Source of the DNA: Acidobacteriota bacterium
GTDB taxonomy: Bacteria > Acidobacteriota > Aminicenantia > Aminicenantales > Saccharicenantaceae
Direction of reading: 5' to 3'
Length of the DNA: 64,000 nt
Assembly: GCA_039683095.1 (NCBI GenBank)
Contig: JBDKSB010000012.1
Location: 92,293-156,292, forward strand
This document shows, in pieces, positions 1 through 64,000 of the stretch; within the stretch, counting starts at the first letter, position 1, and the number at the start of each line of letters is the position of its first letter. The notes beneath the pieces are model-generated. The model did no database searches, was not told the DNA's origin, and saw nothing but the letters and a program-made list of their open reading frames with translations. A program made the translations under genes and the position numbers.

Positions 1-2976
1 GCCGCGCAAAAAGCAGACGGGCGGCGTCCCATAGGTGACGCAGCCGGTCTCCCCGACGCCCTCTAGCAGGCCCGTCTCGTCCTCGAACATGTAAAAATAC
101 TTTGCACCGCCCTGGCTCCCGTAGCCTCCCGGCCCCGGCTCCCCGTCGCCGCCGTGCCGGCCGGTCCCCCATCCATTTCCGCCGGACGCGCCGCAGCCGC
201 TGCCGCCGTTGCCCCCGGGCTGGGGGTGGTAGGTCAGCCGCTGGCGGGCGTCGACGACCCGGACGACAAGCTCGACCATGGCCCCGGCGCAGTCCTTGAG
301 GTCCTTGACCCGGAGGTCCGGCCGCTTGCCCTGATAGAGATCGAGGTCGTCCCCGTCCGGCAGGAAGCCGAGGGACTCGAAGAGCATGCGTCGCTTCTCG
401 TCCGAGGCGATGTCGGCCACCTCCTCCATGTGCTCGAGACCCCGGAAGTAGCGCAGGACCTGGCGCGTCCGCCGCGGCTCGAGCGAGTCGAAGACGCCGG
501 CCTTGATGAGCGTCAGGAGCTCGGCCTTGCCGGGCTTCGTCCGGGCCAGGACGTCCTCGATCGACAGGTACTCGCCGCCCGCCGCCCGCTCGTCGAGGAG
601 GCGCTCGATCGTCTTGAGGCCCAGTCCCTTGATCGAAGCCAGGCCGACGCGGATGGCGCCGTTCTCGACCTCGAAGCCGGCGGCGCTACGGTTGGCGTCG
701 GGCCCGAGGATGCGCAGGCCGTTCCGCTTGGCCTCGGCGACGTACTCCGCGAGCTCGTAGTAGCCGCCGCCGGCGTTGAGCACGGCCGCGAAATAGGCCG
801 CCGGCCGATGGACCTTGAGATAGACGGCCTGGTAGGCCATGGCGGCGTACGAGGCGCTGTGGGCCTTGTTGAAGGAGTAAGAGGAGAACTTCTCCATGGT
901 CTTCCACAGCCGCTCGACGTCAGGCGCGGCGTAGCCGCGCTCGCCGGCCTCGCGGGCGAACTTCGCCCGGAGCGCCGGGTCGCCGCCCCGCCGTTTCTTC
1001 AGGCTCCGCCGCAGCAGGTCGCCTTCCTCAGGGGGCAGGCCGGCCACCCGCTCGGCGATCTGCATGACCTGCTCCTCGTATAGAAGGATGCCGCCGGTCT
1101 CGGGCAGGATGCGGGCCAGGAAGGCGTCGTCGCCGGGCCAGGGCCCGTTCGGCGGGGACGCGGAGCCCTGGGGAGCACTCCCGGGTCTCGCGGCTCCCCG
1201 CCCGCCGCGCCGCCGCAGGAGAGCTTCCTTCATGCCGCTCTCGGTCGGCCCCGGCCGGACCAGGGCCAGGGCCTGGGTGATCTCGTGGATGTCCGCCGGC
1301 TTCATGCGCCGCAGCAGGTTCATCATGGCCGGGCTTTCGACCTGGAAACAGCCGACCGTCCGGGCCGCCCGCAGGGCCGCGTACGTCGCCGGGTCGTCCG
1401 GCGGCAGGCTCCCCAGCCGGAGCTTCTCCTTCGTCTCCGAGATGGCCGCCAGGCCCCGCACCGAGAGGAGATCGAGCTTGATAAGCCGCAGGTCCTCGAC
1501 CGCGTCCTTGTCGAAGTGGGTCATGCGCAGGCCCTTGGCCGAGGTTTCGAGGGGCAGGTAGCGCTCGACCGGCCCGGGGGTCAGGATGACGCCGCCGACG
1601 TGGAGCGAGATCTCGTGGTAGACGTCCTGGAGCTCCGCGGCCAGCTTCCAGGCCTCGAGCCGGCCCGGGGCCGGGGCGGCCAGCCGCAGGCTCGACGGCT
1701 CGGCGAAATACGGCACGCGCTTCGACTGGCTCCGGGCCTCCTCGGGCGGCGCGCCGAAGGCCCGGAGCGTCTCGTAGATGGCCGAGCGGCCCCCGAAATC
1801 CTTCAGCGAGCAGACGTAGGCCGCGCCGGTCCGGCCCGCGCCGTAGCGCTCGAGGACGTAGGCCAGGACCTCGTCGCGGCGCCGCGAGTCGAAGTCGATG
1901 TCGATATCGGGCGGATCGGGCCGGCCGCGGTTGAGGAAGCGCTCGAAATAGAGGTCGAACTCCAGGGGGTTGACGTGGGAGATGCCGAGGAGCCAGGCCA
2001 GGAAGGACGAGGCCCCCGAGCCCCGCAGGTTGTGGAGGATGCCGCGGCGGCGGGCGAACTCGACGATGTCGTGGACGACGAGGAAGTACGGCCCGAAGCC
2101 CGACTGCTCGACCGCCGCCAGCTCGCGCCGGGCCCGCTGGCGCTCCTTCCAGGTCAGGCTCGGCGCGGCGGCCAGCCGCTCCGTGACGGCCTGGCGCAGG
2201 GTCCGGGAAAAGAGATCGGCCGGCAGGCTGGGGACGACGTTCTCGAAGACGAACGAGCATTTCCCGGTGACCTCGAACGTCCGGGCCAGGGCCTCCTTGG
2301 CGGCCTCGCCGAAGCGGCGCGCGGCCAGGGCGTCCTGGTCCGGGCCGAAGAGACTGACCTGGCCCAGGAGCCGGTCGCGTTCCGGCGGGAACGGGACCTT
2401 GTCCTCGATGGCGTGGAGAAGGATGAGGCGCTCCGGGCTGGTCAGGTACTTGACCGGGTTGGCCCAGACGACGGGCAGATCGGCGAAAGGCGAAGGGAAA
2501 TGGGGGACGTGTCCCCCATTTTCCGGTCCCCCGTTCTCCAGGATCCGCTCGAAGTTCCCGAAGTCCGCCCCGATGTACAGATCGCCCGGGGCGAGTTTCT
2601 CGCGCAGGTCGGCCAGCATGGCGGCCTCGGCGTCCCCGTTCCCCGCGTCCCCCTCCGGGACGTAGATCGCGATGAGCCCCGACGCGTCGCGGACCTCCCG
2701 GCGGTTGAAGATCTCCATGAGGTTCGAGTAGCCCTCGCGCTCCTTGACCATGAAGACGAACCGCCGCCCCCCGATCTCGAGCTCGCAGCCGAAGACGGGC
2801 CTGAACCCGGCCGCCGGGGCGATGCGCTTCCACTTGCCCCAGCCGTAGATGTTGCCGATATCGGCAAGGGCCGCGGCCGCGAGCCGCTTGCCGCGGGCCC
2901 AGGCGGCCGCCTCCTCGAGCGTGACGCTGCCCTTCCCCCGGCTGTAGACCGAATGAAGGCGGAGCGGCGTGAACAT
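1..2976 (-). CDS. dnaE2: Error-prone DNA polymerase III alpha subunit DnaE2, partial; C-terminus lies beyond the window start
   Basis: Hand translation of minus strand from ATG at 2976 gives ~990 aa with no stop. PHP-like N-terminus (LRLHSVYS...GKGSV). Pol III alpha hallmark FNKAHSASYAAMAYQAVYLKVHRPAAYFAAVLN. RBS GAGAGGAG upstream. Missing from ORF track because it has no in-window stop. Confidence 0.85.
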   Translation of the reverse strand, partial: MFTPLRLHSVYSRGKGSVTLEEAAAWARGKRLAAAALADIGNIYGWGKWKRIAPAAGFRPVFGCELEIGGRRFVFMVKEREGYSNLMEIFNRREVRDASGLIAIYVPEGDAGNGDAEAAMLADLREKLAPGDLYIGADFGNFERILENGGPENGGHVPHFPSPFADLPVVWANPVKYLTSPERLILLHAIEDKVPFPPERDRLLGQVSLFGPDQDALAARRFGEAAKEALARTFEVTGKCSFVFENVVPSLPADLFSRTLRQAVTERLAAAPSLTWKERQRARRELAAVEQSGFGPYFLVVHDIVEFARRRGILHNLRGSGASSFLAWLLGISHVNPLEFDLYFERFLNRGRPDPPDIDIDFDSRRRDEVLAYVLERYGAGRTGAAYVCSLKDFGGRSAIYETLRAFGAPPEEARSQSKRVPYFAEPSSLRLAAPAPGRLEAWKLAAELQDVYHEISLHVGGVILTPGPVERYLPLETSAKGLRMTHFDKDAVEDLRLIKLDLLSVRGLAAISETKEKLRLGSLPPDDPATYAALRAARTVGCFQVESPAMMNLLRRMKPADIHEITQALALVRPGPTESGMKEALLRRRGGRGAARPGSAPQGSASPPNGPWPGDDAFLARILPETGGILLYEEQVMQIAERVAGLPPEEGDLLRRSLKKRRGGDPALRAKFAREAGERGYAAPDVERLWKTMEKFSSYSFNKAHSASYAAMAYQAVYLKVHRPAAYFAAVLNAGGGYYELAEYVAEAKRNGLRILGPDANRSAAGFEVENGAIRVGLASIKGLGLKTIERLLDERAAGGEYLSIEDVLARTKPGKAELLTLIKAGVFDSLEPRRTRQVLRYFRGLEHMEEVADIASDEKRRMLFESLGFLPDGDDLDLYQGKRPDLRVKDLKDCAGAMVELVVRVVDARQRLTYHPQPGGNGGSGCGASGGNGWGTGRHGGDGEPGPGGYGSQGGAKYFYMFEDETGLLEGVGETGCVTYGTPPVCFLRG

Positions 2977-2995
2977 GGCGCGTCCCCCGCTCCTC

Positions 2996-4258
2996 TCATT
3001 TCGTCAGCGACGCCGTCTTGAGGACGTAGCCCCGCCGCGGGTCGAAGGCGTAGACGCCGTCGAGCATCTTCTCCCGGGCCGTCAGCACCGCGCCGAAGCC
3101 GTACTTGTCGCGGACCTTGTCGATGGCCCCGCCCAGCCGCTCCGGCCGTTCCGAGTAGGGCTCGAAAAGGGCCAGGGGCCGGACGCGCACCAGGTCCGCG
3201 GCCTTGACCCCGACCAGGCGCAGGGCCAGCCGCGAGCCCTCGACGAGCTCGAGGAACAGCTCCTCGGCGACCTTGTAGATCTTGCCCATCTCCTGGAGCG
3301 GCGAGAGCATCAGGCGGCGCTTGATCTCGGTCTTGAAGTCGGCGTAGCGGGCCTTGACCTCGATGACGTGGGCGTAGAGCCGGTCCTCGCGCAGGGCCAG
3401 TGTCAGCCGGTCGCAAAGGTAGGCCAGGTGGGCCAGGAGCAGGCGGCGGTCCCAGAGGTCCTCGAGGAAGGTCGTCTCGCGCGAGACCGACTTGGGCAGG
3501 GTCGGCGCGACCAGGGGCCGGCTGTCGATGCCGCGCGACTGGAGGTAGATGTCGTCGCCGGCCTCGCCGAAGAGCGTGTGCAGGGTCCCCCGCGGCAGCT
3601 CCCAGAGCTGGCCGATCGTGTGGACGCTCATCAGCCGCAGGACGACCTGGGCCTTGGGGCCGATGCCGGGCAGGGCCTCGATGCCGAGGTCGCGGAGGTA
3701 GTCCCGCTCCTCGCCTTCGCGGATCTCGAAGAAGCCGGCCGGCTTGGCCCGGCGGGTGGCCAGCTTGGCCAGGATCTTGTTCGGCGCCGCCCCGGCCGAG
3801 ACCGTGACCCCGATCTCGCCCTCGACCCGCCGCTTGAGCTCGCGGGCCGCGTCCACGAACGAGGGGTAGATGTGGCCGCAGCGGGCGAGGTCCAGGTAGG
3901 CCTCGTCGAGCGAGGCCTCCTCGACGTCCGGGGTGGCGGCGTGGAGGACGCGGAAGAAGCGCTCGGAGAAGGCTTGGTAGACCTGGTAGTTGCCGCGGAG
4001 GAAGACGCCCTCGGGGCAGAGCTTATAGCATTCGCGGAGGGGCATGCCGGAGTGGACGCCGAACTTGCGGGCCTCGTAGGAGCAGGTCGAGGCCACGCCC
4101 CGTTCGTGGGCCAGGCCGCCGACGATGACCGGCTTGCCCGCGAGCGAGGGGTCGAGCAGGACCTCGACGGAGGCGAAAAAGGCGTCGATGTCGACGTGGA
4201 CGATGTAGCGCCGCGGCCGTTCTTTCGACAAAGACACCTCTGCTTCCCTTTCTCGCAC
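2996..4258 (-). CDS. dinB: Y-family DNA polymerase (DinB/Pol IV-like) with catalytic acidic residues intact
   Basis: N-terminal VDIDAFFASVE and SLDEAYLD motifs, identical to the catalytic D, D and E motifs of Pol IV. 420 aa. Lies immediately between lexA and dnaE2. Confidence 0.85.
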   Translation of the reverse strand: MREREAEVSLSKERPRRYIVHVDIDAFFASVEVLLDPSLAGKPVIVGGLAHERGVASTCSYEARKFGVHSGMPLRECYKLCPEGVFLRGNYQVYQAFSERFFRVLHAATPDVEEASLDEAYLDLARCGHIYPSFVDAARELKRRVEGEIGVTVSAGAAPNKILAKLATRRAKPAGFFEIREGEERDYLRDLGIEALPGIGPKAQVVLRLMSVHTIGQLWELPRGTLHTLFGEAGDDIYLQSRGIDSRPLVAPTLPKSVSRETTFLEDLWDRRLLLAHLAYLCDRLTLALREDRLYAHVIEVKARYADFKTEIKRRLMLSPLQEMGKIYKVAEELFLELVEGSRLALRLVGVKAADLVRVRPLALFEPYSERPERLGGAIDKVRDKYGFGAVLTAREKMLDGVYAFDPRRGYVLKTASLTK

Positions 4259-4275
4259 GGTCCGATTCCCTTTTT

Positions 4276-4319
4276 CTCCCCTTCCGCGAAGGGGAGCGTG
4301 ATCTCGGGGGTCTCCCCCG
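4276..4319. other. Two adjacent GC-rich palindromes between lexA and dinB (CTCCCCTTCCGCGAAGGGGAG and CGGGGGTCTCCCCCG)
   Basis: Perfect inverted repeats read directly in the lexA-dinB intergenic region. Could be an attenuator/terminator or a protein-binding site. Confidence 0.3.
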
Positions 4320-4320
4320 T

Positions 4321-4947
4321 TCAGTACTTTCTCATGACGCCGATGACCCGGCCCAGGATCCTGGCCGAGGGCGCCTCGATCGGCTGGAAGGCCGGGTTCT
4401 CCGGGACGAGGAAGACCCGGCCGTCGGCCCGGCGCAGGCGTTTGAGCGTGACCGAGCCGTCGTCGAGCATGGCCACGACCATCTCGCCCGAGTTGGCCAT
4501 GTTGGTCCGCTCGAGCAGGACGTGGTCGCCGTCGTCGATGTAGGCGTCGATCATGCTCTTGCCGTCGACCCGGATGCAGAAGACGTTGCCCCGGCGGCGG
4601 CCGACCATCCAGCCCGGCACGTCCATGGCCTCGCCGGTCGTGTCGAACGACTCGCGCGGCCCGCCGGCGGGGACGAGCCCGGCCACCGGCACCCGGACCT
4701 GGCTCTCGACCAGGGCCGGGAGGCCCTTCACCCGGATCTCGCCGTCCTCGCGGCTGATGTAGCCCTTGCGCTCCAGGCTCTGGAGGTGCTTGAGGACGGC
4801 CGAGGGGCTGGGGATCTTCAGGGCCGCCCCCAGCTGGCGGATGGTCGGGGCGTAGCCGTGCCCGAGGACGAACTCCTCGACGGCCTCGAGGACCTTGGCC
4901 TGCCGGACGGTCAGCTCGCGTCTCAGCGTGTTTACCATTTTGTTCAC
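4321..4947 (-). CDS. lexA: LexA repressor (S24 peptidase family)
   Basis: Winged-helix N-terminus, cleavage-site region VAGLVPAGGP, and Ser/Lys dyad region GDHVLLER...KRL. 208 aa. Confidence 0.9.
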   Translation of the reverse strand: MNKMVNTLRRELTVRQAKVLEAVEEFVLGHGYAPTIRQLGAALKIPSPSAVLKHLQSLERKGYISREDGEIRVKGLPALVESQVRVPVAGLVPAGGPRESFDTTGEAMDVPGWMVGRRRGNVFCIRVDGKSMIDAYIDDGDHVLLERTNMANSGEMVVAMLDDGSVTLKRLRRADGRVFLVPENPAFQPIEAPSARILGRVIGVMRKY

Positions 4948-5020
4948 CTTTTAAAAAATAAGCCTGCCGCGGGCGTTTGTCAAGAGGAAATCGAACGAAA
5001 GGGAAAGAATGCCCCGGGAT

Positions 5021-5948
5021 CAGTCAAGCGTCCATTGTAGCGAAAAGGCCAGGACCTCAGGGAAGCCGCTGGGCTTCTCCCGGACGCAATAGAGGCGGTC
5101 GTTCTTGATAATGACGTCCCGCAGGGGTGGCCCGAGCTGGAGCCTCTGATAGCCCAGGGCTGTTCTGAGGACGCGAACGCCGCCCGGCGAGAACATGTCG
5201 CAGACGCCGGCGCCTGTCGCCTGGTTTTGCCCGTATCCGACGGCACAGAGCCGGTCATGATCGTCTGCCAGGAGGGCCAGGAACGGCGGGAATGTTCTTG
5301 GGAAGGCGAGGTTCCTCCAGAACGGGTGGTCCGGGGGGAGCGAATGGAGGCCTCACGGAATCCGTGAGGGACGTCGATCGCCGGATAGTCCGCCAGGATC
5401 TTGCGGATCAGGCGGCCGCTCAAGTCATAGACTTCGATCTCGCGACTCGAGGCCATGGACGTCAAGAAAAAGGAGGTTCGCGAAACCGCGACCAGGGGAA
5501 AATCGATGAAGGGGGTCTTGAGCTCGTCCTCGGCCGGAACGGGATACGCCTTCAGCTCTCGCCGCCTGGAAAAATCCGGACCGAACAGGCCGACGCCGTA
5601 TGAGGAAAATTCGAGAGTCTCCGGTTTCACCCGCACATAGGCAATGACATAATCCCCGTTGGCGAGCGGCAGGAAGCCGTGCGGAAAGGGAAAAAGGAGG
5701 TCCGGCAGGGCGACCGCGCGAACCACCGTCCCCTCCGCATTGAAGAACAGGACCTTCCGGCCGCCCAGGCTGACCACAGGGATCTCTCCCCCGGCATTCA
5801 GCCGCATGAACCGGGGATTCTGCACCTCTCCGGGCCCCTGGCCGATAGGGCAAAATGAGCGCACGGACCGGCCGCGGTCGTCGAACACGAAAACGGTATT
5901 CCCCGGCGTCGCGCCGCGCCGGGTGGTGTTCGCCGGCCCGCTGGGCAT
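5021..5948 (-). pseudogene. Six-bladed beta-propeller (NHL/TolB-like) gene with frameshift in a G6 homopolymer tract; N-terminus and signal peptide absent
   Basis: ORF 4980..5948 reads as credible propeller sequence for ~215 aa then turns to junk. Shifting +1 at the GGGGGG run (5333-5338) restores a credible C-terminus: ...NLAFPRTFPPFLALLADDHDRLCAVGYGQNQATGAGVCDMFSPGGVRVLRTALGYQRLQLGPPLRDVIIKNDRLYCVREKPSGFPEVLAFSLQWTLD, stopping at 5021. Confidence 0.6.
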
Positions 5949-6198
5949 CCACGGCCTGACGGTCGTCGTGGATCATGGCCTGGGGTTGTTCAGTATGTAT
6001 TGTCATTTGAGCCGGATCGATGTCGCGTTGTCCCAGGGCGTGACGCGGGGCGAAACGCTCGGGCTTTCGGGGTCCACGGGCCTGGCCGGCGGCGACCATC
6101 TCCATTTCGCCATGCTCGTCCACGGGACGTTCGTCAATCCCGTGGAATGGTGGGATGCCCACTGGATCCGCGACAACGTCGAGCTCAAGACGAGATGA
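5917..6198 (+). pseudogene. 3' remnant of an M23 (LytM-type) peptidase gene, only the C-terminal ~95 aa
   Basis: VVFAGPLGIHGLTVVVDHGLGLFSMYCHLSRIDVALSQGVTRGETLGLSGSTGLAGGDHLHFAMLVHGTFVNPVEWW matches the M23 C-terminal core including the HxH zinc motif. Upstream in-frame sequence is junk. Overlaps the propeller fragment on the opposite strand. Confidence 0.6.
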
Positions 6199-6279
6199 TG
6201 CGGCCATGACCGAACCGGGACCCGTCGGCGTCTTTGATTCGTGATCTGGCGGCCTGAACGTTTTCCGGGAAATCACGGC

Positions 6280-6394
6280 CTTGACTTCTCCGCCGGCTAT
6301 CGGCTACATTCCGGCCATCGCTAATCCCCGCCACAGGAGAGCAGAGAGCCCTGGACATCAAGGATGTCATCGACATCCGCTTATCCATCCGGGC
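6280..6394 (+). repeat. Direct repeat copy 1 (~115 bp): degenerate copy of the nitroreductase promoter plus 5' coding region, start codon mutated to CTG
   Basis: cttgacttctccgccggctatcggctacattcc...aatccccgccacaggag...ggacatcaagga(t/c)gtcatc...atccatccgggc is shared with 7923-8038 at roughly 85% identity. Confidence 0.8.
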
Positions 6395-6592
6395 TGAGCG
6401 GAGAAAGGAAGACGATCTCGTCGAAACGCCGCGTGATCTGGTTCACGAGGCGATGCTGTTCGGCCACGTCAACGACGGCGTCGCCGGCGTCGATGCCGGC
6501 TCTCAGATCACCTGCCTGGGCCAGGGCGCCGAGAGGATGAGGCCGCAGGTTGCATGAAGGCTAGCCAAAGAAACGGAGTGAGGGTTACTAAA

Positions 6593-7627
6593 ATGAATAA
6601 GAACCTCTGCTTGGCTATTTTCGGGATCCTGATAAGTGCTTCCATTTATGATGCCGCCATAGCACAAGAGATCAGCAGCCAGGAAATAAACTTTGAATAT
6701 TTATGGAACACATTCGATAAAAAGTATGCTCTATTTGTCCCCAAGAGAGTTGACTGGGATGCGTTGTACAGGATTTATCGGCCAAAGATATCCTCTCAGA
6801 CTTCAGAAACTGAACTCTTTGACATTATGGCCGCCTTGCTTAGCCACTTGAATGACAATCACGTCCGGTTAGAGTCTCCAAATCGTTCTTTCCGGTCGGG
6901 CGTTTTGGGTGCGATGCCACCGATGGATGATTTCTTTCCTCTCATCAAAACCAAATATCTTCATGGGTACAAAGATCGTGCTGCTGGCATGTTTTCCGGT
7001 TGGTTAACAGATTCCATCGGTTATTTTCATATCCAGTATTTTGAGAACGTGGAACAGAGCTCCGATGTCATCGACCAAATTCTTTATGAGTTTAAGGATG
7101 CAAAAGGAATTGTTATCGATGTTCGCGAAAACTACGGAGGCGACGACGAGGTCGGCAAGACAATCGCCGATCGTTTCGCCGACAAAAAGCGTTTGTATAT
7201 GCTGAAGCGTTGCAAGAATGGCAATGGGCATAATGACTTTGGCCCGCCTCAAAAATGGTATGTGGAACCGGAAGGACCTATTCAATACACCAAGCCTGTG
7301 ATCCTTCTCATCAATCGTTTCTCTGTCAGTGAAGCCGAGGTTTTCACTTTGGCCATGCGCGCATTGCCTCAGGTTACGGTTATTGGGGATGCGACTTCAG
7401 GTGTTTTTGCTGATGTTGATAAGGATATTCTTCCTAACGGCTGGACATTTAGGTGTCCATATAACCTTATTGAAGACGCCGCGGGCTTTTGTTGGGAAGG
7501 AATAGGGATTCCGGCAGATCTTCATCAAACGATTTCACAAGAAGATATTGCCGGCGGACATGAGAGGGTTCTTGACCTGGCAATAGCATTTTTAAACGCA
7601 AATAAACGCGCCGCGATTCGAAAATAA
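6593..7627 (+). CDS. S41-family C-terminal processing peptidase with signal peptide; low-GC, horizontally acquired
   Basis: Signal peptide [25 protein letters not shown]. Motifs [13 protein letters not shown] and [17 protein letters not shown]...VIGDATSG match the S41 catalytic region. GC about 40% against ~70% flanks. Alternative start at 6554. Confidence 0.8.
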
Positions 7628-7896
7628 TGACATTGCAGCCGATGCTGCGGGAACATCACGGATATGTCCGATCCTACGACGCGGTACGGCGGCATGTCCG
7701 GACGCGCTTTCCGGAGTTTTGCCGGAAGGGGGCTCAGCAGATGACCCCGGTGGCCGGCGCGATCGCGCGTCGGGCCCAGCCGTTGCCGATCGCTCCGAAG
7801 CTCAAGTTCCTCTTCGTGGCGCCGCCCGCGGTGGCCGGCTCGTTCGGGCTCGCTTGGCTGCTCACCCATGTCCCCGGGATCAAACGCGTCCTCTGA
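7627..7896 (+). CDS. Hypothetical small protein (89 aa), high-GC, inside the inserted segment
   Basis: ORF with native-like codon usage between the S41 gene and repeat copy 2. No recognisable family. Could be a gene remnant. Confidence 0.2.
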
Positions 7897-7922
7897 TCCT
7901 CGGGCCGCAACGAAACCGACAT

Positions 7923-8038
7923 CTTGACTTCTCCGCCGGCTATCGGCTACATTCCGACTGTTCGCCAATCCCCGCCACAGGAGACGAGAAGACCATGGAC
8001 ATCAAGGACGTCATCTACACCCGCCGATCCATCCGGGC
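7923..8038 (+). repeat. Direct repeat copy 2: functional promoter and first ~15 codons of the nitroreductase gene
   Basis: See copy 1. Contains TTGACT, an 18-bp spacer and TACATT, followed by ATG at 7995. Confidence 0.8.
7924..7953 (+). promoter_or_regulatory. Sigma70-like promoter (TTGACT, 18-bp spacer, TACATT) for the nitroreductase gene
   Basis: Read directly from sequence. About 40 bp upstream of ATG at 7995. Duplicated in degenerate form at 6281. Confidence 0.5.
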
Positions 8039-8561
8039 CTATGAGAGCAAGCCCGTCGACCGCGGCCTGATCCAGCAGGTGATCGAGGCCGCCGTGCAGG
8101 CGCCGTGCGGCATGGGCATCGAGCCCTGGAAGTTCGCCGTCATCCAGGACCGCGGGATCCTGGCCGACCTGTCCGGCCGGACGAAAGCCCACATGCTCGG
8201 CCTGATCGACCAGGTGCCGCCGCTCGCGAGGTACCGGGAGACGTTCGAGAGCCCTGAGTTCAACGTCCTCTACGGCGCGCCCGTGCTGGTCCTCATCTGC
8301 CGTTCGACGCAGAATCCAAGCCCGACGGCCGACATCGACTGCGCCCTGGCCGCCGAGAACCTGATGCTCGCGGCCCGCAGCCTCGGTCTCGGCACGTGCT
8401 GGATGGGCTTCGTGGGAACATACCTCAAGACCGACGAGGCCAAGAAGCGTTTCGGCATCCCGGAGGACCACCAGGTCGTGGCGGCGATCGCCGCCGGCTA
8501 TCCGGCCGTCGAGTTCACGACCAAGGCCAGGAATCCCCCGGCGATGATCTTCTGGAAATAG
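7995..8561 (+). CDS. Nitroreductase family protein
   Basis: [21 protein letters not shown]...WKFAVIQD matches the nitroreductase N-terminal signature. 188 aa. Confidence 0.8.
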
Positions 8562-8816
8562 CCGCCGATGGCACGGACCGGTGCCAAGACCGGTGTTGAC
8601 ATCTATCCGCGTCCGGACGGGAAACGCCGAATGCGGCCCGGAATTGTGCCCGGCCCTCGAAAAGGCGCAATCCGTCTGGGACGGCGTTCCGAAAATCGCC
8701 GAGACCCTGTCGCGCGCCGACTTCGAAGCCTACGCTCAGCCCTACTGCGGCCGCCGCCTCCGCCTCGCGGCGAAGCAAGCCGCCCGACCCTGACCGGAGA
8801 TTCCGGGGCCGGCCGC

Positions 8817-10004
8817 TTATTCGGTCAGGGCGCCGGAATATTTCAAGACCCTTCGATTCGGAGGGGCGTAGAAGGTTCCGGGATTGGACGTATAAACGGC
8901 GCCTTCAAAAACCCCTTCGTTGCCGCCGGCGAATTTATGGGGCTCGGCCGCGCCCTTGGGGACCAGGACAAGCTGTCGCTTGAAGTCGCGGCGGTAGGAA
9001 CGCTGGTCGTCGCCGATCTTGAAGTAAAAAGCGTTCCGCAGGATGAACGGCTTCCATTCGGCGCAGACGGCCGTTTCCGGAACGCATCGGACGGGCTTGT
9101 CGGCGGCGAAGGCCGCCTGCAGCTCGAGGCCGCTGAGAGGGACGCCGTCGAGCTCTCCGATCGTTCCGTATTGGGCGTCGGCCAGGACCCATTTATGGAA
9201 TTGCTCCAGCCAGACCTCGACGGCGGAATGGGCCTCGCTCCGTGTTTCCACGTCCCGGGGGAGCAGGTTGAGCACCCGCGCGGGCATCCCGTAGGCCTTG
9301 GCGACTCCGGCCAGGACGACGGCGTAGTCCCGGCAGATGAAACGGCCGCCTGCCTTGGCCTCCCGGAGGATCGTCAGCGGGTCGGTTTTCGAGGCTGTCT
9401 GGTCCGAGCTGTGTTCCCACCGCGTGCTGACCCATGCCGTCAGGCGGCGCAGTCTCTCGTAATCGTCCTTGGAACCGGCGATGACCGCGTCGATCGAGAA
9501 TTCCTTCCGCATCGCCGCGAATTCCGGGGTCTCCGGACCGTCGAACGTCAGATCGAACGGCGGTGGCGTCTGAGTTTCGTCCCAGGCCAGCGGACGGGGG
9601 CCGAATCGGGATTTCAGGTCGGCGAGGAAGGCCTTGAATTCCGGATCCGCGCGCAGGGAATCCAGATCGGAATCCGCGGCATACTTATCGTAATCCGTGT
9701 ATCCGGCTCCGACGGCCTCGCGGGCGGCCGCGATGGCGCGCGATTTCTCACCGGAGAGCGCAAGGACGCAGGCTTTATTGTAAAGGATGCCGGCCTTGAT
9801 CAGAGGGTCCCCGGCGCTCGCCGCGAGACCCATCTGACGTTCCAGGACGTTAAGGGCCCCGCTCCAGTTCCCCGCTTTGACGCATCGGGCCAGCTCTTCG
9901 TTCGTGGACCGGAACTGGTCCTCCAGGGACGCCTGCCCGGCGGCGGCCAGGCAGAGGCAGGCGGACATCAGGCCAACTGCGATCATTTTTTCGACGAGGC
10001 GCAT
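8817..10004 (-). CDS. Secreted transglutaminase-like cysteine protease superfamily protein
   Basis: Signal peptide. GRFICRDYAVVLAGVAKAYGMPARVL matches the transglutaminase-core Cys motif, with downstream His (EAHSAVEVW) and Asp. Confidence 0.65.
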   Translation of the reverse strand: MRLVEKMIAVGLMSACLCLAAAGQASLEDQFRSTNEELARCVKAGNWSGALNVLERQMGLAASAGDPLIKAGILYNKACVLALSGEKSRAIAAAREAVGAGYTDYDKYAADSDLDSLRADPEFKAFLADLKSRFGPRPLAWDETQTPPPFDLTFDGPETPEFAAMRKEFSIDAVIAGSKDDYERLRRLTAWVSTRWEHSSDQTASKTDPLTILREAKAGGRFICRDYAVVLAGVAKAYGMPARVLNLLPRDVETRSEAHSAVEVWLEQFHKWVLADAQYGTIGELDGVPLSGLELQAAFAADKPVRCVPETAVCAEWKPFILRNAFYFKIGDDQRSYRRDFKRQLVLVPKGAAEPHKFAGGNEGVFEGAVYTSNPGTFYAPPNRRVLKYSGALTE

Positions 10005-10159
10005 GGGACCTCCTCTAAGGGTACTCCTTTATGAACGAAGAACAGCCATAAAAGGTTGTCGAAGGAAAGCCGCGAGATATTATCAAATCTATTTATATCA
10101 TTGTAATCAGCAAGTTGCGGCTCCTGGCCCGGCCAAGCCGGGCTAAGCCCCCGAAACTG

Positions 10160-10168
10160 TGGTATAAT
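10160..10168 (+). promoter_or_regulatory. Extended -10 promoter element TGGTATAAT for the RRM protein gene
   Basis: TGnTATAAT consensus read directly. Implies a ~165-nt 5' UTR before ATG at 10337. Confidence 0.45.
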
Positions 10169-10336
10169 GGTGCTGTTCATTAGCAAAGGGAAACCTCAGC
10201 TATCAACACCTGAATGACTAAAGGAAGGGGCCAGAGGCCCTGATCGGTTTCGTACTCCTCTCCTTTACGGCGTTCAAACATCTTTAAGAACCGGGAAGGC
10301 TCGGGAGAGTCTTTCCATCGTCGAAAGGAGACGAGA

Positions 10337-10624
10337 ATGAACATCTATGTGGGTAACCTATCCACCACCGTCAACGAGAACGACCTGAGGGAAGTCTTCC
10401 AGGCGTTCGGCGCGGTCTCGACGGCCGCCGTCATCAAGGACAAGTTCAGCGGGGAATCCCGCGGCTTCGGCTTCGTCGAGATGCCGAACAAGGACGAGGC
10501 CGATAAGGCCATCTCCATGGTCAACGGCAAGGACCTGAAGGGCCGCGCGGCCAAGGTCAACGAGGCCAAGCCCCGGACGAGCTCGACGCGGTCCGGCGGC
10601 GGTTTCGGCGCCCGGCGGTACTAA
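10337..10624 (+). CDS. RRM-type RNA-binding protein (glycine-rich tail)
   Basis: RNP-2 motif IYVGNL, RNP-1 motif RGFGFVEM, C-terminal GGGFGARRY. Confidence 0.9.
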   Translation: MNIYVGNLSTTVNENDLREVFQAFGAVSTAAVIKDKFSGESRGFGFVEMPNKDEADKAISMVNGKDLKGRAAKVNEAKPRTSSTRSGGGFGARRY

Positions 10625-10667
10625 GACCCCCGGAGAGTCCGGGGTCGCAAACATACGACTCCACAAA

Positions 10668-10699
10668 GGGAGCGGCCATCCGGCCGCTCCCTTTTTTTA
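10668..10699 (+). terminator. Rho-independent terminator (GGGAGCGGCC...GGCCGCTCCC followed by T7)
   Basis: 10-bp perfect stem followed by TTTTTTT, immediately after the RRM gene. Confidence 0.8.
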
Positions 10700-10736
10700 T
10701 TCTTCTCCCGATTTAGGGATATTTTCGAGCCGGGAA

Positions 10737-10797
10737 AATGGGGACGTTTCCATTTTTTCCGGATCGGGGTTTTGGGAAAAACAGAAACGTCCCCATT
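10737..10797. other. Long hairpin (14-bp perfect stem AATGGGGACGTTTC / GAAACGTCCCCATT, ~33-nt loop with internal TTTTTCC/GGAAAAA pairing)
   Basis: Read directly. Located in the convergent gap between the RRM gene and icd. On the minus strand it sits just 3' of icd, so it is probably the icd terminator or a structured element. Confidence 0.4.
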
Positions 10798-10835
10798 ATC
10801 CCCCGACGGCAGACGTCCGGCGAAAACGCCGTGTC

Positions 10836-13067
10836 TTAGAGCGCGTCGATGATCGCGTTCAACGCCGCGCACGGCCGCATGGCCGCCGCGAGCTTTTCTT
10901 GGTCCGGGTGGTAGTAGCCGCCCATGTCGACAGGCTTGCCCTGGACCGCGATCAGGCCGGCGTCGATCTCGGCCGCCTTCTCTCCCAGGGCCCTGGCCAC
11001 CGGCGCGAACCGGGCCCTGAGCTCCTGGTCCTTGTCCTGGGCGGCCAGGGCCTCGGCCCAGTAGAGGGCCAGGTAGAAGTGGCTGCCCCGGTTGTCGATC
11101 TGGCCGACCTTGCGGGCCGGCGACTTGCCGTTGTCCAGGAACTTGCCGATGGCCGCGTCGAGGGCCTCGGCCAGGACCTTGGCCTTGTCGTTCTTGAACG
11201 CGCCGGCCAGGTACTCGAGCGAGGCGGCAAAGGCCGAGAACTCCCCGAGCGAGTCCCAGCGCAGGTAATTCTCCTTCTTGAACTGCTGGACGTGCTTCGG
11301 CGCCGAGCCGCCAGCGCCCGTCTCGAAAAGCCCGCCGCTGGCCAGCAGGGGCACGATCGACAGCATGTAGGCGCTGGCGCCGATCTCGAGGATCGGGAAG
11401 AGATCGGTCAGGTAGTCGCGCAGGACGTTCCCGGTGACCGAGATGGTGTCCTGGCCCTTGCGGATGCGCTCGAGGGAGTACTTCATGGCCTCGACAGGCG
11501 GCATGATCTTGATCGTCAGCCCCGTCGTATCGTGGCCCTTGAGATACTCCTCGACCTTGGCGATGACCTGGACGTCGTGGGCCCGGCCGCGGTCCAGCCA
11601 GAAGACCGCCGGGGCGCCGGTCGCCCTGGCCCTTTTGACCGCCAGCCCGACCCAGTCCCGGATCGGGATGTCCTTGGCCCGGGACAGGCGCCAGACGTCG
11701 CCGGCTTCGACCGCGTGCTCCATGAGGACCCGGCCGCCGGCGGCGACCACCCGGACCGTGCCGTCGAAGGGGATCTCGAAGGTCGTCGGGTGGGAGCCGT
11801 ATTCCTCGGCCTGTTGCGCCATCAGCCCGACGTTCGGGACGCTGCCCATGGAGGCCCGGTCGAAAGCGCCGTGCTGCCGGCAGTCCTCGATGATCGTCTT
11901 GTAGATCGTCGAGTAGCAGCGGTCCGGGATCATGGCCTTGGTCTCATGGAGCTTCCCGTCCGGGCCCCACATCCGCCCCGACTCGCGGACGACGACCGGC
12001 ATGGAGGCGTCGACGATGACGTCGCTCGGGACGTGCAGGTTGGTGATCCCGTGGTCGGAATCGACCATGGCCAGCGGGGGCCGCGCGGCATAGACGGCCT
12101 TGATGTCGGCCTCGATCTCGGCCTGCTTGGCCTCGGGCAGGGCCTTGATCTTGGCGTAGAGGTCGCCGAGGCCGTTGTTGGGATTGAAGCCGCACTCCCT
12201 GAGCGCAGCGGCGTGCTTGGTCAGGGCCGGCTCGAAGAAGACCGAAACGGCGTGGCCGAAGAGGATGGGATCGGAAACCTTCATCATGGTCGCCTTGAGG
12301 TGGAGCGACAGCAGCAGGCCCCCGGCCCTGGCGTCCTCGATCTGGGAGGCGTAGAAGGCCCGCAGGGCTTTCTTGCTCATGAAGGTCCCGGACAGGATCT
12401 CGCCGTCGAGCGCGGTCAGTTCGTCCTTGAGGACCTTGACCCCGCCGTCACGGCCCTGGATCTCGATCCGGAAACCGACGCCCTGGCCCACGGTCACGGA
12501 CTTCTCGTTGCCGTAGAAGTCGCCGCCGGTCATGTGGGCGACGTGGGCCTTGGACTCCTGGGTCCAGGGGCCGAGGGGGAGCATCTTCGCGGGGTTCTTC
12601 TGGGCATACTTTTTGACCGAAACGGGGGCCCTCCGGTCGGAGTTCCCCTGGCGCAGGACCGGGTTGACGGCGCTGCCCAGGACCTTGGCGTAGCGGGCCT
12701 GGATCTCCTTCTCAGCCTCGGTCTTGGGGATCTCGGGATAGTCGGGAACCTTGTAGCCCTGCGACTGGAGCTCGGCGACGGCCTCCAGCAACTGGGGCAG
12801 CGAAGCGCTGATGTTCGGCAGCTTGATGATGTTGGCCTCGGGCTTCAGGGCCAGCTCGCCCAGGAAGGCCAGGTTGTCGGGCAGGCGCTGGGCCTCGGTC
12901 AGGCAGTCGGGGAAGTTGGCGATGATGCGGCCGGCGAGCGAGATGTCGCTCTTTTCGACCTCGATCCCCGTCCCCTTGGTGAATCCCCGGATGATCGGAA
13001 AAAGCGAATAGGTGGCCAGGTACGGCGCTTCGTCGGTTTCCGTCCAGTAGATCTTGCGGGCGGTCAT
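10836..13067 (-). CDS. icd: Monomeric NADP-dependent isocitrate dehydrogenase
   Basis: 743 aa. Characteristic monomeric-IDH sequence throughout. Confidence 0.9.
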
Positions 13068-13348
13068 GGCTCCTCCTTGGATTCGGGCGAATCTCTGCTT
13101 TCCCAGCCGGGCGATACGGCCTGATGCGCGACGTCCGCAGGGACGGCGTCAAGGCCCGTCGCCTGGAGGGGAGGGTAAGGTAACCGAAATGGACCTGGGG
13201 TGTCAACGTGCGGCCATCCTCTTTTTCAGGACGCCTTCCTGTGGCGCTGAATGCATCCTGCCCTTGGACGGGCATGCGCCTGCCGGAGAGGCCTCGCATC
13301 GGGGGGAGAGCGGGAAGGCGGGGTTTGGCATGCTTCTTGAAATGAGTC

Positions 13349-14692
13349 TTGATGAAAGGGAGGTGCAAGATCCGATCCCCAAAGCGGAAATGGAGCTTGT
13401 CCGCGGGCGCGGCCGCCGGCTTGGCCGCGGCGCTCGTCCTCCTGTCGTTCCAGGCCGCAACTGCCCAGGACATCGTCCGTCACGGCGAGAAGCTAAGCCT
13501 GGACCGGTGCGTCCAGATCGCCCTGGAGCGCCTGCCCGCGATCCTGGCCGCCCGGGCCGCGGCCGAAGTGGATCGCAACGTCGTTCGCGAGGCCGAGTCG
13601 GCCTTTTATCCCCAGGTCGGCTGGTCCGCCTCGATCGGCCGGGCCTCGGTCGGGCCCAGGACCTCGCTCGGCATCCAGACGGACGCGGTGACCTATAATT
13701 CCTATTCGACGGGCCTCACGCTCAGCCAGAACATCTACGATTTCGGGAGGACCTCGGGCCAGGTGCGCATCGACAAGCTGAGCTACAGCGCCGCGCTCGC
13801 GGACGTCGAGACCGCTTCCCAGCAGGCCGTCTTCGACGTCAAGCAGAGCTTCTACGGGGTCCTCCAGGCCGAGCGGAACAGGGACGTCGCGGAGGAGGCG
13901 GTCAGGCAATACGAGCTCCGCCTCGAGCAGGCCCGGGGCCTCTTCGAGGTCGGGCTGCAGCCGAAATACGACGTCACCAAGGCCTCCGTGGATCTCGGGA
14001 ACGCCAGGGTCAGCCTGATCAATGCCCGGAACGCCGTCCGGCTGGCCCTGGCGGCGCTGAACGGCGCCATGGGCCTCACCGGCCATATCGATTACGGCGT
14101 CGAGGGCGATCTCGCCTTCGCGGCCTACGGCCTGACCCTCGAGGAGGCGCTGGCCCAGGCCTACAAGAACAGGCCCGACCTGGCCGCCCTGGCCACCCGG
14201 CGCGAGGCAGCCGAGAAGGCCGTCGCCCGGGTCCGGGCGGGGTTCTTCCCGGCCCTGAGCGGCGCGGCGTCCTACGATTACTCCGGCAACGCCTTTCCGC
14301 TCTCGCGCGGCTGGAGCCTGTCCCTGAACCTGGGGCTCTCGCTCTTCAGCGGCTTCCAGACGAAGGCCCAGGTCGACGAGGCCCGGGCGAACATCGAGGT
14401 CCTCCGGGCCGGCGAGGAGGCCGGGCGCCAAGCCGTCTATCTGGCGGTCCAGAAGGCCTATCTCGATCTCAAGCAGGCCGAGGAGGTGGTCCCCGTGGCC
14501 GAGCTCAACGTGACCGCCGCACAGGAGAACTACGATATCGCCAGCGGAAGCTACAAGGAGGGCGTCGGAGACCCGATCCAGGTCGCCGACGCGAGCGCCG
14601 CGCTGATCAGCGCGAAAACCGCCTATATCCAGGCCCTTGCCGACTGCAAGGTTTACCGCGCCAGCCTCGAGCTGGCCATGGGGCTGAGATGA
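13349..14692 (+). CDS. Outer membrane efflux protein (TolC-like OMF)
   Basis: Signal peptide. Two-repeat OEP architecture. First gene of the efflux operon. Confidence 0.8.
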   Translation: MMKGRCKIRSPKRKWSLSAGAAAGLAAALVLLSFQAATAQDIVRHGEKLSLDRCVQIALERLPAILAARAAAEVDRNVVREAESAFYPQVGWSASIGRASVGPRTSLGIQTDAVTYNSYSTGLTLSQNIYDFGRTSGQVRIDKLSYSAALADVETASQQAVFDVKQSFYGVLQAERNRDVAEEAVRQYELRLEQARGLFEVGLQPKYDVTKASVDLGNARVSLINARNAVRLALAALNGAMGLTGHIDYGVEGDLAFAAYGLTLEEALAQAYKNRPDLAALATRREAAEKAVARVRAGFFPALSGAASYDYSGNAFPLSRGWSLSLNLGLSLFSGFQTKAQVDEARANIEVLRAGEEAGRQAVYLAVQKAYLDLKQAEEVVPVAELNVTAAQENYDIASGSYKEGVGDPIQVADASAALISAKTAYIQALADCKVYRASLELAMGLR

Positions 14693-15843
14693 ACAAACAA
14701 GCTTCAAGGATGACGATCGCCGGGGCCCTGGTTCTGGCGGCCGCCTGGTCCGCCGCCTGCAAGGGCAACGGGGAGAAGCTGGTGACGGAGAACGTCACGC
14801 GCGGCGACATCACCACCGCCGTCACGGCGGCGGGGACGGTCAACGCCGTCACCAGCGTCAATGTCGGGACCCAGGTCTCGGGCCGGGTCACGACGCTCTT
14901 CGCGGACTTCAACTCCCCGGTCACGAAGGGGCAGGTCATCGCCCTGATCGACCCGTCCCTTTTCCAGGCCCAGGTCGACCAGGCCCGGGCGAACCTGGCC
15001 AACGCCAGGGCCAACCTCGAAAAAGCGCAGGCCACGGAAACCGACGCCAGGCGCACCTGGGACCGCTATAAGAACCTCTTCGGGCGCGACCTGGCGGCCA
15101 GGAGCCAGATGGACGCGGCGGAAACGGCCTACCTGACGGCCCATGCCTCGACCCTGGCCGCCCAGACCCAGGTCGACCAGACCTCGGCCGCCCTCCGGCT
15201 GGCCGGGACGAACCTCTACTACACGAAGATCCTCTCCCCGGTCGACGGCGTCGTCATCTCCCGGAGCGTCGATGTCGGCCAGACCGTAGCGGCGAGCTTC
15301 CAGACCCCGACCCTCTTCGTCATCGCCGCGGACCTGACCAAGATGCAGATCGACACGACGGTGGACGAGGCCGACATCAGCACGGTCAAGGTCGGCCAGG
15401 ACGTCGAGTTCGCCGTCGACGCCTATCCCGACGAAACGTTCAAGGGCTGGGTCTTCCAGGTCCGCAACGCCGCCGTCACGGTCCAGAACGTCGTCACCTA
15501 CGACGTCGTCGTGACGGTCGACAACCGGGACCTGAAGCTCAAGCCAGGCATGACCGCCGACGTCTCGATCATCACGTCGCGGGCCAAGAACGTCCTGCGG
15601 GTTCCCAACACCGCGCTGAGGTTCAAGCCCGCGGCCAAGGGCCAGGCGGCGGCCGCCGCCGCCCGGGGTTCGGCGGTCTGGGTCGAGGAGAACGGCCAGC
15701 CCAAGCGCGTGCCGGTCAGGATCGGGTCGAGCGACGGGACGTTCACCGAGCTCGTCGCCGGCGATCTCAAGGAGGGCCAGCCCGTGATCACCGGATCGGC
15801 GGCCAAGACGAGCCAGGCGACTCCGGGTTTCAGGATGTTCTGA
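14689..15843 (+). CDS. macA: Efflux periplasmic adaptor (HlyD/MacA family membrane fusion protein)
   Basis: Lipoyl, beta-barrel and coiled-coil features. 4-bp overlap with the upstream gene. Confidence 0.8.
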   Translation: MNKQASRMTIAGALVLAAAWSAACKGNGEKLVTENVTRGDITTAVTAAGTVNAVTSVNVGTQVSGRVTTLFADFNSPVTKGQVIALIDPSLFQAQVDQARANLANARANLEKAQATETDARRTWDRYKNLFGRDLAARSQMDAAETAYLTAHASTLAAQTQVDQTSAALRLAGTNLYYTKILSPVDGVVISRSVDVGQTVAASFQTPTLFVIAADLTKMQIDTTVDEADISTVKVGQDVEFAVDAYPDETFKGWVFQVRNAAVTVQNVVTYDVVVTVDNRDLKLKPGMTADVSIITSRAKNVLRVPNTALRFKPAAKGQAAAAAARGSAVWVEENGQPKRVPVRIGSSDGTFTELVAGDLKEGQPVITGSAAKTSQATPGFRMF

Positions 15844-15844
15844 G

Positions 15845-17808
<1,964 letters not shown>

Positions 17809-17854
17809 GCGGGCCTTCGGTCCCCGCCTTCCCCGGGGAACGCTGGTCCGGGGG

Positions 17855-18601
17855 TCACTTCTTGTAGCCGACCGGGTGGTTGAGCAGAGGATACTGCGTC
17901 TCGCCCAGCCTGAGGATCTCCTTGATCCTGGCCTTGTCGATCGAGGCCCGCGGCCGCGTGCCGAGGCCCGTCGCCGCGCAGAAAAGGGAGATGTTCTGCG
18001 AGACGAGGCCGGTGTCGATGGCCGCCCACTCGAGCTTCAGGGACGTCTCCCCCATCCGGAAGCGGGAGATGTCCGAGACGAGGATGAGTTGGACCGGCGC
18101 CGGCGTTTGGGGTCCGCCGGGGCCTCCCGGTCCGGGCTTGGCGCCGGGCGGCGGGGCCTGCTGCTTCTCGCCCGGCTTCGGGCCGGGCTTCGGGCCGGGG
18201 CCGCCGGGCCTCATCATCATGATCTCCTCCCGGTGGTCGCCGGCCAGGACCGGTTTCAAGGCCTGGGCGGCGGCGTCATATAGATAGGCCCCGTCCTTCA
18301 TGAAGACATAGATGTCTACGTCCTGAGCGTTCATGGCCGAAGAGGCCGTCCTCTTCCCGTCCGGCCGGTTGACGCCGTTGGCCGCCCAGAGCAGGTCGGA
18401 CAGGTCCTGCAAATTGAGGTCCTTGTCGGACCAATCCCGGACCGAGGCCCTGACGGACAGGGCTTCCATGACCGGCAGCCCGCGCGTCTTGTTGGGCTCG
18501 TTGAGCTTGATCGCCCGCGCCTCCTGGGCCTGTCCCCGGACCAGGACGGGGACAAGGAGCAGGACGGCCGCCAGGGAAGCCGTCAGAGACAGGTTTTTCA
18601 T
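17855..18601 (-). CDS. Secreted nitroreductase-fold protein with internal Pro/Gly-rich low-complexity insert
   Basis: Signal peptide. ...DLSDLLWAANGVNRP... nitroreductase-like core. Insert PGGPGPKPGPKPGEKQQAPPPGAKPGPGGPGGPQTPAP. Confidence 0.55.
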   Translation of the reverse strand: MKNLSLTASLAAVLLLVPVLVRGQAQEARAIKLNEPNKTRGLPVMEALSVRASVRDWSDKDLNLQDLSDLLWAANGVNRPDGKRTASSAMNAQDVDIYVFMKDGAYLYDAAAQALKPVLAGDHREEIMMMRPGGPGPKPGPKPGEKQQAPPPGAKPGPGGPGGPQTPAPVQLILVSDISRFRMGETSLKLEWAAIDTGLVSQNISLFCAATGLGTRPRASIDKARIKEILRLGETQYPLLNHPVGYKK

Positions 18602-18727
18602 GAGGTTCCCTCCATATCCATTATCGCTTCGTTATAACAACGTCCGCCTTCGCGAACCCGTTTCGATTTAAACACCTTCCGCGACGGCGGTCAAGGCGCC
18701 GAGGATCCCGGACCGCGGCCGCCGCGG

Positions 18728-18756
18728 ATTGACATTCCCTCGCGCCGACCATATGA
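18728..18756 (+). promoter_or_regulatory. Near-consensus sigma70 promoter TTGACA-17-TATGAT
   Basis: Read directly. About 37 bp upstream of the PHP-domain gene start at 18793. Confidence 0.5.
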
Positions 18757-18792
18757 TTTCCGCTTTATTCCCTAAGAAAGGTGCCCTCGATT

Positions 18793-21228
18793 ATGAAAAA
18801 GGCCATTGCGCTCACGCTCATCATTCTGGGCGCGGCCGTCGCGGCGCCCGCGGCGGCCCTGTCCATCAAGGCCATCAAGGACGCCGGCGAGGCGCCCGCG
18901 GCCATCTCCGGCGCGGCCCGGCCGGGGGACATCCTCGTTTCCGACGGCAAGTTCGTCGCGGCGATCGCCGTTTCCCCCCGCGTCGCCTTTTCCAAAATCA
19001 ACTGCGGCTACCCGGCCGTGTCCGGCTTCCTTCTTGCCTTCCTTCCCGAAGGGGCTTCGAAGCGGGCCGAGGTCCAGATCGGCGCGCCGTCGGTGCGGAT
19101 CGACGGCAAGGCCGTGTCCTTCGGTGCCGCGACGGCGCGGCCGGAAGGACAATCCGTGGTCGTCCGGTCGTCGTTCGAAAAGAACGGCGTCAAGCTCGAG
19201 GTCCGGACCCGTTACGCCTTCGCCTTCGGGGCGGGCCGGATAGACATCGTTTCCGAGATCAGGAACGCCGGCCCGTCGGAGATCACGGGGCTCAGCTTCG
19301 GGCTCGGCGCCAACGCCCAACAGAATCTCAGCTTCAGTCCCTACAGCGCCCAGGCCTTTCCCAGGCTCAACTTCATGGTCTGGCAGCGGCCCGATCACGC
19401 CCTGGGCTGGTACAATCCCAATCCCGTCGAAAAGGTAAAGCAGTTCCTGCCCGGCCGCCTGATGCCGGGCCAGGTCCATCGCGTCTCATACTCGCTGGTC
19501 GCCGGCCGGGACCCGGTCGAGGTCCTGAAAAAGCTCTACGCACTGGCCCAGGTCAGGCCGGAGACGGCGGCCTTCGAGTTCCCGGGCTTCGAAGGCCTGG
19601 CCGAGATCATCGTCAAGGAGCCCGTCTCGGGCGCCGTCTTCTACCGGGCCTTCATGGCCAGGCCCGCCCCGCTCGCGGCGCCCCTGCCGAAGGGGACCTA
19701 CAGCGTCCGGGCCAACCTCTTCCCCGCCGTCGTCGAAAAGACGATCGCCGTCGGCGGGGACCCCAAGGCCAGGCCGACGTCCCTCGAGGCGCCGAAGCCC
19801 GCCCTGGTCGAGGTCGCGGTCGCGGACAAGCGGGGCCGGCCGGGCATCGGCAAGGTCTCGTTCATCGGCCTGGCACCGACGCCCTCGCCCTGCTTCGCGC
19901 CCGACGACCCCGTCGCCTCCGGGCGGAACTGGGAGGCGGCCAAGAACTCGATCTTCGTTCTGAGGAAGCCGGTCCCGGTCGTCCTGCCGGCCGGGACCTA
20001 TCTGGTGACCGCGTCCCGCGGCCCCGAGTACGCGCGGGAGACCCGGGTCGTCGAAATCTTCAAGGGGGACAATCCGGCCCTGAATTTCGTCCTCGAGAAA
20101 GCCGTCGATACCGCGGGCCTGGTCTCGATCGACCCCCACATGCACACGCAGAACTCGGACGGCTCGGTCAGCGTCGCCGAGCGCCTGCGGGGCGTCGCCG
20201 GCGAGGGCCTCGACGTCGCCGTCGCGGCCGACCACAACTTCGTCTCCGATTACGGCCCCGACCTCGCCCGACTCGGCCTGGCCGGAGACCTGGCCGTGAT
20301 CCTCGGGACCGAGGTGACCGCCAAGACGGGGAGCATCCATTACAACGTCTATCCGGTCACGCGCCGTCCCGGCCAGCCGGGCGGCGGGGTGATAGATATC
20401 AAGGACGAGACGCCGGCGACGCTCTTCGTCCTCAGCCGGGCCAAGGACCCGGCGGCTCTCGTCCAGGCCAACCACCCCCGCTTAGGCAGCCTCGGCTACT
20501 TCGTCACCTATGATCTCGATCCCGCGGCGGCGGCCGCAGCCAAGGCCCCCTTCAGCCTGGAATTCGACGTCATGGAGATCATGAACGGCGGCCGGATCGA
20601 CGACGCCAACCGGGGATCGATCGAGGATTTCTTCCATCTTCTCGACCGCGGCTACCCGATCAGGGCCGTCGGCTCCTCCGACGCGCACGGCATCGACGGC
20701 GGCGAGACGGGCTATGCCCGGACCTACGTCCTCTATGACGGGCAGAAAGGCGCCTCGCTCGACCAGGCGGCGCTCGTGCGCGGCCTGAAGGAAGGACGGT
20801 CCTTCGTCAGCAACGGCCCGATCATCTCGGTCCGGGCCAACGGCCACGGCCGGCTCGGCGATAGGCTCAGGGCCAGGGGCGGACGGGTCGCGCTCGACAT
20901 CGAGGTCCAGGCCGCGCCATGGATCGACGTGGCGGAGGTCCGCCTGGTCGTCAACGGGGCACGCCGCGATCCCCTGCCGCTCGAAGGCGGGGACGGCCGG
21001 GCCGTCCGGTTCCGGGACCGGGTGAAGGTCAAGCTCGACCGGGACGCCTGGATCGCCGTCGAGGTCCGGGGACGGGGCTCGCTCTTCCCGGTCGTCCAGC
21101 AGCGTTCGGGCGACGGGTCGGCCGCGGAGGCGGCCTATCCCTATGCCCTGACCAACCCCATCCTGTTCGACGTGGACGGCGATGGCCGCGTCGATCCGGT
21201 CCGGCCCGAGAAAGTGATCGTCAAATAG
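18793..21228 (+). CDS. Secreted PHP-domain (CehA/McbA-like) metallohydrolase, large multidomain protein
   Basis: Signal peptide MKKAIALTLIILGAAVAAPAAA. PHP motifs DPHMHTQNSDGS and AADHNF. 811 aa. Confidence 0.7.
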   Translation: MKKAIALTLIILGAAVAAPAAALSIKAIKDAGEAPAAISGAARPGDILVSDGKFVAAIAVSPRVAFSKINCGYPAVSGFLLAFLPEGASKRAEVQIGAPSVRIDGKAVSFGAATARPEGQSVVVRSSFEKNGVKLEVRTRYAFAFGAGRIDIVSEIRNAGPSEITGLSFGLGANAQQNLSFSPYSAQAFPRLNFMVWQRPDHALGWYNPNPVEKVKQFLPGRLMPGQVHRVSYSLVAGRDPVEVLKKLYALAQVRPETAAFEFPGFEGLAEIIVKEPVSGAVFYRAFMARPAPLAAPLPKGTYSVRANLFPAVVEKTIAVGGDPKARPTSLEAPKPALVEVAVADKRGRPGIGKVSFIGLAPTPSPCFAPDDPVASGRNWEAAKNSIFVLRKPVPVVLPAGTYLVTASRGPEYARETRVVEIFKGDNPALNFVLEKAVDTAGLVSIDPHMHTQNSDGSVSVAERLRGVAGEGLDVAVAADHNFVSDYGPDLARLGLAGDLAVILGTEVTAKTGSIHYNVYPVTRRPGQPGGGVIDIKDETPATLFVLSRAKDPAALVQANHPRLGSLGYFVTYDLDPAAAAAAKAPFSLEFDVMEIMNGGRIDDANRGSIEDFFHLLDRGYPIRAVGSSDAHGIDGGETGYARTYVLYDGQKGASLDQAALVRGLKEGRSFVSNGPIISVRANGHGRLGDRLRARGGRVALDIEVQAAPWIDVAEVRLVVNGARRDPLPLEGGDGRAVRFRDRVKVKLDRDAWIAVEVRGRGSLFPVVQQRSGDGSAAEAAYPYALTNPILFDVDGDGRVDPVRPEKVIVK

Positions 21229-21234
21229 GGCGGG

Positions 21235-21768
21235 CTAGAGGGCCTTTTTCGGCTCGGCCGGATAGCAGAAGAACTCGAAGATCGGGCTGCGCTCGGCGCC
21301 GTAGATCACGAACGTCCGCTCGGGCACGGGCAGGCCGAGGTCCTCGGCGATCTTCCTGAGCTCCGCGGCCATGCCGTAGTCCGCCGTCACGGCCGGCGAC
21401 AGGCCGGCGTAGGCCCCGATCAGGTAGGCCTCGTAGGTCACCGGCGTCCCGTCGAAGCCGGCCAGATCGCGGAACTCCTTGACGAACCAGCCGGCGAAGC
21501 TGCTCCCGTCCTTCGGGACGTCCCTGGTGACCTTGAAGGTCAGGTCCTTGGTGGCGTCGCCGAGATGGACGGCCAAGCCGGTGACCTTGTCCCCGTCGAT
21601 GACGAAACGGACGGTCTGGGTCCTGTCGACGCTACAGGCCCCGTCCTCGTTGATGATGCGGAACCCTTCGTAGGCGGTCCCGGCGGCCCGGGCTGAAAGG
21701 ACAGATCCGGCCAGAGCCAGGCCGGCGGCGAGTACGATAGCCCCCTTAAGTGCGGTCGATATCTTCAT
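21235..21768 (-). CDS. Secreted protein of unknown function
   Basis: Signal peptide. Protein-like composition. 177 aa. Confidence 0.5.
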   Translation of the reverse strand: MKISTALKGAIVLAAGLALAGSVLSARAAGTAYEGFRIINEDGACSVDRTQTVRFVIDGDKVTGLAVHLGDATKDLTFKVTRDVPKDGSSFAGWFVKEFRDLAGFDGTPVTYEAYLIGAYAGLSPAVTADYGMAAELRKIAEDLGLPVPERTFVIYGAERSPIFEFFCYPAEPKKAL

Positions 21769-21813
21769 CGAGGGGAACTCCTTTTTTATGTCATCTCGGG
21801 ATCTAAGGGCGCT

Positions 21814-23364
21814 TTATTTCGCCCCGTGTTTTTTCAGGAGGTCGATCATCTTCTTGTCGGCGTCGCGTTTGACGGCCTGATAGGCGGACTTCGCCCTTTG
21901 GAGCGGCGTTTCTCCGTTGCCGTCCTTGGCGTTGATGTCGGCGCCCCGGGAGACCAGAAGCTCCACCACGTCGATTCGGCCGGTCCGAACCGCCATATGG
22001 AGCGGGGCTTGGCCGAATTTGTCCACGGCGTTGACGTCGGCGCCATTGGCTATTAGGACCAGGGCCAGATCCGGACGGTACTGGACGGCATTGAAAAGGG
22101 GCGTCCAACCCATGTTGTTTCTCGCATTGATATCCGCGCCCTTGGCGACCATCAGGGCGGCGACCTTCTCGCTCGCGAGATGCAGGGCCGTCCAGCCCGT
22201 GTCGTTCTTGGCGTTGATATCGGCCCCCTTGTCGACCAGGAGCTCGATGATCTCCGCATCGCCCAGGGCGGCGGGGCCGAAGAGCGGCGTTTGACCGGAC
22301 CCATCCCTGGCATTGATGTCCGCTCCGTGCGCGAGCAGCAGCTCGATGATCTGGGCCTGGGACGACTCGACCGCTTTGAACAGCGGCGGCTTGCCCGAAC
22401 GGTCCGGAGCGTTGACATCTCCGCCGGACGCGATCAGGCTCTCGATCTCCCGCTTCTGCTCGAGGTCAACGGGCTTGGGCATCGACGCGTCGGCGTCGGC
22501 ACGCGCGTCGATATCGCCGAGGGAGGGCTTCGGGTCCACGGCGATGAGCTCGTAGAGATATTCTCCGGCGCCTTCCCGATCATAATCGCCGAGCCACGGC
22601 TCCTTGTTCCCTTCGATGGGGGCCCCCCAGGTGAAGGACCAATAGACCGTCTCTTTGAGCCTGGGCGGCGCCAGGGAGACGACCTCGCCCGTCACGTCAT
22701 AATCGTACCGGACGACGTAGCTCGTCGACATGTCCATATAGTGCGAATACGTGTAGGAATAGAGCCTGCCGTCGACCTTGACGGGCTCCCACTGCCTCGG
22801 TATCGGAGGATGCTGCTTCGGATGGTAGGCGTCCGGGTAACGCACCCATCCATTCTCGGCCTGCAGCTCGCCCGCGACCATCCGGAACGACTCGAGCGGG
22901 CCCATACCGAGATCCGATGGGCCGCTCAGGACCGTCTGTCCGACCTGTTTTCTGCGGAAACGGCCCGAAGCCATCATTTCGAGGATCTTACGGACTTCCG
23001 CTTCCTGGCCCTGTTGGCCGCTCATCTCATCGAGGAGTCCCCTGATCTTGTCGGCGTCGGCGGCGTTCGGGGCCAATTCGAGGTAACGCCGGAAGCTCTT
23101 CTCCGCCTCGGCATACTTTTTGGCCGCCCGCTCGACCATCCCGAGGCCGCGGAAGGCGCCCGGCCAGTCCGGCCCGAGCCGCGCGGCCTGCTCGAACTCC
23201 CGGAGAGCCGACGGATAATCGGCCGGCGACGCGGCCGCCTCGACGGCGGCCACGCCGGCCTCGAAGTGCCGCCGGGCCTCGGCCGGCACCTCCTGTCCGA
23301 ACGAAACGGCGATCCCGAACACAAGAGCGAAGACGGCGCCGAGCGCCGGGGCGGTTCTTTTCAT
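21814..23364 (-). CDS. Secreted TPR and ankyrin-repeat protein
   Basis: Signal peptide MKRTAPALGAVFALVFGIAVSFG. N-terminal TPR region, central unknown domain, C-terminal six or more ankyrin repeats (TPLF.A......I.ELL...GADINA). Confidence 0.75.
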   Translation of the reverse strand: MKRTAPALGAVFALVFGIAVSFGQEVPAEARRHFEAGVAAVEAAASPADYPSALREFEQAARLGPDWPGAFRGLGMVERAAKKYAEAEKSFRRYLELAPNAADADKIRGLLDEMSGQQGQEAEVRKILEMMASGRFRRKQVGQTVLSGPSDLGMGPLESFRMVAGELQAENGWVRYPDAYHPKQHPPIPRQWEPVKVDGRLYSYTYSHYMDMSTSYVVRYDYDVTGEVVSLAPPRLKETVYWSFTWGAPIEGNKEPWLGDYDREGAGEYLYELIAVDPKPSLGDIDARADADASMPKPVDLEQKREIESLIASGGDVNAPDRSGKPPLFKAVESSQAQIIELLLAHGADINARDGSGQTPLFGPAALGDAEIIELLVDKGADINAKNDTGWTALHLASEKVAALMVAKGADINARNNMGWTPLFNAVQYRPDLALVLIANGADVNAVDKFGQAPLHMAVRTGRIDVVELLVSRGADINAKDGNGETPLQRAKSAYQAVKRDADKKMIDLLKKHGAK

Positions 23365-23428
23365 ATTGCGCATCCTTCGCCGGTATGATCCTGGGGCCCG
23401 ATCCCTGCCGGAAGACATCATCGCTGCC

Positions 23429-24652
23429 TCACTTGGCGTCCCGGCGCGGCAGCAGCTCGAGCGGCATGACCAGGAAATGATCCGTGTCGACGTAAAAGTC
23501 GCTCGGCCCATAATTGACATCGCCCACGAAATTCTTGAGGATCGATCTCGTTTCCGGGATGAACAGGCCGGCCTTCACCAGGGCCCAGCGCATGGTCTCG
23601 GAACAGACCTTTTCCCCATCGCCCCAGACCCCGTAGTCCGTGGTGTCGATCGGGTTGCCGGCCCTCGCGGCGAACTCCTTCTGGCTCTTGATCCCGTACT
23701 GCCGGGCTGCCGCCCAGAGCAGGTCGGCGTCGAAGCGCGAGAGCGGCCGGGCGACGTCCATGCCGACGTTGGCGTATTCGGCCGTGACCTGGGCCTCGGT
23801 CTTGATGCGCGTCCCCTGGCCGGGCATGTTGTCCAGGAAGAGCTTGACGCCCCTGACGTCGCGGACGAGCATGAACGTGTGGGAGGCCCGGGCGCGGGAG
23901 GACCCCGTTACGGCCTTGTCGGCGATGATGATCCACCCGGACGTGTAGAATCCGAGGGACCCCATATCGTCCGGCTGCCGGCAGAGCAGCACGTCGCCGA
24001 CCCTGAGGTTGTCGAACCTCTTGCCGAGCGGCGGCACCTTGCCGGCCTTGACCTTGAGGGTCCGGGCGATCGCGGCCGCGTCGGCGCCCTGCGCGTCGAT
24101 GCCCCCCTGGATGGCTTGCAGGATCCCGTTCTTGGTGGCCGGCGCTCCGGCGGCCAGCTCACCGGCGGCCGCCTCGACCTCGGCCCGGACGGCCGGCAGA
24201 CGGTCGCCGACGCTCGCCAGGAGCGCCGCCCTCCCGCTCTCGAAGCCGGGCTCGAGGAAGCCGGAGGCCTTGAGCTCGCGGATGAGCTCCTGTTTCTCGT
24301 TCTCGAAGTCCGACGGGGCGGAGGCGCGGGAGGGACGGGACGAGGGGGAAGCCGGGCGGGGCTGCGACGGGGAGGCCTTCCCCTTGTCTTTGGCGGCGGA
24401 GACGACGGGCTTGCAGACGGGCGGCCTGTTCTGGTCAGGGCAGGTGCATATGTATTCGACGCCGCCCCGGACCATGATGACCGCGGTGCGATCGCTGTTC
24501 CATCTCGCGTTCAGGCTCCTGTCCCGGACCCAGGCCTCGAGCGTCTCCCGGCACATGGCCTGGGGCTGCTGGGCGGATGCCGGGATCGGGAAGGACGCCA
24601 GGGATATCAGGCCGAGCAGGGCGGCGATGACTGTGGGCGAACCTCGCTTCAT
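23429..24652 (-). CDS. Lipoprotein with Cys-rich N-domain and putative permuted papain-like hydrolase C-domain
   Basis: Signal peptide and lipobox-like ASFPIPASAQ. S/P-rich linker. C-terminal ...YGVWGDGEKVCSETMRWALVKAG... with candidate nucleophile Cys. Confidence 0.45.
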   Translation of the reverse strand: MKRGSPTVIAALLGLISLASFPIPASAQQPQAMCRETLEAWVRDRSLNARWNSDRTAVIMVRGGVEYICTCPDQNRPPVCKPVVSAAKDKGKASPSQPRPASPSSRPSRASAPSDFENEKQELIRELKASGFLEPGFESGRAALLASVGDRLPAVRAEVEAAAGELAAGAPATKNGILQAIQGGIDAQGADAAAIARTLKVKAGKVPPLGKRFDNLRVGDVLLCRQPDDMGSLGFYTSGWIIIADKAVTGSSRARASHTFMLVRDVRGVKLFLDNMPGQGTRIKTEAQVTAEYANVGMDVARPLSRFDADLLWAAARQYGIKSQKEFAARAGNPIDTTDYGVWGDGEKVCSETMRWALVKAGLFIPETRSILKNFVGDVNYGPSDFYVDTDHFLVMPLELLPRRDAK

Positions 24653-24862
24653 GAGGCAGATCCTCCTCTCTGCTTCTGATCTGCCTGATATATTACACAT
24701 TGCCACGACTATCGGCAAGGCTCGCGGATTTCCAGGCGCCAGGGATCGTCGGCGGACCGCAGGGGCGACGGTTCTCCGGCTCCCCGGGCGGGCGGCCGCG
24801 GAACGGCCGTCAATGATGAGCCGAAGCGTTAGGAAGGACGGCGCGGGGAAAGAACAGCCGGT

Positions 24863-25303
24863 TCAGTTGTCGCGGCGGATCTCGACGCGGTCGAGGCCGT
24901 TCTCGTTGAATTCCTTCTCGTACTTCTCGATGAGCGGCCGCTCCCGCTCCATGCCCCTCTCGGTATAGATCTCGTCGAGCGACTGGTCGCCGAACTTGCG
25001 GACATAATCGCGGTCGGCCATGCGGTAGATGAGCTGGTCCCAGAAGGAATTGTCGTTGTAGAAATCGACGGTCTCGGCCATCTTCTCCTCCAGCTCCCCC
25101 GAGGGGATGGCCTTCTTGGTTTCCTCGTCGTATTCGACGTAGTCCCCCAGGCCGTGCTTCTGCGCGGCCTCGAGGACGAGGCTCTCGACCTCGTCGTATT
25201 CCTCGATGATGTCGTCGGTCCGCCAGTCGTTGGCCATGCGGTTGCCCAGGTAGAGGAGCTTGACCAGGGAGGCCAGCTGCTCTTTCGTCAGTTGGATGTT
25301 CAT
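24863..25303 (-). CDS. Acidic cytoplasmic protein of unknown function
   Basis: Start MNIQLTKEQL. Protein-like composition. 146 aa. Confidence 0.5.
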   Translation of the reverse strand: MNIQLTKEQLASLVKLLYLGNRMANDWRTDDIIEEYDEVESLVLEAAQKHGLGDYVEYDEETKKAIPSGELEEKMAETVDFYNDNSFWDQLIYRMADRDYVRKFGDQSLDEIYTERGMERERPLIEKYEKEFNENGLDRVEIRRDN

Positions 25304-25454
25304 ATCGCCGATCTCCAGAGGAAAATATACCACGTCCGGTTCGTTTCGCCAAACCCGCGAGGCCGGGGATGCGGGCCTTCTCGGCTCCCGTTGACAGGGT
25401 CCCCGGGCCGGGCTATAGTTCGGGAGCGACCACTCCACCGAGGAGGTCCTTCCC

Positions 25455-26381
25455 ATGAGAGAACACGCCCTCGCCCTGGCCGCGGCCCTGGCCGCCGCGA
25501 TCGCGCTGCCGGCCCTGGCCGCGCCGCAGGCGGCGCCGCCGGCCGCGGCCGCGCTGTCCGTCCGCTATGAAGAGCTGACCGCGCCGGACTTCGTCCGGGC
25601 CGTGGCCAGGTCGGGAGGGACATGCCTCGTGCCGCTCGGCATCCTGGAGAAGCATGGTCCCCACCTGCCGGTCGGGACCGACCTCATCGACGTCCGCGAG
25701 GTCGCCCTGCGCGCCGCCGCAGCCGAGTTCACGGTCGTCTTCCCGCCCTACTTCGTCGGCCAGATCTTCGAGGCCCGCCACCAGCCCGGCGCGATCGCCT
25801 ACGGCAGCCGGATGATGCTGGACGTCCTCCAGAAGACGTGCGACGAGCTGGCGCGGAACGGGTTCAAGAAGATCATCCTCGTCAACGGCCACGGCGGCAA
25901 CGACGCCTTCCTCCACTTCTTCTGCCAATCGCAGCTCGAGACGCAGCGCGACTATGTCGTCTACCTGTTCGAACCGGCCTACGACGAGGCGACCCAGGCC
26001 CGGCTGGACAAGATGCGCAAAACGACGGTCGACGGCCACGCCGGCGAGGAGGAGACCTCGGTCATCCTGTTCCACCATCCGGGACTGGTCAAGCTCGACC
26101 GGGCCGGGGACGAGACCGGCGAGGACCAGAAGCGCCAGGCCGGGCTCAAGCACGCCTACACGGGCATTTGGTGGTACGCCGGACAGCCCAACCACTACCG
26201 CGGCGACGGCCGCGCCGGCAACGCCGAGTTCGGGAAGGCCCTCTTCGACGCCGAGGCGGGCGCCCTCGTCGAGATGGTCCGGTCGGTCAAGAAGGACGCG
26301 GTCACGGCCGAGCTCCAGAAGCGCTTCTTCGAGGACGCCGCCAGGCCGCTCGAGACCAGGCCCTTCGTCAAGGTCAAGTGA
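25455..26381 (+). CDS. Creatininase (creatinine amidohydrolase) family protein with signal peptide
   Basis: GILEKHGPHLPVGTD, ILVNGHGGN and DGHAGEEETS motifs. Confidence 0.8.
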   Translation: MREHALALAAALAAAIALPALAAPQAAPPAAAALSVRYEELTAPDFVRAVARSGGTCLVPLGILEKHGPHLPVGTDLIDVREVALRAAAAEFTVVFPPYFVGQIFEARHQPGAIAYGSRMMLDVLQKTCDELARNGFKKIILVNGHGGNDAFLHFFCQSQLETQRDYVVYLFEPAYDEATQARLDKMRKTTVDGHAGEEETSVILFHHPGLVKLDRAGDETGEDQKRQAGLKHAYTGIWWYAGQPNHYRGDGRAGNAEFGKALFDAEAGALVEMVRSVKKDAVTAELQKRFFEDAARPLETRPFVKVK

Positions 26382-26398
26382 CAACTGGAGAGATCACC

Positions 26399-27619
26399 AT
26401 GACATCGCGGATTCCAAGAACGTTCTTCCTGGGCCTCGTCGCGCTGAGCCTGGCCCTTTTCGCCTGCGCCGATGCGGGCTCCCGCGAAGCCGGTCGTCCG
26501 GCCGCCGGGGCGACGACCGCCGGTCCGGAGACCGGCGGCGCGCCGCCAGCGTCGCCCGGGACGCCCGCCGCGGGCGCCGCCGCGGCCGTGCCCGCCGGCA
26601 GCCCGACCTGGGGCGAGCAGGCGAGCCAGGCCCCGGCGAACGCCCGGCTGACCGAGGACGAGCGGAACACGATCGACATCGTCCGCCGGACCAAGAACTC
26701 CGTCGTCTATATCACCAACCTCCAGTACGCCCGGGATTTCTTCTTCACGACCGACGAGCTGGTGCCTCAGGGCAGCGGCTCGGGCTTCGTCTGGGACGGC
26801 CAGGGGCACATCGTCACGAACTTCCACGTCATCAATGACGGCGTCAAGTACATGGTCAGCCTGCCCGACCAGAGGCAGGTCGAGGCCACGCTCGTCGGCC
26901 GCGACGAGATGAAGGACATCGCCGTGCTTAAGCTCGGCCAGCGGGTCACCGGCCTCGAGCCGCTGGCCATCGGGACGTCGCGGGACCTCCAGGTCGGCCA
27001 GAAGGTCATCGCCATCGGCAACCCCTTCGGCTTCGACCACACGGTCACGACGGGGATCGTCAGCGCCCTGGGCCGGGCCATGCCGGGCGCGGGCGGGGTC
27101 ACGATCCGCGACATGATCCAGACCGACGCCTCGATCAACCCCGGCAATTCGGGCGGCCCCCTGCTCGATTCGGCCGGCGAGATCATCGGGATGAACACGA
27201 TGATCGCCAGCCCCTCGGGGACGTCGAGCGGGGTCGGCTTCGCCGTTCCCGTGGACGCCATCCGCAAGATCGTGCCCCAGCTCATCGAGTCCGGCAGGGT
27301 CACCCGGCCGGACATCGGCGGCGTGTCCTTCGTCCGGGATGAGGTGGCCCAGCGGGCCGGGATCGAGGGGGCCGTCGTCCTCGAGGTGGCCCGGTCCAGC
27401 CGGGCCTACGATCTCGGGCTGCGCGGCGTCTATCGGGACAGCTTCGGCCGGCTGCTCATCCGGGACGTCATCACCGGCATCGACGGGACCAAGGTCAAGT
27501 CCTTCGACGACCTCTTCGCCGCCCTGGACATTCACAAGATCGGCGACTCGGTCGCGCTGACGGTCCTGCGGGAAGGCAAGACGCGGACCGTGACCATGCA
27601 GCTCGTCAGCAACGATTAG
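26399..27619 (+). CDS. HtrA/DegP-family serine protease with PDZ domain
   Basis: Signal peptide. Catalytic His in TNFHVI, Asp in DIAVLK, Ser in GNSGGPL. C-terminal PDZ. Confidence 0.9.
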   Translation: MTSRIPRTFFLGLVALSLALFACADAGSREAGRPAAGATTAGPETGGAPPASPGTPAAGAAAAVPAGSPTWGEQASQAPANARLTEDERNTIDIVRRTKNSVVYITNLQYARDFFFTTDELVPQGSGSGFVWDGQGHIVTNFHVINDGVKYMVSLPDQRQVEATLVGRDEMKDIAVLKLGQRVTGLEPLAIGTSRDLQVGQKVIAIGNPFGFDHTVTTGIVSALGRAMPGAGGVTIRDMIQTDASINPGNSGGPLLDSAGEIIGMNTMIASPSGTSSGVGFAVPVDAIRKIVPQLIESGRVTRPDIGGVSFVRDEVAQRAGIEGAVVLEVARSSRAYDLGLRGVYRDSFGRLLIRDVITGIDGTKVKSFDDLFAALDIHKIGDSVALTVLREGKTRTVTMQLVSND

Positions 27620-28740
27620 CGCAGGAAGGGCCCGAGCCCGTCCTCCAGGACCCTGGCCCGGTCGGGCAGGCCCTCGACCGCGACCGCCTTCGCCGGGTCG
27701 ATCTCGGCCTGGCTCTGGAGGATGGCCGATATGGCGGCCAGGTGACGGGCCACCCGCTCGTCGAGGGGAATGCCCTTCTCGTCATAGGGGACGAACAGCC
27801 GCCCCAGCCGCGAGGCCCTGAGGTAGGCCTTGTCCTTGCCCTCGACGACCAGGGCGGCGGTCGTCCGTCCCTTCAGCCGGCCCTGAACGGGATTCGGCGT
27901 CTCGATCAGGAGGGCCTTGATCCCCGCCGCGTCGCCCCACTCCCGGTGGCTCAAGCCCCGCAGTTTCTGCGGCGAAGCCTCGAGCCGGAACTCGAGCCCT
28001 TCTGCCTGGAGCGACATCTGGGCCAGGGCGGCCAGCTCGGCGCTGTCGTCGTGGAAGACGATGGCGTTGATGACCGGGTACTCGGGCGCCGACTCGTGAA
28101 GGTCGACGCCGAGATCGACCCGCTCCCGGCGGATGACCTCCATGATCCCGAAGGCTGTCCGCTCCGTCAGGTAGCCCCGCGGCCGTCCGGGATAGCAGCG
28201 GTTGAGGTTGCGCACCTCGGAGGCCGAGAGCATCTGCCCGGCCGGGTTCTCGTACAGCGTCGGGTCCGGCCATTGGTGGACGGGGTTGGACAGCCGCGAA
28301 CCAAGGCGGAACTGCCGCGGCCCGCTCCGCGACGGGACCGTGAATCTCTGCGGGTTGGCCTCCTGGGGATCGTTGCAGGTGAAGCCGCTGGCGTTGGCCC
28401 GGGGGATGACGATGACCTTGCCCCGGAGCGCGCGCAGGTTCTCGACCAGGACGACGGCGGCGACGAAGCCGGCCGGCTCGTTGGGATGGGCGCCGCCCGT
28501 GACAAGCACCGTCCCCCCGGCCTCCGGACCCTCGAAGATATAGACGTCGGTGTCGCCCGGCGTGCCGGCCAGGGCCGGAAAGTAGTCGCTGAGAAGCGCC
28601 TGCCGCGTCAGGCCAGGGCCGGGATGGATGGCCTCGGCCGCCCTCATGCTCAGGAACGAGCGGCCGGCCAGGAACGCCGCGGCGGCGCCCAGGGCCAGGA
28701 GCCCGGCGGCCGTCAGGAGAGAGGTCTGGCTCGTCTTCAT
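27616..28740 (-). CDS. Succinylglutamate desuccinylase/aspartoacylase (AstE/AspA) family zinc hydrolase, secreted
   Basis: Signal peptide. GGAHPNEPAG and DLHE motifs. Confidence 0.7.
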   Translation of the reverse strand: MKTSQTSLLTAAGLLALGAAAAFLAGRSFLSMRAAEAIHPGPGLTRQALLSDYFPALAGTPGDTDVYIFEGPEAGGTVLVTGGAHPNEPAGFVAAVVLVENLRALRGKVIVIPRANASGFTCNDPQEANPQRFTVPSRSGPRQFRLGSRLSNPVHQWPDPTLYENPAGQMLSASEVRNLNRCYPGRPRGYLTERTAFGIMEVIRRERVDLGVDLHESAPEYPVINAIVFHDDSAELAALAQMSLQAEGLEFRLEASPQKLRGLSHREWGDAAGIKALLIETPNPVQGRLKGRTTAALVVEGKDKAYLRASRLGRLFVPYDEKGIPLDERVARHLAAISAILQSQAEIDPAKAVAVEGLPDRARVLEDGLGPFLR

Positions 28741-28744
28741 CGCT

Positions 28745-28888
28745 TCACTTGATCAGGAACAGGCGGAGAGCAAAGAGCACCAGGACGACGACCGGGCCGA
28801 TCCGGTCCCGGAGCCTCGTCCGCCCGAAGACGCCGAGGACGATGAGCCCGGCGAAATAAAGGACGATGAGGCGGTAAACTATGTCCAT
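28745..28888 (-). CDS. Small hydrophobic membrane peptide (47 aa, two predicted TM helices)
   Basis: MDIVYRLIVLYFAGLIVLGVFGRTRLRDRIGPVVVLVLFALRLFLIK. Starts 8 bp downstream of the transporter gene. Confidence 0.3.
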   Translation of the reverse strand: MDIVYRLIVLYFAGLIVLGVFGRTRLRDRIGPVVVLVLFALRLFLIK

Positions 28889-28896
28889 GCTCTCCT

Positions 28897-30165
28897 CTAG
28901 ATGAACCGGTCCAGGAACGAGGCGTTAAGCAGGATGGTGATGGCCCAGGCCAGGATGGCCAGGGCCGGGACGAAGCAGTACCTGAGGATGCGGGTGAAGC
29001 TTCGCTCGCCGACGACCTGGCCGGCGAACCGGCCGGCCAGGGCCGCCGGCGGGATGAGATCGCCGAGGCCGACGACGGCCGACAGGGCGGTCGAGGTGAT
29101 CAGGGCGTTCTTGCTTATGAGGGCCAGGATGAACGGCACCCCGAGGATGGAGCTGGCCCCGAAGGCCGAGATGCCGCCGAAGACGGGCATGCCCAGGGCG
29201 ATGGCCACGTAGAGTAGGGCGCCGGGCAGGGCCAGGAAGGTCATGACGATCCAGCCCCGCGCCCCGGTCAGGGTCATGACCTGGATGAACATGCCCACGC
29301 CGGCCAGGATGGTCAGGATAGGCATGGCCTCCTCGACGGCCCGGCGGCTGACCTTCCAGAAGTTGAAGCGGCGGCCGCAGACCGTGCCGAGGAGGCTGCC
29401 GGCCAGGAAGATGCCGGGGATGCCGGGATTGGGCATGATCCGGACCAGGGCCCGCTCGCCGATCATCAGGCCGATGACGGCCAGGAGCGGCAGGTAGAGC
29501 TTCGGCCCGTAGCGCCCATAGGCCGAGGGAGGCAGGATGGCCTTCATCTCTTCCGCGTCGACGACCTTGACGTGCCGGAGGCCGATCCAGAGCGGGATGA
29601 CGACCGCCAGCGGCGCGACGATGATGAGGAGCGGCAGCGTCACGCCGACGTAGGGCATGTCGACGCCCCCGCCCATGATCATGACCAGAATGTTGATGGG
29701 CGGGGCGATCATCCCCAGCACCGCGGCCATGGCGATGAAGGCCCCCGTCCGGAGCGGCGTGAGCCCGAGCTTCATGAGGACCGGGGCGACGAGCGGTCCC
29801 GAGGTCAGGACGCTGGCCGTCGAGGAGCCGGTGATCATCCCCGGGAACATGACCAGGAGATTGGCCGTCAGGAGGAGGAGCGCCTTCCTCCGGTGGAACA
29901 GCCGGAGCAAGACGGCGGCCAGGCTGTCGAGCGCGCCCGAGGCCTGGAGGACCTTCATGAACAGGACGGCCGTCAGGATGATCAGCATGACGTCGAAGAA
30001 GCCAAAGCTGCCCTCGACGAGATGGCGCAGCGGAAGGCCCTCGCCCCCGGCCAGGGCGCCGGCCACGGCGGCGCCCATGAGGCAGAGGCCGATGGGCCAT
30101 TTCAGGACGGCGGCCGCCAGCACGAAGACGGCCACCATGATCAGGAAAACGGCGTATTCCGGCAA
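28897..30165 (-). CDS. Polytopic membrane transporter (DctM/TRAP large-permease-like or ArsB/NhaD-superfamily)
   Basis: 422 aa, about 12 predicted TM segments. Family assignment uncertain without a search. Confidence 0.5.
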   Translation of the reverse strand: MPEYAVFLIMVAVFVLAAAVLKWPIGLCLMGAAVAGALAGGEGLPLRHLVEGSFGFFDVMLIILTAVLFMKVLQASGALDSLAAVLLRLFHRRKALLLLTANLLVMFPGMITGSSTASVLTSGPLVAPVLMKLGLTPLRTGAFIAMAAVLGMIAPPINILVMIMGGGVDMPYVGVTLPLLIIVAPLAVVIPLWIGLRHVKVVDAEEMKAILPPSAYGRYGPKLYLPLLAVIGLMIGERALVRIMPNPGIPGIFLAGSLLGTVCGRRFNFWKVSRRAVEEAMPILTILAGVGMFIQVMTLTGARGWIVMTFLALPGALLYVAIALGMPVFGGISAFGASSILGVPFILALISKNALITSTALSAVVGLGDLIPPAALAGRFAGQVVGERSFTRILRYCFVPALAILAWAITILLNASFLDRFI

Positions 30166-30190
30166 GCCCTCCGCCTTTCCGTCCCGGCCG

Positions 30191-30772
30191 TCAGGCCTTG
30201 GGCTTGAACGCGCTCTTCAGGACCTCGGCGGCTTCGGCCGTTTTCTCGACAGCCACGAGCGGGATGCCGCGGGCCCGGCAGATCTTCGAGAACAGGCCGT
30301 CCGCGTCAGCCGACTTGACGATGACGGCCATCCGGGCGGCCGGCAGGTACTCGGCGACCATGGCGTCGGTCAGCTCGCCGCGGCGCTGCTCCCCGCCGAG
30401 ATGGAGGAAGAGAACGGGGATCTTTCTCCTGGCCGCCTCGGCCAGAAGGGCCTTGACCCGCGCCTTTTCCTTGGCGGTGTCGAGGCCCGCCGCGCCGAGG
30501 CCTTTCAAGCTGGCCCCGACGACGAGGCCGAGCGTCCCGGCCCCGCCAAGGTCCCTGGCGGTGGCCAGTTTAGCCAATGTAGTCTCGATGCCGGCCCGCT
30601 TGGCCAGGACGACGGCCAGCTGGACGTCCGGGCTCTGGCCGGCCGAGGTGATGAGCATCGGCGGGTCGAAGACGGGGCCCTGGCCGGCGCCGGTTTGCGC
30701 CGCGGCGACCGGGAGAAGAGCCAGGGCCGCCGCGGCGGCCGCGGCTCCGGCGATGAACCGTAAGAACTTCAT
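30191..30772 (-). CDS. Secreted Ala-rich protein of unknown function
   Basis: Start MKFLRFIAGAAAAAAALALLPVAAAQ. Co-directional with the transporter gene. Confidence 0.45.
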   Translation of the reverse strand: MKFLRFIAGAAAAAAALALLPVAAAQTGAGQGPVFDPPMLITSAGQSPDVQLAVVLAKRAGIETTLAKLATARDLGGAGTLGLVVGASLKGLGAAGLDTAKEKARVKALLAEAARRKIPVLFLHLGGEQRRGELTDAMVAEYLPAARMAVIVKSADADGLFSKICRARGIPLVAVEKTAEAAEVLKSAFKPKA

Positions 30773-30853
30773 GGCCTCACACCTCCGAAGCCCTATCTTG
30801 CCAAATCGGACGGAGCAATGCAAAGGATTCCTTCCCGGCCGCCGGCGCGCCGC

Positions 30854-31876
30854 TCACTCGAAAGCGATCTGGACCTTCATGAGATCGAGCCGGCTCATCT
30901 TCCGGCTCAGGAGCTCCGGGAACTTCTCCAGAGGGTACTGTAAGGACAGGAGCGGATCCGTCCGGACCTTGCCGCTGGACAGCATCTGGATGGACTGATG
31001 GAAGTTCTTGCGGATCGCGAACGAGCCGACGATCTTCCAATCGTTGAGGAAGATCTCATAGGGATTAACACTGATCTTCGAATCCTTCGGGCAAACGCCG
31101 AAAACCAGGAAGGTCCCCGCCTTCTTCAGATAGGCGAAGGACCTCTCGATGATAGCGGGGATCCCCGTCGCGTCGACGACGTAGTCGAAGCCGCGGGGTG
31201 CGACGGCCTTGATGGCTTCCGGCTCGCGGCCGTCGGCCGCGAAGGTGAGGTCGGCGCCCAGCTCGCGGGCCATCCTCAGCTTTTCGGCGTCCAGGTCCAG
31301 GACGGCGACGCGGGCCGCGCCGCCGGCCTTGAGGCTCTGAAGAAGCAGCAGGCCGATCGGACCGGCGCCGACGACGAGCACATCGCTCCCGAACCGGATC
31401 TCGGCCAGATCCAGGCCATGGGCCACGCAGGCGAGCGGCTCGACGAAGGCGCCTTGGGTGAAGCTGATCGCGTCGTCGAGCGGGAAAACGTTCTTGAACG
31501 GCACCGCCACGTATTCCGCAAAGGCCCCGTTGGCATGACGGCCGGAGACCCCGATGACCCGCAGGTCCTCGCAATGGTTCTGGAGGTTCCGTTTGCAGAA
31601 ATAACAGGCTTCGCAAAAGACGTTGGGGTCAGCCGTCACCCGGTCCCCTTCCTTGAAATAGCGGACGCCCCGGCCGACCCGGTCGACGACGCCGGAAAAC
31701 TCATGGCCAGGGATGACCGGGAATTCGGTGAAGTATTCCCCCTTGAAGATATGGATATCCGTGCCGCAGAGGCCGACCGCCTTGACCTTGATCAGCACCT
31801 CGTCATCCTTGATCTCGGGGACTGGCACGTCCCGCACCTCAACCTGCTTTGGACCCGTGAAAACCGCCGCCTTCAT
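30854..31876 (-). CDS. Zinc-dependent medium-chain alcohol/polyol dehydrogenase
   Basis: GLCGTDIH, GHEFSG and VVGAGPIG motifs. Confidence 0.9.
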   Translation of the reverse strand: MKAAVFTGPKQVEVRDVPVPEIKDDEVLIKVKAVGLCGTDIHIFKGEYFTEFPVIPGHEFSGVVDRVGRGVRYFKEGDRVTADPNVFCEACYFCKRNLQNHCEDLRVIGVSGRHANGAFAEYVAVPFKNVFPLDDAISFTQGAFVEPLACVAHGLDLAEIRFGSDVLVVGAGPIGLLLLQSLKAGGAARVAVLDLDAEKLRMARELGADLTFAADGREPEAIKAVAPRGFDYVVDATGIPAIIERSFAYLKKAGTFLVFGVCPKDSKISVNPYEIFLNDWKIVGSFAIRKNFHQSIQMLSSGKVRTDPLLSLQYPLEKFPELLSRKMSRLDLMKVQIAFE

Positions 31877-31927
31877 AATTCCTCCTTGTCTCGCGGGGCC
31901 GGGCTGACAGCGCGCCGCCCGGCCGGA

Positions 31928-33034
31928 TTATAAGCGTTCCCCCGTTCGGGGGTCGAACAGTATGATCTTTTCGACGTCGGGGCCTATCTGCACCGGCTGG
32001 CCGCGCTTCAAGGACAGGCCGGGTTTGGTCAGGAGGGTGAGGGCGTTCCGGCCGCGGCGGACCTCGAGGACGCCTTCCTCGCCGAGCGATTCATAGACCT
32101 CGACGGAAGCCTCCAGAACGTCCCCGAGCGGACCGCCGGCCAGGCGGATATGCTCGGGCCTGATGCCGAGCGTGACCGGCTGGCCTGGAAGGATCGTCCG
32201 GGGCCTGGAGAACGGGGACGGTCCGACCGGGAGGCGGAGGCTCCCGTCCTCAGACAGGAACGACGGGGCGGCCCCGTCGCCCTCCAGCCGGCCGGCCATG
32301 AAATTCATGGGCGGCTCGCCGACGAAGCCGGCGACGAACGTGTTCGCCGGCCGGGCATAGACGCCGTCGGGAGTGTCGATCTGCTGCACCTGGCCCGCGT
32401 TCATGACCGCGATCCGGTCGGCCAGGGCCATGCCCTCCAGCTGATCGTGCGTCACATAGATCATCGTCCGACGCGTCCTGTCATGCAGGGCCTTGAGACG
32501 GGCCCGGACCTTGACGCGCTGGTCGGAGTCCAGGTGGGACAGGGGCTCGTCCATCAAATAGACGTCCGCGTCCCGGATGAGGCAGCGGGCCAGCGACACC
32601 ATCTGCTGCTGCCCGCCGCCGAGCTGCCCCGGCTTGCGTTCCAGGACCTGGTCGATCTCGAGCAGCGAGGCGATCTCGCTCAGGCGAGATTCGATCTCGG
32701 CCGGGCTGCACATCGAGGCCCGCAGGGGAAAGACGATATTCTCCTTGACGGTCAGCGGCGGGTACAGCGCGTAGTTCTCGAAGGCCAGGGCCACCCGCCG
32801 CTTGCCCGGCTCGAGACCGTCGACCCGCCTCGCGCCGATATGGATCTCCCCCGCCGTGGCGGACTCGAGCCCGGCGATCAGGCGCATGGTCGTGGTTTTG
32901 CCGCACCCCGAAGGGCCCAGGAAGACCATGATCTCGCCGTCGCGGCAGCGGAGGTCGACGCCCTGGACGGCGGCGACCTTCTTCCCTCCGGAGAAGAACT
33001 CCTTGCGAACCCCTTCGAGCCTGACCTCGGCCAT
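31928..33034 (-). CDS. Sugar ABC transporter ATP-binding protein (MalK/UgpC-like), second of two
   Basis: Walker A GPSGCGKTT, signature LGGGQQQMVSLARCL, C-terminal TOBE-like domain. Confidence 0.85.
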   Translation of the reverse strand: MAEVRLEGVRKEFFSGGKKVAAVQGVDLRCRDGEIMVFLGPSGCGKTTTMRLIAGLESATAGEIHIGARRVDGLEPGKRRVALAFENYALYPPLTVKENIVFPLRASMCSPAEIESRLSEIASLLEIDQVLERKPGQLGGGQQQMVSLARCLIRDADVYLMDEPLSHLDSDQRVKVRARLKALHDRTRRTMIYVTHDQLEGMALADRIAVMNAGQVQQIDTPDGVYARPANTFVAGFVGEPPMNFMAGRLEGDGAAPSFLSEDGSLRLPVGPSPFSRPRTILPGQPVTLGIRPEHIRLAGGPLGDVLEASVEVYESLGEEGVLEVRRGRNALTLLTKPGLSLKRGQPVQIGPDVEKIILFDPRTGERL

Positions 33035-33035
33035 G

Positions 33036-34139
33036 TTAACCTTCTTTGATCCTCTGTCCCGAGGGGCCGAAATAGAGGACGTCTTCGGGCTGGACGGAAA
33101 GGAACAGCCCCTCGTCCGCCTCAGGCAGGCCGGCCCGGTCCGCGGTGACGGCCAGCGACGTCCCGCCGACCGCAACGAACTGAATGTGCCTGTTCCCCAG
33201 CCGCTCGGTCATCAGGCGGACGGCTGGGACCGCGCCGGGCGCCTCTGCCGCCACGATCCCGATCGCGGCCGGCCGGATCCCCGCGGTGATCCGTCCCGGG
33301 CTCAGCTCCTCCAGGCGCCCCCGCTGCTTCGCGGGGACGGGAAAAGCCAGGGCTCCGTCCAGGGAGGCGAAGATGAGGCCGTCTCCCTGAACGAGGACCC
33401 GCCCTTCGACCAGGTTGATCCGCGGATAGCCGAGCTGGGAAGCCACGAAGATGTCCTCCGGCGCCGCGTAAACCTCCTCGGGGGTGCCCACCTGATGGAT
33501 CCGGCCTTTGTCGAGGACGGCGATCCGGTCGGCCAGGGAGAGCGCTTCCATATAATCATGGGTGACGAAAACAACCGCCGATTCGAGCCGGCCCTTGAGC
33601 TTCTTGAGCTCCCGGCGCATCTGGTGCCTCAGCTTGGCGTCGAGATGGGACAGAGGCTCGTCCATCAGGAAGACCTTGGGCTTCCGGACGAGAGCCCGTC
33701 CGAGCGAGACCCTCTGCCGCTGACCGCCGCTGAGCTCGGCCGGGCGTCTCTCGAGCAGGCCCTCGATCTCCAGCATGCGGGCGACTTCTTCTACCCGGGC
33801 CGAGATCTCGGCGGGGCTCGCCTTGCGGCGCTTGGACCTCAAGGGGAAAGCGATATTGTCGAAGACCGTCAGGTGGGGATAAAGGGCGTAGTTCTCGAAG
33901 ATCATGGCCGCATCTGGCTCCGGCGAGCCCGGGCCCGTGATCCGCTCCCCGTCGATCCGGATCTCCCCTTCCGAAACGTCCTCGATCCGGGCGATCATCT
34001 TGAGCGTCGTGGTCTTGCCCGCCCCCGCCGGACCGAGGATGACGAAGAACTCGGCCGGCCCGATCTCCAGGTCCATCCGGTCAACGGCGACCAGCTTGCC
34101 GTATCTCTTGGTCACGCCAGCGAACGTAACGGCGGCCAT
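33036..34139 (-). CDS. Sugar ABC transporter ATP-binding protein (MalK/UgpC-like), first of two
   Basis: Walker A GPAGAGKTT, signature LSGGQRQRVSLGRAL, C-terminal TOBE-like domain. Confidence 0.85.
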   Translation of the reverse strand: MAAVTFAGVTKRYGKLVAVDRMDLEIGPAEFFVILGPAGAGKTTTLKMIARIEDVSEGEIRIDGERITGPGSPEPDAAMIFENYALYPHLTVFDNIAFPLRSKRRKASPAEISARVEEVARMLEIEGLLERRPAELSGGQRQRVSLGRALVRKPKVFLMDEPLSHLDAKLRHQMRRELKKLKGRLESAVVFVTHDYMEALSLADRIAVLDKGRIHQVGTPEEVYAAPEDIFVASQLGYPRINLVEGRVLVQGDGLIFASLDGALAFPVPAKQRGRLEELSPGRITAGIRPAAIGIVAAEAPGAVPAVRLMTERLGNRHIQFVAVGGTSLAVTADRAGLPEADEGLFLSVQPEDVLYFGPSGQRIKEG

Positions 34140-34142
34140 GGC

Positions 34143-35015
34143 CTAACCCCTCACCGCCCCGAAACTGAGGCCCCGGACCAGGTATTTTTGGATGAACAGC
34201 GCGATGACGATCTCGGGCAGGATGGTCACCATCGAGGCCGCCGCCATCTGCCCCCAGAGGACCGACTCGTACGAAATGAAGCCGAGCATGCCCACGGTGA
34301 CCGGGAAAGTCTCTTTCGCGCCCAGGACGAGCCCGAAGATGAAATTGTTCCAGGCGAAGATGAAGGCCAGGATGGCGGTCGAGGCCAGGCCCGGCTTGAC
34401 CAGCGGCAGGCAGATCTTGCGGAATATGGCGAACCGTGAATAGCCGTCCAGGCGGGCCGCCTGTTCGATCGACTCGGGAATGTCCTCGAAATAGCCGCGC
34501 ATGAGCCAGATGATCAGCGGCAGGGTGACGAGCTGGTAGACGAGGATCATGCCGACATAGGTGTTGTACAGCCCCAGGCTCCGGTAGATCACGAAGATGG
34601 GGATGATGACGGCGATCTCGGGCGCGAACCTGAAGCTCAGGAACGTGAAAGCGATGTTCTCCTTGAGCTTGATCTTGAACCGGGCCAGGGCGTAGGCCGC
34701 CGGAACGCCGGCCAGGAGGGACACCAGCACGGCCCCGCTCGTGATGATCAGGCTGTTCAGGAAGTAGTGGACGAACTCGGGCCGGGCCGTTTCCGCTCCG
34801 GCGGCCTTGACCCCGATCAATATGGCCTTGTAGTTCTCCAGGGTCGGGGTAAAGACGATCCGGGGAACGCTGGCGATGATCTCCTTGTCCGTTTTGAGGG
34901 AGATCAGGAAGATCCAGAGGATCGGGGCCAGGGCCAGCGCCAGCATGACGGCCAAGCCGGCATAGATCAGGGCCTTCCTGATCACCAAACCCAGACGCTC
35001 GTGTCGGCTGTTCAT
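34143..35015 (-). CDS. Sugar ABC transporter permease (MalG/UgpE-like)
   Basis: Start MNSRHERLG. EAA motif region IEQAARLDGYSRFAIFRKICLPL. Confidence 0.85.
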   Translation of the reverse strand: MNSRHERLGLVIRKALIYAGLAVMLALALAPILWIFLISLKTDKEIIASVPRIVFTPTLENYKAILIGVKAAGAETARPEFVHYFLNSLIITSGAVLVSLLAGVPAAYALARFKIKLKENIAFTFLSFRFAPEIAVIIPIFVIYRSLGLYNTYVGMILVYQLVTLPLIIWLMRGYFEDIPESIEQAARLDGYSRFAIFRKICLPLVKPGLASTAILAFIFAWNNFIFGLVLGAKETFPVTVGMLGFISYESVLWGQMAAASMVTILPEIVIALFIQKYLVRGLSFGAVRG

Positions 35016-35017
35016 GG

Positions 35018-35896
35018 CTATCGTCCCATCGCGCTCTTGGAGGACTTCATCCAGAGTTTGACGAAGATCTGGCTCATCGCGTAGACGACGGCCCAGAGGA
35101 CAAGCATCATGGCCAGGGCCGATCCCATGTTGTAGTGGCGGAAGGAGGCGAAATAGGCCTTGACTTGGAGCAGCATGGTCGAGCTTCCCGGACCGCCCTT
35201 GGTCGTCGCATAAATGATATCGAAGGTCTTCAGAGAATCGATTGTTCGGAACAGCGCGGCCACGAAAATGAACGGCTTCAGCATGGGCAGGGTCAGCTTC
35301 CGGAAGATGAACCAGGCGGACCCGCCGTCGAGCCGGGCTGCCTCGTAGGGCTCTTGAGGCAGGGATCGCAGACCAGCCAGCAGGATGACGATGACAAAGG
35401 GCGTATAGATCCAACTGTCAATGATGAGGATGGAAGGCAGGGCGGAGCCGTTCGTGCCCAGCCAGCTGAAGGCTTTCAGGCCGGCGAGCGCGTTCAGGAT
35501 GCCGTTGGGGGCCATAATGATCTTCCACATCAGCGCCGCGATGACCGGCGGCATCATCAACGGCAGGATGATCAACGAGCGGGCCACCTGGACGCCTTTG
35601 ACGTCATTGTTGAGAAGGAGGGCCCCGCTGAGCCCCAGCCCGATCTGAACGACCAGGGCCGCGGCCGTATAGCCGATGGTCAACTCGAGAGCCTTCCAGA
35701 ACGAGGCGTCGCGGCACAGGTCGAGATAATTCTTGATCCCGACAAAGCCGACGCTCGCGCCGCCCAACCGGTAATCGGTCAGGCTGTAATAGACCGACAG
35801 GAAAAAAGGATACAGGATCCCGACGGTCAGAAGCGCCGCCGGAAGGATGAAGAGATAAACCTCCGATCTCGCCAGGAACCTATTTTTTGTAGGCAT
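35018..35896 (-). CDS. Sugar ABC transporter permease (MalF/UgpA-like)
   Basis: Start MPTKNRFLARSEVYLFILPA. EAA motif YEAARLDGGSAWFIFRKLTLP. Confidence 0.85.
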   Translation of the reverse strand: MPTKNRFLARSEVYLFILPAALLTVGILYPFFLSVYYSLTDYRLGGASVGFVGIKNYLDLCRDASFWKALELTIGYTAAALVVQIGLGLSGALLLNNDVKGVQVARSLIILPLMMPPVIAALMWKIIMAPNGILNALAGLKAFSWLGTNGSALPSILIIDSWIYTPFVIVILLAGLRSLPQEPYEAARLDGGSAWFIFRKLTLPMLKPFIFVAALFRTIDSLKTFDIIYATTKGGPGSSTMLLQVKAYFASFRHYNMGSALAMMLVLWAVVYAMSQIFVKLWMKSSKSAMGR

Positions 35897-37259
35897 CTGC
35901 CACCAGCCGGTCGATATCGGAAGCGGCTTCGTCGAGGGCCTTCTGGGCGTCCTTGCCGCCCCAGATCTCCTGAAGGGCCAGGGCCCACCGGTCGCCCGTG
36001 GCGATGAAGGCCCTCTGGGGCGTCCATTGGATGGCCGCGTTCTCCGTGATGTTCTCGTCAACGACCTCCCGGTATCCGGCCCAGCGGTCGGTGATCCGCC
36101 GCACCTCGGGATGCTCCCAGACCGACCGGCGCGTCGGGTTCATGTTGCCATGAAGGGCCGTGGACAGCAGCTGTTCCCGGCTCGTCGCCCAGAGCATGAA
36201 AAGCCAGGAGGCCAGCTTCCTCGGGCTGGCCGCGTTGACGGCCAGGCCCCAGGACCAGAGGTTGGACTTGACGATCCCGTCGGGTCCGGCGGGAGGCGGC
36301 GCGTATCCGACCTTGCCGACGACGCTCGAGCCGGCAGGGTTCTCGTAGCTGGCCGCGAAAAAGTCGCAGTCGGGGTACATGCCGAACGTCCCGGCGCAGA
36401 ACTTCTGCTTGCCGTCGTACCAGGTGGTGTTCGGCCAGTCCGGCGGGCCGGATTCCTTGATGGCCTTGATCCAGAGCCGGCTGAATTCCACCGCCCGCGG
36501 GGCATTGATGCGGCACTTGCCGCTCTCGTCGAAATCGACGCAGCCATAGGAGGCATATCCGGTGAGGAACCCGGTGTTGATCGTCGGCCAGGTGCCGAGC
36601 CCGCGGGAGATGATGCCGTAGGCCCCCCCCGCTTGGCCCAGCTTCCGGGCGAAGCCCGGGAACTCGTCATAGGTCCGGGGCGGCCTGGCGCCGGCCTTCT
36701 CGGCCCAGTCCTTCCGGTAGGCGAGTATGTACGTCTCGACCTGGATCGGAATGGCCCAGAGGCTGCCCTGGCCGAGGTTGGCCTTGCCGAACTTCCTGTT
36801 CCATCGGTTGGCCGCCAGGAGCGAGGGATAGAAATCGTCGACGGCATAGTCGTCCGGCACGCAGGCCGGGTCGTCCAGGAACGTATTCAAAGGCTCCACC
36901 CAGCCCGAATCGACGTACCCCCAATTGAGCTGGGGACCGGTCATGAAGACGTCGAGCGTCTTGCTCTTCGTGGACAAGCTGACGATCAGTTTCTCGAAGT
37001 ATTCTTCCTCTCCCAGGATGCCGTAATCGACCTTGATGCCGGTCAATCTCTCGAAGGCCGCGAGCTCGGGGAGCAGGGATTCGGTAAAGGGATGCTTGTT
37101 GAGGCTGATATAGAGGACCTGGCCTTTGCAGGCCTGCCAGTTGAGCTCGCCCCGGGCCGTCCGGATCTGAACCGGTCCGGAAGCGGCCGGCTCTTCCTTC
37201 CGGCAGGACGCGACGAAGCCGATGAGGAGGCATATAAGGATGGCCAGCGGTTTCTTCAT
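35880..37259 (-). CDS. Extracellular solute-binding lipoprotein (family 1 sugar SBP)
   Basis: Start MKKPLAILICLLIGFVASC lipobox. 460 aa. Confidence 0.8.
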   Translation of the reverse strand: MKKPLAILICLLIGFVASCRKEEPAASGPVQIRTARGELNWQACKGQVLYISLNKHPFTESLLPELAAFERLTGIKVDYGILGEEEYFEKLIVSLSTKSKTLDVFMTGPQLNWGYVDSGWVEPLNTFLDDPACVPDDYAVDDFYPSLLAANRWNRKFGKANLGQGSLWAIPIQVETYILAYRKDWAEKAGARPPRTYDEFPGFARKLGQAGGAYGIISRGLGTWPTINTGFLTGYASYGCVDFDESGKCRINAPRAVEFSRLWIKAIKESGPPDWPNTTWYDGKQKFCAGTFGMYPDCDFFAASYENPAGSSVVGKVGYAPPPAGPDGIVKSNLWSWGLAVNAASPRKLASWLFMLWATSREQLLSTALHGNMNPTRRSVWEHPEVRRITDRWAGYREVVDENITENAAIQWTPQRAFIATGDRWALALQEIWGGKDAQKALDEAASDIDRLVADAYKK

Positions 37260-37576
37260 CTCTGTTCGCTCCAAATCAGTTGCTTTGTACCCCAGCTAAA
37301 ATTCTGTGTCAACAAAAAACTTGACAATTATATAAATATAAATATAAAGAACCTGACACAGAAACAGCACCAACCATGTTTGTGCAATTTAGGTTGAACA
37401 AACGTTTTCCTAGACCTGAAACTTCAAAAATCCTGCGTTATATAAGATTACCTCATCCTTATTATTCGAAAGGAGGTGAGACCGTACCGAAGTCTGGTGA
37501 TTGGGGAAAAAGTGCGATCTTAAGGGAGATAGGTTAGGACATCCAAAAGGACAAAAAAGGAAGTGGGAGAAGAACG
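37260..37576. promoter_or_regulatory. 317-bp AT-rich divergent control region between the sugar ABC operon and the TonB-dependent receptor
   Basis: GC drops sharply. Contains TTGACAATTATATAAATATAAATATAAAG (TTGACA plus TATAAAT-like -10s), the repeat TGTGTCAACAAAAAACTTGACAA, and a GGAGGTGAG RBS-like element. Confidence 0.5.
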
Positions 37577-40390
37577 ATGCAAAAGAAGTTCAGCACATTG
37601 CTTCTCGTAGGTTTGTTGATTCTTCTCACTCAGGCTCTTGTAGCCCAGGAGACCGGCGAGATCTTAGGCAAGGTCACGGATGACGAAAGCGTGGGCCTGC
37701 CGGGGGTCTCGATCACCGCGACCAGCCCGAATCTCCAGGGCAAGAGGGCCGCCGTCAGCGACGCGAACGGAACCTTCAGGTTCCCCTTGCTTCCCATGGG
37801 GACCTACACGCTGACGCTCGAGTTGAAGGGGTTCTCGTCCCTGATGCTGGAGAATGTCGGCGTGAAGCTCGGCCTGGTGACGAGCCCGATAGCGGTCATG
37901 AAGCCGGCGACCGTCGACGCCCAGCTCACCGTCATCGCCGAGGCCCCTTTAATCGACAAGACGAAATCGGACACGTCGTTCAACGTCGATTCCAGGGAGC
38001 TGGCCCAGATGCCCATCCAGGGCCGGACCATCAATGAGGTCCTCAGCTACACGCCCGGCGTGACGGGCGTGCGCCACGACACCATCAAGGGAACGGGCAG
38101 CGGCGGAACCGACTACGGCGGCGGCAGCATCCGCGGCGAGGGGCCGAACGGGAACAACTGGCTCGTGGACGGGCTGTCCAAGAGGGCCTCGGCCAACAAT
38201 GGTTTCGGCACCAAGATCAACTTCGACGCCTGGGAAGAGGTCCAGATCATCTCCGACGGGTTCTCCCCCGAGCTGGGAGCCACGTACGGCGGGATCATCA
38301 ATATCGTGACCAAATCCGGCAGCAACCAGTTCCACGGCGAGATCGGCTCCCTGATCTGGGACCATAACCTCCGGGCTTCGCGGAAGCCCCAGATCGCGAT
38401 CGCCGTCGAGCCGGTCACGTCCCAGTACGATTTCTTCGGCAACATCGGCGGCCCCATCATCAAGGACAAGCTCTGGTTCTTCCTGTCCGACAACCTCTGG
38501 CGCAAGGCCGACGACAACGAAGCCAGCTCGGTCGGCTGGCTGGAGATCCCGGCGGGCCAGCGGCGGGTCAACAGCAACAACGTGCTCGGCAAGCTGACCT
38601 ATGCCCTGGCGGACAACCACACCCTGTCCTTCAGCGGATCCTATGATTCGTTCCTCAGCCAATCCGGCGGCTTCGGGCTGCCGGACCTCTATACCAAGGT
38701 GGACTACGAGGATTATGCCCTGCGCCTGAACTACAAGGGCATCCTCGGCGCCAACACCCTGATCGAGGCGGCCGTCGGGAGGAGCAGTCAAGACAGCGCG
38801 GACGCCCCCCTCGACGACGATTACGACAGCATCCGGTTCTCCTACTCCGACATCAACCAGGCCATGGGCAACGTCTCTTCGGCGTCCGGGGTCATCGACC
38901 AGAGGACGGATTTCACGACGAGATTCACCCAATACCTGAACACGGAAAAACTCGGGAACCACGAGATCGGCCTGGGCGCGGCCTATTCGTACATCTTCCG
39001 GAAGGCCTACAACCACTATACCGGAAGGGACTGGCTCATCGTGCCCAGCGACTACTGGACCGGCGGCTCGACCATCACCTTCACGGAGCAGGGCGTTCCT
39101 TACATGCTGACCCAGTACCGGGACCAGGCCTATTTCAACAAAGGCCGCATGTACTCGGCGTATGTGAAGGATAAGGTCACGTTCGGACGGTTGACCCTGA
39201 TGCTGGGCCTCCGCTCGGAGTCCCAGAGGATCTACGACGACCAGGGCGCCGTCGTTCATGAGATCAGCTGGGGGCTGGACAAGTTCCTGTCCCCGCGGGC
39301 CTCGCTGAGCTGGGATGTGACCGGCGACGGGGCCAACGTCATCAAGTTCGGTTTCGGCCGCTTCTCCGACACCATGATCTGGGACATCATGGGCTACTTC
39401 ACCCAGGGCGGACAGACGACCTTCGTCAAGTATGTTTGGAACGGCCCGACGCCGACCTATGATACGGATACGGAAGCCCTGAAGAACTTCGCCAACTGGA
39501 CCTACAGGTCCCAGCAGGGAGGAACGGATACGGTCCGGGCCTACAAGCGCGTCCGTGAGGGCACGGGCCCGGATTTCATGAACAAGTTCATCCTGGAATA
39601 CGACCGCCGCATCGGGGCAAATTGGGCGGCCAAGATCAGGGGCGTCCTTTCGACCCACCGCGACATGCTCGAGGACGTGGCTCTGTTCGACTACACGACC
39701 GCCTGGTACGAGCTTATCAATTGGGATCAGAAGAAACGGGATTACTTGGGCCTCGAGCTGGAGATCAACGGCCGGATCGGCGACAAGTTCATCCTGAACA
39801 GCTCCTACGTCTGGTCGTCGGCCAAGGGCTCGACCCCCGGCAACTCGGAATATGTCGGGAATTACGGCTGGTCGATGTACCAGACCAACGGCTGCTTCGG
39901 GGACCATTACTCCGGACCCGACGATTCCCCCCTGGCCGGACGCTACAACTGGTCCTACGGGTTCGGCGGCCTGGATTACGGCGACGAGGGCTGGTACGGC
40001 TACCTGCCCTACAGCTGCGACCATGTGGTCAAGGTCTTCGGCACCTACCTCGCGCCCTACGGCATCATGGTCAGCGCCAGCGCCCAGCTCTATGCCGGCT
40101 ATCACTGGTCGATCTGGGGCTTCCAGACGGGATACGGATCCTATTGCTACTTCCCGTACGGACGGGGGACGGAGACTGTCCCGGCCCATACTTACGTCGA
40201 TCTGACGCTCGAAAAGAGCTTCAAGATCGCGTCGAGGATGGTCGCCGGACTGCGCCTCAACGTCTCCAACCTCTTCAACTCGCAGCGTGCCGTTTCCTAC
40301 GGCAGCGGCGAGGGAAGCACGTTCTTCCGTCAAGTCTGGGGCCGGCAGTTCCCTCGCTGGGTTCAGCTCCAGGCAAGCCTCTCATTCTGA
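37577..40390 (+). CDS. TonB-dependent receptor with N-terminal carboxypeptidase-regulatory-like domain
   Basis: Signal peptide. CarbopepD_reg-like GKVTDDESVGLPGVSITATSPN...TDANGTFRF, then plug and beta-barrel. 937 aa. Confidence 0.85.
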   Translation: MQKKFSTLLLVGLLILLTQALVAQETGEILGKVTDDESVGLPGVSITATSPNLQGKRAAVSDANGTFRFPLLPMGTYTLTLELKGFSSLMLENVGVKLGLVTSPIAVMKPATVDAQLTVIAEAPLIDKTKSDTSFNVDSRELAQMPIQGRTINEVLSYTPGVTGVRHDTIKGTGSGGTDYGGGSIRGEGPNGNNWLVDGLSKRASANNGFGTKINFDAWEEVQIISDGFSPELGATYGGIINIVTKSGSNQFHGEIGSLIWDHNLRASRKPQIAIAVEPVTSQYDFFGNIGGPIIKDKLWFFLSDNLWRKADDNEASSVGWLEIPAGQRRVNSNNVLGKLTYALADNHTLSFSGSYDSFLSQSGGFGLPDLYTKVDYEDYALRLNYKGILGANTLIEAAVGRSSQDSADAPLDDDYDSIRFSYSDINQAMGNVSSASGVIDQRTDFTTRFTQYLNTEKLGNHEIGLGAAYSYIFRKAYNHYTGRDWLIVPSDYWTGGSTITFTEQGVPYMLTQYRDQAYFNKGRMYSAYVKDKVTFGRLTLMLGLRSESQRIYDDQGAVVHEISWGLDKFLSPRASLSWDVTGDGANVIKFGFGRFSDTMIWDIMGYFTQGGQTTFVKYVWNGPTPTYDTDTEALKNFANWTYRSQQGGTDTVRAYKRVREGTGPDFMNKFILEYDRRIGANWAAKIRGVLSTHRDMLEDVALFDYTTAWYELINWDQKKRDYLGLELEINGRIGDKFILNSSYVWSSAKGSTPGNSEYVGNYGWSMYQTNGCFGDHYSGPDDSPLAGRYNWSYGFGGLDYGDEGWYGYLPYSCDHVVKVFGTYLAPYGIMVSASAQLYAGYHWSIWGFQTGYGSYCYFPYGRGTETVPAHTYVDLTLEKSFKIASRMVAGLRLNVSNLFNSQRAVSYGSGEGSTFFRQVWGRQFPRWVQLQASLSF

Positions 40391-40408
40391 TTTCTGCAAC
40401 ATTCCTCC

Positions 40409-40448
40409 AGAAGAGGGCTCCGTCCTTCCGGGGACGGAGCCCTCTTCT
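40409..40448 (+). terminator. Strong hairpin (17-bp perfect stem AGAAGAGGGCTCCGTCC / GGACGGAGCCCTCTTCT, loop TTCC)
   Basis: Read directly, 19 bp after the receptor stop. No T-run, typical for a high-GC genome. Confidence 0.65.
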
Positions 40449-40789
40449 CTTTCCGGCCCTCCCCTCTTTCCGGGTCTTCCTCCCGCGCCGCGGCTGCGGG
40501 GGCCGGCTCGAGGGCGGTCGTGACATTCGCCCCCGGCCCGGAATCCGCCCCTCGATAGCTGCTGTTGCGGCGGCAGTCGCCGCTTCCCCCGGCGCTTCCC
40601 GGGACCCGGAAACGGTCCCGGCGGCGACGGCAGGTGGACATCAAGATCGAAAGCGGCCGGCGGGCCTGTCTCGGAGGAACGAGCCCGAAGCCATCTAGGA
40701 GGCGACCTCCGCAGAGGCCTTGGAAGAGCCCCGCTGAGGCGCGGAGGAGAGCCGGGGCCGCTCCTCCGGACTATCTTCGCTTAAAACGG

Positions 40790-41767
40790 CTATGGGTTCT
40801 CGCGGTAGATGAGGGGCTGGGTCAGCGCGACCCGGCCCTGGCCGTCCGTGACCTTGGCCCGGACGTAACGTTCGCCCTGCGGAAGCTTGAAGGCGGGCGA
40901 CGGGCCCGTAACGCGGCCCAGGATGCGCCCGCCCGAACCGATGAACAGGGTGGTCAGCGTCGCCCCCTTCTCGGCCCGGATCCGGAGGCGGACCTTTGCC
41001 CGGCGGACCCGGATGGACTCGAGAACGACGCCTGTGCTGACATAGAAATCGCCCTTTTCGAAAGCGGCCAAGATGGCCTTTTCGCTCAACTCCGGAGCCC
41101 GTACCATGACCCAGGATTTCCCCGGATAGGTGGCGATGGCGTGCATGTCATCGGTGCCGAACCCATACAGCTTCTTTCCCCGGCTCAGGACGTCGTCCCA
41201 GATCTGCTCCGTGCCGGGTCTCCCGTTCCCGCCGGCGTTGTTGACCCCGGGGTGGGCGTTCAGGACCTCGAAAAAGACGCAGTCCCGGACGCGGAGGAGT
41301 TCCTCGGAGCCGTAGGCCCAGCCCCAGTTGGGATGGCACATGATCGGCACGGCGCCGGCCGCACGGACGGCCGTCACGTTGTTCTGGAGGCAGCCGAGGG
41401 CGTCGGAGCCTCCGGCCGGCTTCAAGGTCCCATCGCGCAGGCCCAGGGCCAGCACATGGATGGGGATATCATTAGCCCTGTCGGTGACCTCCATGCCGGG
41501 GATGAGAAGGAAGGTCCCGTCCGACAGGCCCCGCAAGTCCTCCACAGCCGTCAGGACGTTATGATCGGTGATGGCCAGGAACTGGTAGCCATGCGACCGG
41601 TACCAGTTGACGGCCGTCTCGGGGGACGCGTCGCCGTCATCGGAGTTCGTCGTGTGGGTATGAAGGTTCCCCCTGAACCAATGATCGGATCCGGCCCGCT
41701 GGCAGGCCGGGCCGGCGAGCATGACGGCCAGGGCGAGGAGCGAAATGAACGGTATTCGTTCGGTCAC
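40790..41767 (-). CDS. Secreted PHP-domain (CehA/McbA-like) metallohydrolase
   Basis: Signal peptide. NLHTHTTNSDDGD and AITDHN motifs. Confidence 0.7.
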   Translation of the reverse strand: MTERIPFISLLALAVMLAGPACQRAGSDHWFRGNLHTHTTNSDDGDASPETAVNWYRSHGYQFLAITDHNVLTAVEDLRGLSDGTFLLIPGMEVTDRANDIPIHVLALGLRDGTLKPAGGSDALGCLQNNVTAVRAAGAVPIMCHPNWGWAYGSEELLRVRDCVFFEVLNAHPGVNNAGGNGRPGTEQIWDDVLSRGKKLYGFGTDDMHAIATYPGKSWVMVRAPELSEKAILAAFEKGDFYVSTGVVLESIRVRRAKVRLRIRAEKGATLTTLFIGSGGRILGRVTGPSPAFKLPQGERYVRAKVTDGQGRVALTQPLIYRENP

Positions 41768-41817
41768 GGCATATCCTCCTTGGCGTTGCGGGGCTCTCGA
41801 TCGGCGGCCTGATCACC

Positions 41818-42819
41818 CTAGCGTCGCGCGGCCCCGACTTTCTGGCTGATATATGTCTGGACGATCATGAGGGACACCGGGTCGATACAGTCGAAGACAT
41901 TGAAGACGGGAAGACTCTTGGGTGTCCGTTGCCGGATATCCTCGTACACCGTCGGCGTGAGCAGGAGCACATCGACCGTGCCCAGGATCCTGTCCACCTC
42001 GGCGTCGTCGGTGACGAGACAGGACAAGAGCCGGATGCCCTTTCCCAGCTCCGTTTTAAGCACGTCCACAAAGACCGAATTGGAATCGACGTCCCGGCAG
42101 ATGAATCCGAACTTCGTGCCGCGGTTGAACGAGCTCAGGCGATTCCGGGTTTCGGGAGACATGTTGGTGATCAGGATCTGGATATCGATGGGACGGGACC
42201 CGACGATCTCGCGCACTTCGTTGAGATGGAAGCCGGTCGTGACGATCGCCAGCAGATCCCCCTCCCGGCCCTGAAGACCCGCGATCTCCGCCTGCAGATC
42301 GCCGACGACGACCGGCCTGACCTCGACCTTCAGCTCCTTTTGGAGGGTCTTCGAGATCTCGCGGACCTGGTAGCCGCTGCACTCGGTGAAGATGACGAAC
42401 GGGCTGGAGCCGGCGGCCGGGATGTCCTGGAGGGCCGCGTCGATCAGGGCCCGGACCTCCGCCTTGGTCCGGCCGCCCTGCATCATTCTCGTGACGGCCT
42501 GCCTCAATTCGGCTTCCGGATCGACACCGTGCGCCGCGGCGCTCTCGGGCGGCGCCCCGGCGTTCGGCGGCACGGTCCCGGGGAGCAGGGCGTAAGTCCC
42601 CTTGCCGCGCTTCATGGAGACGAGCCCTTCTTTTTCGAGCTCTTTATAGGCGTTGCGGACCGTCTCGAAATTGATCCCCAGCTCCTTGGCCAGGCGTACG
42701 ACGCCCGGGAGCAGCTCGTTGTGCTTGATGACGCCCGTCGAAATGTAATACTTGATCAGGTCCTTGAGCTGAAGATACATGGGGATCTTGTTGGTCTTGT
42801 CGAGATACAATTTGACCAT
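41818..42819 (-). CDS. GntR-family transcriptional regulator with C-terminal ligand-binding domain
   Basis: N-terminal winged HTH: PGVVRLAKELGINFETVRNAYKELEKEGLV. Confidence 0.75.
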   Translation of the reverse strand: MVKLYLDKTNKIPMYLQLKDLIKYYISTGVIKHNELLPGVVRLAKELGINFETVRNAYKELEKEGLVSMKRGKGTYALLPGTVPPNAGAPPESAAAHGVDPEAELRQAVTRMMQGGRTKAEVRALIDAALQDIPAAGSSPFVIFTECSGYQVREISKTLQKELKVEVRPVVVGDLQAEIAGLQGREGDLLAIVTTGFHLNEVREIVGSRPIDIQILITNMSPETRNRLSSFNRGTKFGFICRDVDSNSVFVDVLKTELGKGIRLLSCLVTDDAEVDRILGTVDVLLLTPTVYEDIRQRTPKSLPVFNVFDCIDPVSLMIVQTYISQKVGAARR

Positions 42820-42921
42820 CTCTCTCTCCCAAGGACGGGTTCTGCCCGCCTCATCTCCCGGCCAGCCTCGCGGGGCCGGCGGTTTTCCGGTCTCGGCGGC
42901 CGCCGCGGCAAGCCATCCTTC

Positions 42922-44472
42922 TCAACGGACCGCCAGCGGCGGCTTGGGCCGGTGGCCGGCGGGGTCATGGTCGTATCCCGGCGCGAGCGGCTCGAGCCGC
43001 CGCGCCGCCAGCTCGATCTCCCATTCGAGCGGCCAGGGATTCGGCCGGCACTCCCCGAGCTCTGTGCTCTGCTGAGCCATGATCGGAGCCGGCAGGCCGG
43101 GCCCGGGGCACTGGGGTAAGGGATGGTGCATATGCAGGAGGTGCCCCACCTCGTGATTGATGACCATGATGCGATAGGCCGGGAGATCGCCCGTCCACTC
43201 CGGCGTGGCCCGGCGCCAGCGGTCGGCGTTGATGACCACGAGCGGACCGTTCTGGCAGGAATACAGGCTCCGGGTGTTATAGGGAGCGCAGAGGCGATCG
43301 GCTTCGCCGCCTTCGGCGATGATGACGCGGTACGTCGCCTCAGGGTCCCGCTCGAACGCGAACCCGGCCCGGGCCCAGCCGCGCGGGTCGGTCAGGATGT
43401 CGTGCACGGCGCCCGGAAAGTCGGCCAGGGCCGGATCGGCCGAGCGGACCTCCGCCCAGTAGGCCACCCTGACTTCCGCCGGGGGGGCCGTGGCCCGGCC
43501 GGGCAGATCATCGAGAACGCTCGCGCTCAGGAATCTGGCGAAGCCGTCCGTCTCATAAACTACCTCGTCATGTCCCGACCGGGAGAAGAGGAAAATGAGG
43601 CGGTGATCCCGGAGGTCCTGGTGAGTGACCTCGGCATCCATCGCGGCCAGGTACGGAACCCGGCCACGGTCGAATTCCTCCATTAGGCCCCGGCTTTCCT
43701 CCCGGGTGCCGCCGTCCTCGGTATAGATATCGATGATCTTCCCCTGTTGACGGGCCTGCCAATCGGTGAAGGCGGGGATCTCCCCGTAGAGCGCATCGAA
43801 CAGGAAGACCTCTTTGACGTTCTCGGAGAGGCCGCCGCGTGCCAGGATCGAGGCGATGGCATGGTAGCCGCCGCTGTGCCCGGCCAGGATGAGATCGCCG
43901 GGGGTTTCGGTCATGATCGCTCCGGTCCGTCTCAACTCGGCCAGGACGTCGCCGACCAGGTTCCTGAACCCGTCCGCGTCCTCCAGCTTCCCGCCGAACG
44001 AGTCCCGGGCGCGCTTGGGCCCCTGCGGCAGAACGAGGATCGCGTTCTTGCCGCTGCGCGCGAACTGTTCGATGACCTGATAGGATCGGAGGACCCCGGC
44101 CAGGTCCCGATCCCAGCCGTGGAAATAGAAGACCAGGTCGACCCGCTCGCCCGGCCGATAGCCATTCGGCACGAACACGGCCACGGAGTCGTCGTCGTAA
44201 TGGCCGCGCCGGGGATAATGATCCCCCTCGTGGGAATAGCCGTTTTGCCGTTGCGGGTGGGGAAAGGGCGCGGAGACCAGATTCATCCTCAGCAGACGGC
44301 CGGACCCGGAGTATCTCCTCACCAGTTTCGGGAACCCGCGGCCGCCGCACGCGGCGGAAAGTCCGATGAGGACGGCCAGGGCCAGGATGGCCGACGGCTG
44401 GGCGAAGGCCCGGGCGCGCCGTGCGGCTTCGCCGGGGCCGCTGGTTCGCTTCGCGAGCCGCGTTCGGACCAT
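42922..44472 (-). CDS. Lipoprotein fusing an alpha/beta-hydrolase (esterase) domain to a C-terminal HExxH zinc-peptidase-like domain
   Basis: Signal and lipobox LSAAC. HGWD oxyanion region and nucleophile elbow AGHSGG. C-terminal INHEVGHLLHMHH with nearby Cys pairs. Confidence 0.6.
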   Translation of the reverse strand: MVRTRLAKRTSGPGEAARRARAFAQPSAILALAVLIGLSAACGGRGFPKLVRRYSGSGRLLRMNLVSAPFPHPQRQNGYSHEGDHYPRRGHYDDDSVAVFVPNGYRPGERVDLVFYFHGWDRDLAGVLRSYQVIEQFARSGKNAILVLPQGPKRARDSFGGKLEDADGFRNLVGDVLAELRRTGAIMTETPGDLILAGHSGGYHAIASILARGGLSENVKEVFLFDALYGEIPAFTDWQARQQGKIIDIYTEDGGTREESRGLMEEFDRGRVPYLAAMDAEVTHQDLRDHRLIFLFSRSGHDEVVYETDGFARFLSASVLDDLPGRATAPPAEVRVAYWAEVRSADPALADFPGAVHDILTDPRGWARAGFAFERDPEATYRVIIAEGGEADRLCAPYNTRSLYSCQNGPLVVINADRWRRATPEWTGDLPAYRIMVINHEVGHLLHMHHPLPQCPGPGLPAPIMAQQSTELGECRPNPWPLEWEIELAARRLEPLAPGYDHDPAGHRPKPPLAVR

Positions 44473-44509
44473 GCTTCGAACCTCCCTCTCCCCGTAAACC
44501 CGGGGCTCC

Positions 44510-45469
44510 TTACTTGATGCCGGCCAGGATGGTCTTGGCCGTTTCGCAGCCCTCCCCCTCCGGCGCCAGGGTTAAATAGGCCGTCAGCTCGGTCTTGGCG
44601 CCCTCGTTTTTCCCGAGCCGGAAATAGCACAGGCCCAGCTGATAATGGACCAGGGCGAACGAGGGCTTGGCGCGGGCCGATTTTTCGAAATAGCGGGCCG
44701 CTTCGGCGTCGTTCTTCTTGTTGGCTTCGACAACGCCCAGGTTATAAAGCTCTTCGGCCGAGAACTCCGAATCGGGAAAGTCCTTCAGCCGCTCCTGGTA
44801 TTCGAGCGCCTTGTCTTCCTGACCCAGATGTGAGTACGCGACCGCGAGCAGCTTGACCATCTGGGACGAGCCGGGGTTGAGCGCCAGGGCCTTCTGGGCC
44901 GCCTCGACGGCCTGGGCGTACGACCCGGCCCGATAATGAGCGGAGGCGAGGTTCTGATGGGCCTCGGGGATCTCCGGGTCTATCTTCACGGCCTCGGTGA
45001 ACTCGACGATGGCCGCCGCGAAGTTCCCCTGGTTGAAGAGCTCGATCCCCTGGTCGACGCGGGCCCAGGCTTTCTGGTTGTTCTGGTTCTTCGCCAGCTG
45101 CTGCCCCGGCGTCCGCTCGCCGGTCCGGTAAAGGGAGAACGCCGCCAGCCTGCCTTCGTCCCGTGTTTTCGCCAGCCCGGCGATCGCCAGCGATTCCTCG
45201 TGGGTTTGAAAGCCCTCCTTCTCGAGCCTGAACACGGCCGTCTTGATCTCCGAAGCGAGGAGGAAAGAGGATTGCCCCCGCTTGTTGGTGACATAATCCT
45301 TGCGTAAGGCGCCCTGGTCGGAGCTCGAGACGGTGACTTTGACGCCCCCGACCGGCTGCTGAGAGGAATCCTTCACTTCGACGAGAACGCGGCGGGCCAG
45401 GCCTTGCGGGAAGAGAAGTGCCGGGGCCAGCAGAACGAGCAGCGTGACCGGACGGATAAATTTCGCCAT
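44510..45469 (-). CDS. Secreted TPR-repeat protein
   Basis: Signal peptide MAKFIRPVTLLVLLAPALLFPQGLA. Five or more TPR units. Confidence 0.7.
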   Translation of the reverse strand: MAKFIRPVTLLVLLAPALLFPQGLARRVLVEVKDSSQQPVGGVKVTVSSSDQGALRKDYVTNKRGQSSFLLASEIKTAVFRLEKEGFQTHEESLAIAGLAKTRDEGRLAAFSLYRTGERTPGQQLAKNQNNQKAWARVDQGIELFNQGNFAAAIVEFTEAVKIDPEIPEAHQNLASAHYRAGSYAQAVEAAQKALALNPGSSQMVKLLAVAYSHLGQEDKALEYQERLKDFPDSEFSAEELYNLGVVEANKKNDAEAARYFEKSARAKPSFALVHYQLGLCYFRLGKNEGAKTELTAYLTLAPEGEGCETAKTILAGIK

Positions 45470-45504
45470 CGTCTTCCACTCCCTATCCGAGATGCGTCCG
45501 GGGA

Positions 45505-47544
45505 TCACCGGAGGCCGTCGAGCTTCTTGACGATCTCCGGCTGTCCCGGCTCGATCTCGATCGATTTCTTCCAGGCTGAGCGGGCCGATTCGAGCTCTCC
45601 CGCCCCGTAATAGCTTTCACCGAGCAGGTTGAGGATCTCGATCTTCGCCCCGAAACGGGAAAGGTATTTCTTGAAATAATAAACGGCCGAACCGAAGCCC
45701 TTCTGGAAATAGGCGGATTTCCCCAGCATCTCGTAGATCTCCGGCCGCTCCGCGGCTCTGGACAGGAACCGGACCAGGACGTCCTGGACCGCCGGATAGG
45801 CCTTCAACTCGAAAAGGGCCTGGCTCAGGCCCAGGCTGAACTCGAGGGAAGCCGGGTCCTTGCGGCAAGCCTCCTCCAGGAGGATTTTGGCCTCCTCGGG
45901 CCGGCCGCTGTTCAGCAGTTGCGTCCCCAGAATATGGGAATAGCCGGGATCATCGAGCGGCGGAAGCGCCTGGGCCAGGCGCCAGAGGGGCCGGGGCACG
46001 CGCCCGGCGTTGACGATGAAGTCCTCCCGGGCGGCGCCCAGCTCCTTCTGGTCCCCGTCCAGGAGCGTCGCGACGAGGCGATAGATCCCCGGCTCGAACT
46101 CCTTGGGCGCCAGCTCCTCGGAGAAACAGGCGGGATCCCCCAGATCCCGGAGCGAGCGGCTGACGAAGCGGACCTTCTGGTCCTCTCTAAAGAAGGATAG
46201 ATCGAGGGTCGCCGCGGCCCTCGACTCCGGGCTCATCGGCGGGATGCCGACGCTTATGACCAGCGGGGCGTCCTGGTCGAAGATCCGGCTGGCGACAGGC
46301 TGGATCTGGAGATGACCCAGGCGGAACGGCCGGAAGTCCCCGTCCGGGGAGTCCCCGGGCTCCAGGGCCCGGGACAGGAAGACGGGGCCGAGTCCGCGGG
46401 CTTCCGCGCGCGGCGGAACTACGATCTCGTCCTCGTAGGAGGTGAATTCCTTGGAGATGGGGTTCTTGATCAGGACGCTGAACTTGAAACGCCCCTCGAT
46501 CAGGGGGAAGGCGTCCTGGAACGACAACCTCTTGGTCTTCATGTCGGCGACTTCGTCCGCGCCGAAATCCAGCGAGACGTCCTTCTGGAATTGATAGACG
46601 GTCCTGTCGGCGGGATCGGAGACCCGGCCGAAGACCTCGAGATGAACAACATAGCGGTCCCCAACCCGACCGATGGAAAGCCGGTTGGGCTCCACGGCAT
46701 AATGAACGAACCGGCGGCCATCCTTCTCCGCGACGACCTTCAGGAGAGCGTCGTTCGGGACATAGTTCACGGACCGGTCGACCTCGACGATGGACTTGTA
46801 CTTGAAGAGCTTCTCGGCATAGATGTCATTGACCAGTTTCTGCGGGTAACTCTGGATCGAGGCCAGGAGCGTCTCGGACCGCATCTCGGGCATGCCCCCA
46901 TATGCATTCTGCTCTCCCGGGATGAGGGACAACGAGACGTTGGCCAGCTCCCGGTCGACGCGGAGCAGGACATTCACCGCCTGAGAGGGGTCGCCGTCGT
47001 AGGATTCGATGAGCTCCTTGGCGCCGTGCCTGATGGGGCTGTAGAGGATGTAGTCCCCGATGCCGTCCTCTTGAAAGAAGAGGACGTAAAAGGCCTGGGG
47101 AAGCCCGTGGCCATACTCCCCTTGATAGAACCAGAGGTCGATGGGGACCAGGTTCAGGCTCTCCCCGCCGTAAGAGTTCGAGCTCCTGGGTTTGCCCAGG
47201 ATGATGTGCACGCGTCCTCGATCCGTCTTCCAGCCCGGCTTCGAGGTCCCCTTGCCGAACTTCTCGTTGGCATAGCGGATCCGGTTGTAGTGCTCGATCT
47301 TGAATTCGTTCTGCGGGGTTTCCGGGATGGGGTCGCGCTGGTTCCAGAAGGCCTCGATGAAGATGTCCCTCTCCCTGTCGGAAGCCAGTTTCAGGAAGAC
47401 ATCCTTTTCTTTCGCGGTAATGATATAGACGACCTCTTCGTTCAGCCAGGCGCGGTACTTCGGAGGCAAGTCCTCGATCCGGGGAAGCGGCGAAGCGATA
47501 AGAAAGCCCGCCACAAGGAGGTGCGTCCAGAAGAATTTTTTCAT
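45505..47544 (-). CDS. GWxTD-domain protein with C-terminal TPR repeats
   Basis: Signal peptide. Motif KPGWKTDRGRVHIILGKP is the GWxTD signature (family recalled from memory, not verified). Confidence 0.7.
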   Translation of the reverse strand: MKKFFWTHLLVAGFLIASPLPRIEDLPPKYRAWLNEEVVYIITAKEKDVFLKLASDRERDIFIEAFWNQRDPIPETPQNEFKIEHYNRIRYANEKFGKGTSKPGWKTDRGRVHIILGKPRSSNSYGGESLNLVPIDLWFYQGEYGHGLPQAFYVLFFQEDGIGDYILYSPIRHGAKELIESYDGDPSQAVNVLLRVDRELANVSLSLIPGEQNAYGGMPEMRSETLLASIQSYPQKLVNDIYAEKLFKYKSIVEVDRSVNYVPNDALLKVVAEKDGRRFVHYAVEPNRLSIGRVGDRYVVHLEVFGRVSDPADRTVYQFQKDVSLDFGADEVADMKTKRLSFQDAFPLIEGRFKFSVLIKNPISKEFTSYEDEIVVPPRAEARGLGPVFLSRALEPGDSPDGDFRPFRLGHLQIQPVASRIFDQDAPLVISVGIPPMSPESRAAATLDLSFFREDQKVRFVSRSLRDLGDPACFSEELAPKEFEPGIYRLVATLLDGDQKELGAAREDFIVNAGRVPRPLWRLAQALPPLDDPGYSHILGTQLLNSGRPEEAKILLEEACRKDPASLEFSLGLSQALFELKAYPAVQDVLVRFLSRAAERPEIYEMLGKSAYFQKGFGSAVYYFKKYLSRFGAKIEILNLLGESYYGAGELESARSAWKKSIEIEPGQPEIVKKLDGLR

Positions 47545-47625
47545 AAAGTAATACTTATATACTATATTGATATTGATGCGTCAACTATTGTGATGATCGA
47601 TCCATCCTGCCTGTTCGCGCAGCGG

Positions 47626-47641
47626 GATCATGATAATGATG
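47626..47641. promoter_or_regulatory. Candidate Fur-box-like site GATCATGATAATGATG
   Basis: ATGATAATGAT core matches the Fur consensus GATAATGATAATCATTATC. Nearby TGAT-repeat tract TTGATATTGATG...TGTGATGATCGATC. Lies in the 475-bp divergent region upstream of a TonB-dependent receptor. Confidence 0.35.
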
Positions 47642-48020
47642 TTTTGATGGCGCCGGTCCTTCTTCCGCATCAGTCTGATCCCTCCGCCGAGCCTGGGCGG
47701 GAGCGGCAAGCTCATCTCTCTCCGAAGCGGATTGATCCGCCCGCAGACGTCGCGCCTTAAACGCCCGGCCTCCGGACCTTATCGAAACCGCCCGAAAACC
47801 CTGGGGGCGGATCGTCCGATCCAGGGCCCTTCGAATCCCGGGAGCGGCCTCCCGATCCGCCCGGCGCCTTGGATCCGCGGAAAGAACAGGCGAGGTCCAG
47901 ATTCAAAATTTCGCTTGCAATTCGTTTTTGTTGGCTGTTTATTATCGGATATATCAGACATAAACAATCGATTATGTGCGTTCTGCGCGATTTATTACCA
48001 AATTCTCAGGGAGGAGCTTC

Positions 48021-51000
48021 ATGAAGGTATCCTTGTCCCGTCCTCTGCTCGTTCTGCTAGCAGCACTCCTCGTCACGACCGCGGGCTACGCCCAGCGGCA
48101 GACCGGCTCGATCTCGGGCCGCGTCCTGGATGCGGAGAACAACCCGCTTCCCGGCGCGACCGTCAGCCTGTCGGGCCCGGCCATGATGGGGACGCAAGAC
48201 TTCGTTTCCTCCGAAACCGGCGCCTTCCGCTTCGCCGCCCTGTCGCCGGGCAGGGACTTCGAGCTCAAGGTCGCCCTGCCGGGCTTCAAGACGGTCATCC
48301 GGCCCGGACTCATCGTCGGCGTCGGGCGGACGACCGAGGTCGACATCGTCATGGAGATGTCCACGGTCTCCGAGGAGGTCACGGTGACGGCCCCCTCGCC
48401 CGTCGTCGACGTCCAGGCGACCAAGACCAACGTCAACTACAGCGCCCAGTTCCTGGCCAGCCTGCCCATGAACCGGGACCTCTATGACATCCAGAACTCG
48501 ATCCCCGGGGCCATCTCCGAGGGCGTCGAGTACCGCCGGACGTCGTCGATCCTCGGCGGCACGGTCCGCAGCCAGCTCTACGCCCTCGACGGCGTGCCCC
48601 TCAACGACCCGGCCACGAACTACTCGATGGCCAACATCAACGTCGACGTCTACGAGGAGATCGAGTTCGAGACCGGCGGCCACCCGGCCGAGGTCGGTCA
48701 GACCGACTCGACCTACGTCAACATCGTCACCAAGAGCGGCGGCAACAAGTTCAGCGGCGGCGTGACCTTCTACTACGCGAACAAGAACCTGGCCGAGAAC
48801 CTGATCTCCGACGAGCAGGTCCTGGCCCTGGGGGTCAATCCGCCCGAGAAGTTCACGGATTACAAGGACTTGTCCCTGAACCTCGGGGGACCGGTCATCA
48901 AGGACCGGCTCTGGTTCTTCGTCAACGGCCGCCGGCTGACGTACGAGCAGGCCAACCCGCTGACGCCCGAGAACCGCATGGCTAATCTCGGCATCGCCAG
49001 CACCCACTACGACATGAACCACCAGGAATGGCTTGGCTTCGGCAAGCTGACCTTCCAGATCACGCCCAAGCTCAAGTACTTCGGCATGCTCCACTACAAC
49101 CACCTCTACGAGCCGGTCTACAACAACAGCTTCGGCTCGGACGCCGACTTCTCCTACACGCGCATCTGGGACCACGAGAACACCTACACGACGACGCACC
49201 AGTTCAACTGGATCATCAACCAGGACACGTTCCTCGACATCCGCGGCACCTATGTCTGGCGCAACTTCCCCCTCCACTCGCGCAACGAAGGCGAGTACAC
49301 CTACTACGACAACACCCAGAAGGTCTATTGGGGGACGGCCGGCTACAACGACGATTACATCCGGAAAAAGACCCTGGCCTCGGTCTCGGCGACCCGCTTC
49401 CAGGACGACTTCCTCGGGGCCAGCCACGAGTTCAAGGCGGGCTTCGAGTTCGAGCAATCCGAGTATCACCGGGACTGGTACAGGGCCAACCCCTACTACT
49501 CCTACTGGGCCAACTACGCGACCGGCAACCCCTACTATTACAACACGAGCACACGCCAGGGGCGCCTGCGCATCCGGACCTGCCCGGACAGCGCCGGCCA
49601 GTGGGACGTCCAGGACCACATCCGCCGCTTCTCGGGCTATCTTCAGGACAGCGCCCGGACGGGCCGCTGGACCATCAACGTCGGGCTGCGGCTCGATTAT
49701 TCCTATCAGTACGAGCCGCCGCAGTCCCGGCCGGAGCTCCGCTATAACTACGGCCCCGAGCTGCTCAACCCGGTTTACGGCTCCGAGAATCCGAACATCC
49801 TGCTCGAGGCTCTCATCGATCAGATCCAGACCGACCCGGCGATGGGCATCTCGCCCTGGGACGCCCTGGCCCTGACCCAGACCAAGACGGTCGTCTCCTT
49901 CACCACCCTTTCGCCCCGGCTCGGCGTCGTCTACGACGTGTTCGGGAACGGCAAGACCGCGATCAAGGCCTCCTTCGGCCGCTACTACGAGCCGGTCTGG
50001 GCGTCCAAGTACAACGGCGGCCAGATCTTCGGCGCCACCACCTTCGATTTCCGTTGGAACGACCGCAACGCCAACGGTCTGATGGACCTGCCGGCCGACG
50101 GCGACACCTATGTCCTGAGCTCCTACCAGGAACAGGATCCGACATTCAACTACTACGCCGAGAACCTCAAGACCCCCTACACGATGGAGCTGTCGCTCGG
50201 CGTCGACCAGGAGCTGGCCAAGGACTTCCGGATCGGCGGGCAGTTCCTCTACAAGATCAGCAAGAACATCGTCGACGACGTCGACATGTACAACGGCTAC
50301 GACCCGACGCTGACCGACGAGAACGGGCTCGTCTGGCTGCCCTACGACGCGACCGATCCCGGCTGGGACGGCGTCTTCGGCACCGGCGACGACAAGACCA
50401 TCACGGTCTACGGCCTCCGCGATGACCGCCCCGTGCCGACCATGTACGGCGTCAATCCGGCCGGGGCCAAGCGGCAATACTGGGCCGGCATCTTGACCTT
50501 CGACAAGCGGATGAGCCACCGCTGGCAGTTCAAGGGCTCCATCCTCTACGGCCGGTTCAAGGGCAACTGCGACCCCGGCTACTCCGCCACCGAGGGCGAA
50601 TCGACGATGTTCGACGATCCCAACACGCTGACCTACGCCTACGGCTCGGTCTCCTTCGACCGGCCCTTCCAGCTCAAGCTAATGGGCACCTACGTCCTGC
50701 CCTACGACATCATCATCAGCGCCTACCTCCAGGCCCGGAGCGGCTCCGGCTGGGGACGGACCTTCGACCGCGTCTACTTCCCGAGCGGCTTCGGAGCCCA
50801 GTCGACGTACGCCAGCAGCATCCGGACCGAGCCCGACGGCTCGCGCTGGACGCCGTCCTACACCAACCTCGACCTCCGTCTGGAGAAGGAATTCGTCTTC
50901 GCCAAGAAGGTGAAGCTCAGCGTCTACGCCGACGTCTTCAACCTGGCCGGGCGCAGCGGCATCAACATCAACGAAAACCCTTACGCCCGCCTGTACTCGG

Positions 51001-51101
51001 CGGCGACCACGCCCTACCAGACATTGAGCACGACCTACAAGCAGATCACCAGCGTCTACGGCGTCCGTTCCGTCCGGCTGGGCGCCCGAGTCACGTTCTG
51101 A
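48021..51101 (+). CDS. TonB-dependent receptor with carboxypeptidase-regulatory-like N-domain
   Basis: RBS GGAGGAG. Signal peptide MKVSLSRPLLVLLAALLVTTAGYAQ. GRVLDAENNPLPGATVSL CarbopepD_reg motif. About 1026 aa. Confidence 0.85.
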   Translation: MKVSLSRPLLVLLAALLVTTAGYAQRQTGSISGRVLDAENNPLPGATVSLSGPAMMGTQDFVSSETGAFRFAALSPGRDFELKVALPGFKTVIRPGLIVGVGRTTEVDIVMEMSTVSEEVTVTAPSPVVDVQATKTNVNYSAQFLASLPMNRDLYDIQNSIPGAISEGVEYRRTSSILGGTVRSQLYALDGVPLNDPATNYSMANINVDVYEEIEFETGGHPAEVGQTDSTYVNIVTKSGGNKFSGGVTFYYANKNLAENLISDEQVLALGVNPPEKFTDYKDLSLNLGGPVIKDRLWFFVNGRRLTYEQANPLTPENRMANLGIASTHYDMNHQEWLGFGKLTFQITPKLKYFGMLHYNHLYEPVYNNSFGSDADFSYTRIWDHENTYTTTHQFNWIINQDTFLDIRGTYVWRNFPLHSRNEGEYTYYDNTQKVYWGTAGYNDDYIRKKTLASVSATRFQDDFLGASHEFKAGFEFEQSEYHRDWYRANPYYSYWANYATGNPYYYNTSTRQGRLRIRTCPDSAGQWDVQDHIRRFSGYLQDSARTGRWTINVGLRLDYSYQYEPPQSRPELRYNYGPELLNPVYGSENPNILLEALIDQIQTDPAMGISPWDALALTQTKTVVSFTTLSPRLGVVYDVFGNGKTAIKASFGRYYEPVWASKYNGGQIFGATTFDFRWNDRNANGLMDLPADGDTYVLSSYQEQDPTFNYYAENLKTPYTMELSLGVDQELAKDFRIGGQFLYKISKNIVDDVDMYNGYDPTLTDENGLVWLPYDATDPGWDGVFGTGDDKTITVYGLRDDRPVPTMYGVNPAGAKRQYWAGILTFDKRMSHRWQFKGSILYGRFKGNCDPGYSATEGESTMFDDPNTLTYAYGSVSFDRPFQLKLMGTYVLPYDIIISAYLQARSGSGWGRTFDRVYFPSGFGAQSTYASSIRTEPDGSRWTPSYTNLDLRLEKEFVFAKKVKLSVYADVFNLAGRSGININENPYARLYSAATTPYQTLSTTYKQITSVYGVRSVRLGARVTF

Positions 51102-51113
51102 CCGTTCATTCCG

Positions 51114-51139
51114 GAGGGGGGACCAGCGGGTCCCCCCTC
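51114..51139 (+). terminator. Hairpin GAGGGGGGACC-agcg-GGTCCCCCCTC
   Basis: 11-bp perfect stem 12 bp after the receptor stop. Confidence 0.6.
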
Positions 51140-51165
51140 CCATCTTTCCTGAGGATGAGTTCTCC

Positions 51166-52785
51166 ATGATCCAGCCGGCTGCCATCGTCAAGCGGACAGC
51201 GGCGCTCCTGGCCGCGCTCCTCCTCCTTCTCGCCCTTCCGGCCCCGGCGCGGGCCGAGGACTGCACGACGGCCGTCGTCTCCGGCGCCGCGACGCCGGAC
51301 GGCCGCCCCCTGCTCTGGAAGAACAGGGACGTCGACAACCAGGACGTCAAGCTGGCCTACATCTCCGACGGCCCCCTGGCGGCCGTCGCCCTGGTCGACG
51401 TGGGCGGCTCCGCCTCCGTCTGGATGGGGGTCAACGAGGCCGGATTCGCCGTCGAGAACTCGAATTCCGAGGATCTCGAGGGGACCTCGAACGGCGGGAA
51501 CGGATCGTTCATGAGGCAGGCCCTGCTCACCTGCGCGACCGTGGACGCCTTCGAGGCCCTGCTCGTCCAGACGAACGCGACCGGGCGCTCGACCCAGGCC
51601 AATTACGGCGTCATCGACGCCTCCGGGGCCGCGGCGATATTCGAGGTCGGCAATCACACCTACCGCAAGTACGACGCGGCCGATCCGGAGGATGCGCCCA
51701 TGGGGTTCATCGTCCGGACGAACTTCGCCTTCACCGGCGACGGCTCCGGAACGGGCCAGGTCCGCTATGACCGGGGCGTCGAGCTCCTCAACGGGGCGGC
51801 CCTGGCGGGCGGCCTGACGCACGACTTCCTGCTCCGGCGCGCGGCCCGCGACCTCAAGAACGACGCCGTCGATCCCTATCCCCTGCCCTACGAGTCCGGG
51901 CAGGATGGCCGCCCGGCGGGCTTCATCCGGACCGTCTATTCGATCAACCGGACCTCGACGGCCGCCGCCGCGGTCTTCCGCGGCGTCCGGAGCGGCGAAG
52001 AGCCCGGGCTGACGACCATGTGGACGATCCTCGGCGAACCCGTCTGCTCGGTCGCCCTTCCCGTCTGGCCGCTGGCCGGCGCCGTGCCGGCCGGCCTCGG
52101 CGGGACGTCGCGGGCCCCCCTCTGCGACGCGGCCATCGTCCGGAAGGGCCTCTGCTACACCCTGCCGACCAGCCCGGATTACATCGACACGAAGGCTCTC
52201 GACGACGGCCTCGGCGGCGGCATCTTCGCCTGGACGGCGGCGATCGAAGACTGGGCGCTGGCCCGGGCGGAAGCGGCCCTGTCCGGATGGCGCGAAGCCC
52301 CGCCAACGCCTCAGGCGGCCGCCGGATTCCAGGACGAGCTGGCCCGGCAGGCTTATTGGTGCTTCCTGGCCTCGTCCGTCCCCAACGACACTCTTCCGGC
52401 GCCGCGGGAGCTGGCCTGCCGCGTGCGCGAGAACCGCTCGCTCATCCTCCGCGAATACGTCCACGTCCTGACCTGGCTCGCCCCGGTCGCGGGATCGCCG
52501 GCCGCCTACAGGATCTACGACGTCACCGCAGGCGGCCGGACGCTCTTGGCCGAGGTCCCCGCCGGGACCCTTTCGTATCTCCGGCGGCGAGTGGACCGGA
52601 CTGCGGGAACGGCCTACGCCGTCCTGGCCGTGGACGCGACGGGAGCCGAGGGCAGCCCGGCCTGCCTCGGGCCCGGCGCCGCGGCCGCGACGGTCGCGGG
52701 ACCGGCCTCGCGCTCCGTCCGCCCGCGCAAAGCGCTGCAGGGGACGTCGACGGCCCTCCGCAAGCTCGGCCAGGCCGGCGCTTGA
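51166..52785 (+). CDS. Secreted Ntn-hydrolase (peptidase C69 dipeptidase / choloylglycine-hydrolase-like)
   Basis: Signal peptide ending AEDC, then CTTAVVSGAATPDGRPLLWKNRD, the N-terminal nucleophile Cys pattern of C69/Ntn enzymes. Confidence 0.6.
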   Translation: MIQPAAIVKRTAALLAALLLLLALPAPARAEDCTTAVVSGAATPDGRPLLWKNRDVDNQDVKLAYISDGPLAAVALVDVGGSASVWMGVNEAGFAVENSNSEDLEGTSNGGNGSFMRQALLTCATVDAFEALLVQTNATGRSTQANYGVIDASGAAAIFEVGNHTYRKYDAADPEDAPMGFIVRTNFAFTGDGSGTGQVRYDRGVELLNGAALAGGLTHDFLLRRAARDLKNDAVDPYPLPYESGQDGRPAGFIRTVYSINRTSTAAAAVFRGVRSGEEPGLTTMWTILGEPVCSVALPVWPLAGAVPAGLGGTSRAPLCDAAIVRKGLCYTLPTSPDYIDTKALDDGLGGGIFAWTAAIEDWALARAEAALSGWREAPPTPQAAAGFQDELARQAYWCFLASSVPNDTLPAPRELACRVRENRSLILREYVHVLTWLAPVAGSPAAYRIYDVTAGGRTLLAEVPAGTLSYLRRRVDRTAGTAYAVLAVDATGAEGSPACLGPGAAAATVAGPASRSVRPRKALQGTSTALRKLGQAGA

Positions 52786-52868
52786 CGACGCCGCTCCCCT
52801 CGCGTGATGAGACGCCGTTTGGCAAGGCCGCATCCTTGTCATACAATAAGGCCCTTCGGACCGGACGC

Positions 52869-54998
52869 ATGAAAGCGCACAGACCGCCGCGGACGTTGCT
52901 CATCGCCGCCGCGCTGGCCCTTCTCGCCGGGGCCGTCCGGCCGGGCCGGGCCGAGGGCCGGCGAGCGAACCTGCTGCTCATCACCGTGGACACACTGCGG
53001 GCCGACCGGCTGAGCTGCTACGATCCGGCCCATGTCGCCACGCCTGCCATGGACGGGCTCGCGGCCTCGGGCCTGATCTTCGACCGCGCCTTCTCGCACG
53101 TCCCGCTGACCCTGCCGGCGCACGCCAGCCTTCTCCTCGGCATGACGCCGCCGGCCCACGGCGTCCGCGACAACGGCCGCTTCGTCGCCGCCGAAGGGTC
53201 CTTGACGCTGGCCGAGCTGCTGAAGTCGCACGGCTACGCCACGGCGGCTTTCGTCGGCGGCTATCCCCTGCACTCCCGCTTCGGCCTGGCCCAGGGCTTC
53301 GAGGTCTACGACGACCGGTTCGCCGCGGCCCCGGGCCTGGGCCGGGAATTCGCCGAGGCCCCGGCCGGCGCCGTCGCCGACAAGGCCCTGGCCTGGCTCG
53401 AGGGCCGGCGCGAGCCCTGGTTCCTCTGGGCCCACTTCTACGATCCGCACGATCCCTACGACCCGCCGGAGCCGTACCGGTCGCGGTTCAAGGACGCCCC
53501 CTACGACGGCGAGGTGGCCTACGTCGACGCGACGATCGGCCGCCTCCTGGCCCGCCTCCGGGACCTCGGCCTGCAGGGAAGGACGGTGATCGTTCTGACC
53601 GGGGACCATGGCGAATCCCTCGGCGACCACGGCGAGCTGACGCACGGCTTCCTGGCCTGCAACTCGACGCTGTGGGTGCCGCTTGTCATCGCCGCGCCGG
53701 CCGTCCGGCCCGGCCGGACCGGCGAAGTCGTCTCCCACATCGACGTCTTCCCGACCGTCTGCGATCTCCTGGCCATCCCCAAGCCCGCCGGGCTCGAAGG
53801 ACGGTCGCTAGCTCCCGCCCTGGCCGGCCGGAAGCTGGCGCCCGCGCCGGTCTACTTCGAGTGCCTCTCGCCCTACTACGGCCGGGGCTGGGCGCCCCTG
53901 CGCGGTTTTCTCGACGGGCGCATGAAGTTCGTCGATTCGCCCGTGCCCGAGCTCTACGATCTCCGCGGCGACTTCGGCGAGGCCCGCAACCTGGCCGCCG
54001 GCCGGGACCTGTCGGCCTACCGCAAGGCCCTGGCGCGGCTGGCCCGGGAGGATATGCCGGTCGGCGGTTCCGGGACGGGGGCCAAGCTCGACGCGGCGGC
54101 CGTCGAGCGGCTGCGCAGCCTGGGCTACGCGGCCGGGCCGGCCGCGCCGAAGAAGGCCGCCTTCGGACCGGCCGATGACGTCAAGGCGCTCCTCCCCCAT
54201 CACACCAAGGCCATGCGGGCCCTCGTCCTGAGCCGCGATGGCCGGGCCGGTGAGGCCGTCAGGATGCTCCAGGAGGTCATCGCGGCCCGGCCGGATCTCG
54301 ATGTCGCCCGGGTCAACCTGGCCCTCGTCTACGAAGCCGCGGGCCGGACCGGCGAGGCCCGGCAGGTGCTCATGGAAAGCCTCCGCGCCCTGCCTGAAAG
54401 CTACGACGTTTTCGCCCACGCCGCGAGCTTTCTCATCGCGGCCGGCGAGTTCCGTGAGGCCGCCTCGCTCATCGAATCCCGTTCCCTGCCGCAGATGGAG
54501 AGCGACCCGAAGATCTGGGTCGACCTCGGGCTCTGCTGCAGGAACCTGAAGGATTATGCCAAGGCCAGGACCGCCTATGAAGCGGCCCTGGCCGTCGACC
54601 CGACGTATCCCGTCGTCTATAACAACCTGGGGACGCTCGAGCTCGCCCTCCTCGAGGAAGGCCGCGATCCCGGCGCGGCCGGGAAGGCCGCGGCCCACTT
54701 CGAGAAGGCCATCGCCCTCGATCCCGGCTACGCCGCCGCCTATTACGGGCTGGGCCAGGCGCGCTACCGGGCCGGACGCCTCGACGAGGCCATCGCCGCC
54801 ATGACGGCGGCCGCCGCCCTCGATCCCGGGCTTCTGGACGCCAAGTTCTATCTGGGCCTGGCCCTTTACCGGCAGAAGCGCTTCGCCGAGGCCCTCGGCC
54901 CGCTCGTAGCCTACCGGGAGAAGGCCGGGAGCGATCTCGACGCCGCCGACCTGAGGAAGCTCGACGGGATAATCGCGGAATGCCGAGCCCGGAAATGA
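52869..54998 (+). CDS. Sulfatase-family (alkaline-phosphatase superfamily) enzyme fused to C-terminal TPR repeats
   Basis: Signal peptide. LLITVDTLRADRLSCYDP (CxxxR-like formylglycine context), GDHGE, C-terminal TPR units. Confidence 0.75.
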   Translation: MKAHRPPRTLLIAAALALLAGAVRPGRAEGRRANLLLITVDTLRADRLSCYDPAHVATPAMDGLAASGLIFDRAFSHVPLTLPAHASLLLGMTPPAHGVRDNGRFVAAEGSLTLAELLKSHGYATAAFVGGYPLHSRFGLAQGFEVYDDRFAAAPGLGREFAEAPAGAVADKALAWLEGRREPWFLWAHFYDPHDPYDPPEPYRSRFKDAPYDGEVAYVDATIGRLLARLRDLGLQGRTVIVLTGDHGESLGDHGELTHGFLACNSTLWVPLVIAAPAVRPGRTGEVVSHIDVFPTVCDLLAIPKPAGLEGRSLAPALAGRKLAPAPVYFECLSPYYGRGWAPLRGFLDGRMKFVDSPVPELYDLRGDFGEARNLAAGRDLSAYRKALARLAREDMPVGGSGTGAKLDAAAVERLRSLGYAAGPAAPKKAAFGPADDVKALLPHHTKAMRALVLSRDGRAGEAVRMLQEVIAARPDLDVARVNLALVYEAAGRTGEARQVLMESLRALPESYDVFAHAASFLIAAGEFREAASLIESRSLPQMESDPKIWVDLGLCCRNLKDYAKARTAYEAALAVDPTYPVVYNNLGTLELALLEEGRDPGAAGKAAAHFEKAIALDPGYAAAYYGLGQARYRAGRLDEAIAAMTAAAALDPGLLDAKFYLGLALYRQKRFAEALGPLVAYREKAGSDLDAADLRKLDGIIAECRARK

Positions 54999-55001
54999 AA
55001 C

Positions 55002-56024
55002 ATGGAGGTTGACATGCGTTGCTGCTCACGCCGCGCGGCCGTCCTCGCGGCGGCTGTCGCTCTGGCCTTCGCCTGCGCCCTGACGGCCGCCCCGCCGCTC
55101 GCGGCCCAGGAGAACATCGGCCGCGGCCGGATCACCGGCCAGGTCGTCGACGAGACGGGCCAGCCACTGGCCGGGGCGAAGATCGTGGTCCAGATCGTCG
55201 ACGGGACGACCCGGCTCGAAGGGATGTCGGACAAGAAGGGCCGCTTCGCCGTGGCCGGCATGGGCACGGGACGGTGGCGCGTCACGGCGACCCTCGAAGG
55301 CCATGCCGACTCGTTCGTCGAGATGTCCATCAGCCAGGTCCGGCCCAATCCGGCCGTCACGCTGACGCTGAAGAGCGCCGGCGGCCGGGGGTTCCAGGCC
55401 GACCCCGAGAGCCTGGCCGCCCTCGACCGGGCCACCGCCCTCGAAAAGGAGGGCCGGCTCGACGAGGCCCTGGCCGAGCTCGAGGGCTTCCTTCGGAAGT
55501 ACCCGGACATCTTCCAGGTCCGGACCAACCTCGGCGCCATCCGCCTCGAGAAGGGCGACCTGGCCGGCGCCGAAGCCGAGTTCCGGGCCGTCCTGGACGC
55601 GACCGCCGGGGCGGCGGGCCAGCTGCCCAAGGACAAGGCCTCGGCCGCCCGCGCCTTGACCGGCCTGGGCGAGGTCGCGCTCAAGAAGGACGACCTCGGG
55701 ACCGCGGTCCGGTCCTTCAGCGACGCCCTGGCCCTCTCGCCCGACGACGAGGCCGCGGCCTACAACGTCGGCGAGATCCTGTTCTCGAACCAGAGGATCG
55801 ACGAGGCCATCAGCTACTTTGAAATGGCCATCCGGATCAACAAGGATTGGCCCCGGCCCTATCACAAGCTCGGGTTCGTCCATCTCAACAAGGGCGAATA
55901 CGACCAGGCCCTCGAGTTCTTCCGTAAGTTCCTCGAGCTCGACCCCGAGGGCCCGGAGGCGCCCGCCGTCAAGAACGTCATGGAGGCCATTGCCAAGATG
56001 AAAAAGTCCGGAGAGCCCCGATGA
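55002..56024 (+). CDS. Secreted CarbopepD_reg-like domain plus TPR protein
   Basis: GRITGQVVDETGQPLAGAKIVV...DKKGRF, then TPR units. Start may be 55014. Confidence 0.6.
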   Translation: MEVDMRCCSRRAAVLAAAVALAFACALTAAPPLAAQENIGRGRITGQVVDETGQPLAGAKIVVQIVDGTTRLEGMSDKKGRFAVAGMGTGRWRVTATLEGHADSFVEMSISQVRPNPAVTLTLKSAGGRGFQADPESLAALDRATALEKEGRLDEALAELEGFLRKYPDIFQVRTNLGAIRLEKGDLAGAEAEFRAVLDATAGAAGQLPKDKASAARALTGLGEVALKKDDLGTAVRSFSDALALSPDDEAAAYNVGEILFSNQRIDEAISYFEMAIRINKDWPRPYHKLGFVHLNKGEYDQALEFFRKFLELDPEGPEAPAVKNVMEAIAKMKKSGEPR

Positions 56025-57709
56025 TCGCCGGGGGATCCTTTGTCCGCCGGGCGGCCGGTCCGGCCGCCGTCCTCCTCCTCGGCCTGTCGGCCGCCTGCGC
56101 CGGGAGCCGGCCGGTCGGTCCGGGCGACGTCGTGGCCGGCCGGGCCATGGTCGCCTCGGCCCACCCCGCCGCCACGGCCGTCGGCCTCGAGATCCTCAAG
56201 AAGGGCGGCAACGCCGTCGATGCCGCCGTGGCCACGGCTTTCGCCCTGAGCATGGCCGAGCCGAACGCCTCGGGCGTCGGGGGCGGCGGCTTCATGATCA
56301 TCAAGATGGCCGGCCAGCCCGGGGCGGTCATGATCGATTACCGGGAGACGGCCCCCCGCAACGCGACGCCGGAATATTACTACGGGGCGGGCCCGTCCTT
56401 CGACGCCCGGACGGCCGAGGGGCCGGACGCGGTCGGCGTGCCCGGGCTGGTCGCCGGCGCCGCCCTGGCCCTGGACAAGTACGGCACGATGAGCCTGGCC
56501 CGGGTCCTCGAACCGGCCATCCGGCTCTGCCGGGAGGGCGTCACGGTCAGCCCGAAGCTCAACGGGATGATCGTCGAGAACATGGAAAAGATCCAGAAAT
56601 ACCCGGCCGCGGCGGCCATCTACCTGCCGGACGGCCTGCCGGCCGAGCCAGGGGCCGTGCTTCGCAACGAGGACCTGGCCGTGACGCTGGAGAGGATCGC
56701 GGCCGGCGGGCCGCGCGTCTTCTACGAAGGCCCGACGGCCGAGGCTGTCGCCGCCGAGCTCCGGCGGCTGGGCGGGGTCATGGAGGCCGCGGACCTAGCC
56801 GGCTACCGGGCCAAGCTCCGGACACCCGTCACCGGGACCTACCGCGGCTACGAGATCCTGTCGGCGGCGCCGCCGACGGGCGGCGGCACCCACCTCGTCG
56901 AGCTCCTGAACATCATCGAGGGCTTCGACGTGAAAAGCATGGGTCCGGGGAGCGCCCGGCTCATCCACGTCCTGGCCGAGGCCATGAAGATGATCTACGC
57001 CGACAAGGCCGTCAATTCCGGCGACCCCGACGTTTTCGACATCCCCGTGGCCGCACTGACCGACAAGGCCTACGCCGCCAGGCTGCGGGACCGGATCGTC
57101 GAGGCGAAGGCCCGCTTCGATTACGCCCCGCCTTCGCTCGTCGGCAGGGAGAGCGAGAGCACCTCCCACCTGTCCGTCGCCGACGAGAAGGGCAACGTCG
57201 TCGCCCTGACCCAGAGCATCAACAGCTTCTTCGGCTCGGGCGTCGTCGTCCCCGGCACGGGCATCATCCTCAACAATCACCTGGCTGATTTCGACAGCCA
57301 GGCCGGCGGCCCGAACGCCATCGGCCCGGGCCGGCGCCCGGCCAGCAGCATCGCCCCGACGGTGGTCTGCCGGTCCGGGAAGCCGGTCCTGGTCCTGGGC
57401 TCGCCCGGCGCGGCCCGGATCGTTTCGGCCCTGGCCCAGATCGTCATCAACTTCGTCGATTTCGGCATGGGCCTGGACGAAGCCATCGAGGCGCCGCGGG
57501 TGCACTGCCTGACAAAAACCCTGGCCGTCGAGGGGCGCATCCCCGGCGAGGTCGTCAAGACGCTCGAGTCCTGGGGGCACAAGGTCAAGGTCTATCCGGA
57601 CTGGGACAACTATTTCGGGGGAGCCCAGGGGATCTTTCTCGACGCCCGGGCCGGGAGGATCTGCGGCGCGGCCGACTCCCGCCGGGACGGCGCGGCCGCG
57701 GGCTATTGA
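56021..57709 (+). CDS. ggt: Gamma-glutamyltranspeptidase
   Basis: Signal peptide. Autocleavage and nucleophile site TSHLSVADEKGNVVALTQSIN. GGT-family small-subunit motifs. Confidence 0.9.
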   Translation: MIAGGSFVRRAAGPAAVLLLGLSAACAGSRPVGPGDVVAGRAMVASAHPAATAVGLEILKKGGNAVDAAVATAFALSMAEPNASGVGGGGFMIIKMAGQPGAVMIDYRETAPRNATPEYYYGAGPSFDARTAEGPDAVGVPGLVAGAALALDKYGTMSLARVLEPAIRLCREGVTVSPKLNGMIVENMEKIQKYPAAAAIYLPDGLPAEPGAVLRNEDLAVTLERIAAGGPRVFYEGPTAEAVAAELRRLGGVMEAADLAGYRAKLRTPVTGTYRGYEILSAAPPTGGGTHLVELLNIIEGFDVKSMGPGSARLIHVLAEAMKMIYADKAVNSGDPDVFDIPVAALTDKAYAARLRDRIVEAKARFDYAPPSLVGRESESTSHLSVADEKGNVVALTQSINSFFGSGVVVPGTGIILNNHLADFDSQAGGPNAIGPGRRPASSIAPTVVCRSGKPVLVLGSPGAARIVSALAQIVINFVDFGMGLDEAIEAPRVHCLTKTLAVEGRIPGEVVKTLESWGHKVKVYPDWDNYFGGAQGIFLDARAGRICGAADSRRDGAAAGY

Positions 57710-57737
57710 GATCTCGAAACGAACGGAGGCTGATATC

Positions 57738-58763
57738 ATGAAAAGATCGACGGCTTCGATCCTGACGCTTTTCGCGGCCCTGGCCGCGTTCTCCTGCGCC
57801 AAACCGGCGAAAAGCCGCGAGGCCCTGATCGAGGAGGTCCTGTTAAAGAAGCAGGACGTCACCATCGTGGTCACGGACTCGGGACTGGGCGGGTTGTCGG
57901 TCGCGGCCGACATCGCCGCCCGGCTGCCGGGCAGCGGCGTCTTTCGCCGGGCCCGCATCGTTTTCTACAACGCCCTCTTCGACAACCTCGGCTACAACGG
58001 CTTGGCCTCCGAAGCCGAGAAGGACCGCATCTTCGACGTCGTTCTCCGGGCCATGAAAAAGCGCTACCGGCCCGACATCCTGCTCATCGCCTGCAACACC
58101 CTGTCGGTCGTCTACGACCGGACGGCCTTCTCCCGAAAAGCGCCCTTCCCGGTGGTCGGCATCGTCGATACGGGCGTCGACCTCATCGCCCGGCAATTCG
58201 AAAAGACCCCCGGGGCCACGGCCATCCTCTTCGGGACGAAGACCACGATCGAGAACGAAGCGCACAAGAAGGCCCTCGTGGCCCGGGGGTTCCCGGCCGA
58301 ACGGATCGTCGGCCAGGCCTGCCACAAGCTGGCCGGGGCGATCGAGCGGGGCATCGCGACGGAGGAGACGGTGGGTTACATCCGCCGGTTCGTGGACGAG
58401 GCCCTGGCCAAGACCGGCCCCGCCGCCGGGCCCCTGTTCGCCAGCTTCAACTGCACCCACTACGGCTACGCCCGGCAGCAGTTCGCCGAGGCCTTCGCCG
58501 CGGCCGGGCGCCCGGGGATCGAGCTCCTCGATCCCAACCCGCTCATGGGCGACGTCCTCTTCCGGCCGGCCTATCTCCACAGGCATCCGCGGACTGAGGT
58601 GGCCGTCGAGGTCGTCTCCAAGCTGGAGATCACCGAGCAGGAACGCGGGGCCATCGGGCCGCTCCTCGAAGCGGTCTCCCCGGCCGTGGCCGCGGCCTTC
58701 CGGAACTACACCCTCGACCCGAAGCTCTTCGAGGTCGCCTTCGAGCGGCCGAAGAAGAAATAG
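57738..58763 (+). CDS. Exported glutamate-racemase homologue (Asp/Glu racemase superfamily) with lipoprotein signal
   Basis: Signal and lipobox MKRSTASILTLFAALAAFSC. VTDSGLGGLSV (MurI DSGxGG), ILLIACNTLS (catalytic Cys1), FNCTHYGY (catalytic Cys2 CTHY). Confidence 0.65.
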   Translation: MKRSTASILTLFAALAAFSCAKPAKSREALIEEVLLKKQDVTIVVTDSGLGGLSVAADIAARLPGSGVFRRARIVFYNALFDNLGYNGLASEAEKDRIFDVVLRAMKKRYRPDILLIACNTLSVVYDRTAFSRKAPFPVVGIVDTGVDLIARQFEKTPGATAILFGTKTTIENEAHKKALVARGFPAERIVGQACHKLAGAIERGIATEETVGYIRRFVDEALAKTGPAAGPLFASFNCTHYGYARQQFAEAFAAAGRPGIELLDPNPLMGDVLFRPAYLHRHPRTEVAVEVVSKLEITEQERGAIGPLLEAVSPAVAAAFRNYTLDPKLFEVAFERPKKK

Positions 58764-58778
58764 GACTCCGGGCGCCGG

Positions 58779-60578
58779 TCAGCGGCCGAGGACCTTCCCG
58801 GCCAGCGTCCCGGTGAAATTCCCGCCGTCGAGGACCATCCGGCCGTTGATGAGGAGATGGCGGACCCCCCGGCTGAGCCGGTGCGGGGCCGAGATCGAGG
58901 ACGGCACGGCGATCCCCTTGAGGTCGAGGACGACGATGTCGGCCGCCGCGCCCTCGGCGATCCGCCCCCGGTCTGGCCAGTTCATGATATCGGCCGGGAG
59001 CGACGTCTGGGAGCGGATGGCCTGGGCCAGCGTCAGGACCTTGCGTTCCAGGGCGTATCTCTGGATCTTGTAGAGGAACGTCGAGTAGGAGCGGGGATGC
59101 GGCCGGTCGACCCCGTAGACGGGCAGGATGCCGTCGCTGCCCGTGGCCACGTAGTCCTTCTTCATGACGGCCTCGATGTCCGGCTCGCACATGTTGAAGG
59201 GGACGGCCAGCGTCCCGGCCAGCTCCAGCTCGATGGCCGTGTCGACGACCGTCTTGTTCCGCAGGGCGGCGACGGCCGCCAGGGACTTCCCTTCGATCGA
59301 CTCGTCGGCCGCGATGGCGATGATCATGTTCTCCGCGCCGACATCGTCGTAATAGGCCTGGATGGCGGCGCGGATGGCCCGGGCCTCCTCCGGCTGGCCC
59401 AGGCGCCGGACGAAGAGGGCCCGTTCCCTCTCGTTCGCGGCTCCCCGCGTCCGTCCCTCGAGTACGGCCGCCGCGACGAGGTCGACGAAGCGGTCCCGCG
59501 GCAGGCCGTTCAGGAAAGCGAGGTGTGGCGGCGACAGCGGGACCCAGGGCGTGCACTTGGCGTAAAGCTCGAGCAGCTCGGCGTCGCGGATATGGGCGAA
59601 GGCCCGGCTCAGATCGGCCGTCCCGAGGCCCGGCTCGCCGCCGCGCCAGGCCTCGGCCGGAACGAGCGGCGAGTACGGCTCGGTGTTGGAGAAGCGGTAG
59701 GGGTATTGGTCGGCCGTGATCTTGAGCCCGCGGGCCCGGGCCGCCTCGATCAGGCGCATGGCCTCCCCGACCAGGCCCCAGTTGGCCCGGCGCATGACCT
59801 TGAAGTGGGAGATGTTGGCCCGCACGCCGGCCCCTTCGGCTATGGCGATGCACTCCCCGACGGCCTCGAGCAAACGGCCACGCTCGTTGCGGACGTGGGA
59901 GTGGTAGATGCCGCCGTATGGGGCGATGACCTTGACCAGCTCGAGGATCTCGTCGGTCTTGGCGTAAAGGCCGGGCCGGTAGATGAGCCCGGTCGAGAGG
60001 CCGACGGCGCCCTGCTCCATGGCCTCTTTGACCAGGGCTTTCATCCGCCCGAGCTCGTCCGGCGTCGGCGCCCGGTCCTCCATGCCCATGACGAGCTGGC
60101 GGACCTGGCCATGGCCGACGAGCAGGGCGATGTTCAGGCCGACGCCCTCGTCCGTGAAGCGCCGGATCTGGTCGGAGGCCTTCTCGAAGATGGGCCAGGC
60201 GCTCGAGCCGCACTGCCCGGCGACGAGCGTCGTCACGCCCTGGGTCAGGTAGCCCAGCGGGGCCCGGTGCTCGGGAAAGACCAGGGCCCGGTCGACGTGG
60301 GTGTGGAGGTCGATGAAGCCCGGCGCGACGTAGAGGCCGCGGGCATCGATCGTCCGGGCGGCCGGGCCACGTAGGGACGGCGCGACCCGGACGATGCGGC
60401 CGTCCTTGACCGCGATGTCGGCCCGGAAGGCCGGCTTCAGCGACCCGTCGAGGACGAGGCCGTTCTTGATGAGGATGTCGAAGTCCGGGCCGGCGGCGGC
60501 CAGCCGGTTCGGGGCGCCGGCGGCCAGGCCGAGCGCCAGGGCCAGGAGGACGGAGAGGCGAACGGGGCGGCGTTCCAT
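58779..60578 (-). CDS. N-acyl-D-amino-acid deacylase (D-aminoacylase) family amidohydrolase, secreted
   Basis: Start MERRPVRLSVLLALALGLAAG (signal peptide). GFIDLHTHVD metal-binding motif. 599 aa. The upstream part of the track ORF is artefact. Confidence 0.8.
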   Translation of the reverse strand: MERRPVRLSVLLALALGLAAGAPNRLAAAGPDFDILIKNGLVLDGSLKPAFRADIAVKDGRIVRVAPSLRGPAARTIDARGLYVAPGFIDLHTHVDRALVFPEHRAPLGYLTQGVTTLVAGQCGSSAWPIFEKASDQIRRFTDEGVGLNIALLVGHGQVRQLVMGMEDRAPTPDELGRMKALVKEAMEQGAVGLSTGLIYRPGLYAKTDEILELVKVIAPYGGIYHSHVRNERGRLLEAVGECIAIAEGAGVRANISHFKVMRRANWGLVGEAMRLIEAARARGLKITADQYPYRFSNTEPYSPLVPAEAWRGGEPGLGTADLSRAFAHIRDAELLELYAKCTPWVPLSPPHLAFLNGLPRDRFVDLVAAAVLEGRTRGAANERERALFVRRLGQPEEARAIRAAIQAYYDDVGAENMIIAIAADESIEGKSLAAVAALRNKTVVDTAIELELAGTLAVPFNMCEPDIEAVMKKDYVATGSDGILPVYGVDRPHPRSYSTFLYKIQRYALERKVLTLAQAIRSQTSLPADIMNWPDRGRIAEGAAADIVVLDLKGIAVPSSISAPHRLSRGVRHLLINGRMVLDGGNFTGTLAGKVLGR

Positions 60579-60586
60579 CGAACCCC

Positions 60587-61447
60587 CTATTTCTTCAGCG
60601 GGACGATCCCGGCCATCTCGCCGATGACGTTGACCAGATCCTTGTCCGAAGGCACGATGATCTTGGCGTTGGCTTGAAGCGCGGTCTCCAGGGCCTGGAG
60701 GCGGCGCAGGATCTGGGCGTTTCCGACGAAGTACTTCTCGGCCGCCTCGTTGACCAGCCGGATGGCCTCGGCCTCGCCCTGAGCCTCGAGGATCTTGGCC
60801 TGGCGGACGCCCTCGGCCTTCTTGATCTCGGCCCGGCGGTCGCCGTCGGCCGACGTTTCCTTGGCCGTGGCGAAGTCGATGGCGGCGATCTTCTCGTTCT
60901 CGGCCTTGACGACCTTGTTCATCGTCTCCTGGACGTCCTTGGGCGGGTCGATCTCCTTGAGCTCGGTCCGGACGATGTCGATGCCCCAGCGCGCCGTCTC
61001 TGTGGACAGGGTCTTGAGCAGCTCCTCGTTGATCTTGCCCCGCTCGCTGTTGGCCGATTTCAGGGTCAGGGTGCCGATGATGTTGCGCAGGGTCGTCCGG
61101 GCCAGGTTGACGATCTGCCACTGGAAGTTGTTGACGTGGTACTGGGAGGCCTTGACGCTGGCCTCGTCCTCCTTGACCCGGAAGTAGACCTGGGCGTCGA
61201 CGCGGGCGTTGAGGTTGTCGTTGGTGATGATCTCCTGGGGCGCGGCGTCGACCATCATCTCGGTGATGTTGATCTGGCGCAGCTGTTCGACGACCGGGAT
61301 GACCCAGTTGAATCCGGGCGTCGCGAAACGTTGGTACTTGCCCAGCCGCTCGACCAGGCCGCGGTGGGTCGGCCGGACGATGCGGATGCCAAGAAGAAAG
61401 ATGAAGACGACCAGGCCGGCGATCCAAAGATAAACAGCCATTTGCAT
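60587..61447 (-). CDS. SPFH/Band-7 (stomatin/prohibitin-like) membrane protein
   Basis: N-terminal TM helix. SPFH core and C-terminal coiled-coil/Ala-rich region. Confidence 0.85.
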   Translation of the reverse strand: MQMAVYLWIAGLVVFIFLLGIRIVRPTHRGLVERLGKYQRFATPGFNWVIPVVEQLRQINITEMMVDAAPQEIITNDNLNARVDAQVYFRVKEDEASVKASQYHVNNFQWQIVNLARTTLRNIIGTLTLKSANSERGKINEELLKTLSTETARWGIDIVRTELKEIDPPKDVQETMNKVVKAENEKIAAIDFATAKETSADGDRRAEIKKAEGVRQAKILEAQGEAEAIRLVNEAAEKYFVGNAQILRRLQALETALQANAKIIVPSDKDLVNVIGEMAGIVPLKK

Positions 61448-61523
61448 TTGTCTCCTCCCTGCGATGACGCGCTTTTCAGACTTTATCGCCGCCCTTCCGG
61501 AAAGTCAACCAAGAGGGGGTCGG

Positions 61524-62240
61524 CTACATCTTCCAGGTGCCGGCGACGATGAGGTTCGCCCCGGTCATCGCCGCCGCCTTGTCCGAGGCGCAGTAGGCCA
61601 CAGCCCCGGCGACGTCCTCGAAGGTTCCGATCTGGGACTCCGAGACGTTCTTCAGGGAAGGCATGGCGCCGCCCCGGATGAGCCCGGGCGAGACCATGTT
61701 GATCGTGATCCCGTTCACGATCTCGGCCGCTGCGGCGGTCCGCGTCAGGGTGAGCAGGCCGGTCTTGGCCACGGCGTAGGCGGCGATGGTGGGGAAGGCG
61801 CCGAGATGCTCGGCCCGGCTGTAGCCGATGTTGACGATCCTCCCCCACTTCCGCCTGCGCATGCCGGGCAGGGCCGCCTTCAGGCAGAAGTAAGGCCCGA
61901 GCAGGTTGCCCCGGAGGGCCTTGTCCCAATCGGCGACCTCCAGCTGGTCCCAGGGCTTGACCAGGAAGGGCCCGACGTTGTTGACCAGGATGTCGACCCG
62001 GGCGAACCGCTCCTCGACCTTCTTGATCAGGCCGGCGGCCTGGGCCTTCTTGGTCAGGTCGGCCCGGAAGACGGCCGAGAGCTTGCCCTTCTCGCGGATG
62101 GCCGCGGCCAGCTCCTGGGCCTCCTCGCGCCTGCTGAAATAGTGGACGGCCACGCCGGAGACGTCCTCGGCCAGCCGCAGGGCGATGGCTCGGCCGATGC
62201 CGCGGCTGGCCCCGGTGACGAGGGCGATGCGCAGGCTCAT
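61524..62240 (-). CDS. Short-chain dehydrogenase/reductase (FabG-like)
   Basis: TGASRGIG cofactor motif, NNVG, catalytic YSRAEHLGAFPTIAAYAVAK (YxxxK). Confidence 0.85.
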   Translation of the reverse strand: MSLRIALVTGASRGIGRAIALRLAEDVSGVAVHYFSRREEAQELAAAIREKGKLSAVFRADLTKKAQAAGLIKKVEERFARVDILVNNVGPFLVKPWDQLEVADWDKALRGNLLGPYFCLKAALPGMRRRKWGRIVNIGYSRAEHLGAFPTIAAYAVAKTGLLTLTRTAAAAEIVNGITINMVSPGLIRGGAMPSLKNVSESQIGTFEDVAGAVAYCASDKAAAMTGANLIVAGTWKM

Positions 62241-62244
62241 GGCG

Positions 62245-63771
62245 TCACGCCAGGGTCCCGACGGCCTTCTCGACCGCGTCCAGGATCTCCCCGGACGCCA
62301 CGACCTCCTTGAGCGCGTTGATGTCGTTGTAAAGGGGCCGGTCCTCTTCGAGGCGCGCGACGTGCTTGCGGATGACGTCGTAGGCGGCCTGGGTGCCCTT
62401 CCCGGGCCGGACCGGCTTGCGGAAATCGAGGGCCTGGGCCCCGGCCATGAACTCGATGGCCAGGACGGCCTGGGCGTTGTCGAGGATCTGGCGGGTCTTG
62501 AGGGCCGTGGTCATGCCCATGCTGACGAAGTCCTCCTGGTCCGCGGCGGCCGGGATGGAGCCGGTGGCGGCCGGATGGGACAGGACGCGGTTCTCGCAGA
62601 CGAGGGCCCCGGCCGTGTACTGGCTCAGCATCAGGCCCGAGAACATGCCCGCGCCCTTGGTCAGGAAGGCCGGCAGGCCGGCGCTGAGATGCGGGTTCAT
62701 CAGCCGGTTGTGGCGGCGCTCGGACAGGACCGCGATCGTGGTCACGGCGGTGCCGAGGAGCTCGAGCGGGAAGGCCATGGGCACGCCCTGGAAATTGGCC
62801 CCGGTCAGGACGAGCTGCTCGTCGGGGAAGAAGACCGGGTTGTCGGCCGCGCCGTTGATCTCGATCTCGATCATGTAGCGGGCCCACTTGAGGGCGTCGC
62901 GGCCGGCGCCGACGACCTGGGGTGTGCTGCGAAGGCTGTAGGCGTCCTGGACCTTCTTGCCCGGCTGGGCCAGGAGCTCGCTTCCCTCGGTGATGCGGCG
63001 GACGTTGGCCGCCGATTCCAGCGCGCCGGGATAGCCGCGGGTCTTGTGGAGGCGCTCGTCGTAGGCCTTCATGTTGGCGTTGAGGGCCTCGAGGGTCATG
63101 GCCGCGGCGATCTCGGAAGCCTTGAGCCAGCGGTGGACGTCGTAAACGGTCAGCGCGGCCATGCCGGCGATGACGTTCGAGCCGTTGATCATGGCCAGGC
63201 CGTCCCGGGCGTGGAGGACGAGCGGCGTGATGCCGGCCCGCTTGAGGGCCTCGGCCCCGGGCAGGCGCTCGCCCTTGTAGAAAGCCTCGCCCTCGCCCAT
63301 CGGGACCAGGGCCATCTGGGCCATCGGCGAGAGGTCACCGCAGGCGCCGACCGAGCCCTTCTCGCACATGACCGGGGTGACGCCCTTGTTGAGGAGCTCA
63401 GCCAGGGTCTCGGTGACGACCGGCCGGAGCCCGGAGTGGCCGTGGCAGTGGCAGTTGATGCGGCCGAGGATGGCCGCCCGGACGATGTCTTCGGGCATGG
63501 GCTGGCCGTAGCCCGCGGCATGGCTGTAGATGAGGTAGCGCTGGAACTTCTCGACCTGCTCCTGGGTCAGGACGACGTTGGCCAGCTCGCCGATGCCCGT
63601 ATTGACGCCGTACATGATCTCTTTCTTCTGGATCTTGTCCTCGAGCAGGGCCCGGCATTTCTCGATGCGCTTCTTGGCCTCCGGGTCCAGGGCGACGGGG
63701 ACGCGGCCGCGCGCCACCTCGACGACCCTCTCGACGGTCAGACCCGTGCCGGTCAGGTTGATAGCCATGGG
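62245..63771 (-). CDS. Aromatic/histidine ammonia-lyase family (HAL/PAL/TAL) enzyme with Ala-Cys-Gly at the MIO position
   Basis: Start MAINLTGTGLTVERV. GSVGACGDLSPMAQ aligns to the HAL GSVGASGDLAPLAH. Codon TGC confirmed on the DNA at ~63335. Confidence 0.8.
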   Translation of the reverse strand, partial: PMAINLTGTGLTVERVVEVARGRVPVALDPEAKKRIEKCRALLEDKIQKKEIMYGVNTGIGELANVVLTQEQVEKFQRYLIYSHAAGYGQPMPEDIVRAAILGRINCHCHGHSGLRPVVTETLAELLNKGVTPVMCEKGSVGACGDLSPMAQMALVPMGEGEAFYKGERLPGAEALKRAGITPLVLHARDGLAMINGSNVIAGMAALTVYDVHRWLKASEIAAAMTLEALNANMKAYDERLHKTRGYPGALESAANVRRITEGSELLAQPGKKVQDAYSLRSTPQVVGAGRDALKWARYMIEIEINGAADNPVFFPDEQLVLTGANFQGVPMAFPLELLGTAVTTIAVLSERRHNRLMNPHLSAGLPAFLTKGAGMFSGLMLSQYTAGALVCENRVLSHPAATGSIPAAADQEDFVSMGMTTALKTRQILDNAQAVLAIEFMAGAQALDFRKPVRPGKGTQAAYDVIRKHVARLEEDRPLYNDINALKEVVASGEILDAVEKAVGTLA

Positions 63772-63904
63772 GAGAGCCTCCTCGGAGTGATGGTCAGGAT
63801 CGCGACTCATGGTGAGCCCTATCACTTTAACCGAAGTCCGGGAAGGGGTCAAACCCGGGGGCCGGCTGGCCCGGCCCGGCCGTGTTGCCGTCCGGCGGCC
63901 GCTG

Positions 63905-63918
63905 TGCTATTAATAGCA
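63905..63918. promoter_or_regulatory. Perfect 14-bp palindrome TGCTATTAATAGCA between divergent genes
   Basis: Read directly. Lies between the ammonia-lyase start (63771, minus) and the epimerase start (63955, plus). Confidence 0.4.
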
Positions 63919-63954
63919 TTCTGTATTCGATCGATCGCGAGCGGAGATACGCCG

Positions 63955-64000
63955 ATGACCAAAGAGACCAAGCGCATTCTTATCACGGGCGCGGCCGGAC
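63955..64000 (+). CDS. NAD-dependent epimerase/dehydratase family protein, N-terminal fragment only
   Basis: MTKETKRILITGAAG is the Rossmann start motif GxxGxxG. Truncated by the window end. Confidence 0.5.
   Translation, partial: MTKETKRILITGAAG

Follow-up and report, generated by a model that had tools for sequence, protein, structure and literature searches.

In a 64,000-nucleotide stretch of DNA (the window) from an uncultured Candidatus Aminicenantes genome, a run of genes for exported enzymes raises the question of whether these proteins together scavenge D-glutamyl peptides in the periplasm, as a sequence-only reading had proposed. Each gene which that reading listed was found in place, and the exported-enzyme cluster is judged real. 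On the plus strand, a TonB-dependent receptor gene (47976-51101; CarboxypepD_reg, Plug, and OMP_b-brl_4 by Pfam) is followed by that of an exported Cys-Ntn hydrolase resembling C45/AAT proteins (51166-52785; NCBIfam, weakly Pfam AAT). Between the two lies a 12-bp GC-rich hairpin with a T-rich tail, terminator- or attenuator-like by consensus scan only (51113-51140, plus strand). A sigma-70-like promoter match, likewise from consensus scanning only (TTGGCA-17-TACAAT, 52819-52847, plus strand; 10/12 matches), precedes a tightly packed plus-strand run of four genes, encoding an exported protein in which a "Sulfatase" Pfam domain (alkaline phosphatase superfamily) is fused to TPR repeats (52869-54998), an exported CarboxypepD_reg-TPR protein (55002-56024; Pfam), a gamma-glutamyltranspeptidase (GGT) that is probably a lipoprotein (56021-57709; TIGR00066), and an exported lipoprotein homologous to glutamate racemase, with the MurI fold (57738-58763; profile, fold, and conserved residues). 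Gaps within the run are 3, -4, and 28 bp, the CarboxypepD_reg-TPR gene starting 3 bp past the "sulfatase"-TPR gene and overlapping the GGT start by 4 bp, and GGAGG stands 8 nt 5' of the MurI-like ATG. An exported homolog of D-aminoacylase and N-acyl-D-glutamate deacylase (58779-60578, minus strand; PDB sequence matches) is convergent to the MurI-like gene across a 15-bp gap and lies 8 bp 3' of a minus-strand SPFH gene, an arrangement indicating a separate transcription unit. The genes named as lying nearby are also real, among them an S41 peptidase (6554-7627), creatininase (25455-26381), HtrA (about 26648-27613), and an AstE/AspA-like gene, and a second TonB-dependent receptor is encoded at 37577-40390.

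Export had been claimed for the listed enzymes, and signal-peptide-like N-termini are present in all seven proteins encoded at 47976-60578, each with a basic N-terminus and then a hydrophobic stretch, which in GGT (LSAAC) and the MurI homolog ends in a lipobox-like Cys. The neighboring cytoplasmic SDR and HAL proteins are without this basic and hydrophobic N-terminus. The receptor has the signal peptide MKVSLSRPLLVLLAALLVTTAGYAQ, its likely start being the Met at 48021, and a signal peptide is also predicted for the "sulfatase"-TPR protein. These calls combine a hydropathy heuristic with conservation, signal-type N-termini being kept in orthologs. Since the crude heuristic flags 23 of the 40 window genes as exported, finding several signal peptides in succession there is no great surprise. 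For the racemase and GGT, on whose signal peptides the proposal had been staked beforehand, the signals hold, and export signals extend across the MurI-like family: they occur in all three clades, as lipobox Cys or AxA type by clade (AxA-type signals often replacing the lipobox in clade II), and the lipobox Cys shows no exception among 13 sequences and is kept in at least 90% of 56 homologs.

The AlphaFold model of the MurI-like protein (mean pLDDT 93.3) has the two-domain alpha/beta fold of MurI. Its best 41 Foldseek matches in the PDB are without exception glutamate racemases (E = 5e-12 to 3e-8; TM 0.66-0.80, normalized by target length), with aspartate racemases ranking clearly below. An active-site cysteine pair, C119 (IACNT) and C239 (NCTHY), is invariant in the 56 homologs, and its motifs match their counterparts in 3UHF and 2DWU on alignment. 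D47, S48, Y86, N120-T121 adjoining C119, T167/T169/T170, and T240 adjoining C239 are equally invariant, while conservation of E203 and H241 is 90% or more. These conserved residues align with catalytic motifs of PDB MurI structures (HMMER), the correspondence of the helper and substrate-binding residues being presumed in part from known MurI structures. The score against TIGR00067 (68.6 bits) falls below the equivalog cutoff of 146.65, although Pfam Asp_Glu_race (PF01177) is matched at 36.9 against 31, indicating a distinct subfamily rather than an equivalog. Judged by its sequence, the protein keeps the whole MurI catalytic apparatus yet is predicted to be targeted outside the cytoplasm. With cytoplasmic MurI/RacE (B. 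subtilis RacE 1ZUW, H. pylori MurI 2JFX) it shares the fold, the two catalytic cysteines in ACNT and CTH motifs, and the DSGxGG, Tyr, GTxxT, and Glu/His helper residues. Its identity to solved MurI structures, however, is about 20%; it adds an N-terminal export signal or lipobox, an extra linker helix, and, at the C-terminus, some 50 aa folded as beta-alpha-alpha; and it is encoded beside GGT and a transporter instead of cell-wall synthesis genes. A published description of an exported glutamate racemase was not found in the literature. In an oxidizing periplasm a racemase that relies on two thiols could lose its activity, and its presence there is plausible only because the host lineages are mainly anaerobes.

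The GGT scores 494.7 bits on TIGR00066 (cutoff 357.85), and residue 1 of PDB small subunits falls on T381 (TSHLSV), the nucleophile, where their alignment begins. It is without a lid loop, aligning gap-free to the Bacillus small subunits 3A75/4OTT and showing a 10-residue deletion at lid loop Pro438-Gly449 relative to the E. coli GGT sequence; in every linked GGT readable by pattern, the lid-loop spacer measures 11 residues as opposed to 21. The lid loop favors transpeptidation. In lid-less Bacillus GGTs the cleft is open, and D-Glu as well as L-Glu is freed from the amino terminus of poly-gamma-glutamate; D-gamma-glutamyl donors are also accepted by GGTs (PMC8062742). Resemblance to these polymer-degrading Bacillus enzymes fits the idea of polymer or peptide substrates. 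The GGT of B. subtilis/licheniformis, which acts with the endo-hydrolase PgdS in poly-gamma-glutamate turnover, is likewise secreted and lid-less; in Bacillus, however, released D-Glu is handled by cytoplasmic racemases, whereas in the Aminicenantes window a racemase is exported beside GGT. No PgdS or PghP homolog was seen in the window, and the cluster itself yielded no endo-poly-gamma-glutamate hydrolase, muramidase, or amidase.

The identities of two accessory proteins had to be revised. The Ntn hydrolase, read earlier as a C69 dipeptidase, is C45-like instead: it has no Pfam C69 match, its sole Pfam match at E <= 0.01 being AAT (PF03417), and it reaches 52.9 bits (E = 3.5e-14) against NCBIfam C45_proenzyme, below the cutoff of 85. 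Its putative nucleophile is Cys33, in ARA-ED-C-TTAVVSG after the signal peptide; orthologs keep an [ED][ED]-C-TTAV motif in the same place, and no sequence match was found in the PDB. The "sulfatase" is without the formylglycine motif and was rejected as a formylglycine (S1) sulfatase, having T-L-P-A-H, aligned to S-T-P-A-R of 7OZ8 and A-S-P-A-R of 4UPH, where sulfatases have C/S-x-P-x-R; NCBIfam sulfatase models all score far below cutoff. The D-aminoacylase homolog is, by PDB comparison, closest to D-aminoacylase (1M7J, A. faecalis; E = 2e-67) and N-acyl-D-Glu deacylase (3GIP, B. bronchiseptica Bb3285; E = 2e-61), and its amidohydrolase metal ligands (HxH, Cys, His, His, Asp) all align with 1M7J. 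Unlike these N-acyl-D-amino-acid and N-acyl-D-glutamate deacylases it adds a signal peptide and is 599 aa long as against about 480-496 aa. The alignment to 1M7J breaks after the YPY motif, residues 299-427 having no counterpart, and the alpha/beta lid region, about 100 aa longer with an unalignable insert, is unlike characterized lids; in known enzymes this lid sets specificity (Arg295 in Bb3285, Leu298 in 1M7J; PMC12149444).

The window may instead hold a neighborhood for general degradation of peptides and cell debris without a common D-glutamyl substrate. GGT would then serve use of glutathione or gamma-L-glutamyl peptides, the MurI-like protein would have a different substrate (Asp, for instance, or an N-acyl or gamma-glutamyl derivative, or a residue bound in a peptide), and the D-aminoacylase homolog, Ntn hydrolase, and "sulfatase"-TPR protein would act on unrelated compounds. 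The abundance of exported proteins under the crude heuristic, the sub-equivalog score and low identity of the MurI-like protein, and the gain and loss of accessory genes among relatives all suit this explanation, as does the D-aminoacylase family's inclusion of carbohydrate de-N-acetylases (PDB 9KB1; PMC12017989). We nevertheless think it unlikely, given that every residue aligned with MurI catalytic or substrate-binding motifs is conserved, that glutamate racemases clearly outrank aspartate racemases in the fold search, and that gene linkage ties GGT to the MurI-like protein.

That linkage was assessed within 10 kb in a set of 31 non-redundant loci of clade I, to which the window belongs (15 Aminicenantes-type and 16 KSB1/Zhuqueibacterota-type). 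GGT lies no more than 10 kb from the MurI-like gene in 25 of them and is the most frequent single neighbor in clade I, and 27 have the lid-loop-less GGT and/or a DUF6305 operon within that distance; the four exceptions each have a flank of at most 1.3 kb on one side. The other two MurI-like clades show such linkage in 0 of 56 cases, so that two of the three exported-racemase clades are without a GGT or transporter partner and the family must have a role independent of GGT. The pair recurs in two bacterial phyla and in several gene orders, the KSB1/Zhuqueibacterota-type genomes that carry it having 37-56% GC. In some loci a second GGT paralog (30-39% identical) lies downstream of the MurI-like gene, in others GGT lies upstream, and in L085 GGT flanks it on both sides; two different paralogs are each linked to the MurI-like gene, a further point against general degradation. 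The orientation of the DUF6305 operon relative to the pair also varies (divergent, convergent, or co-directional), and such differing gene orders argue for selection and not inherited synteny. Gene neighborhoods thus point to a pair as the evolutionarily conserved core, a lid-loop-less GGT with the MurI-like lipoprotein directly downstream.

Co-conservation, also set beforehand as a test of the sequence-only reading, holds for GGT and the exported MurI-like gene; the D-aminoacylase homolog and the receptor block are lineage-limited. The D-aminoacylase homolog adjoins the pair in 9 of the 15 Aminicenantes-type loci and in none of the 16 KSB1-type loci, and the block of TonB-dependent receptor, Ntn hydrolase, and "sulfatase"-TPR genes is found in 7 of 15 and in no KSB1-type locus. 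In 7 Aminicenantes-type loci the receptor at 47976-51101 stays upstream of the pair, with orthologs in L001, L007, L008, L079, L080, and L088, and it is a lineage-specific accessory. Neither the D-aminoacylase homolog nor the Ntn hydrolase is present in the closely related loci L002, L006, L083, L087, and L089 or in any KSB1-type locus. L080 and L088, in which the MurI-like protein is 63-66% identical to that of the window, keep the full TBDR-Ntn-"sulfatase"-GGT-MurI-like-DAA-AstE-DctM-DUF6305 arrangement and are without the CarboxypepD_reg-TPR gene; L080 has 47% GC against 68% in the window region.

Shared Aminicenantes ancestry, and not joint function, might have kept the five grouped enzymes together. 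Restriction of the accessory genes to one lineage accords with this, as do the terminator-like hairpin past the receptor gene, the promoter-like site before the "sulfatase"-TPR gene, and the position of the D-aminoacylase homolog on the other strand behind the SPFH gene. Mere ancestry, however, leaves unexplained the rearranged recurrence of the GGT-MurI-like pair in KSB1/Zhuqueibacterota-type genomes. The D-aminoacylase homolog, moreover, keeps its convergent abutment to the MurI-like gene (orthologs of 603-604 aa occupy the same position in L079, L080, and L088) while its own upstream neighbor changes from SPFH in the window to a 146-aa protein in L079 and an AstE-like protein in L080 and L088. 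We regard inherited synteny alone as improbable.

Besides their link to each other, the paired genes have another conserved partner elsewhere, the four-gene DUF6305 operon. In the window it lies at 27.6-30.8 kb on the minus strand, 27 kb from the pair, a distance that counts against a shared module. Its first gene encodes an exported DUF6305 protein (30191-30772; Pfam 3.5e-44, signal peptide, and synteny), followed by a DctM-like membrane permease of the TRAP large-subunit/ion-transporter superfamily (28897-30165). A conserved 47-aa ORF with two hydrophobic segments (28745-28888), to which small homologous ORFs are called in L084, L087, and L089, separates the permease gene from that of an AstE/AspA-like putative zinc deacylase or carboxypeptidase, exported or membrane-anchored, with H-x-x-E ... 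H motifs (27616-28740). The model of this protein matches M14-clan folds weakly (TM 0.35-0.46), including MpaA of E. coli murein-peptide recycling (and Csd4). The AstE/AspA-like gene, previously recorded only as lying nearby, is thus a member of a four-gene transporter operon.

The partners of clade I also bear on the direction of catalysis. The exported racemase might instead make periplasmic D-Glu from L-Glu, including L-Glu freed by GGT from glutathione-like compounds, for cell-wall editing, signaling, or GGT-catalyzed gamma-D-glutamyl transfer, in parallel with the PLP-dependent periplasmic broad-spectrum racemases that release D-amino acids. Racemases are reversible, two exported-family clades have no catabolic partners nearby, and regulatory periplasmic racemases are known (PMC3037491). 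A lid-loop-less hydrolase and a permease/deacylase operon, joined in Aminicenantes-type loci by a TonB-dependent receptor and amidases, are nevertheless arranged as a system for uptake and degradation, and D-Glu production seems to us a rather remote prospect. BsrV-type racemases resemble the MurI-like protein in being amino-acid racemases of the diderm periplasm, but are PLP-dependent with an alanine racemase fold and serve D-amino-acid release, whereas the MurI-like protein has a cofactor-independent, two-thiol MurI fold and a degradative gene context. BsrV-type periplasmic racemases are not known to use Glu or Asp as substrates, and that gap would give the MurI-like family a niche.

The proposal of D-glutamyl-peptide scavenging is thus partly upheld, gaining from the GGT-racemase link and from export and losing the C69 and sulfatase assignments and full co-conservation. 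Our leading reading, which we rate about as likely as not, is a periplasmic module that releases, racemizes, and imports glutamate from D-Glu-containing gamma-glutamyl substrates. Gene identities, export signals, intact active sites, the absent lid loop, and conserved linkage stand as observations; the substrate (including the poly-gamma-D-glutamate, muropeptides, and N-acyl-D-amino acids put forward by the sequence-only reading), the direction of racemization, and the roles of accessory enzymes and transporter are what we infer. In such a module, D-Glu-containing gamma-glutamyl-linked material (poly-gamma-glutamate fragments and/or peptidoglycan stem peptides) would reach the periplasm, in the Aminicenantes lineage probably via the adjacent TonB-dependent receptor. 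Accessory amidases may then trim it, the D-aminoacylase homolog stripping N-acyl groups or L-Ala from D-Glu and the C45-like Ntn hydrolase attacking other amide bonds. Starting at the free amino terminus, GGT would hydrolyze the gamma-glutamyl linkage and yield D- or L-Glu, the exported racemase would turn D-Glu into L-Glu, and the DUF6305/DctM-like/47-aa/AstE-AspA-like operon would import the product and deacylate related compounds.

Recovery of L-Glu from D-Glu material is also achieved by E. coli murein-peptide recycling (MpaA, the L-Ala-D/L-Glu epimerase YcjG, and PepD) and by the DgcN/DgcA D-Glu pathway, but these pathways are cytoplasmic and invert a dipeptide or N-acetyl-Glu, not free Glu; the analysis turned up no homology to the epimerases of either. 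The dgcN route has been described as costly and indirect (PMC12363236). GGT together with an exported racemase probably lets cells harvest D-glutamate-containing debris ahead of uptake.

The window comes from Candidatus Aminicenantes (Acidobacteriota), its best protein and locus matches being 93-97% identical and belonging to Aminicenantes or Acidobacteria MAGs. GC3-guided ORF calling combined with profile searches placed on its plus strand genes for a TonB-dependent receptor (47976-51101), a Cys-Ntn hydrolase (51166-52785), a 'sulfatase'-TPR protein (52869-54998), a CarboxypepD_reg-TPR protein (55002-56024), a gamma-glutamyltranspeptidase (GGT; 56021-57709) and a glutamate-racemase (MurI) homologue (57738-58763), followed on the minus strand by a D-aminoacylase homologue (58779-60578) that is convergent with the MurI homologue across a 15-bp gap. 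The four plus-strand genes from the 'sulfatase'-TPR protein to the MurI homologue are closely packed (gaps of 3, -4, and 28 bp), with a promoter-like site ahead of the first (52819-52847); directly 3' of the receptor gene, within the co-directional run, lies a strong 12-bp perfect GC-rich hairpin with a T-rich tail (51113-51140) that looks like a terminator or attenuator. An SPFH gene is located 8 bp upstream of the D-aminoacylase gene on the same minus strand, with SDR and histidine ammonia-lyase genes further upstream. Elsewhere in the window are, as the sequence-only reading had listed, an S41 peptidase, creatininase, HtrA, an AstE/AspA-like protein, and a second TonB receptor. A stretch at 6001-8000, holding the gene for the S41 peptidase (6554-7627), has a GC content of 0.535 against 0.65-0.71 around it and may have been horizontally acquired. 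The product of one minus-strand gene (21814-23520) has a signal-peptide-like N-terminus and unites TPR with multiple ankyrin repeats, a combination uncommon among bacteria.

The products of all seven genes, receptor through D-aminoacylase homologue, begin with two to three basic residues and a hydrophobic stretch, which in GGT (LSAAC) and the MurI homologue (AAFSC) is closed by a lipobox-like Cys; these signal-peptide-like N-termini are kept in orthologues at other loci, and the neighboring SDR and lyase have no comparable N-terminus. Signal peptides were called by a crude heuristic plus conservation, not by SignalP, and by the same crude test 23 of the 40 window genes (about half) look exported, so that seven exported proteins in a row count for little by themselves and are not statistically striking. 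The unusual point is the export of a MurI homologue at all.

With 68.6 bits, the MurI homologue falls short of the curated cutoff for glutamate racemases (146.65 bits), and it shares about 20% identity with MurI proteins of solved structure. Its AlphaFold model, built with 56 homologues as input, is confident (pLDDT 93.3), and in a fold search of the PDB the best 41 matches were all glutamate racemases, with aspartate racemases ranked behind. The motifs DSGLGG, G-Y-N, IACNT, GTKTT, AIE, and NCTHY vary little or not at all, and in alignments they correspond to the motifs for catalysis and substrate binding in MurI. A scan of a one-genome-per-species collection with this family returned 381 matching stretches, from Acidobacteriota (Aminicenantes, Thermoanaerobaculia, Holophagales, Vicinamibacteria), KSB1, Zhuqueibacterota, and Calditrichia, and an exhaustive profile-free search gave 252 clusters at 50% identity (E <= 1e-30). 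In a simple neighbor-joining tree, with taxon labels taken from MAG records, the family forms three clades, the window's protein belonging to clade I. The signal peptides that the sequence-only reading had ascribed to the racemase and GGT were borne out. The lipobox Cys of the MurI homologue, Cys20, occurs without exception in one set of 13 homologues and reaches at least 90% conservation among the 56, and an N-terminal export signal is found in all three clades, as a lipobox or, for much of the second clade, as an AxA-type signal. Because the type of signal switches while export is retained, there is good evolutionary evidence that the MurI-like protein works outside the cytoplasm. Many relatives at 33-45% identity (library matches P0244-P0389) start at query residue ~38-42 and so have no signal peptide, and in one of them (P0388, 1104 aa) the MurI-like domain occupies residues 755-1065; the exported proteins are thus a branch of a wider, uncharacterized MurI-like family.

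GGT belongs to family T03, is full-length, and has Thr381 as its nucleophile; its small subunit aligns without gaps to GGT of B. subtilis and B. licheniformis. The ~10-residue lid loop of E. coli GGT is missing, both here and in GGTs linked to MurI-like genes at other loci; the lengths of the PDB alignments are consistent with the E. coli sequence used in this comparison. In Bacillus GGTs without the lid the cleft is open, which suits polymeric poly-gamma-glutamate; from the polymer's amino end these enzymes liberate D-Glu as well as L-Glu, and D-glutamine is an accepted gamma-glutamyl donor of bacterial GGTs (PMC8062742).

Clade I is represented by 31 non-redundant loci, 15 of Aminicenantes type and 16 of KSB1/Zhuqueibacterota type. 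GGT is encoded within 10 kb of the MurI-like gene at 25 of these 31 loci and at none of 56 loci of clades II and III; counting GGT and/or a four-gene operon for DUF6305, a DctM-like permease, a 47-aa membrane protein, and an AstE/AspA-like deacylase, the figures are 27/31 and 0/56. Each of the remaining four clade-I loci has a flank of at most 1.3 kb on one side. In one arrangement GGT is immediately 5' of the MurI-like gene, in another a second GGT paralogue (30-39% identical) is immediately 3' of it, and at L085/L086 (8231-12906) both occur, with a 61%-identical orthologue 5' and a 37%-identical paralogue 3' of the MurI-like gene. This bears on two rival explanations. A general debris-degrading neighborhood in which the MurI-like protein has some other substrate seems unlikely, given that the glutamate-racemase residues are intact and that both GGT paralogues are linked to its gene. 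Inherited synteny alone, possible for the accessory genes, would leave the core GGT-MurI-like pair unexplained and is quite improbable. Genes for SPFH/NfeD and S58 peptidase proteins, found downstream in KSB1-type loci, were rejected as partners and treated as synteny. Around the MurI-like genes of clades II and III, the neighbors (glyoxalase-like, Na/H exchanger, MFS transporter, SDR, sigma factor) show no common theme. At 10 loci of clade II (Thermoanaerobaculia, Holophagales, and related MAGs), for instance L070 (8164-9315), the MurI-like gene is followed by a 383-aa ORF without a Pfam match, at a median distance of 88 bp and on the same strand in nine of the ten; it may encode a different partner.

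The DUF6305 operon in the window (27616-30772, minus strand) lies 27 kb from the GGT-MurI-like pair. At other clade-I loci it is divergent (L003, L004, L087), convergent (L089, L080, L088), or co-directional (L016, L017, L022, L047, L084), and L084 carries on a single strand six genes for MurI-like, DctM-like, AstE-like, DUF6305, GGT, and a second AstE-like protein. The unannotated 47-aa ORF between the DctM-like and AstE-like genes (28745-28888, minus strand; MDIVYRLIVLYFAGLIVLGVFGRTRLRDRIGPVVVLVLFALRLFLIK) has two hydrophobic segments and conserved counterparts in L084, L087, and L089; it may encode a small transporter subunit. For the AstE-like protein, predicted structure and fold search gave weak, non-specific M14-clan matches (AstE, DoeB, Csd4, MpaA, CphZ). 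Next to the operon in the window (24866-27613) is a block of three genes, for a 146-aa protein, an exported protein of the creatininase family, and HtrA. In L079 this block adjoins the D-aminoacylase and GGT-MurI-like genes, as the creatininase gene does in L003 and L004; the same blocks change places around the pair from one Aminicenantes genome to another. LexA and Y-family (IMS) polymerase genes are found in the window (2996-4947, minus strand), and in L087 the same two genes, together with one for a DnaE2-like polymerase, are immediate neighbors of the AstE/DctM/DUF6305 operon.

The sequence-only reading had proposed an exported module for gamma-glutamyl and D-amino-acid peptide catabolism across 51166-60578. 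Export, the GGT-racemase idea, and polymer or peptide substrates find support, while the membership of the other enzymes was overstated: co-conservation extends to GGT and the MurI-like gene, whereas a D-aminoacylase homologue abuts the MurI-like gene at 9/15 Aminicenantes-type loci (0/16 KSB1-type) and the receptor/Ntn/'sulfatase'-TPR block is present at 7/15 of the former. In the one-genome-per-species collection the accessory genes first appeared confined to the closest relatives, a view overturned by metagenome contexts at 63-73% identity. Both accessory sets are kept in L080 and L088, where the MurI-like protein is 63-66% identical and, in L080, GC content is 47% against 68% in L001, a close relative of the window; this persistence indicates more than very recent shared ancestry, yet the accessories are lineage-specific. 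An exported Peptidase_C26/GATase-like protein (gamma-glutamyl-hydrolase family) and a DUF6786 protein are encoded beside the cluster in L080 (15674-16798) and L088 (17855-20280), and in KSB1-type L018 and L019 DUF6786 and a GHL10 glycosidase-like gene lie directly upstream of the MurI-like gene.

Two of the family names did not hold. The Ntn hydrolase has no Pfam C69 match and matched the C45/AAT type instead, so is better called C45-like; a PDB sequence search found no solved relative. In the 'sulfatase', Thr-Leu-Pro-Ala-His replaces the C/S-x-P-x-R motif, so no formylglycine is possible, and the protein is probably a Thr-nucleophile hydrolase or transferase of the alkaline-phosphatase superfamily with fused TPR repeats; its L080 orthologue has HVPLT at the motif start. 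The D-aminoacylase homologue (599 aa; orthologues 603-604 aa) most resembles the D-aminoacylase of A. faecalis (2e-67) and the N-acyl-D-glutamate deacylase of B. bronchiseptica (2e-61); its metal ligands all align with those of the known enzymes. Its alpha/beta lid region (residues ~299-427) contains an insert ~100 aa longer than in solved D-acylases, and this region sets specificity in the known enzymes (PMC12149444).

On this gene content we put at about even a periplasmic module in which glutamate would be freed from gamma-glutamyl-linked, D-Glu-containing material, D-Glu converted to L-Glu by the exported MurI-like enzyme, and L-Glu imported through the DctM-like system; Aminicenantes would add a TonB-dependent receptor and extra amidases. 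N-acyl-D-Glu deacylases also take L-Xaa-D-Glu, and on a chemically coherent route from peptidoglycan stem peptides the D-aminoacylase homologue would cut L-Ala from L-Ala-gamma-D-Glu-mDAP, GGT would split gamma-D-Glu-mDAP, and the racemase would convert D-Glu to L-Glu. Poly-gamma-glutamate oligomers would be an equally coherent start, and for both routes substrate, activity, and direction are what we infer. That D-Glu is instead made in the periplasm, for wall editing or signaling, is disfavored by the degradative gene context and is distinctly unlikely.

In the literature searched, no glutamate racemase is described as exported, periplasmic, or secreted, nothing was found on DUF6305, and there is no account of a racemase in Aminicenantes. 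To our knowledge, the periplasmic racemases known so far are PLP enzymes, and the known routes of D-Glu recovery (MpaA/YcjG/PepD; DgcN/DgcA; Bacillus GGT with cytoplasmic RacE) are cytoplasmic. What sets this arrangement apart from these known kinds is the compartment of its MurI-fold enzyme, new for the family, and the conserved partnership with GGT and a transporter. Tentatively, and with somewhat more doubt than belief, clade I may be taken as true periplasmic cofactor-independent glutamate racemases that, with lid-less GGT and a dedicated DUF6305/DctM-like importer, would form an unrecognized extracytoplasmic route by which Aminicenantes, KSB1, and Zhuqueibacterota of anaerobic sediment and sludge turn dead-cell gamma-D-glutamyl material (peptidoglycan peptides, poly-gamma-glutamate) into importable L-Glu.

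Glutamate racemase is the textbook cytoplasmic cell-wall enzyme, and a widespread exported branch with a conserved GGT partner would, if true, add a cellular location and a catabolic role to its family. The DUF6305 protein and the unstudied DctM-like/AstE-like operon gain a context, and the exported racemase and the D-acylase with its novel lid domain are biocatalysis candidates for D-amino acids. D-Glu in peptidoglycan and poly-gamma-glutamate is a sink long discussed for sediment carbon and nitrogen cycling; the route proposed here, if true, would provide a concrete mechanism for its use by uncultured anaerobes and give the turnover of D-amino-acid necromass a molecular handle.

Follow-up and report, generated by a model that had tools for sequence, protein, structure and literature searches.

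A MurI-like racemase with a conserved predicted export signal, encoded beside gamma-glutamyltranspeptidase in an Aminicenantes-like acidobacterium

Glutamate racemase (MurI/RacE, EC 5.1.1.3; TIGR00067; PDB 2jfx, 1zuw and 3uhf) is a cell-wall enzyme and antibiotic target, which supplies D-glutamate to MurD in the cytoplasm and is encoded with cell-wall genes. A YxGD(x4)PYG segment is conserved in MurI, as is seen in the aligned PDB sequences. Amino-acid racemases are also found outside the cytoplasm: the Bsr enzymes, such as BsrV of V. cholerae, are periplasmic broad-spectrum racemases that depend on PLP, while the proline racemase of Trypanosoma cruzi is a secreted, cofactor-independent enzyme with two cysteines. 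To our knowledge, the characterised periplasmic amino-acid racemases are all PLP-dependent.

The window analysed here, a stretch of 64,000 nucleotides from an Aminicenantes-like Acidobacteriota organism, encodes a protein with the same two-domain Asp/Glu-racemase fold as MurI, whereas it carries a conserved predicted Sec signal and is encoded with a gamma-glutamyltranspeptidase (GGT) and hydrolases (Table 1). It is read here, with a probability of roughly 0.55, as a periplasmic thiol-based glutamate racemase, probably lipidated, which would work with GGT in the salvage of D-glutamate. Such an enzyme would resemble the Bsr family as an exported periplasmic amino-acid racemase of a diderm, and T. 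cruzi proline racemase as a two-cysteine, cofactor-independent enzyme that leaves the cytoplasm. However, the Bsr enzymes are PLP-dependent and have an alanine-racemase fold, whereas only the cofactor-independent PF01177 fold is found in the racemase; the trypanosomal enzyme is eukaryotic, has a DapF-like fold and acts on another substrate, and no homology between it and the racemase was detected in the searches run.

Table 1. Positions in the window of the racemase gene, its sequence features and its neighbours.
Feature	Position	Strand	Remarks
TonB-dependent-type outer-membrane protein	47976..51101	+	heads the co-directional cluster; same position in L007
Terminator-like hairpin, 12-bp, GC-rich	51113-51140		after the TonB-dependent-type gene
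Exported C45-family (AAT-like) Ntn hydrolase	51166..52785	+	NF040521 and PF03417, both weak
Sulfatase-TPR protein	52869..54998	+	Pfam; called in L001 with an offset of 49916; same order in L007
CarboxypepD_reg and TPR protein	55002..56024	+	shares 4 nt with the start of GGT
GGT, 562 aa	56021..57709	+	own lipobox LSAAC; ends 28 nt before the racemase gene
Ribosome-binding site GGAGG	57725..57729	+	8 nt ahead of the racemase ATG; sequence reading
Exported MurI-like racemase (predicted), open reading frame	57738..58763	+	341 aa; stop included in the coordinates
Racemase signal peptide, residues 1-19	57738..57794	+	n-region MKR, h-region A6-F18; sequence reading
Racemase lipobox A17-F18-S19-C20	57786..57797	+	Cys20 (57795-57797), predicted lipidation site
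Family-specific N-terminal helix, residues 27-37 (REALIEEVLLK)	57816..57848	+	follows the lipid anchor and precedes strand 1
DSGLGG motif, residues 47-52	57876..57893	+	invariant in A1; HMMER alignments to MurI structures
GYNG loop	57990..58001	+	aligned to VPYG of H. pylori and C. jejuni MurI
IACNT, residues 117-121	58086..58100	+	first catalytic Cys119 (58092-58094) and T121; aligned to MurI ACNT
GTKTT	58233..58247	+	T167/T170 aligned with the MurI GTxxT loop
AIERG with E203	58338..58352	+	E203 corresponds to H. pylori MurI E150
NCTHYG, residues 238-243	58449..58466	+	second catalytic Cys239 (58452-58454), T240, H241
Exported D-aminoacylase / N-acyl-D-glutamate deacylase homologue, 599 aa	58779..60578	-	convergent; stop codons 15 nt apart

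Racemase gene and predicted export signal

The racemase open reading frame is a real gene, whose product begins MKRSTASILTLFAALAAFSC, and it was found exactly as a sequence-only reading of this DNA had claimed, with its DSGxGG, IACNT and CTHY motifs. Its GC content by codon position (0.65/0.45/0.92) resembles that of the neighbouring genes, its ribosome-binding site is also kept at loci L015 and L016, and the identical protein has been called on two independent metagenome contigs. No second Asp_Glu_race gene was found in the 64-kb window with phmmer and six-frame open reading frames.

The Sec/lipobox-type signal claimed for the protein is borne out by a PROSITE match and by its conservation among homologues. 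Residues 1-20 fit PS51257, where K2 and R3 lie in the n-region and the uncharged stretch T10-L15 is followed by A16-A17-F18-S19-C20, while residues 4-18 form a low-confidence helix in the AlphaFold model. The -3 residue of the lipobox is alanine, the classical leucine being absent, and given this residue the sequence may also be cleaved by signal peptidase I (between SCA and K). The N-terminal helix that follows is modelled as a block with pLDDT 81-97 and is conserved in the alignment consensus.

Cys20 is invariant in an alignment of 62 sequences (A1), and 70 of 121 database homologues match the PROSITE-type lipoprotein pattern. The predicted signal is not a matter of chance, because a hydrophobic stretch ending in Cys stands 25-28 residues before DSGxGG in 110 of these 121 homologues. 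The lipobox Cys is present in 51 of 79 genome loci of the family, and most of the remaining loci encode an AxA-type signal, as in the racemases of Thermoanaerobaculia (GARA followed by EKP). The signal is thus retained while switching between lipobox and AxA types, and therefore selection appears to act on export, which is, as predicted from these sequences, a conserved trait of the racemase family.

It is accordingly very improbable that a misplaced start codon or hydrophobicity arising by chance gives an ordinary cytoplasmic MurI the look of an exported protein, even though MurI enzymes studied to date act in the cytoplasm (RacE and YrpC; PMC4928254) and some database entries of the family, of 314-319 amino acids, have no signal. 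Such short forms are truncated or start-miscalled, and at least one of them, P0090, is a demonstrated miscall, where the upstream frame encodes a signal and reads MKFSMHFIFTVVLVHILFYGC. In the racemase, the sole alternative in-frame start within codons 1-50 is the GTG at codon 44, which has no ribosome-binding site, lies within beta-strand 1, where a start would truncate the fold, and is CTG in a 93%-identical orthologue; the signal is therefore not a start-codon artefact, and the downstream start that had been raised as a possible explanation is not usable. The codon-44 context and the upstream frame of P0090 together rule out that explanation, and the occurrence of the signal across homologues in both types, as well as a score far below the MurI cutoff (see below), also stand against a cytoplasmic MurI. 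A close homologue that seems to have no signal, P0041, was rejected as an assembly chimera joined at LIACNTLSV.

Fold, active-site motifs and family placement

The AlphaFold model of the racemase (pLDDT 93.7) has MurI structures as all of its top 44 Foldseek matches in the PDB, with target-normalised TM-scores of 0.66-0.79. Aspartate racemases (TIGR00035; PDB 1jfl and 2dx7), which belong to the same superfamily and share the two-cysteine mechanism, form the next structural class, but their match is much weaker (Foldseek E 1e-6, TM-score 0.43-0.47), and the TIGR00035 model gives 22.2 bits against a cutoff of 93.1. The Pfam family PF01177 (Asp_Glu_race) scores the protein at 36.9, above its cutoff of 31. 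Hydantoin racemase, maleate isomerase and arylmalonate decarboxylase have no NCBIfam match to it at E<=1, and are absent among its PDB sequence matches and its top 50 Foldseek matches. By profile and fold the racemase is closest to MurI, and a placement with arylmalonate decarboxylase or maleate isomerase, which had been considered beforehand, is not found.

The catalytic residues of H. pylori MurI are D7, S8, C70, T72, E150, C181, T182 and H183 (PMC6927343). All eight are kept in the racemase as D47, S48, C119, T121, E203, C239, T240 and H241, where D47 and S48 correspond to D7 and S8, and the two catalytic cysteines stand in the canonical contexts attributed to them earlier (Cys119 in IACNT and Cys239 in NCTHYG). 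Residues C119, N120, T121, T167, T169, T170, C239 and T240 are invariant in A1 and H241 is nearly so; the segment of the second cysteine is aligned to GCTHYP of MurI, and the nearly invariant segment around E203 to PLVE of S. aureus and B. subtilis MurI. Contacts to the gamma-carboxylate of the substrate may be argued from this conservation of motifs.

The racemase and MurI/RacE have in common the GTxxT loop, the eight residues with catalytic or auxiliary roles and the motifs DSGxGG, ACNT and CTHY, but they are only 17-22% identical. The racemase is also extended at its C-terminus, and signal, tether and helix add about 37 residues to its N-terminus. On the MurI equivalog model TIGR00067 it reaches 68.6 bits, below the cutoff of 146.65 bits; each of the 62 tested members has MurI as its top profile (best E-value 5e-25) and falls below this cutoff. 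The YxGD..PYG segment of MurI reads FYNALFDNLGYNG in the racemase, where the motif has no match and FYNA..GYN is found instead; the loop G85-Y86-N87, which stands in place of PYG, is invariant in the family. Judged by the equivalog score and the altered segment, the racemase is not an orthodox MurI. It stands apart from the housekeeping enzymes, in a distinct and uncharacterised MurI-like family.

Both features count against the main reading, and with the segment altered the substrate specificity could differ. An unlikely alternative is an exported racemase or epimerase of MurI fold whose substrate is not free glutamate (aspartate, alpha-aminoadipate, N-acyl-glutamate or the glutamyl residue of gamma-glutamyl peptides being candidates), and which would act either ahead of GGT or the C45 hydrolase, making their substrates, or after them, on their products. 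It is favoured by the scores of all 62 members under the MurI cutoff, by the loss of YxGD with an invariant GYN replacing PYG, by about 16 extra residues in internal insertions together with the N- and C-terminal extensions, and by a weak touch of the cysteate racemase model in 14 of the 62 members. The retention of all reported MurI catalytic residues and of the GTxxT loop speaks against it, as does the wide margin by which MurI is the best match in both profile and fold.

Neighbouring genes in the window and in other genomes

The gene upstream of the racemase is, to judge by its profile matches, a bona fide GGT (494.7 bits on TIGR00066, cutoff 357.85; Pfam G_glu_transpept), whose lipobox is seen in the window's clade, and no terminator-like site was found between the two genes. 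The convergent gene encodes a D-aminoacylase homologue (PDB 1m7j at E 2e-67 and 3gip at E 2e-61; Amidohydro_3), which carries its own signal peptide and has the N-terminus MERRPVRLSVLLALALGLAAGAPNRLAAAG. Both neighbours had been named before the searches, and TIGR00066 and the PDB matches confirmed their identities.

In all seven contig look-ups (54-100% identity) the racemase gene has GGT as its direct neighbour or at most about 1.5 kb away, and 21 of 80 genome loci have GGT within about 6 kb. These linked loci include all nine of the window's clade (the window and 8 other Aminicenantes-type loci), nine of about 15 racemase loci of KSB1/Zhuqueibacterota type, and GGT-C45-GGT-RAC clusters in Calditrichia, Melioribacteraceae and Bacteroidota. 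The order GGT-AAT-GGT-RAC occurs at L081, L088 and L090, while AAT is upstream at L007, L015, L021 and L022. D-aminoacylase is present at L001, L006, L007, L015, L017, L018, L021 and L022, and that it is missing from part of the window's clade counts against the main reading. Further recurrent neighbours are an AstE/AspA-like deacylase, N-formylglutamate amidohydrolase and a D-Ser-dehydratase-like gene; the recurrent neighbours, including D-aminoacylase, release glutamate or act on D-amino acids.

This context bears on the choice of substrate. The co-occurring C45 acyltransferase/hydrolase, from a family handling omega-linked aminoadipyl or acyl groups, would suit a substrate other than glutamate, whereas GGT, the AstE/AspA-like deacylase and N-formylglutamate amidohydrolase would all yield free glutamate, and D-aminoacylase could yield free D-glutamate with no need for an epimerised peptide.

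GGT linkage is found at none of about 40 sampled loci of the Thermoanaerobaculia/Holophagales/Vicinamibacteria branch, and coupling to GGT is therefore not the universal role of the racemase family. No conserved racemase neighbours were found in the Thermoanaerobaculia/Holophagales branch. Glyoxalase-like, SDR, threonine-aldolase-like and unknown-family genes recur patchily at its racemase loci.

Proposed role and wider occurrence

In the main reading, a cofactor-independent two-cysteine racemase of MurI type would be exported by the Sec pathway and probably lipidated at Cys20 in the window's organism, where the lipid would anchor the protein with a spacer of about six residues between membrane and fold. 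GGT, itself a predicted lipoprotein, would free glutamate from gamma-glutamyl compounds, of which poly-gamma-glutamate, glutathione-like peptides and gamma-D-Glu peptides of cell-wall origin are candidates, while the exported D-aminoacylase would free D-amino acids from N-acyl-D-amino acids. The racemase would convert D-glutamate into importable L-glutamate, and the three enzymes would act together outside the cytoplasm as a module that salvages D-glutamate from necromass. Taken together, the conserved residues and the gene context suggest that D- and L-glutamate are probably interconverted in the periplasm, as the sequence-only reading had proposed, and that glutamate as the substrate, the D-to-L direction and a nutritional role are probable. 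An oxidising periplasm counts against this reading, since a thiol/thiolate pair is vulnerable there. GGTs are known exo-hydrolases on poly-gamma-glutamate that release glutamate (PMC4928254). The literature searched gave no paper on an exported, periplasmic or secreted glutamate racemase, or on D-amino acids in Aminicenantes.

The same evidence for export and for the active site would apply to a glutamate racemase running from L to D, as racemases are reversible. Such an enzyme would supply periplasmic D-glutamate for envelope remodelling, for Bsr-like signalling or for a CapD-type capsule chemistry with GGT as its catalyst, and it would have a precedent in periplasmic racemases that release D-amino acids (V. 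cholerae BsrV). CapD, a member of the GGT family, anchors gamma-glutamyl polymers to peptidoglycan (PMC4928254). However, the cluster holds neither a poly-gamma-glutamate synthase nor cell-wall synthesis genes, its members are of degradative or uptake type (TonB-dependent-type outer-membrane protein, sulfatase, C45 hydrolase and D-aminoacylase), and GGT passes the ordinary GGT equivalog model and is not CapD-like, so that the L-to-D direction is improbable.

The salvage of D-glutamate may be extended, tentatively, from the window to the family. By means of a conserved extracytoplasmic racemase-GGT module, uncultured sediment and sludge phyla (among them Aminicenantes, other Acidobacteriota, KSB1, Calditrichota, Ignavibacteria, Marinimicrobia and Zhuqueibacterota) might draw on the D-glutamate of peptidoglycan debris and poly-gamma-glutamate, which they would turn into L-glutamate before taking it up. 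The C45 hydrolase, D-aminoacylase and AstE-like deacylase might join the module in some lineages.

If this wider reading is true, a previously unrecognised route would be added to the cycling of D-amino acids and necromass, and the enzyme would be the first periplasmic MurI-type racemase. A conserved exported enzyme of MurI type would mean that two-thiol racemase chemistry works outside the cytoplasm as well. It would also define a distinct MurI-like family among proteins now annotated as 'glutamate racemase' or 'Asp/Glu racemase family protein', and suggests how abundant uncultured degraders of detritus may use D-glutamate, a main D-amino acid of bacterial necromass. Metagenome counts of 'glutamate racemase' genes would then mix housekeeping enzymes with exported, probably catabolic, ones.

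The racemase family is large, comes from uncultured sediment and sludge bacteria and is often encoded beside GGT; a search from a Melioribacteraceae member gave only MAG and metagenome sequences among the matches listed. An exported racemase of this superfamily had been described as unusual by the sequence-only reading, which holds in comparison with characterised enzymes but not in the sense of rarity, since relatives occur in 476 species-representative genomes. A signal is carried by about a third of the best 150 cluster representatives of the wider family. Signal-less cousins of about 295-310 amino acids (such as P0124 and P0225), whose cluster names give no functional information, have no signal peptide and stand in URO-D-like, D-Ser-dehydratase-like and N-formylglutamate amidohydrolase contexts with no GGT. 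These cousins are 33-46% identical to the racemase throughout the catalytic core, share the TDSGLGG, GYN, CNT and CTH motifs, and likewise score below the MurI cutoff.

Gene, start codon and export signal

The racemase gene described in the sequence-only reading is present as claimed (Table), and the N-terminus of its product reads MKRSTASILTLFAALAAFSC. Its codon-position GC (0.65/0.45/0.92) is the same as that of neighbouring genes (window 66% GC), a GGAGG box lies 8 nt 5' of the ATG, and two independent metagenome contigs carry a call of the identical protein. Long antisense ORFs in the mechanical ORF list, such as 57843-58586 (minus strand, 247 aa) opposite the racemase gene, are without the GC3 signature and are rejected as artefacts of the 66% GC content.

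Residues 1-20 match the PROSITE lipoprotein pattern, the classical leucine at -3 being absent: K2 and R3 give a positive n-region, which is followed by a hydrophobic core free of charges and then by A-F-S-C20. The Sec/lipobox-type signal noted earlier is borne out by this pattern and by conservation: a Cys-terminated hydrophobic stretch lies 25-28 residues N-terminal to DSGxGG in 110 of 121 sequences (best 120 database homologues and the window protein). Those that lack it are fragments, short calls, a transposase fusion and the database protein P0041. Over its first ~85 residues P0041 derives from a divergent homologue without a signal, and over the remainder it is ~97% identical to the window racemase; with its junction at the conserved LIACNTLSV motif, it is most likely an assembly chimera. 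In P0090, the sole short call checked, the frame 5' of the called start encodes MKFSMHFIFTVVLVHILFYGC.

That the protein is a cytoplasmic MurI with a wrongly called start is highly improbable. The sole alternative in-frame start among the first 50 codons, GTG at codon 44, has no ribosome-binding site, falls inside predicted strand 1 (residues 40-47) and is CTG in an orthologue at 93% identity, so the signal is not a start-codon artefact.

A lipobox cysteine occurs in 51 of 79 loci from species-representative genomes, and most of the others, chiefly from Thermoanaerobaculia and further Acidobacteriota, carry signals of the classical AxA type (e.g. ...AAFGARA/EKP, slash at the cleavage site). 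As the signal type varies between clades yet the signal persists, export is the selected property, and lipid anchoring is confined to some clades, including that of the window.

Fold, catalytic residues and relation to MurI

The sole Pfam match is Asp_Glu_race (36.9 bits; cutoff 31), while the best NCBIfam model is TIGR00067 (MurI) at 68.6 bits, far under its equivalog cutoff of 146.65 bits. Comparison with other superfamily branches, as advised earlier, leaves MurI the best: the aspartate racemase model scores 22 bits, and the NCBIfam models for hydantoin racemase, maleate isomerase and arylmalonate decarboxylase give no match. All 62 aligned family members show the same profile behaviour, and the AlphaFold model based on their alignment is confident (pLDDT 93.7, pTM 0.89). 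In a Foldseek search of the PDB its top 44 matches are all MurI (16-22% identity, target-normalised TM-score 0.66-0.79), with aspartate racemases ranking after them.

The previously claimed motifs are found as DSGLGG (residues 47-52), IACNT (Cys119) and NCTHYG (Cys239). In HMMER alignments to MurI structures, D47/S48, C119/T121, E203 and C239/T240/H241 coincide with the listed H. pylori MurI residues D7, S8, C70, T72, E150, C181, T182 and H183 (PMC6927343). These eight equivalents and the GTxxT loop (T167, T170) are invariant or nearly so across the family. The YxGD..PYG segment of MurI is replaced by FYNALFDNLGYNG, in which GYN is invariant. The protein further differs from MurI in its longer C-terminus, in a helix peculiar to the family that follows the lipobox (residues 27-37) and in two small insertions within the chain. 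Retention of the MurI residues together with these differences thus argues for a MurI-like enzyme, predicted from residues and fold to be catalytically intact, rather than an orthodox MurI; an exported, catalytically competent enzyme of this kind is very likely. An exported MurI-like enzyme with a different substrate, which we regard as rather unlikely, would also fit the changed PYG region and the MurI score under the cutoff. The likeness to MurI is chemical, whereas that to the PLP-dependent periplasmic Bsr racemases is topological, and the protein belongs to neither.

Gene neighbourhood and proposed role

Features of the racemase region
Feature	Position	Strand	Remark
Sugar-type ABC transporter	31928-37274	-	Binding protein, permease, two ATPases (one MalK-like)
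Second CarboxypepD_reg/Plug outer-membrane protein	37577-40390	+	
GWxTD-domain/TPR protein	45505-47544		
TonB-dependent-type outer-membrane protein	47976-51101	+	Co-directional with racemase; strong hairpin after
Hairpin	51113-51140	+	3' of outer-membrane protein gene; 12-bp, GC-rich, 10 G-C pairs, T-rich tail
Exported C45 Ntn hydrolase (acyl-CoA:6-APA acyltransferase-like)	51166-52785	+	Co-directional
Sigma-70-like site	52819-52847		5' of sulfatase gene
Sulfatase-TPR protein			Between C45 and CarboxypepD_reg-TPR genes; co-directional
CarboxypepD_reg-TPR protein			Between sulfatase-TPR and GGT genes; co-directional
GGT	56021-57709	+	Directly 5' of racemase gene
Racemase	57738-58763	+	341 aa
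D-aminoacylase/N-acyl-D-glutamate deacylase homologue	58779-60578	-	Signal-bearing; convergent with racemase
Band7/SPFH, short-chain dehydrogenase, aromatic amino acid ammonia-lyase/aminomutase	60587-63852	-	3' of racemase

Both neighbours named by the sequence-only reading are confirmed, namely GGT, which scores above its equivalog cutoff, and the D-aminoacylase homologue. The GGT gene overlaps the TPR gene by 4 nt and is followed by a 28-nt gap to the racemase gene, in which no terminator-like site was found; the hairpin and the sigma-70-like site suggest sub-operons inside the co-directional cluster. GGT also begins with a lipoprotein-type signal (...LLLGLSAAC/AG) and may thus be co-anchored with the racemase. 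Its lipobox is kept in Aminicenantes-clade orthologues, and readable FCB-group GGTs have ordinary AxA signals. The Band7/SPFH block is syntenic in Aminicenantes-type genomes with or without the D-aminoacylase (loci L003, L015-L021), which therefore looks like a variable insertion. The C45 protein has a cysteine after its predicted cleavage site (ARA/EDC), and the region overall is rich in envelope and uptake genes.

GGT adjoins or is near the racemase gene in seven of seven contig look-ups (54-100% identity) and lies within ~6 kb at 21 of 80 genome loci (the best 80 from a scan with relatives in 476 genomes): 8/8 Aminicenantes-type, 9/~15 KSB1/Zhuqueibacterota-type and four in the Calditrichia/Melioribacteraceae/Bacteroidota branch. 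Three of these four (L081, L088, L090), in Melioribacteraceae, Calditrichaceae and Bacteroidota MAGs, have a GGT-C45-GGT-racemase cassette. As genomes usually have only a few GGT genes, we infer a linkage far above chance. The Thermoanaerobaculia/Holophagales/Vicinamibacteria branch, sampled at ~40 loci, has GGT at none of them and shows no other consistent neighbour. Recurrent neighbours elsewhere (AstE/AspA-like deacylases, TRAP DctM permeases, N-formylglutamate amidohydrolase and a D-Ser-dehydratase-like gene) are enzymes releasing glutamate or handling D-amino acids.

By exo-hydrolysis of poly-gamma-glutamate and other gamma-glutamyl compounds, GGT releases glutamate (PMC4928254). In our main reading (probability about 0.55), the exported, probably lipidated MurI-like racemase turns D-Glu to L-Glu alongside GGT. 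It would be exported by Sec and then, in this organism, probably lipidated at Cys20, being held close to the membrane by the ~six residues before the first helix, and would racemise glutamate by a two-base mechanism (Cys119/Cys239). GGT accepts D-gamma-glutamyl donors, and the D-aminoacylase would be a source of further D-amino acids. The analysis establishes the gene, its signal, the fold, the conserved residues and the gene linkage; we infer glutamate as the substrate, D-to-L as the direction and, with these, the physiological role: L-Glu formed outside the cytoplasm could be taken up and metabolised by L-specific routes. That the enzyme instead works from L to D, in biosynthesis or signalling, is improbable.

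An AstE/AspA-like (succinylglutamate desuccinylase/aspartoacylase) gene recurs 3' of racemase homologues (L007, 8949-10088; L036, 9149-10267; ~10 KSB1-type loci), and L006 and L007 have a DctM-type permease with DUF6305 nearby. A DUF2461 gene lies directly 5' of the homologue in a Zhuqueibacterota MAG (L011/L012); at L097 it stands next to a D-Ser-dehydratase-like gene, close to a cousin without a signal.

Distribution and paralogues

A scan with one genome per species identified relatives in 476 genomes, the nearest being an Aminicenantes-type Acidobacteriota MAG (93% identity). The best 80 belong to Aminicenantes, Thermoanaerobaculia, Holophagales, Vicinamibacteria, KSB1, Zhuqueibacterota, Calditrichia, Melioribacteraceae/Ignavibacteria, Bacteroidota and Eisenbacteria; a further homologue search added Marinimicrobia. 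All matches listed are MAGs, with no cultured organism among them. Family proteins are named only 'glutamate racemase', 'aspartate/glutamate racemase family protein' or 'hypothetical' by their sources, and no description of an exported glutamate racemase was found in the literature searched.

Among 1.84 billion cluster representatives, 252 match at E<=1e-30. The signal is present in about a third of the best 150, and the remainder include many proteins of ~295-310 aa without space for it, likewise under the MurI cutoff. Signal-bearing members fall in several blocks of a rough neighbour-joining ordering, which suggests that the signal was gained or lost more than once.

Vicinamibacteria MAGs encode two family paralogues, adjacent in L060 (3522-5045 and 5701-6906) and ~8.6 kb apart in L059/L084 (one contig). 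One of each pair has a signal peptide and the other apparently begins at the domain (MNDELTIAVTDSG), hinting at periplasmic and cytoplasmic enzymes. L096 offers a further glutamate-related context of the wider family: two members without a signal lie in tandem (3860-5918), and after them come genes for a Peripla_BP_6 binding protein, an N-formylglutamate amidohydrolase and an MFS transporter.

Follow-up and report, generated by a model that had tools for sequence, protein, structure and literature searches.

Natural histidine ammonia-lyase homologues with cysteine in place of serine in the presumed MIO-forming tripeptide

The window analysed here is a 64,000-nucleotide stretch of contig JBDKSB010000012.1 from an Acidobacteriota bacterium, with a G+C content of 66%. 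Near its end, on the minus strand, lies a histidine ammonia-lyase (HAL) gene (62245-63768), defined by an ORF of 507 codons plus a stop codon, by its translation, and by matches to PF00221 and TIGR01225. A Shine-Dalgarno sequence, GAGGAGG (63777-63783, minus strand), which was read from the sequence and is kept in relatives, precedes the ATG (63768-63766) by 8 nt; the end coordinate of 63771 given in the initial annotation is one codon too far. Relatives of the protein are likewise 507 residues long. The PF00221 match (E = 3.1e-174) covers the full length of the profile, positions 1 to 466 of 466, and 39 solved structures are related to the protein, the best being that of P. putida HAL (PpHAL; E = 2.6e-96). 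At the sequence level, homology to the solved HALs is unambiguous. An identical protein is encoded in a Logan assembly derived from the SRA and also occurs in NCBI, where it is MEN6560808.1, "MAG: histidine ammonia-lyase [Acidobacteriota bacterium]", and automated annotation already gives these proteins the name histidine ammonia-lyase. The nearest genomes, among the matches listed, are labelled Candidatus Aminicenantes.

Upstream of the HAL gene, a consensus scan that returned 2 sites versus 0.3 expected identified a promoter-like site, TTGACC-17 nt-TAAAGT (63824-63852, minus strand). Visible conservation extends to both hexamers in roughly half of the close loci (L001-L005), and most of L001-L011 share the second one. 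About 13 nt past the -10 box begins a short upstream reading frame (63769-63810, minus strand) whose translation is MSRDPDHHSEEALP and which, in this window, shares the HAL frame. Its counterpart in relatives is a separate ORF, out of frame and overlapping the HAL start, and in the closest subclade the upstream ORF is His-rich. An Rfam scan of positions 60000-64000 gave no matches.

The HAL stop codon is followed after 4 nt by a gene for a short-chain dehydrogenase (SDR; 61524-62240, minus strand; PF13561 and PF00106), which is probably co-transcribed with HAL. Its best NCBIfam model, matched over the full length at 221 bits and thus below the cut-off of 325, is a TmpR-type dihydropteridine/dihydrofolate reductase, and the protein is best read as a FolM-like (FolM/TmpR-type) reductase of uncertain substrate. 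Among the loci surveyed, the HAL-SDR adjacency is confined to Aminicenantes-type relatives (those labelled Aminicenantes or given a generic label). The SPFH gene carries its own copy (61508-61480) of the promoter-like motif found upstream of HAL, and a secreted amidohydrolase gene (58779-60578) lies 8 nt after it. The initial annotation had taken the SDR and SPFH neighbours as hints of a role in secondary metabolism. Neither hint held up: the SDR resembles a pteridine reductase and accompanies HAL only in the Aminicenantes-type relatives, and the SPFH gene carries its own promoter-like site.

Divergent from HAL, on the plus strand, is the 5' end of a gene of the NAD-dependent epimerase/dehydratase family (63955-64000), which is cut by the end of the window. 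At locus L081, the complete epimerase has 325 residues, matches PF01370, and has a weak best match to D-erythronate dehydrogenase. The divergent intergenic region contains the perfect 14-bp palindrome TGCTATTAATAGCA (63905-63918, neither strand), which has no loop and was verified by eye. The palindrome noted in the initial annotation is thus real, but it is not conserved as a palindrome. Relatives keep only half of it, TAYTTATAGCACAG; read in the direction of the epimerase gene, this half is TGnTATAAnT and resembles an extended -10 box. It is more likely to be a promoter element than an operator. All-against-all clustering of the ORFs at 80 loci revealed no neighbouring family in more than 18 loci. 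The neighbours that recur (epimerase, SDR, spermidine synthase, SpoIID, and HtrA) represent synteny within the Aminicenantes-type relatives only.

Within the HAL gene, codons 142 to 144 (GCC TGC GGT; 63337-63345, minus strand) specify Ala-Cys-Gly (ACG) and align with residues 142-144 of PpHAL, making them the presumed precursor of the cofactor 4-methylideneimidazol-5-one (MIO). The Cys143 codon, TGC, reads "gca" on the plus strand (63340-63342), and the surrounding peptide is GSVGACGDLSP. A HMMER alignment places Cys143 ("kgsvgaCgdl") opposite Ser143 of PpHAL ("kgsvgaSgdl"). Reading of the ORF and this alignment together bear out the original observation of a TGC codon at the position of the MIO serine.

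Natural variants of this kind, for which a database survey had been suggested, turned out to be plentiful. Of the 120 closest clusters at 90% identity, which are 80-93% identical to the window protein (hereafter the query), 119 have ACG; the remaining one, 81% identical and with identical flanking residues, has Ala-Ser-Gly (ASG). Scans of species-representative (GTDB) genomes and of metagenomes each gave at least about 590 confirmed relatives, and the best 80 genome loci and 80 metagenome loci were examined: 64 of the 80 genome loci (62-91% identical) are ACG and 16 are ASG; among the metagenome loci, the motif could be read in 79, of which 70 are ACG and 9 are ASG. Across 81 clade loci (the window together with 80 loci from genomes), site 143 is encoded by TGC (52), TGT (13), AGC (10), TCC (3), TCG (2), or TCA (1). 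Residue 143 in these loci is therefore either Cys or Ser, and neither Ala142 nor Gly144 varies. A sequencing or assembly error that turned a Ser codon into TGC, the event that would have undone the observation, has in its favour that TGC is one substitution from TCC or AGC, and nothing more. Set against the recurrence of ACG in the clusters, genomes, and metagenome loci, which come from many independent studies, and against the use of both TGC and TGT at the site, an error has next to no probability and is refuted.

The records that carry ACG are labelled Aminicenantes, Terriglobales, Sulfotelmatobacter, Thermoplasmata, KSB1, WOR-3, Stahlbacteria, Bacteroidota, Ignavibacteriales, Cloacimonadota, Vulcanimicrobiota, and others. 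Scattered among them in the clade are ASG members, chiefly from Chloroflexi together with some Bacteroidales. Fitch parsimony on a neighbour-joining tree places Cys at the root of the clade and implies no fewer than 6 exchanges of Cys and Ser inside it, and 10 over the whole tree of 97 sequences; the tree has no support values, and these counts are approximate. The tree thus suggests that Cys is ancestral in this large clade, which is found mostly in uncultured lineages. No position was found to co-vary cleanly with Cys or Ser, as a partner residue for Cys143 might. The mean number of cysteines is 7.5 in ACG members and 4.75 in ASG members.

A wider sample indicates that ACG is not limited to this clade. 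When a pattern match was applied to the best 150 representatives of 50%-identity clusters, 122 had ASG, 10 SSG, 7 ACG, 2 CSG, and 1 TSG, and 8 were unmatched; an alignment of 136 full-length representatives plus the query contained 112 ASG sequences. Four ACG representatives fall outside the query clade, at three separate positions in the tree. A search from one of these (P0184), a sequence with the canonical flank GDLAPLAH that groups with those of the Silvanigrellales type, yielded 120 clusters, of which 57 are ACG and 63 ASG, the cultured Fluviispira entries being ASG. Judged from the tree and this search, the second ACG lineage is independent of the query clade and about half ACG. ACG is thus recurrent, and so far has been seen solely in uncultured organisms. 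The idea that it is a trait of anaerobes only was dropped, given that the second lineage groups with Silvanigrellales-type bacteria, which are aerobes, and that an S143C mutant of PpHAL reportedly matured in aerobic E. coli. The ASG members use serine codons of both families, AGY and TCN. A single step separates TGY from each of the two, and tolerance of Cys at this site would provide a route from one serine codon family to the other.

Several lines of evidence bear on the reaction that the enzyme catalyses. In NCBIfam, the query passes the models for histidine ammonia-lyase, both PRK09367 (583.1 bits; cut-off, 524) and the hutH equivalog TIGR01225 (554.1 bits; cut-off, 539.15), the latter by a margin of only 15 bits. 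It falls below the cut-offs of the models for Tyr 2,3-aminomutase (411 versus 501 bits), D-beta-Phe aminomutase (362 versus 800), the tyrosine ammonia-lyase (TAL) FlxA (351 versus 700), and phenylalanine ammonia-lyase (PAL; 239 versus 519). Mutagenesis by Rother et al. in 2001 is said to have identified Y53, H83, N195, Q277, Y280, R283, F329, and E414 as functional residues of HAL. In both a pairwise alignment and an alignment of 137 sequences, residues Y53, S82-H83, N195, Q277, Y280, R283, F329, M382, and E414 (PpHAL numbering) are all kept, with Glu412 of the query as the equivalent of PpHAL E414. Residues 82 and 83 form the substrate switch, which is Ser-His in HALs (PMC11432326). The proposed check of these selectivity residues, the H/F switch, thus gave the HAL type, Ser82-His83, rather than the His-Leu or Phe-Leu of TAL and PAL.

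Genomic context adds a further observation. Four members of the clade (L048, L053, L056, and L076), which are of the Chloroflexi type, have ASG, and are 64-66% identical, adjoin a urocanase gene verified with Pfam, and among the loci surveyed these are the only members of the clade with an adjacent urocanase. The initial annotation placed the query gene outside a hut operon, and this was borne out: Pfam scans that covered the larger probable genes of the 64-kb window detected neither hutU nor hutI, and neither is among the Pfam-annotated genes called over the 10 kb that follow the window. A tblastn search with urocanase of the whole window and the genome loci gave no match in the window or near any ACG locus; the counts are 0 of 64 for the ACG genome loci and 0 of 80 for the metagenome loci, with 1.5-kb flanks. 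Likewise, a Pfam scan of 78 ORFs of 500-660 residues near HAL genes revealed no recurrent urocanase, and no hut context was found in the second ACG lineage.

Because the hutH cut-off is passed, the HAL active-site residues are kept, and members of the clade adjoin urocanase, we conclude from these comparisons that the clade consists of putative histidine ammonia-lyases rather than TALs, PALs, or aminomutases. The suggestion of a TAL, PAL, or aminomutase role, or more generally of one in secondary metabolism, is not supported, in view of the Ser82-His83 pair, the retained Glu412, the hutH score, the scores far below the cut-offs of the other models, and the urocanase genes beside relatives of 64-66% identity. 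A subtler alternative is that the fold and a Cys-derived MIO are the same, and that the physiological substrate is not free L-histidine but some other amino acid or a histidine that carries a methyl group or a different modification, the enzyme being a stand-alone lyase unconnected with hut. Consistent with this are the lack of a hut neighbour at any ACG locus, the narrow margin over the hutH cut-off, and the flanking motifs of the clade, which depart from canonical HutH with PMAQ for PLAH and DQEDF for NQEDH. In addition, HAL-like lyases that act on other histidine-derived substrates do exist, but the known betaine lyases among them are wholly without the tripeptide (bioRxiv 10.64898/2026.04.22.720169). 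Retention of all the imidazole- and carboxylate-binding residues of PpHAL, the urocanase beside ASG members of the same clade, and the failure of every TAL, PAL, and aminomutase model also argue against another substrate, which we regard as unlikely.

The reading that we prefer, and consider probable, is that the query is a working HAL whose MIO would form autocatalytically from Ala142-Cys143-Gly144. Formation of MIO from Cys is proposed because only Ser and Cys occur at position 143, the two have interchanged repeatedly, Ala142, Gly144, and the flanks are invariant, and no partner residue co-varies. Alternation between Cys and Ser is what would be expected if residue 143 needs just a β-leaving group, and it is this substitution pattern that points to the presence of MIO in the mature protein. 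In the proposed scheme, the backbone would cyclise by attack of the Gly144 nitrogen on the Ala142 carbonyl with loss of water, and the exocyclic methylidene would then arise by β-elimination, presumably of H2S from Cys143, as it does of water from Ser. Once mature, the enzyme would not differ chemically from one of the ASG type, Cys and Ser would be interchangeable precursors, and the reaction would presumably be L-histidine to trans-urocanate plus ammonia. Langer, Lieber, and Rétey reportedly found in 1994 that an S143C mutant of PpHAL matured into fully active wild-type enzyme, which corresponds to the route proposed here. The initial annotation had allowed for either MIO or a thio-analogue; of these, MIO fits the Cys/Ser-only alternation and the fixed Ala142, Gly144, and catalytic residues, and a thio-analogue is not needed.

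It is also conceivable that Cys143 is kept and no MIO forms, so that the protein would use thiol or other chemistry, would be subject to redox regulation through Cys143, or would have little or no lyase activity. The greater number of cysteines in ACG than in ASG members would fit this idea, and the family does include members without MIO (bioRxiv 10.64898/2026.04.22.720169). Yet Ala142, Gly144, and the GSVG and GDL flanks, which are needed for cyclisation, are strictly conserved, and the sole alternative at position 143 is Ser, the canonical precursor of dehydroalanine, with at least 6 switches between the two. The lack of a cleanly co-varying position points the same way, as does the reported precedent of the S143C mutant. 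We therefore hold a protein without MIO to be quite improbable. Similarly, there is only a slim chance that Cys is not a neutral substitute for Ser, either through a distinct maturation (one that releases H2S, is faster, or is under redox control at Cys143) or through retention of the thiol for chemistry other than MIO. Were this so, the ACG proteins would form a functionally separate, hut-independent clade of lyases in mostly uncultured lineages of largely anoxic habitats.

Comparison with known systems helps to place the proposed Cys-derived enzyme. P. putida HutH (PDB 1B8F and 1GKM), the reference MIO enzyme, belongs to the same family, has the same length, aligns end to end with the query, and shares its catalytic residues and the location of the tripeptide at 142-144. 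The query differs in having Cys rather than Ser as the middle residue, in its flanks (MCEKGSVGACGDLSPMAQ in the query versus IPLKGSVGASGDLAPLAH in P. putida), in a segment rich in Cys and His (NCHCHGH, residues 105-111), and in having neither hutU nor hutI as a neighbour. The PpHAL S143C mutant has the same substitution at the same position; it is a laboratory mutant of an ASG enzyme, whereas the query has its Cys by nature, and a large clade conserves this residue, apparently from its ancestor.

The trimethylammonia-lyases that lack MIO (ergothionase, PDB 6S7J, and the histidine betaine lyases) resemble the query in their HAL-like fold and imidazole-type substrates. They are without the whole tripeptide, whereas the query keeps Ala, Gly, and the flanks and exchanges just Ser for Cys, and the match of ergothionase to the query is much weaker than that of HAL (E = 4e-59 versus 2.6e-96). 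The A-C-G with conserved flanks and this weaker match place the query outside the MIO-less lyases of the ergothionase type.

The ASG triad has been called "strictly conserved" (PMC3903478). Elsewhere, the MIO tripeptide is described as X-Ser-Gly, where X is Ala, Ser, Cys, or Thr (PMC9002059), and when this pattern is applied literally, the query fails it at the middle residue. Such X-Ser-Gly variants, of which SSG, CSG, and TSG are also present among the representatives examined here, are likewise natural variation of the tripeptide. They alter the first residue and keep the Ser; in the query, by contrast, the residue replaced is the one from which the methylidene carbon comes. No description of a natural X-Cys-Gly MIO enzyme was found in the searchable literature, and absence there is no proof; nothing relevant to histidine or urocanate metabolism in Aminicenantes was found in the literature either. 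What is new is that the natural precursor residue differs from a Ser that has been called invariant; the enzyme family and the reaction are already known.

The mature cofactor is probably unchanged. Because the mature enzyme is probably ordinary, the biological impact would be modest, and because of the reported S143C mutant, the finding is not a surprise of principle. Its meaning for the family lies in the precursor: nature uses Cys at the middle position of the presumed MIO tripeptide in species-level genomes that number in the hundreds and in two or more independent HAL lineages, with free switching between Cys and Ser. Motif filters that demand Ser-Gly would miss or mis-flag such enzymes. 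These proteins also offer natural material with which the effect of the leaving group, H2S versus water, on MIO maturation may be tested, and they suggest that Cys, one mutational step from both AGY and TCN serine codons, can link these two families at an essential site.

Urocanase (hutU) adjoins the histidine ammonia-lyase (HAL) gene at only four loci of the clade, the Chloroflexi-type members L048, L053, L056, and L076. All four of these HALs carry Ala-Ser-Gly (ASG) as the MIO-precursor tripeptide. Because the four loci are closely related, this adjacency is effectively one observation. Among the best 80 of at least about 590 species-genome relatives, none of the 64 loci with Ala-Cys-Gly (ACG), the tripeptide of the window HAL, has urocanase beside HAL.

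ACG is also found outside this clade. The lineage seeded by the representative protein P0184 (loci L082-L085), which comprises Silvanigrellales-like HALs unrelated to the window's lineage, has ACG in 57 and ASG in 63 of 120 clusters; the residues flanking the tripeptide are canonical, and a search for hut genes near HAL in L082-L085 revealed none. Two other representative proteins from outside the window, P0198 and P0230, combine ACG with replacement of HAL Q277 by Arg and Y280 by Leu, and may constitute a functionally different ACG subfamily.

Within the clade, ACG members average 7.5 cysteines per protein versus 4.75 for ASG members. The window HAL contains a Cys/His-rich segment, NCHCHGH (residues 105 to 111; 63445-63465, minus strand), where the Pseudomonas putida enzyme has NSLSRGF. 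This segment differs between clade members, with NTHCWGH and NVHAHGN as other examples.

Elsewhere in the window, genes for a gamma-glutamyltranspeptidase (56021-57709, plus strand), a signal-peptide-bearing, lipoprotein-like Asp/Glu racemase homologue (57738-58763, plus), and a secreted, D-aminoacylase-like amidohydrolase (58779-60578, minus) look like a group for periplasmic peptide and D-amino-acid salvage. Throughout the window, many long ORFs overlap real genes, either antisense to them or in a different reading frame (for example, 58630-60213, minus; 58857-60374, plus; and 60674-61552, plus). These ORFs are artefacts of the window's 66% G+C content; G+C at the third codon position sets the real genes apart from them.

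One promoter-like pair of hexamers, TTGAC(C/T)-17 nt-TAAAGT, lies upstream of the HAL-SDR genes (at 63824-63852, minus) and again upstream of the SPFH-amidohydrolase genes (at 61480-61508, minus); a scan found these 2 sites versus a chance expectation of 0.3. A short ORF (63769-63810, minus) starts about 13 nt past the -10 box and extends into the HAL start. Such an ORF also lies 5' of HAL in relatives L001, L002, L004-L006, L009, L086, L088-L090, L092, L093, and L095; it shares the HAL frame in the window and L095, and is out of frame in the other loci examined. Its peptide is His-rich in the closest subclade (window, MSRDPDHHSEEALP; L005, MHHGSDHHHSEEAIP; L086, MNRDPHHRHSQED) and Lys/Arg-rich, not His-rich, in a neighbouring subclade. 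The ORF could be a histidine-sensing leader, coupled to HAL translation.
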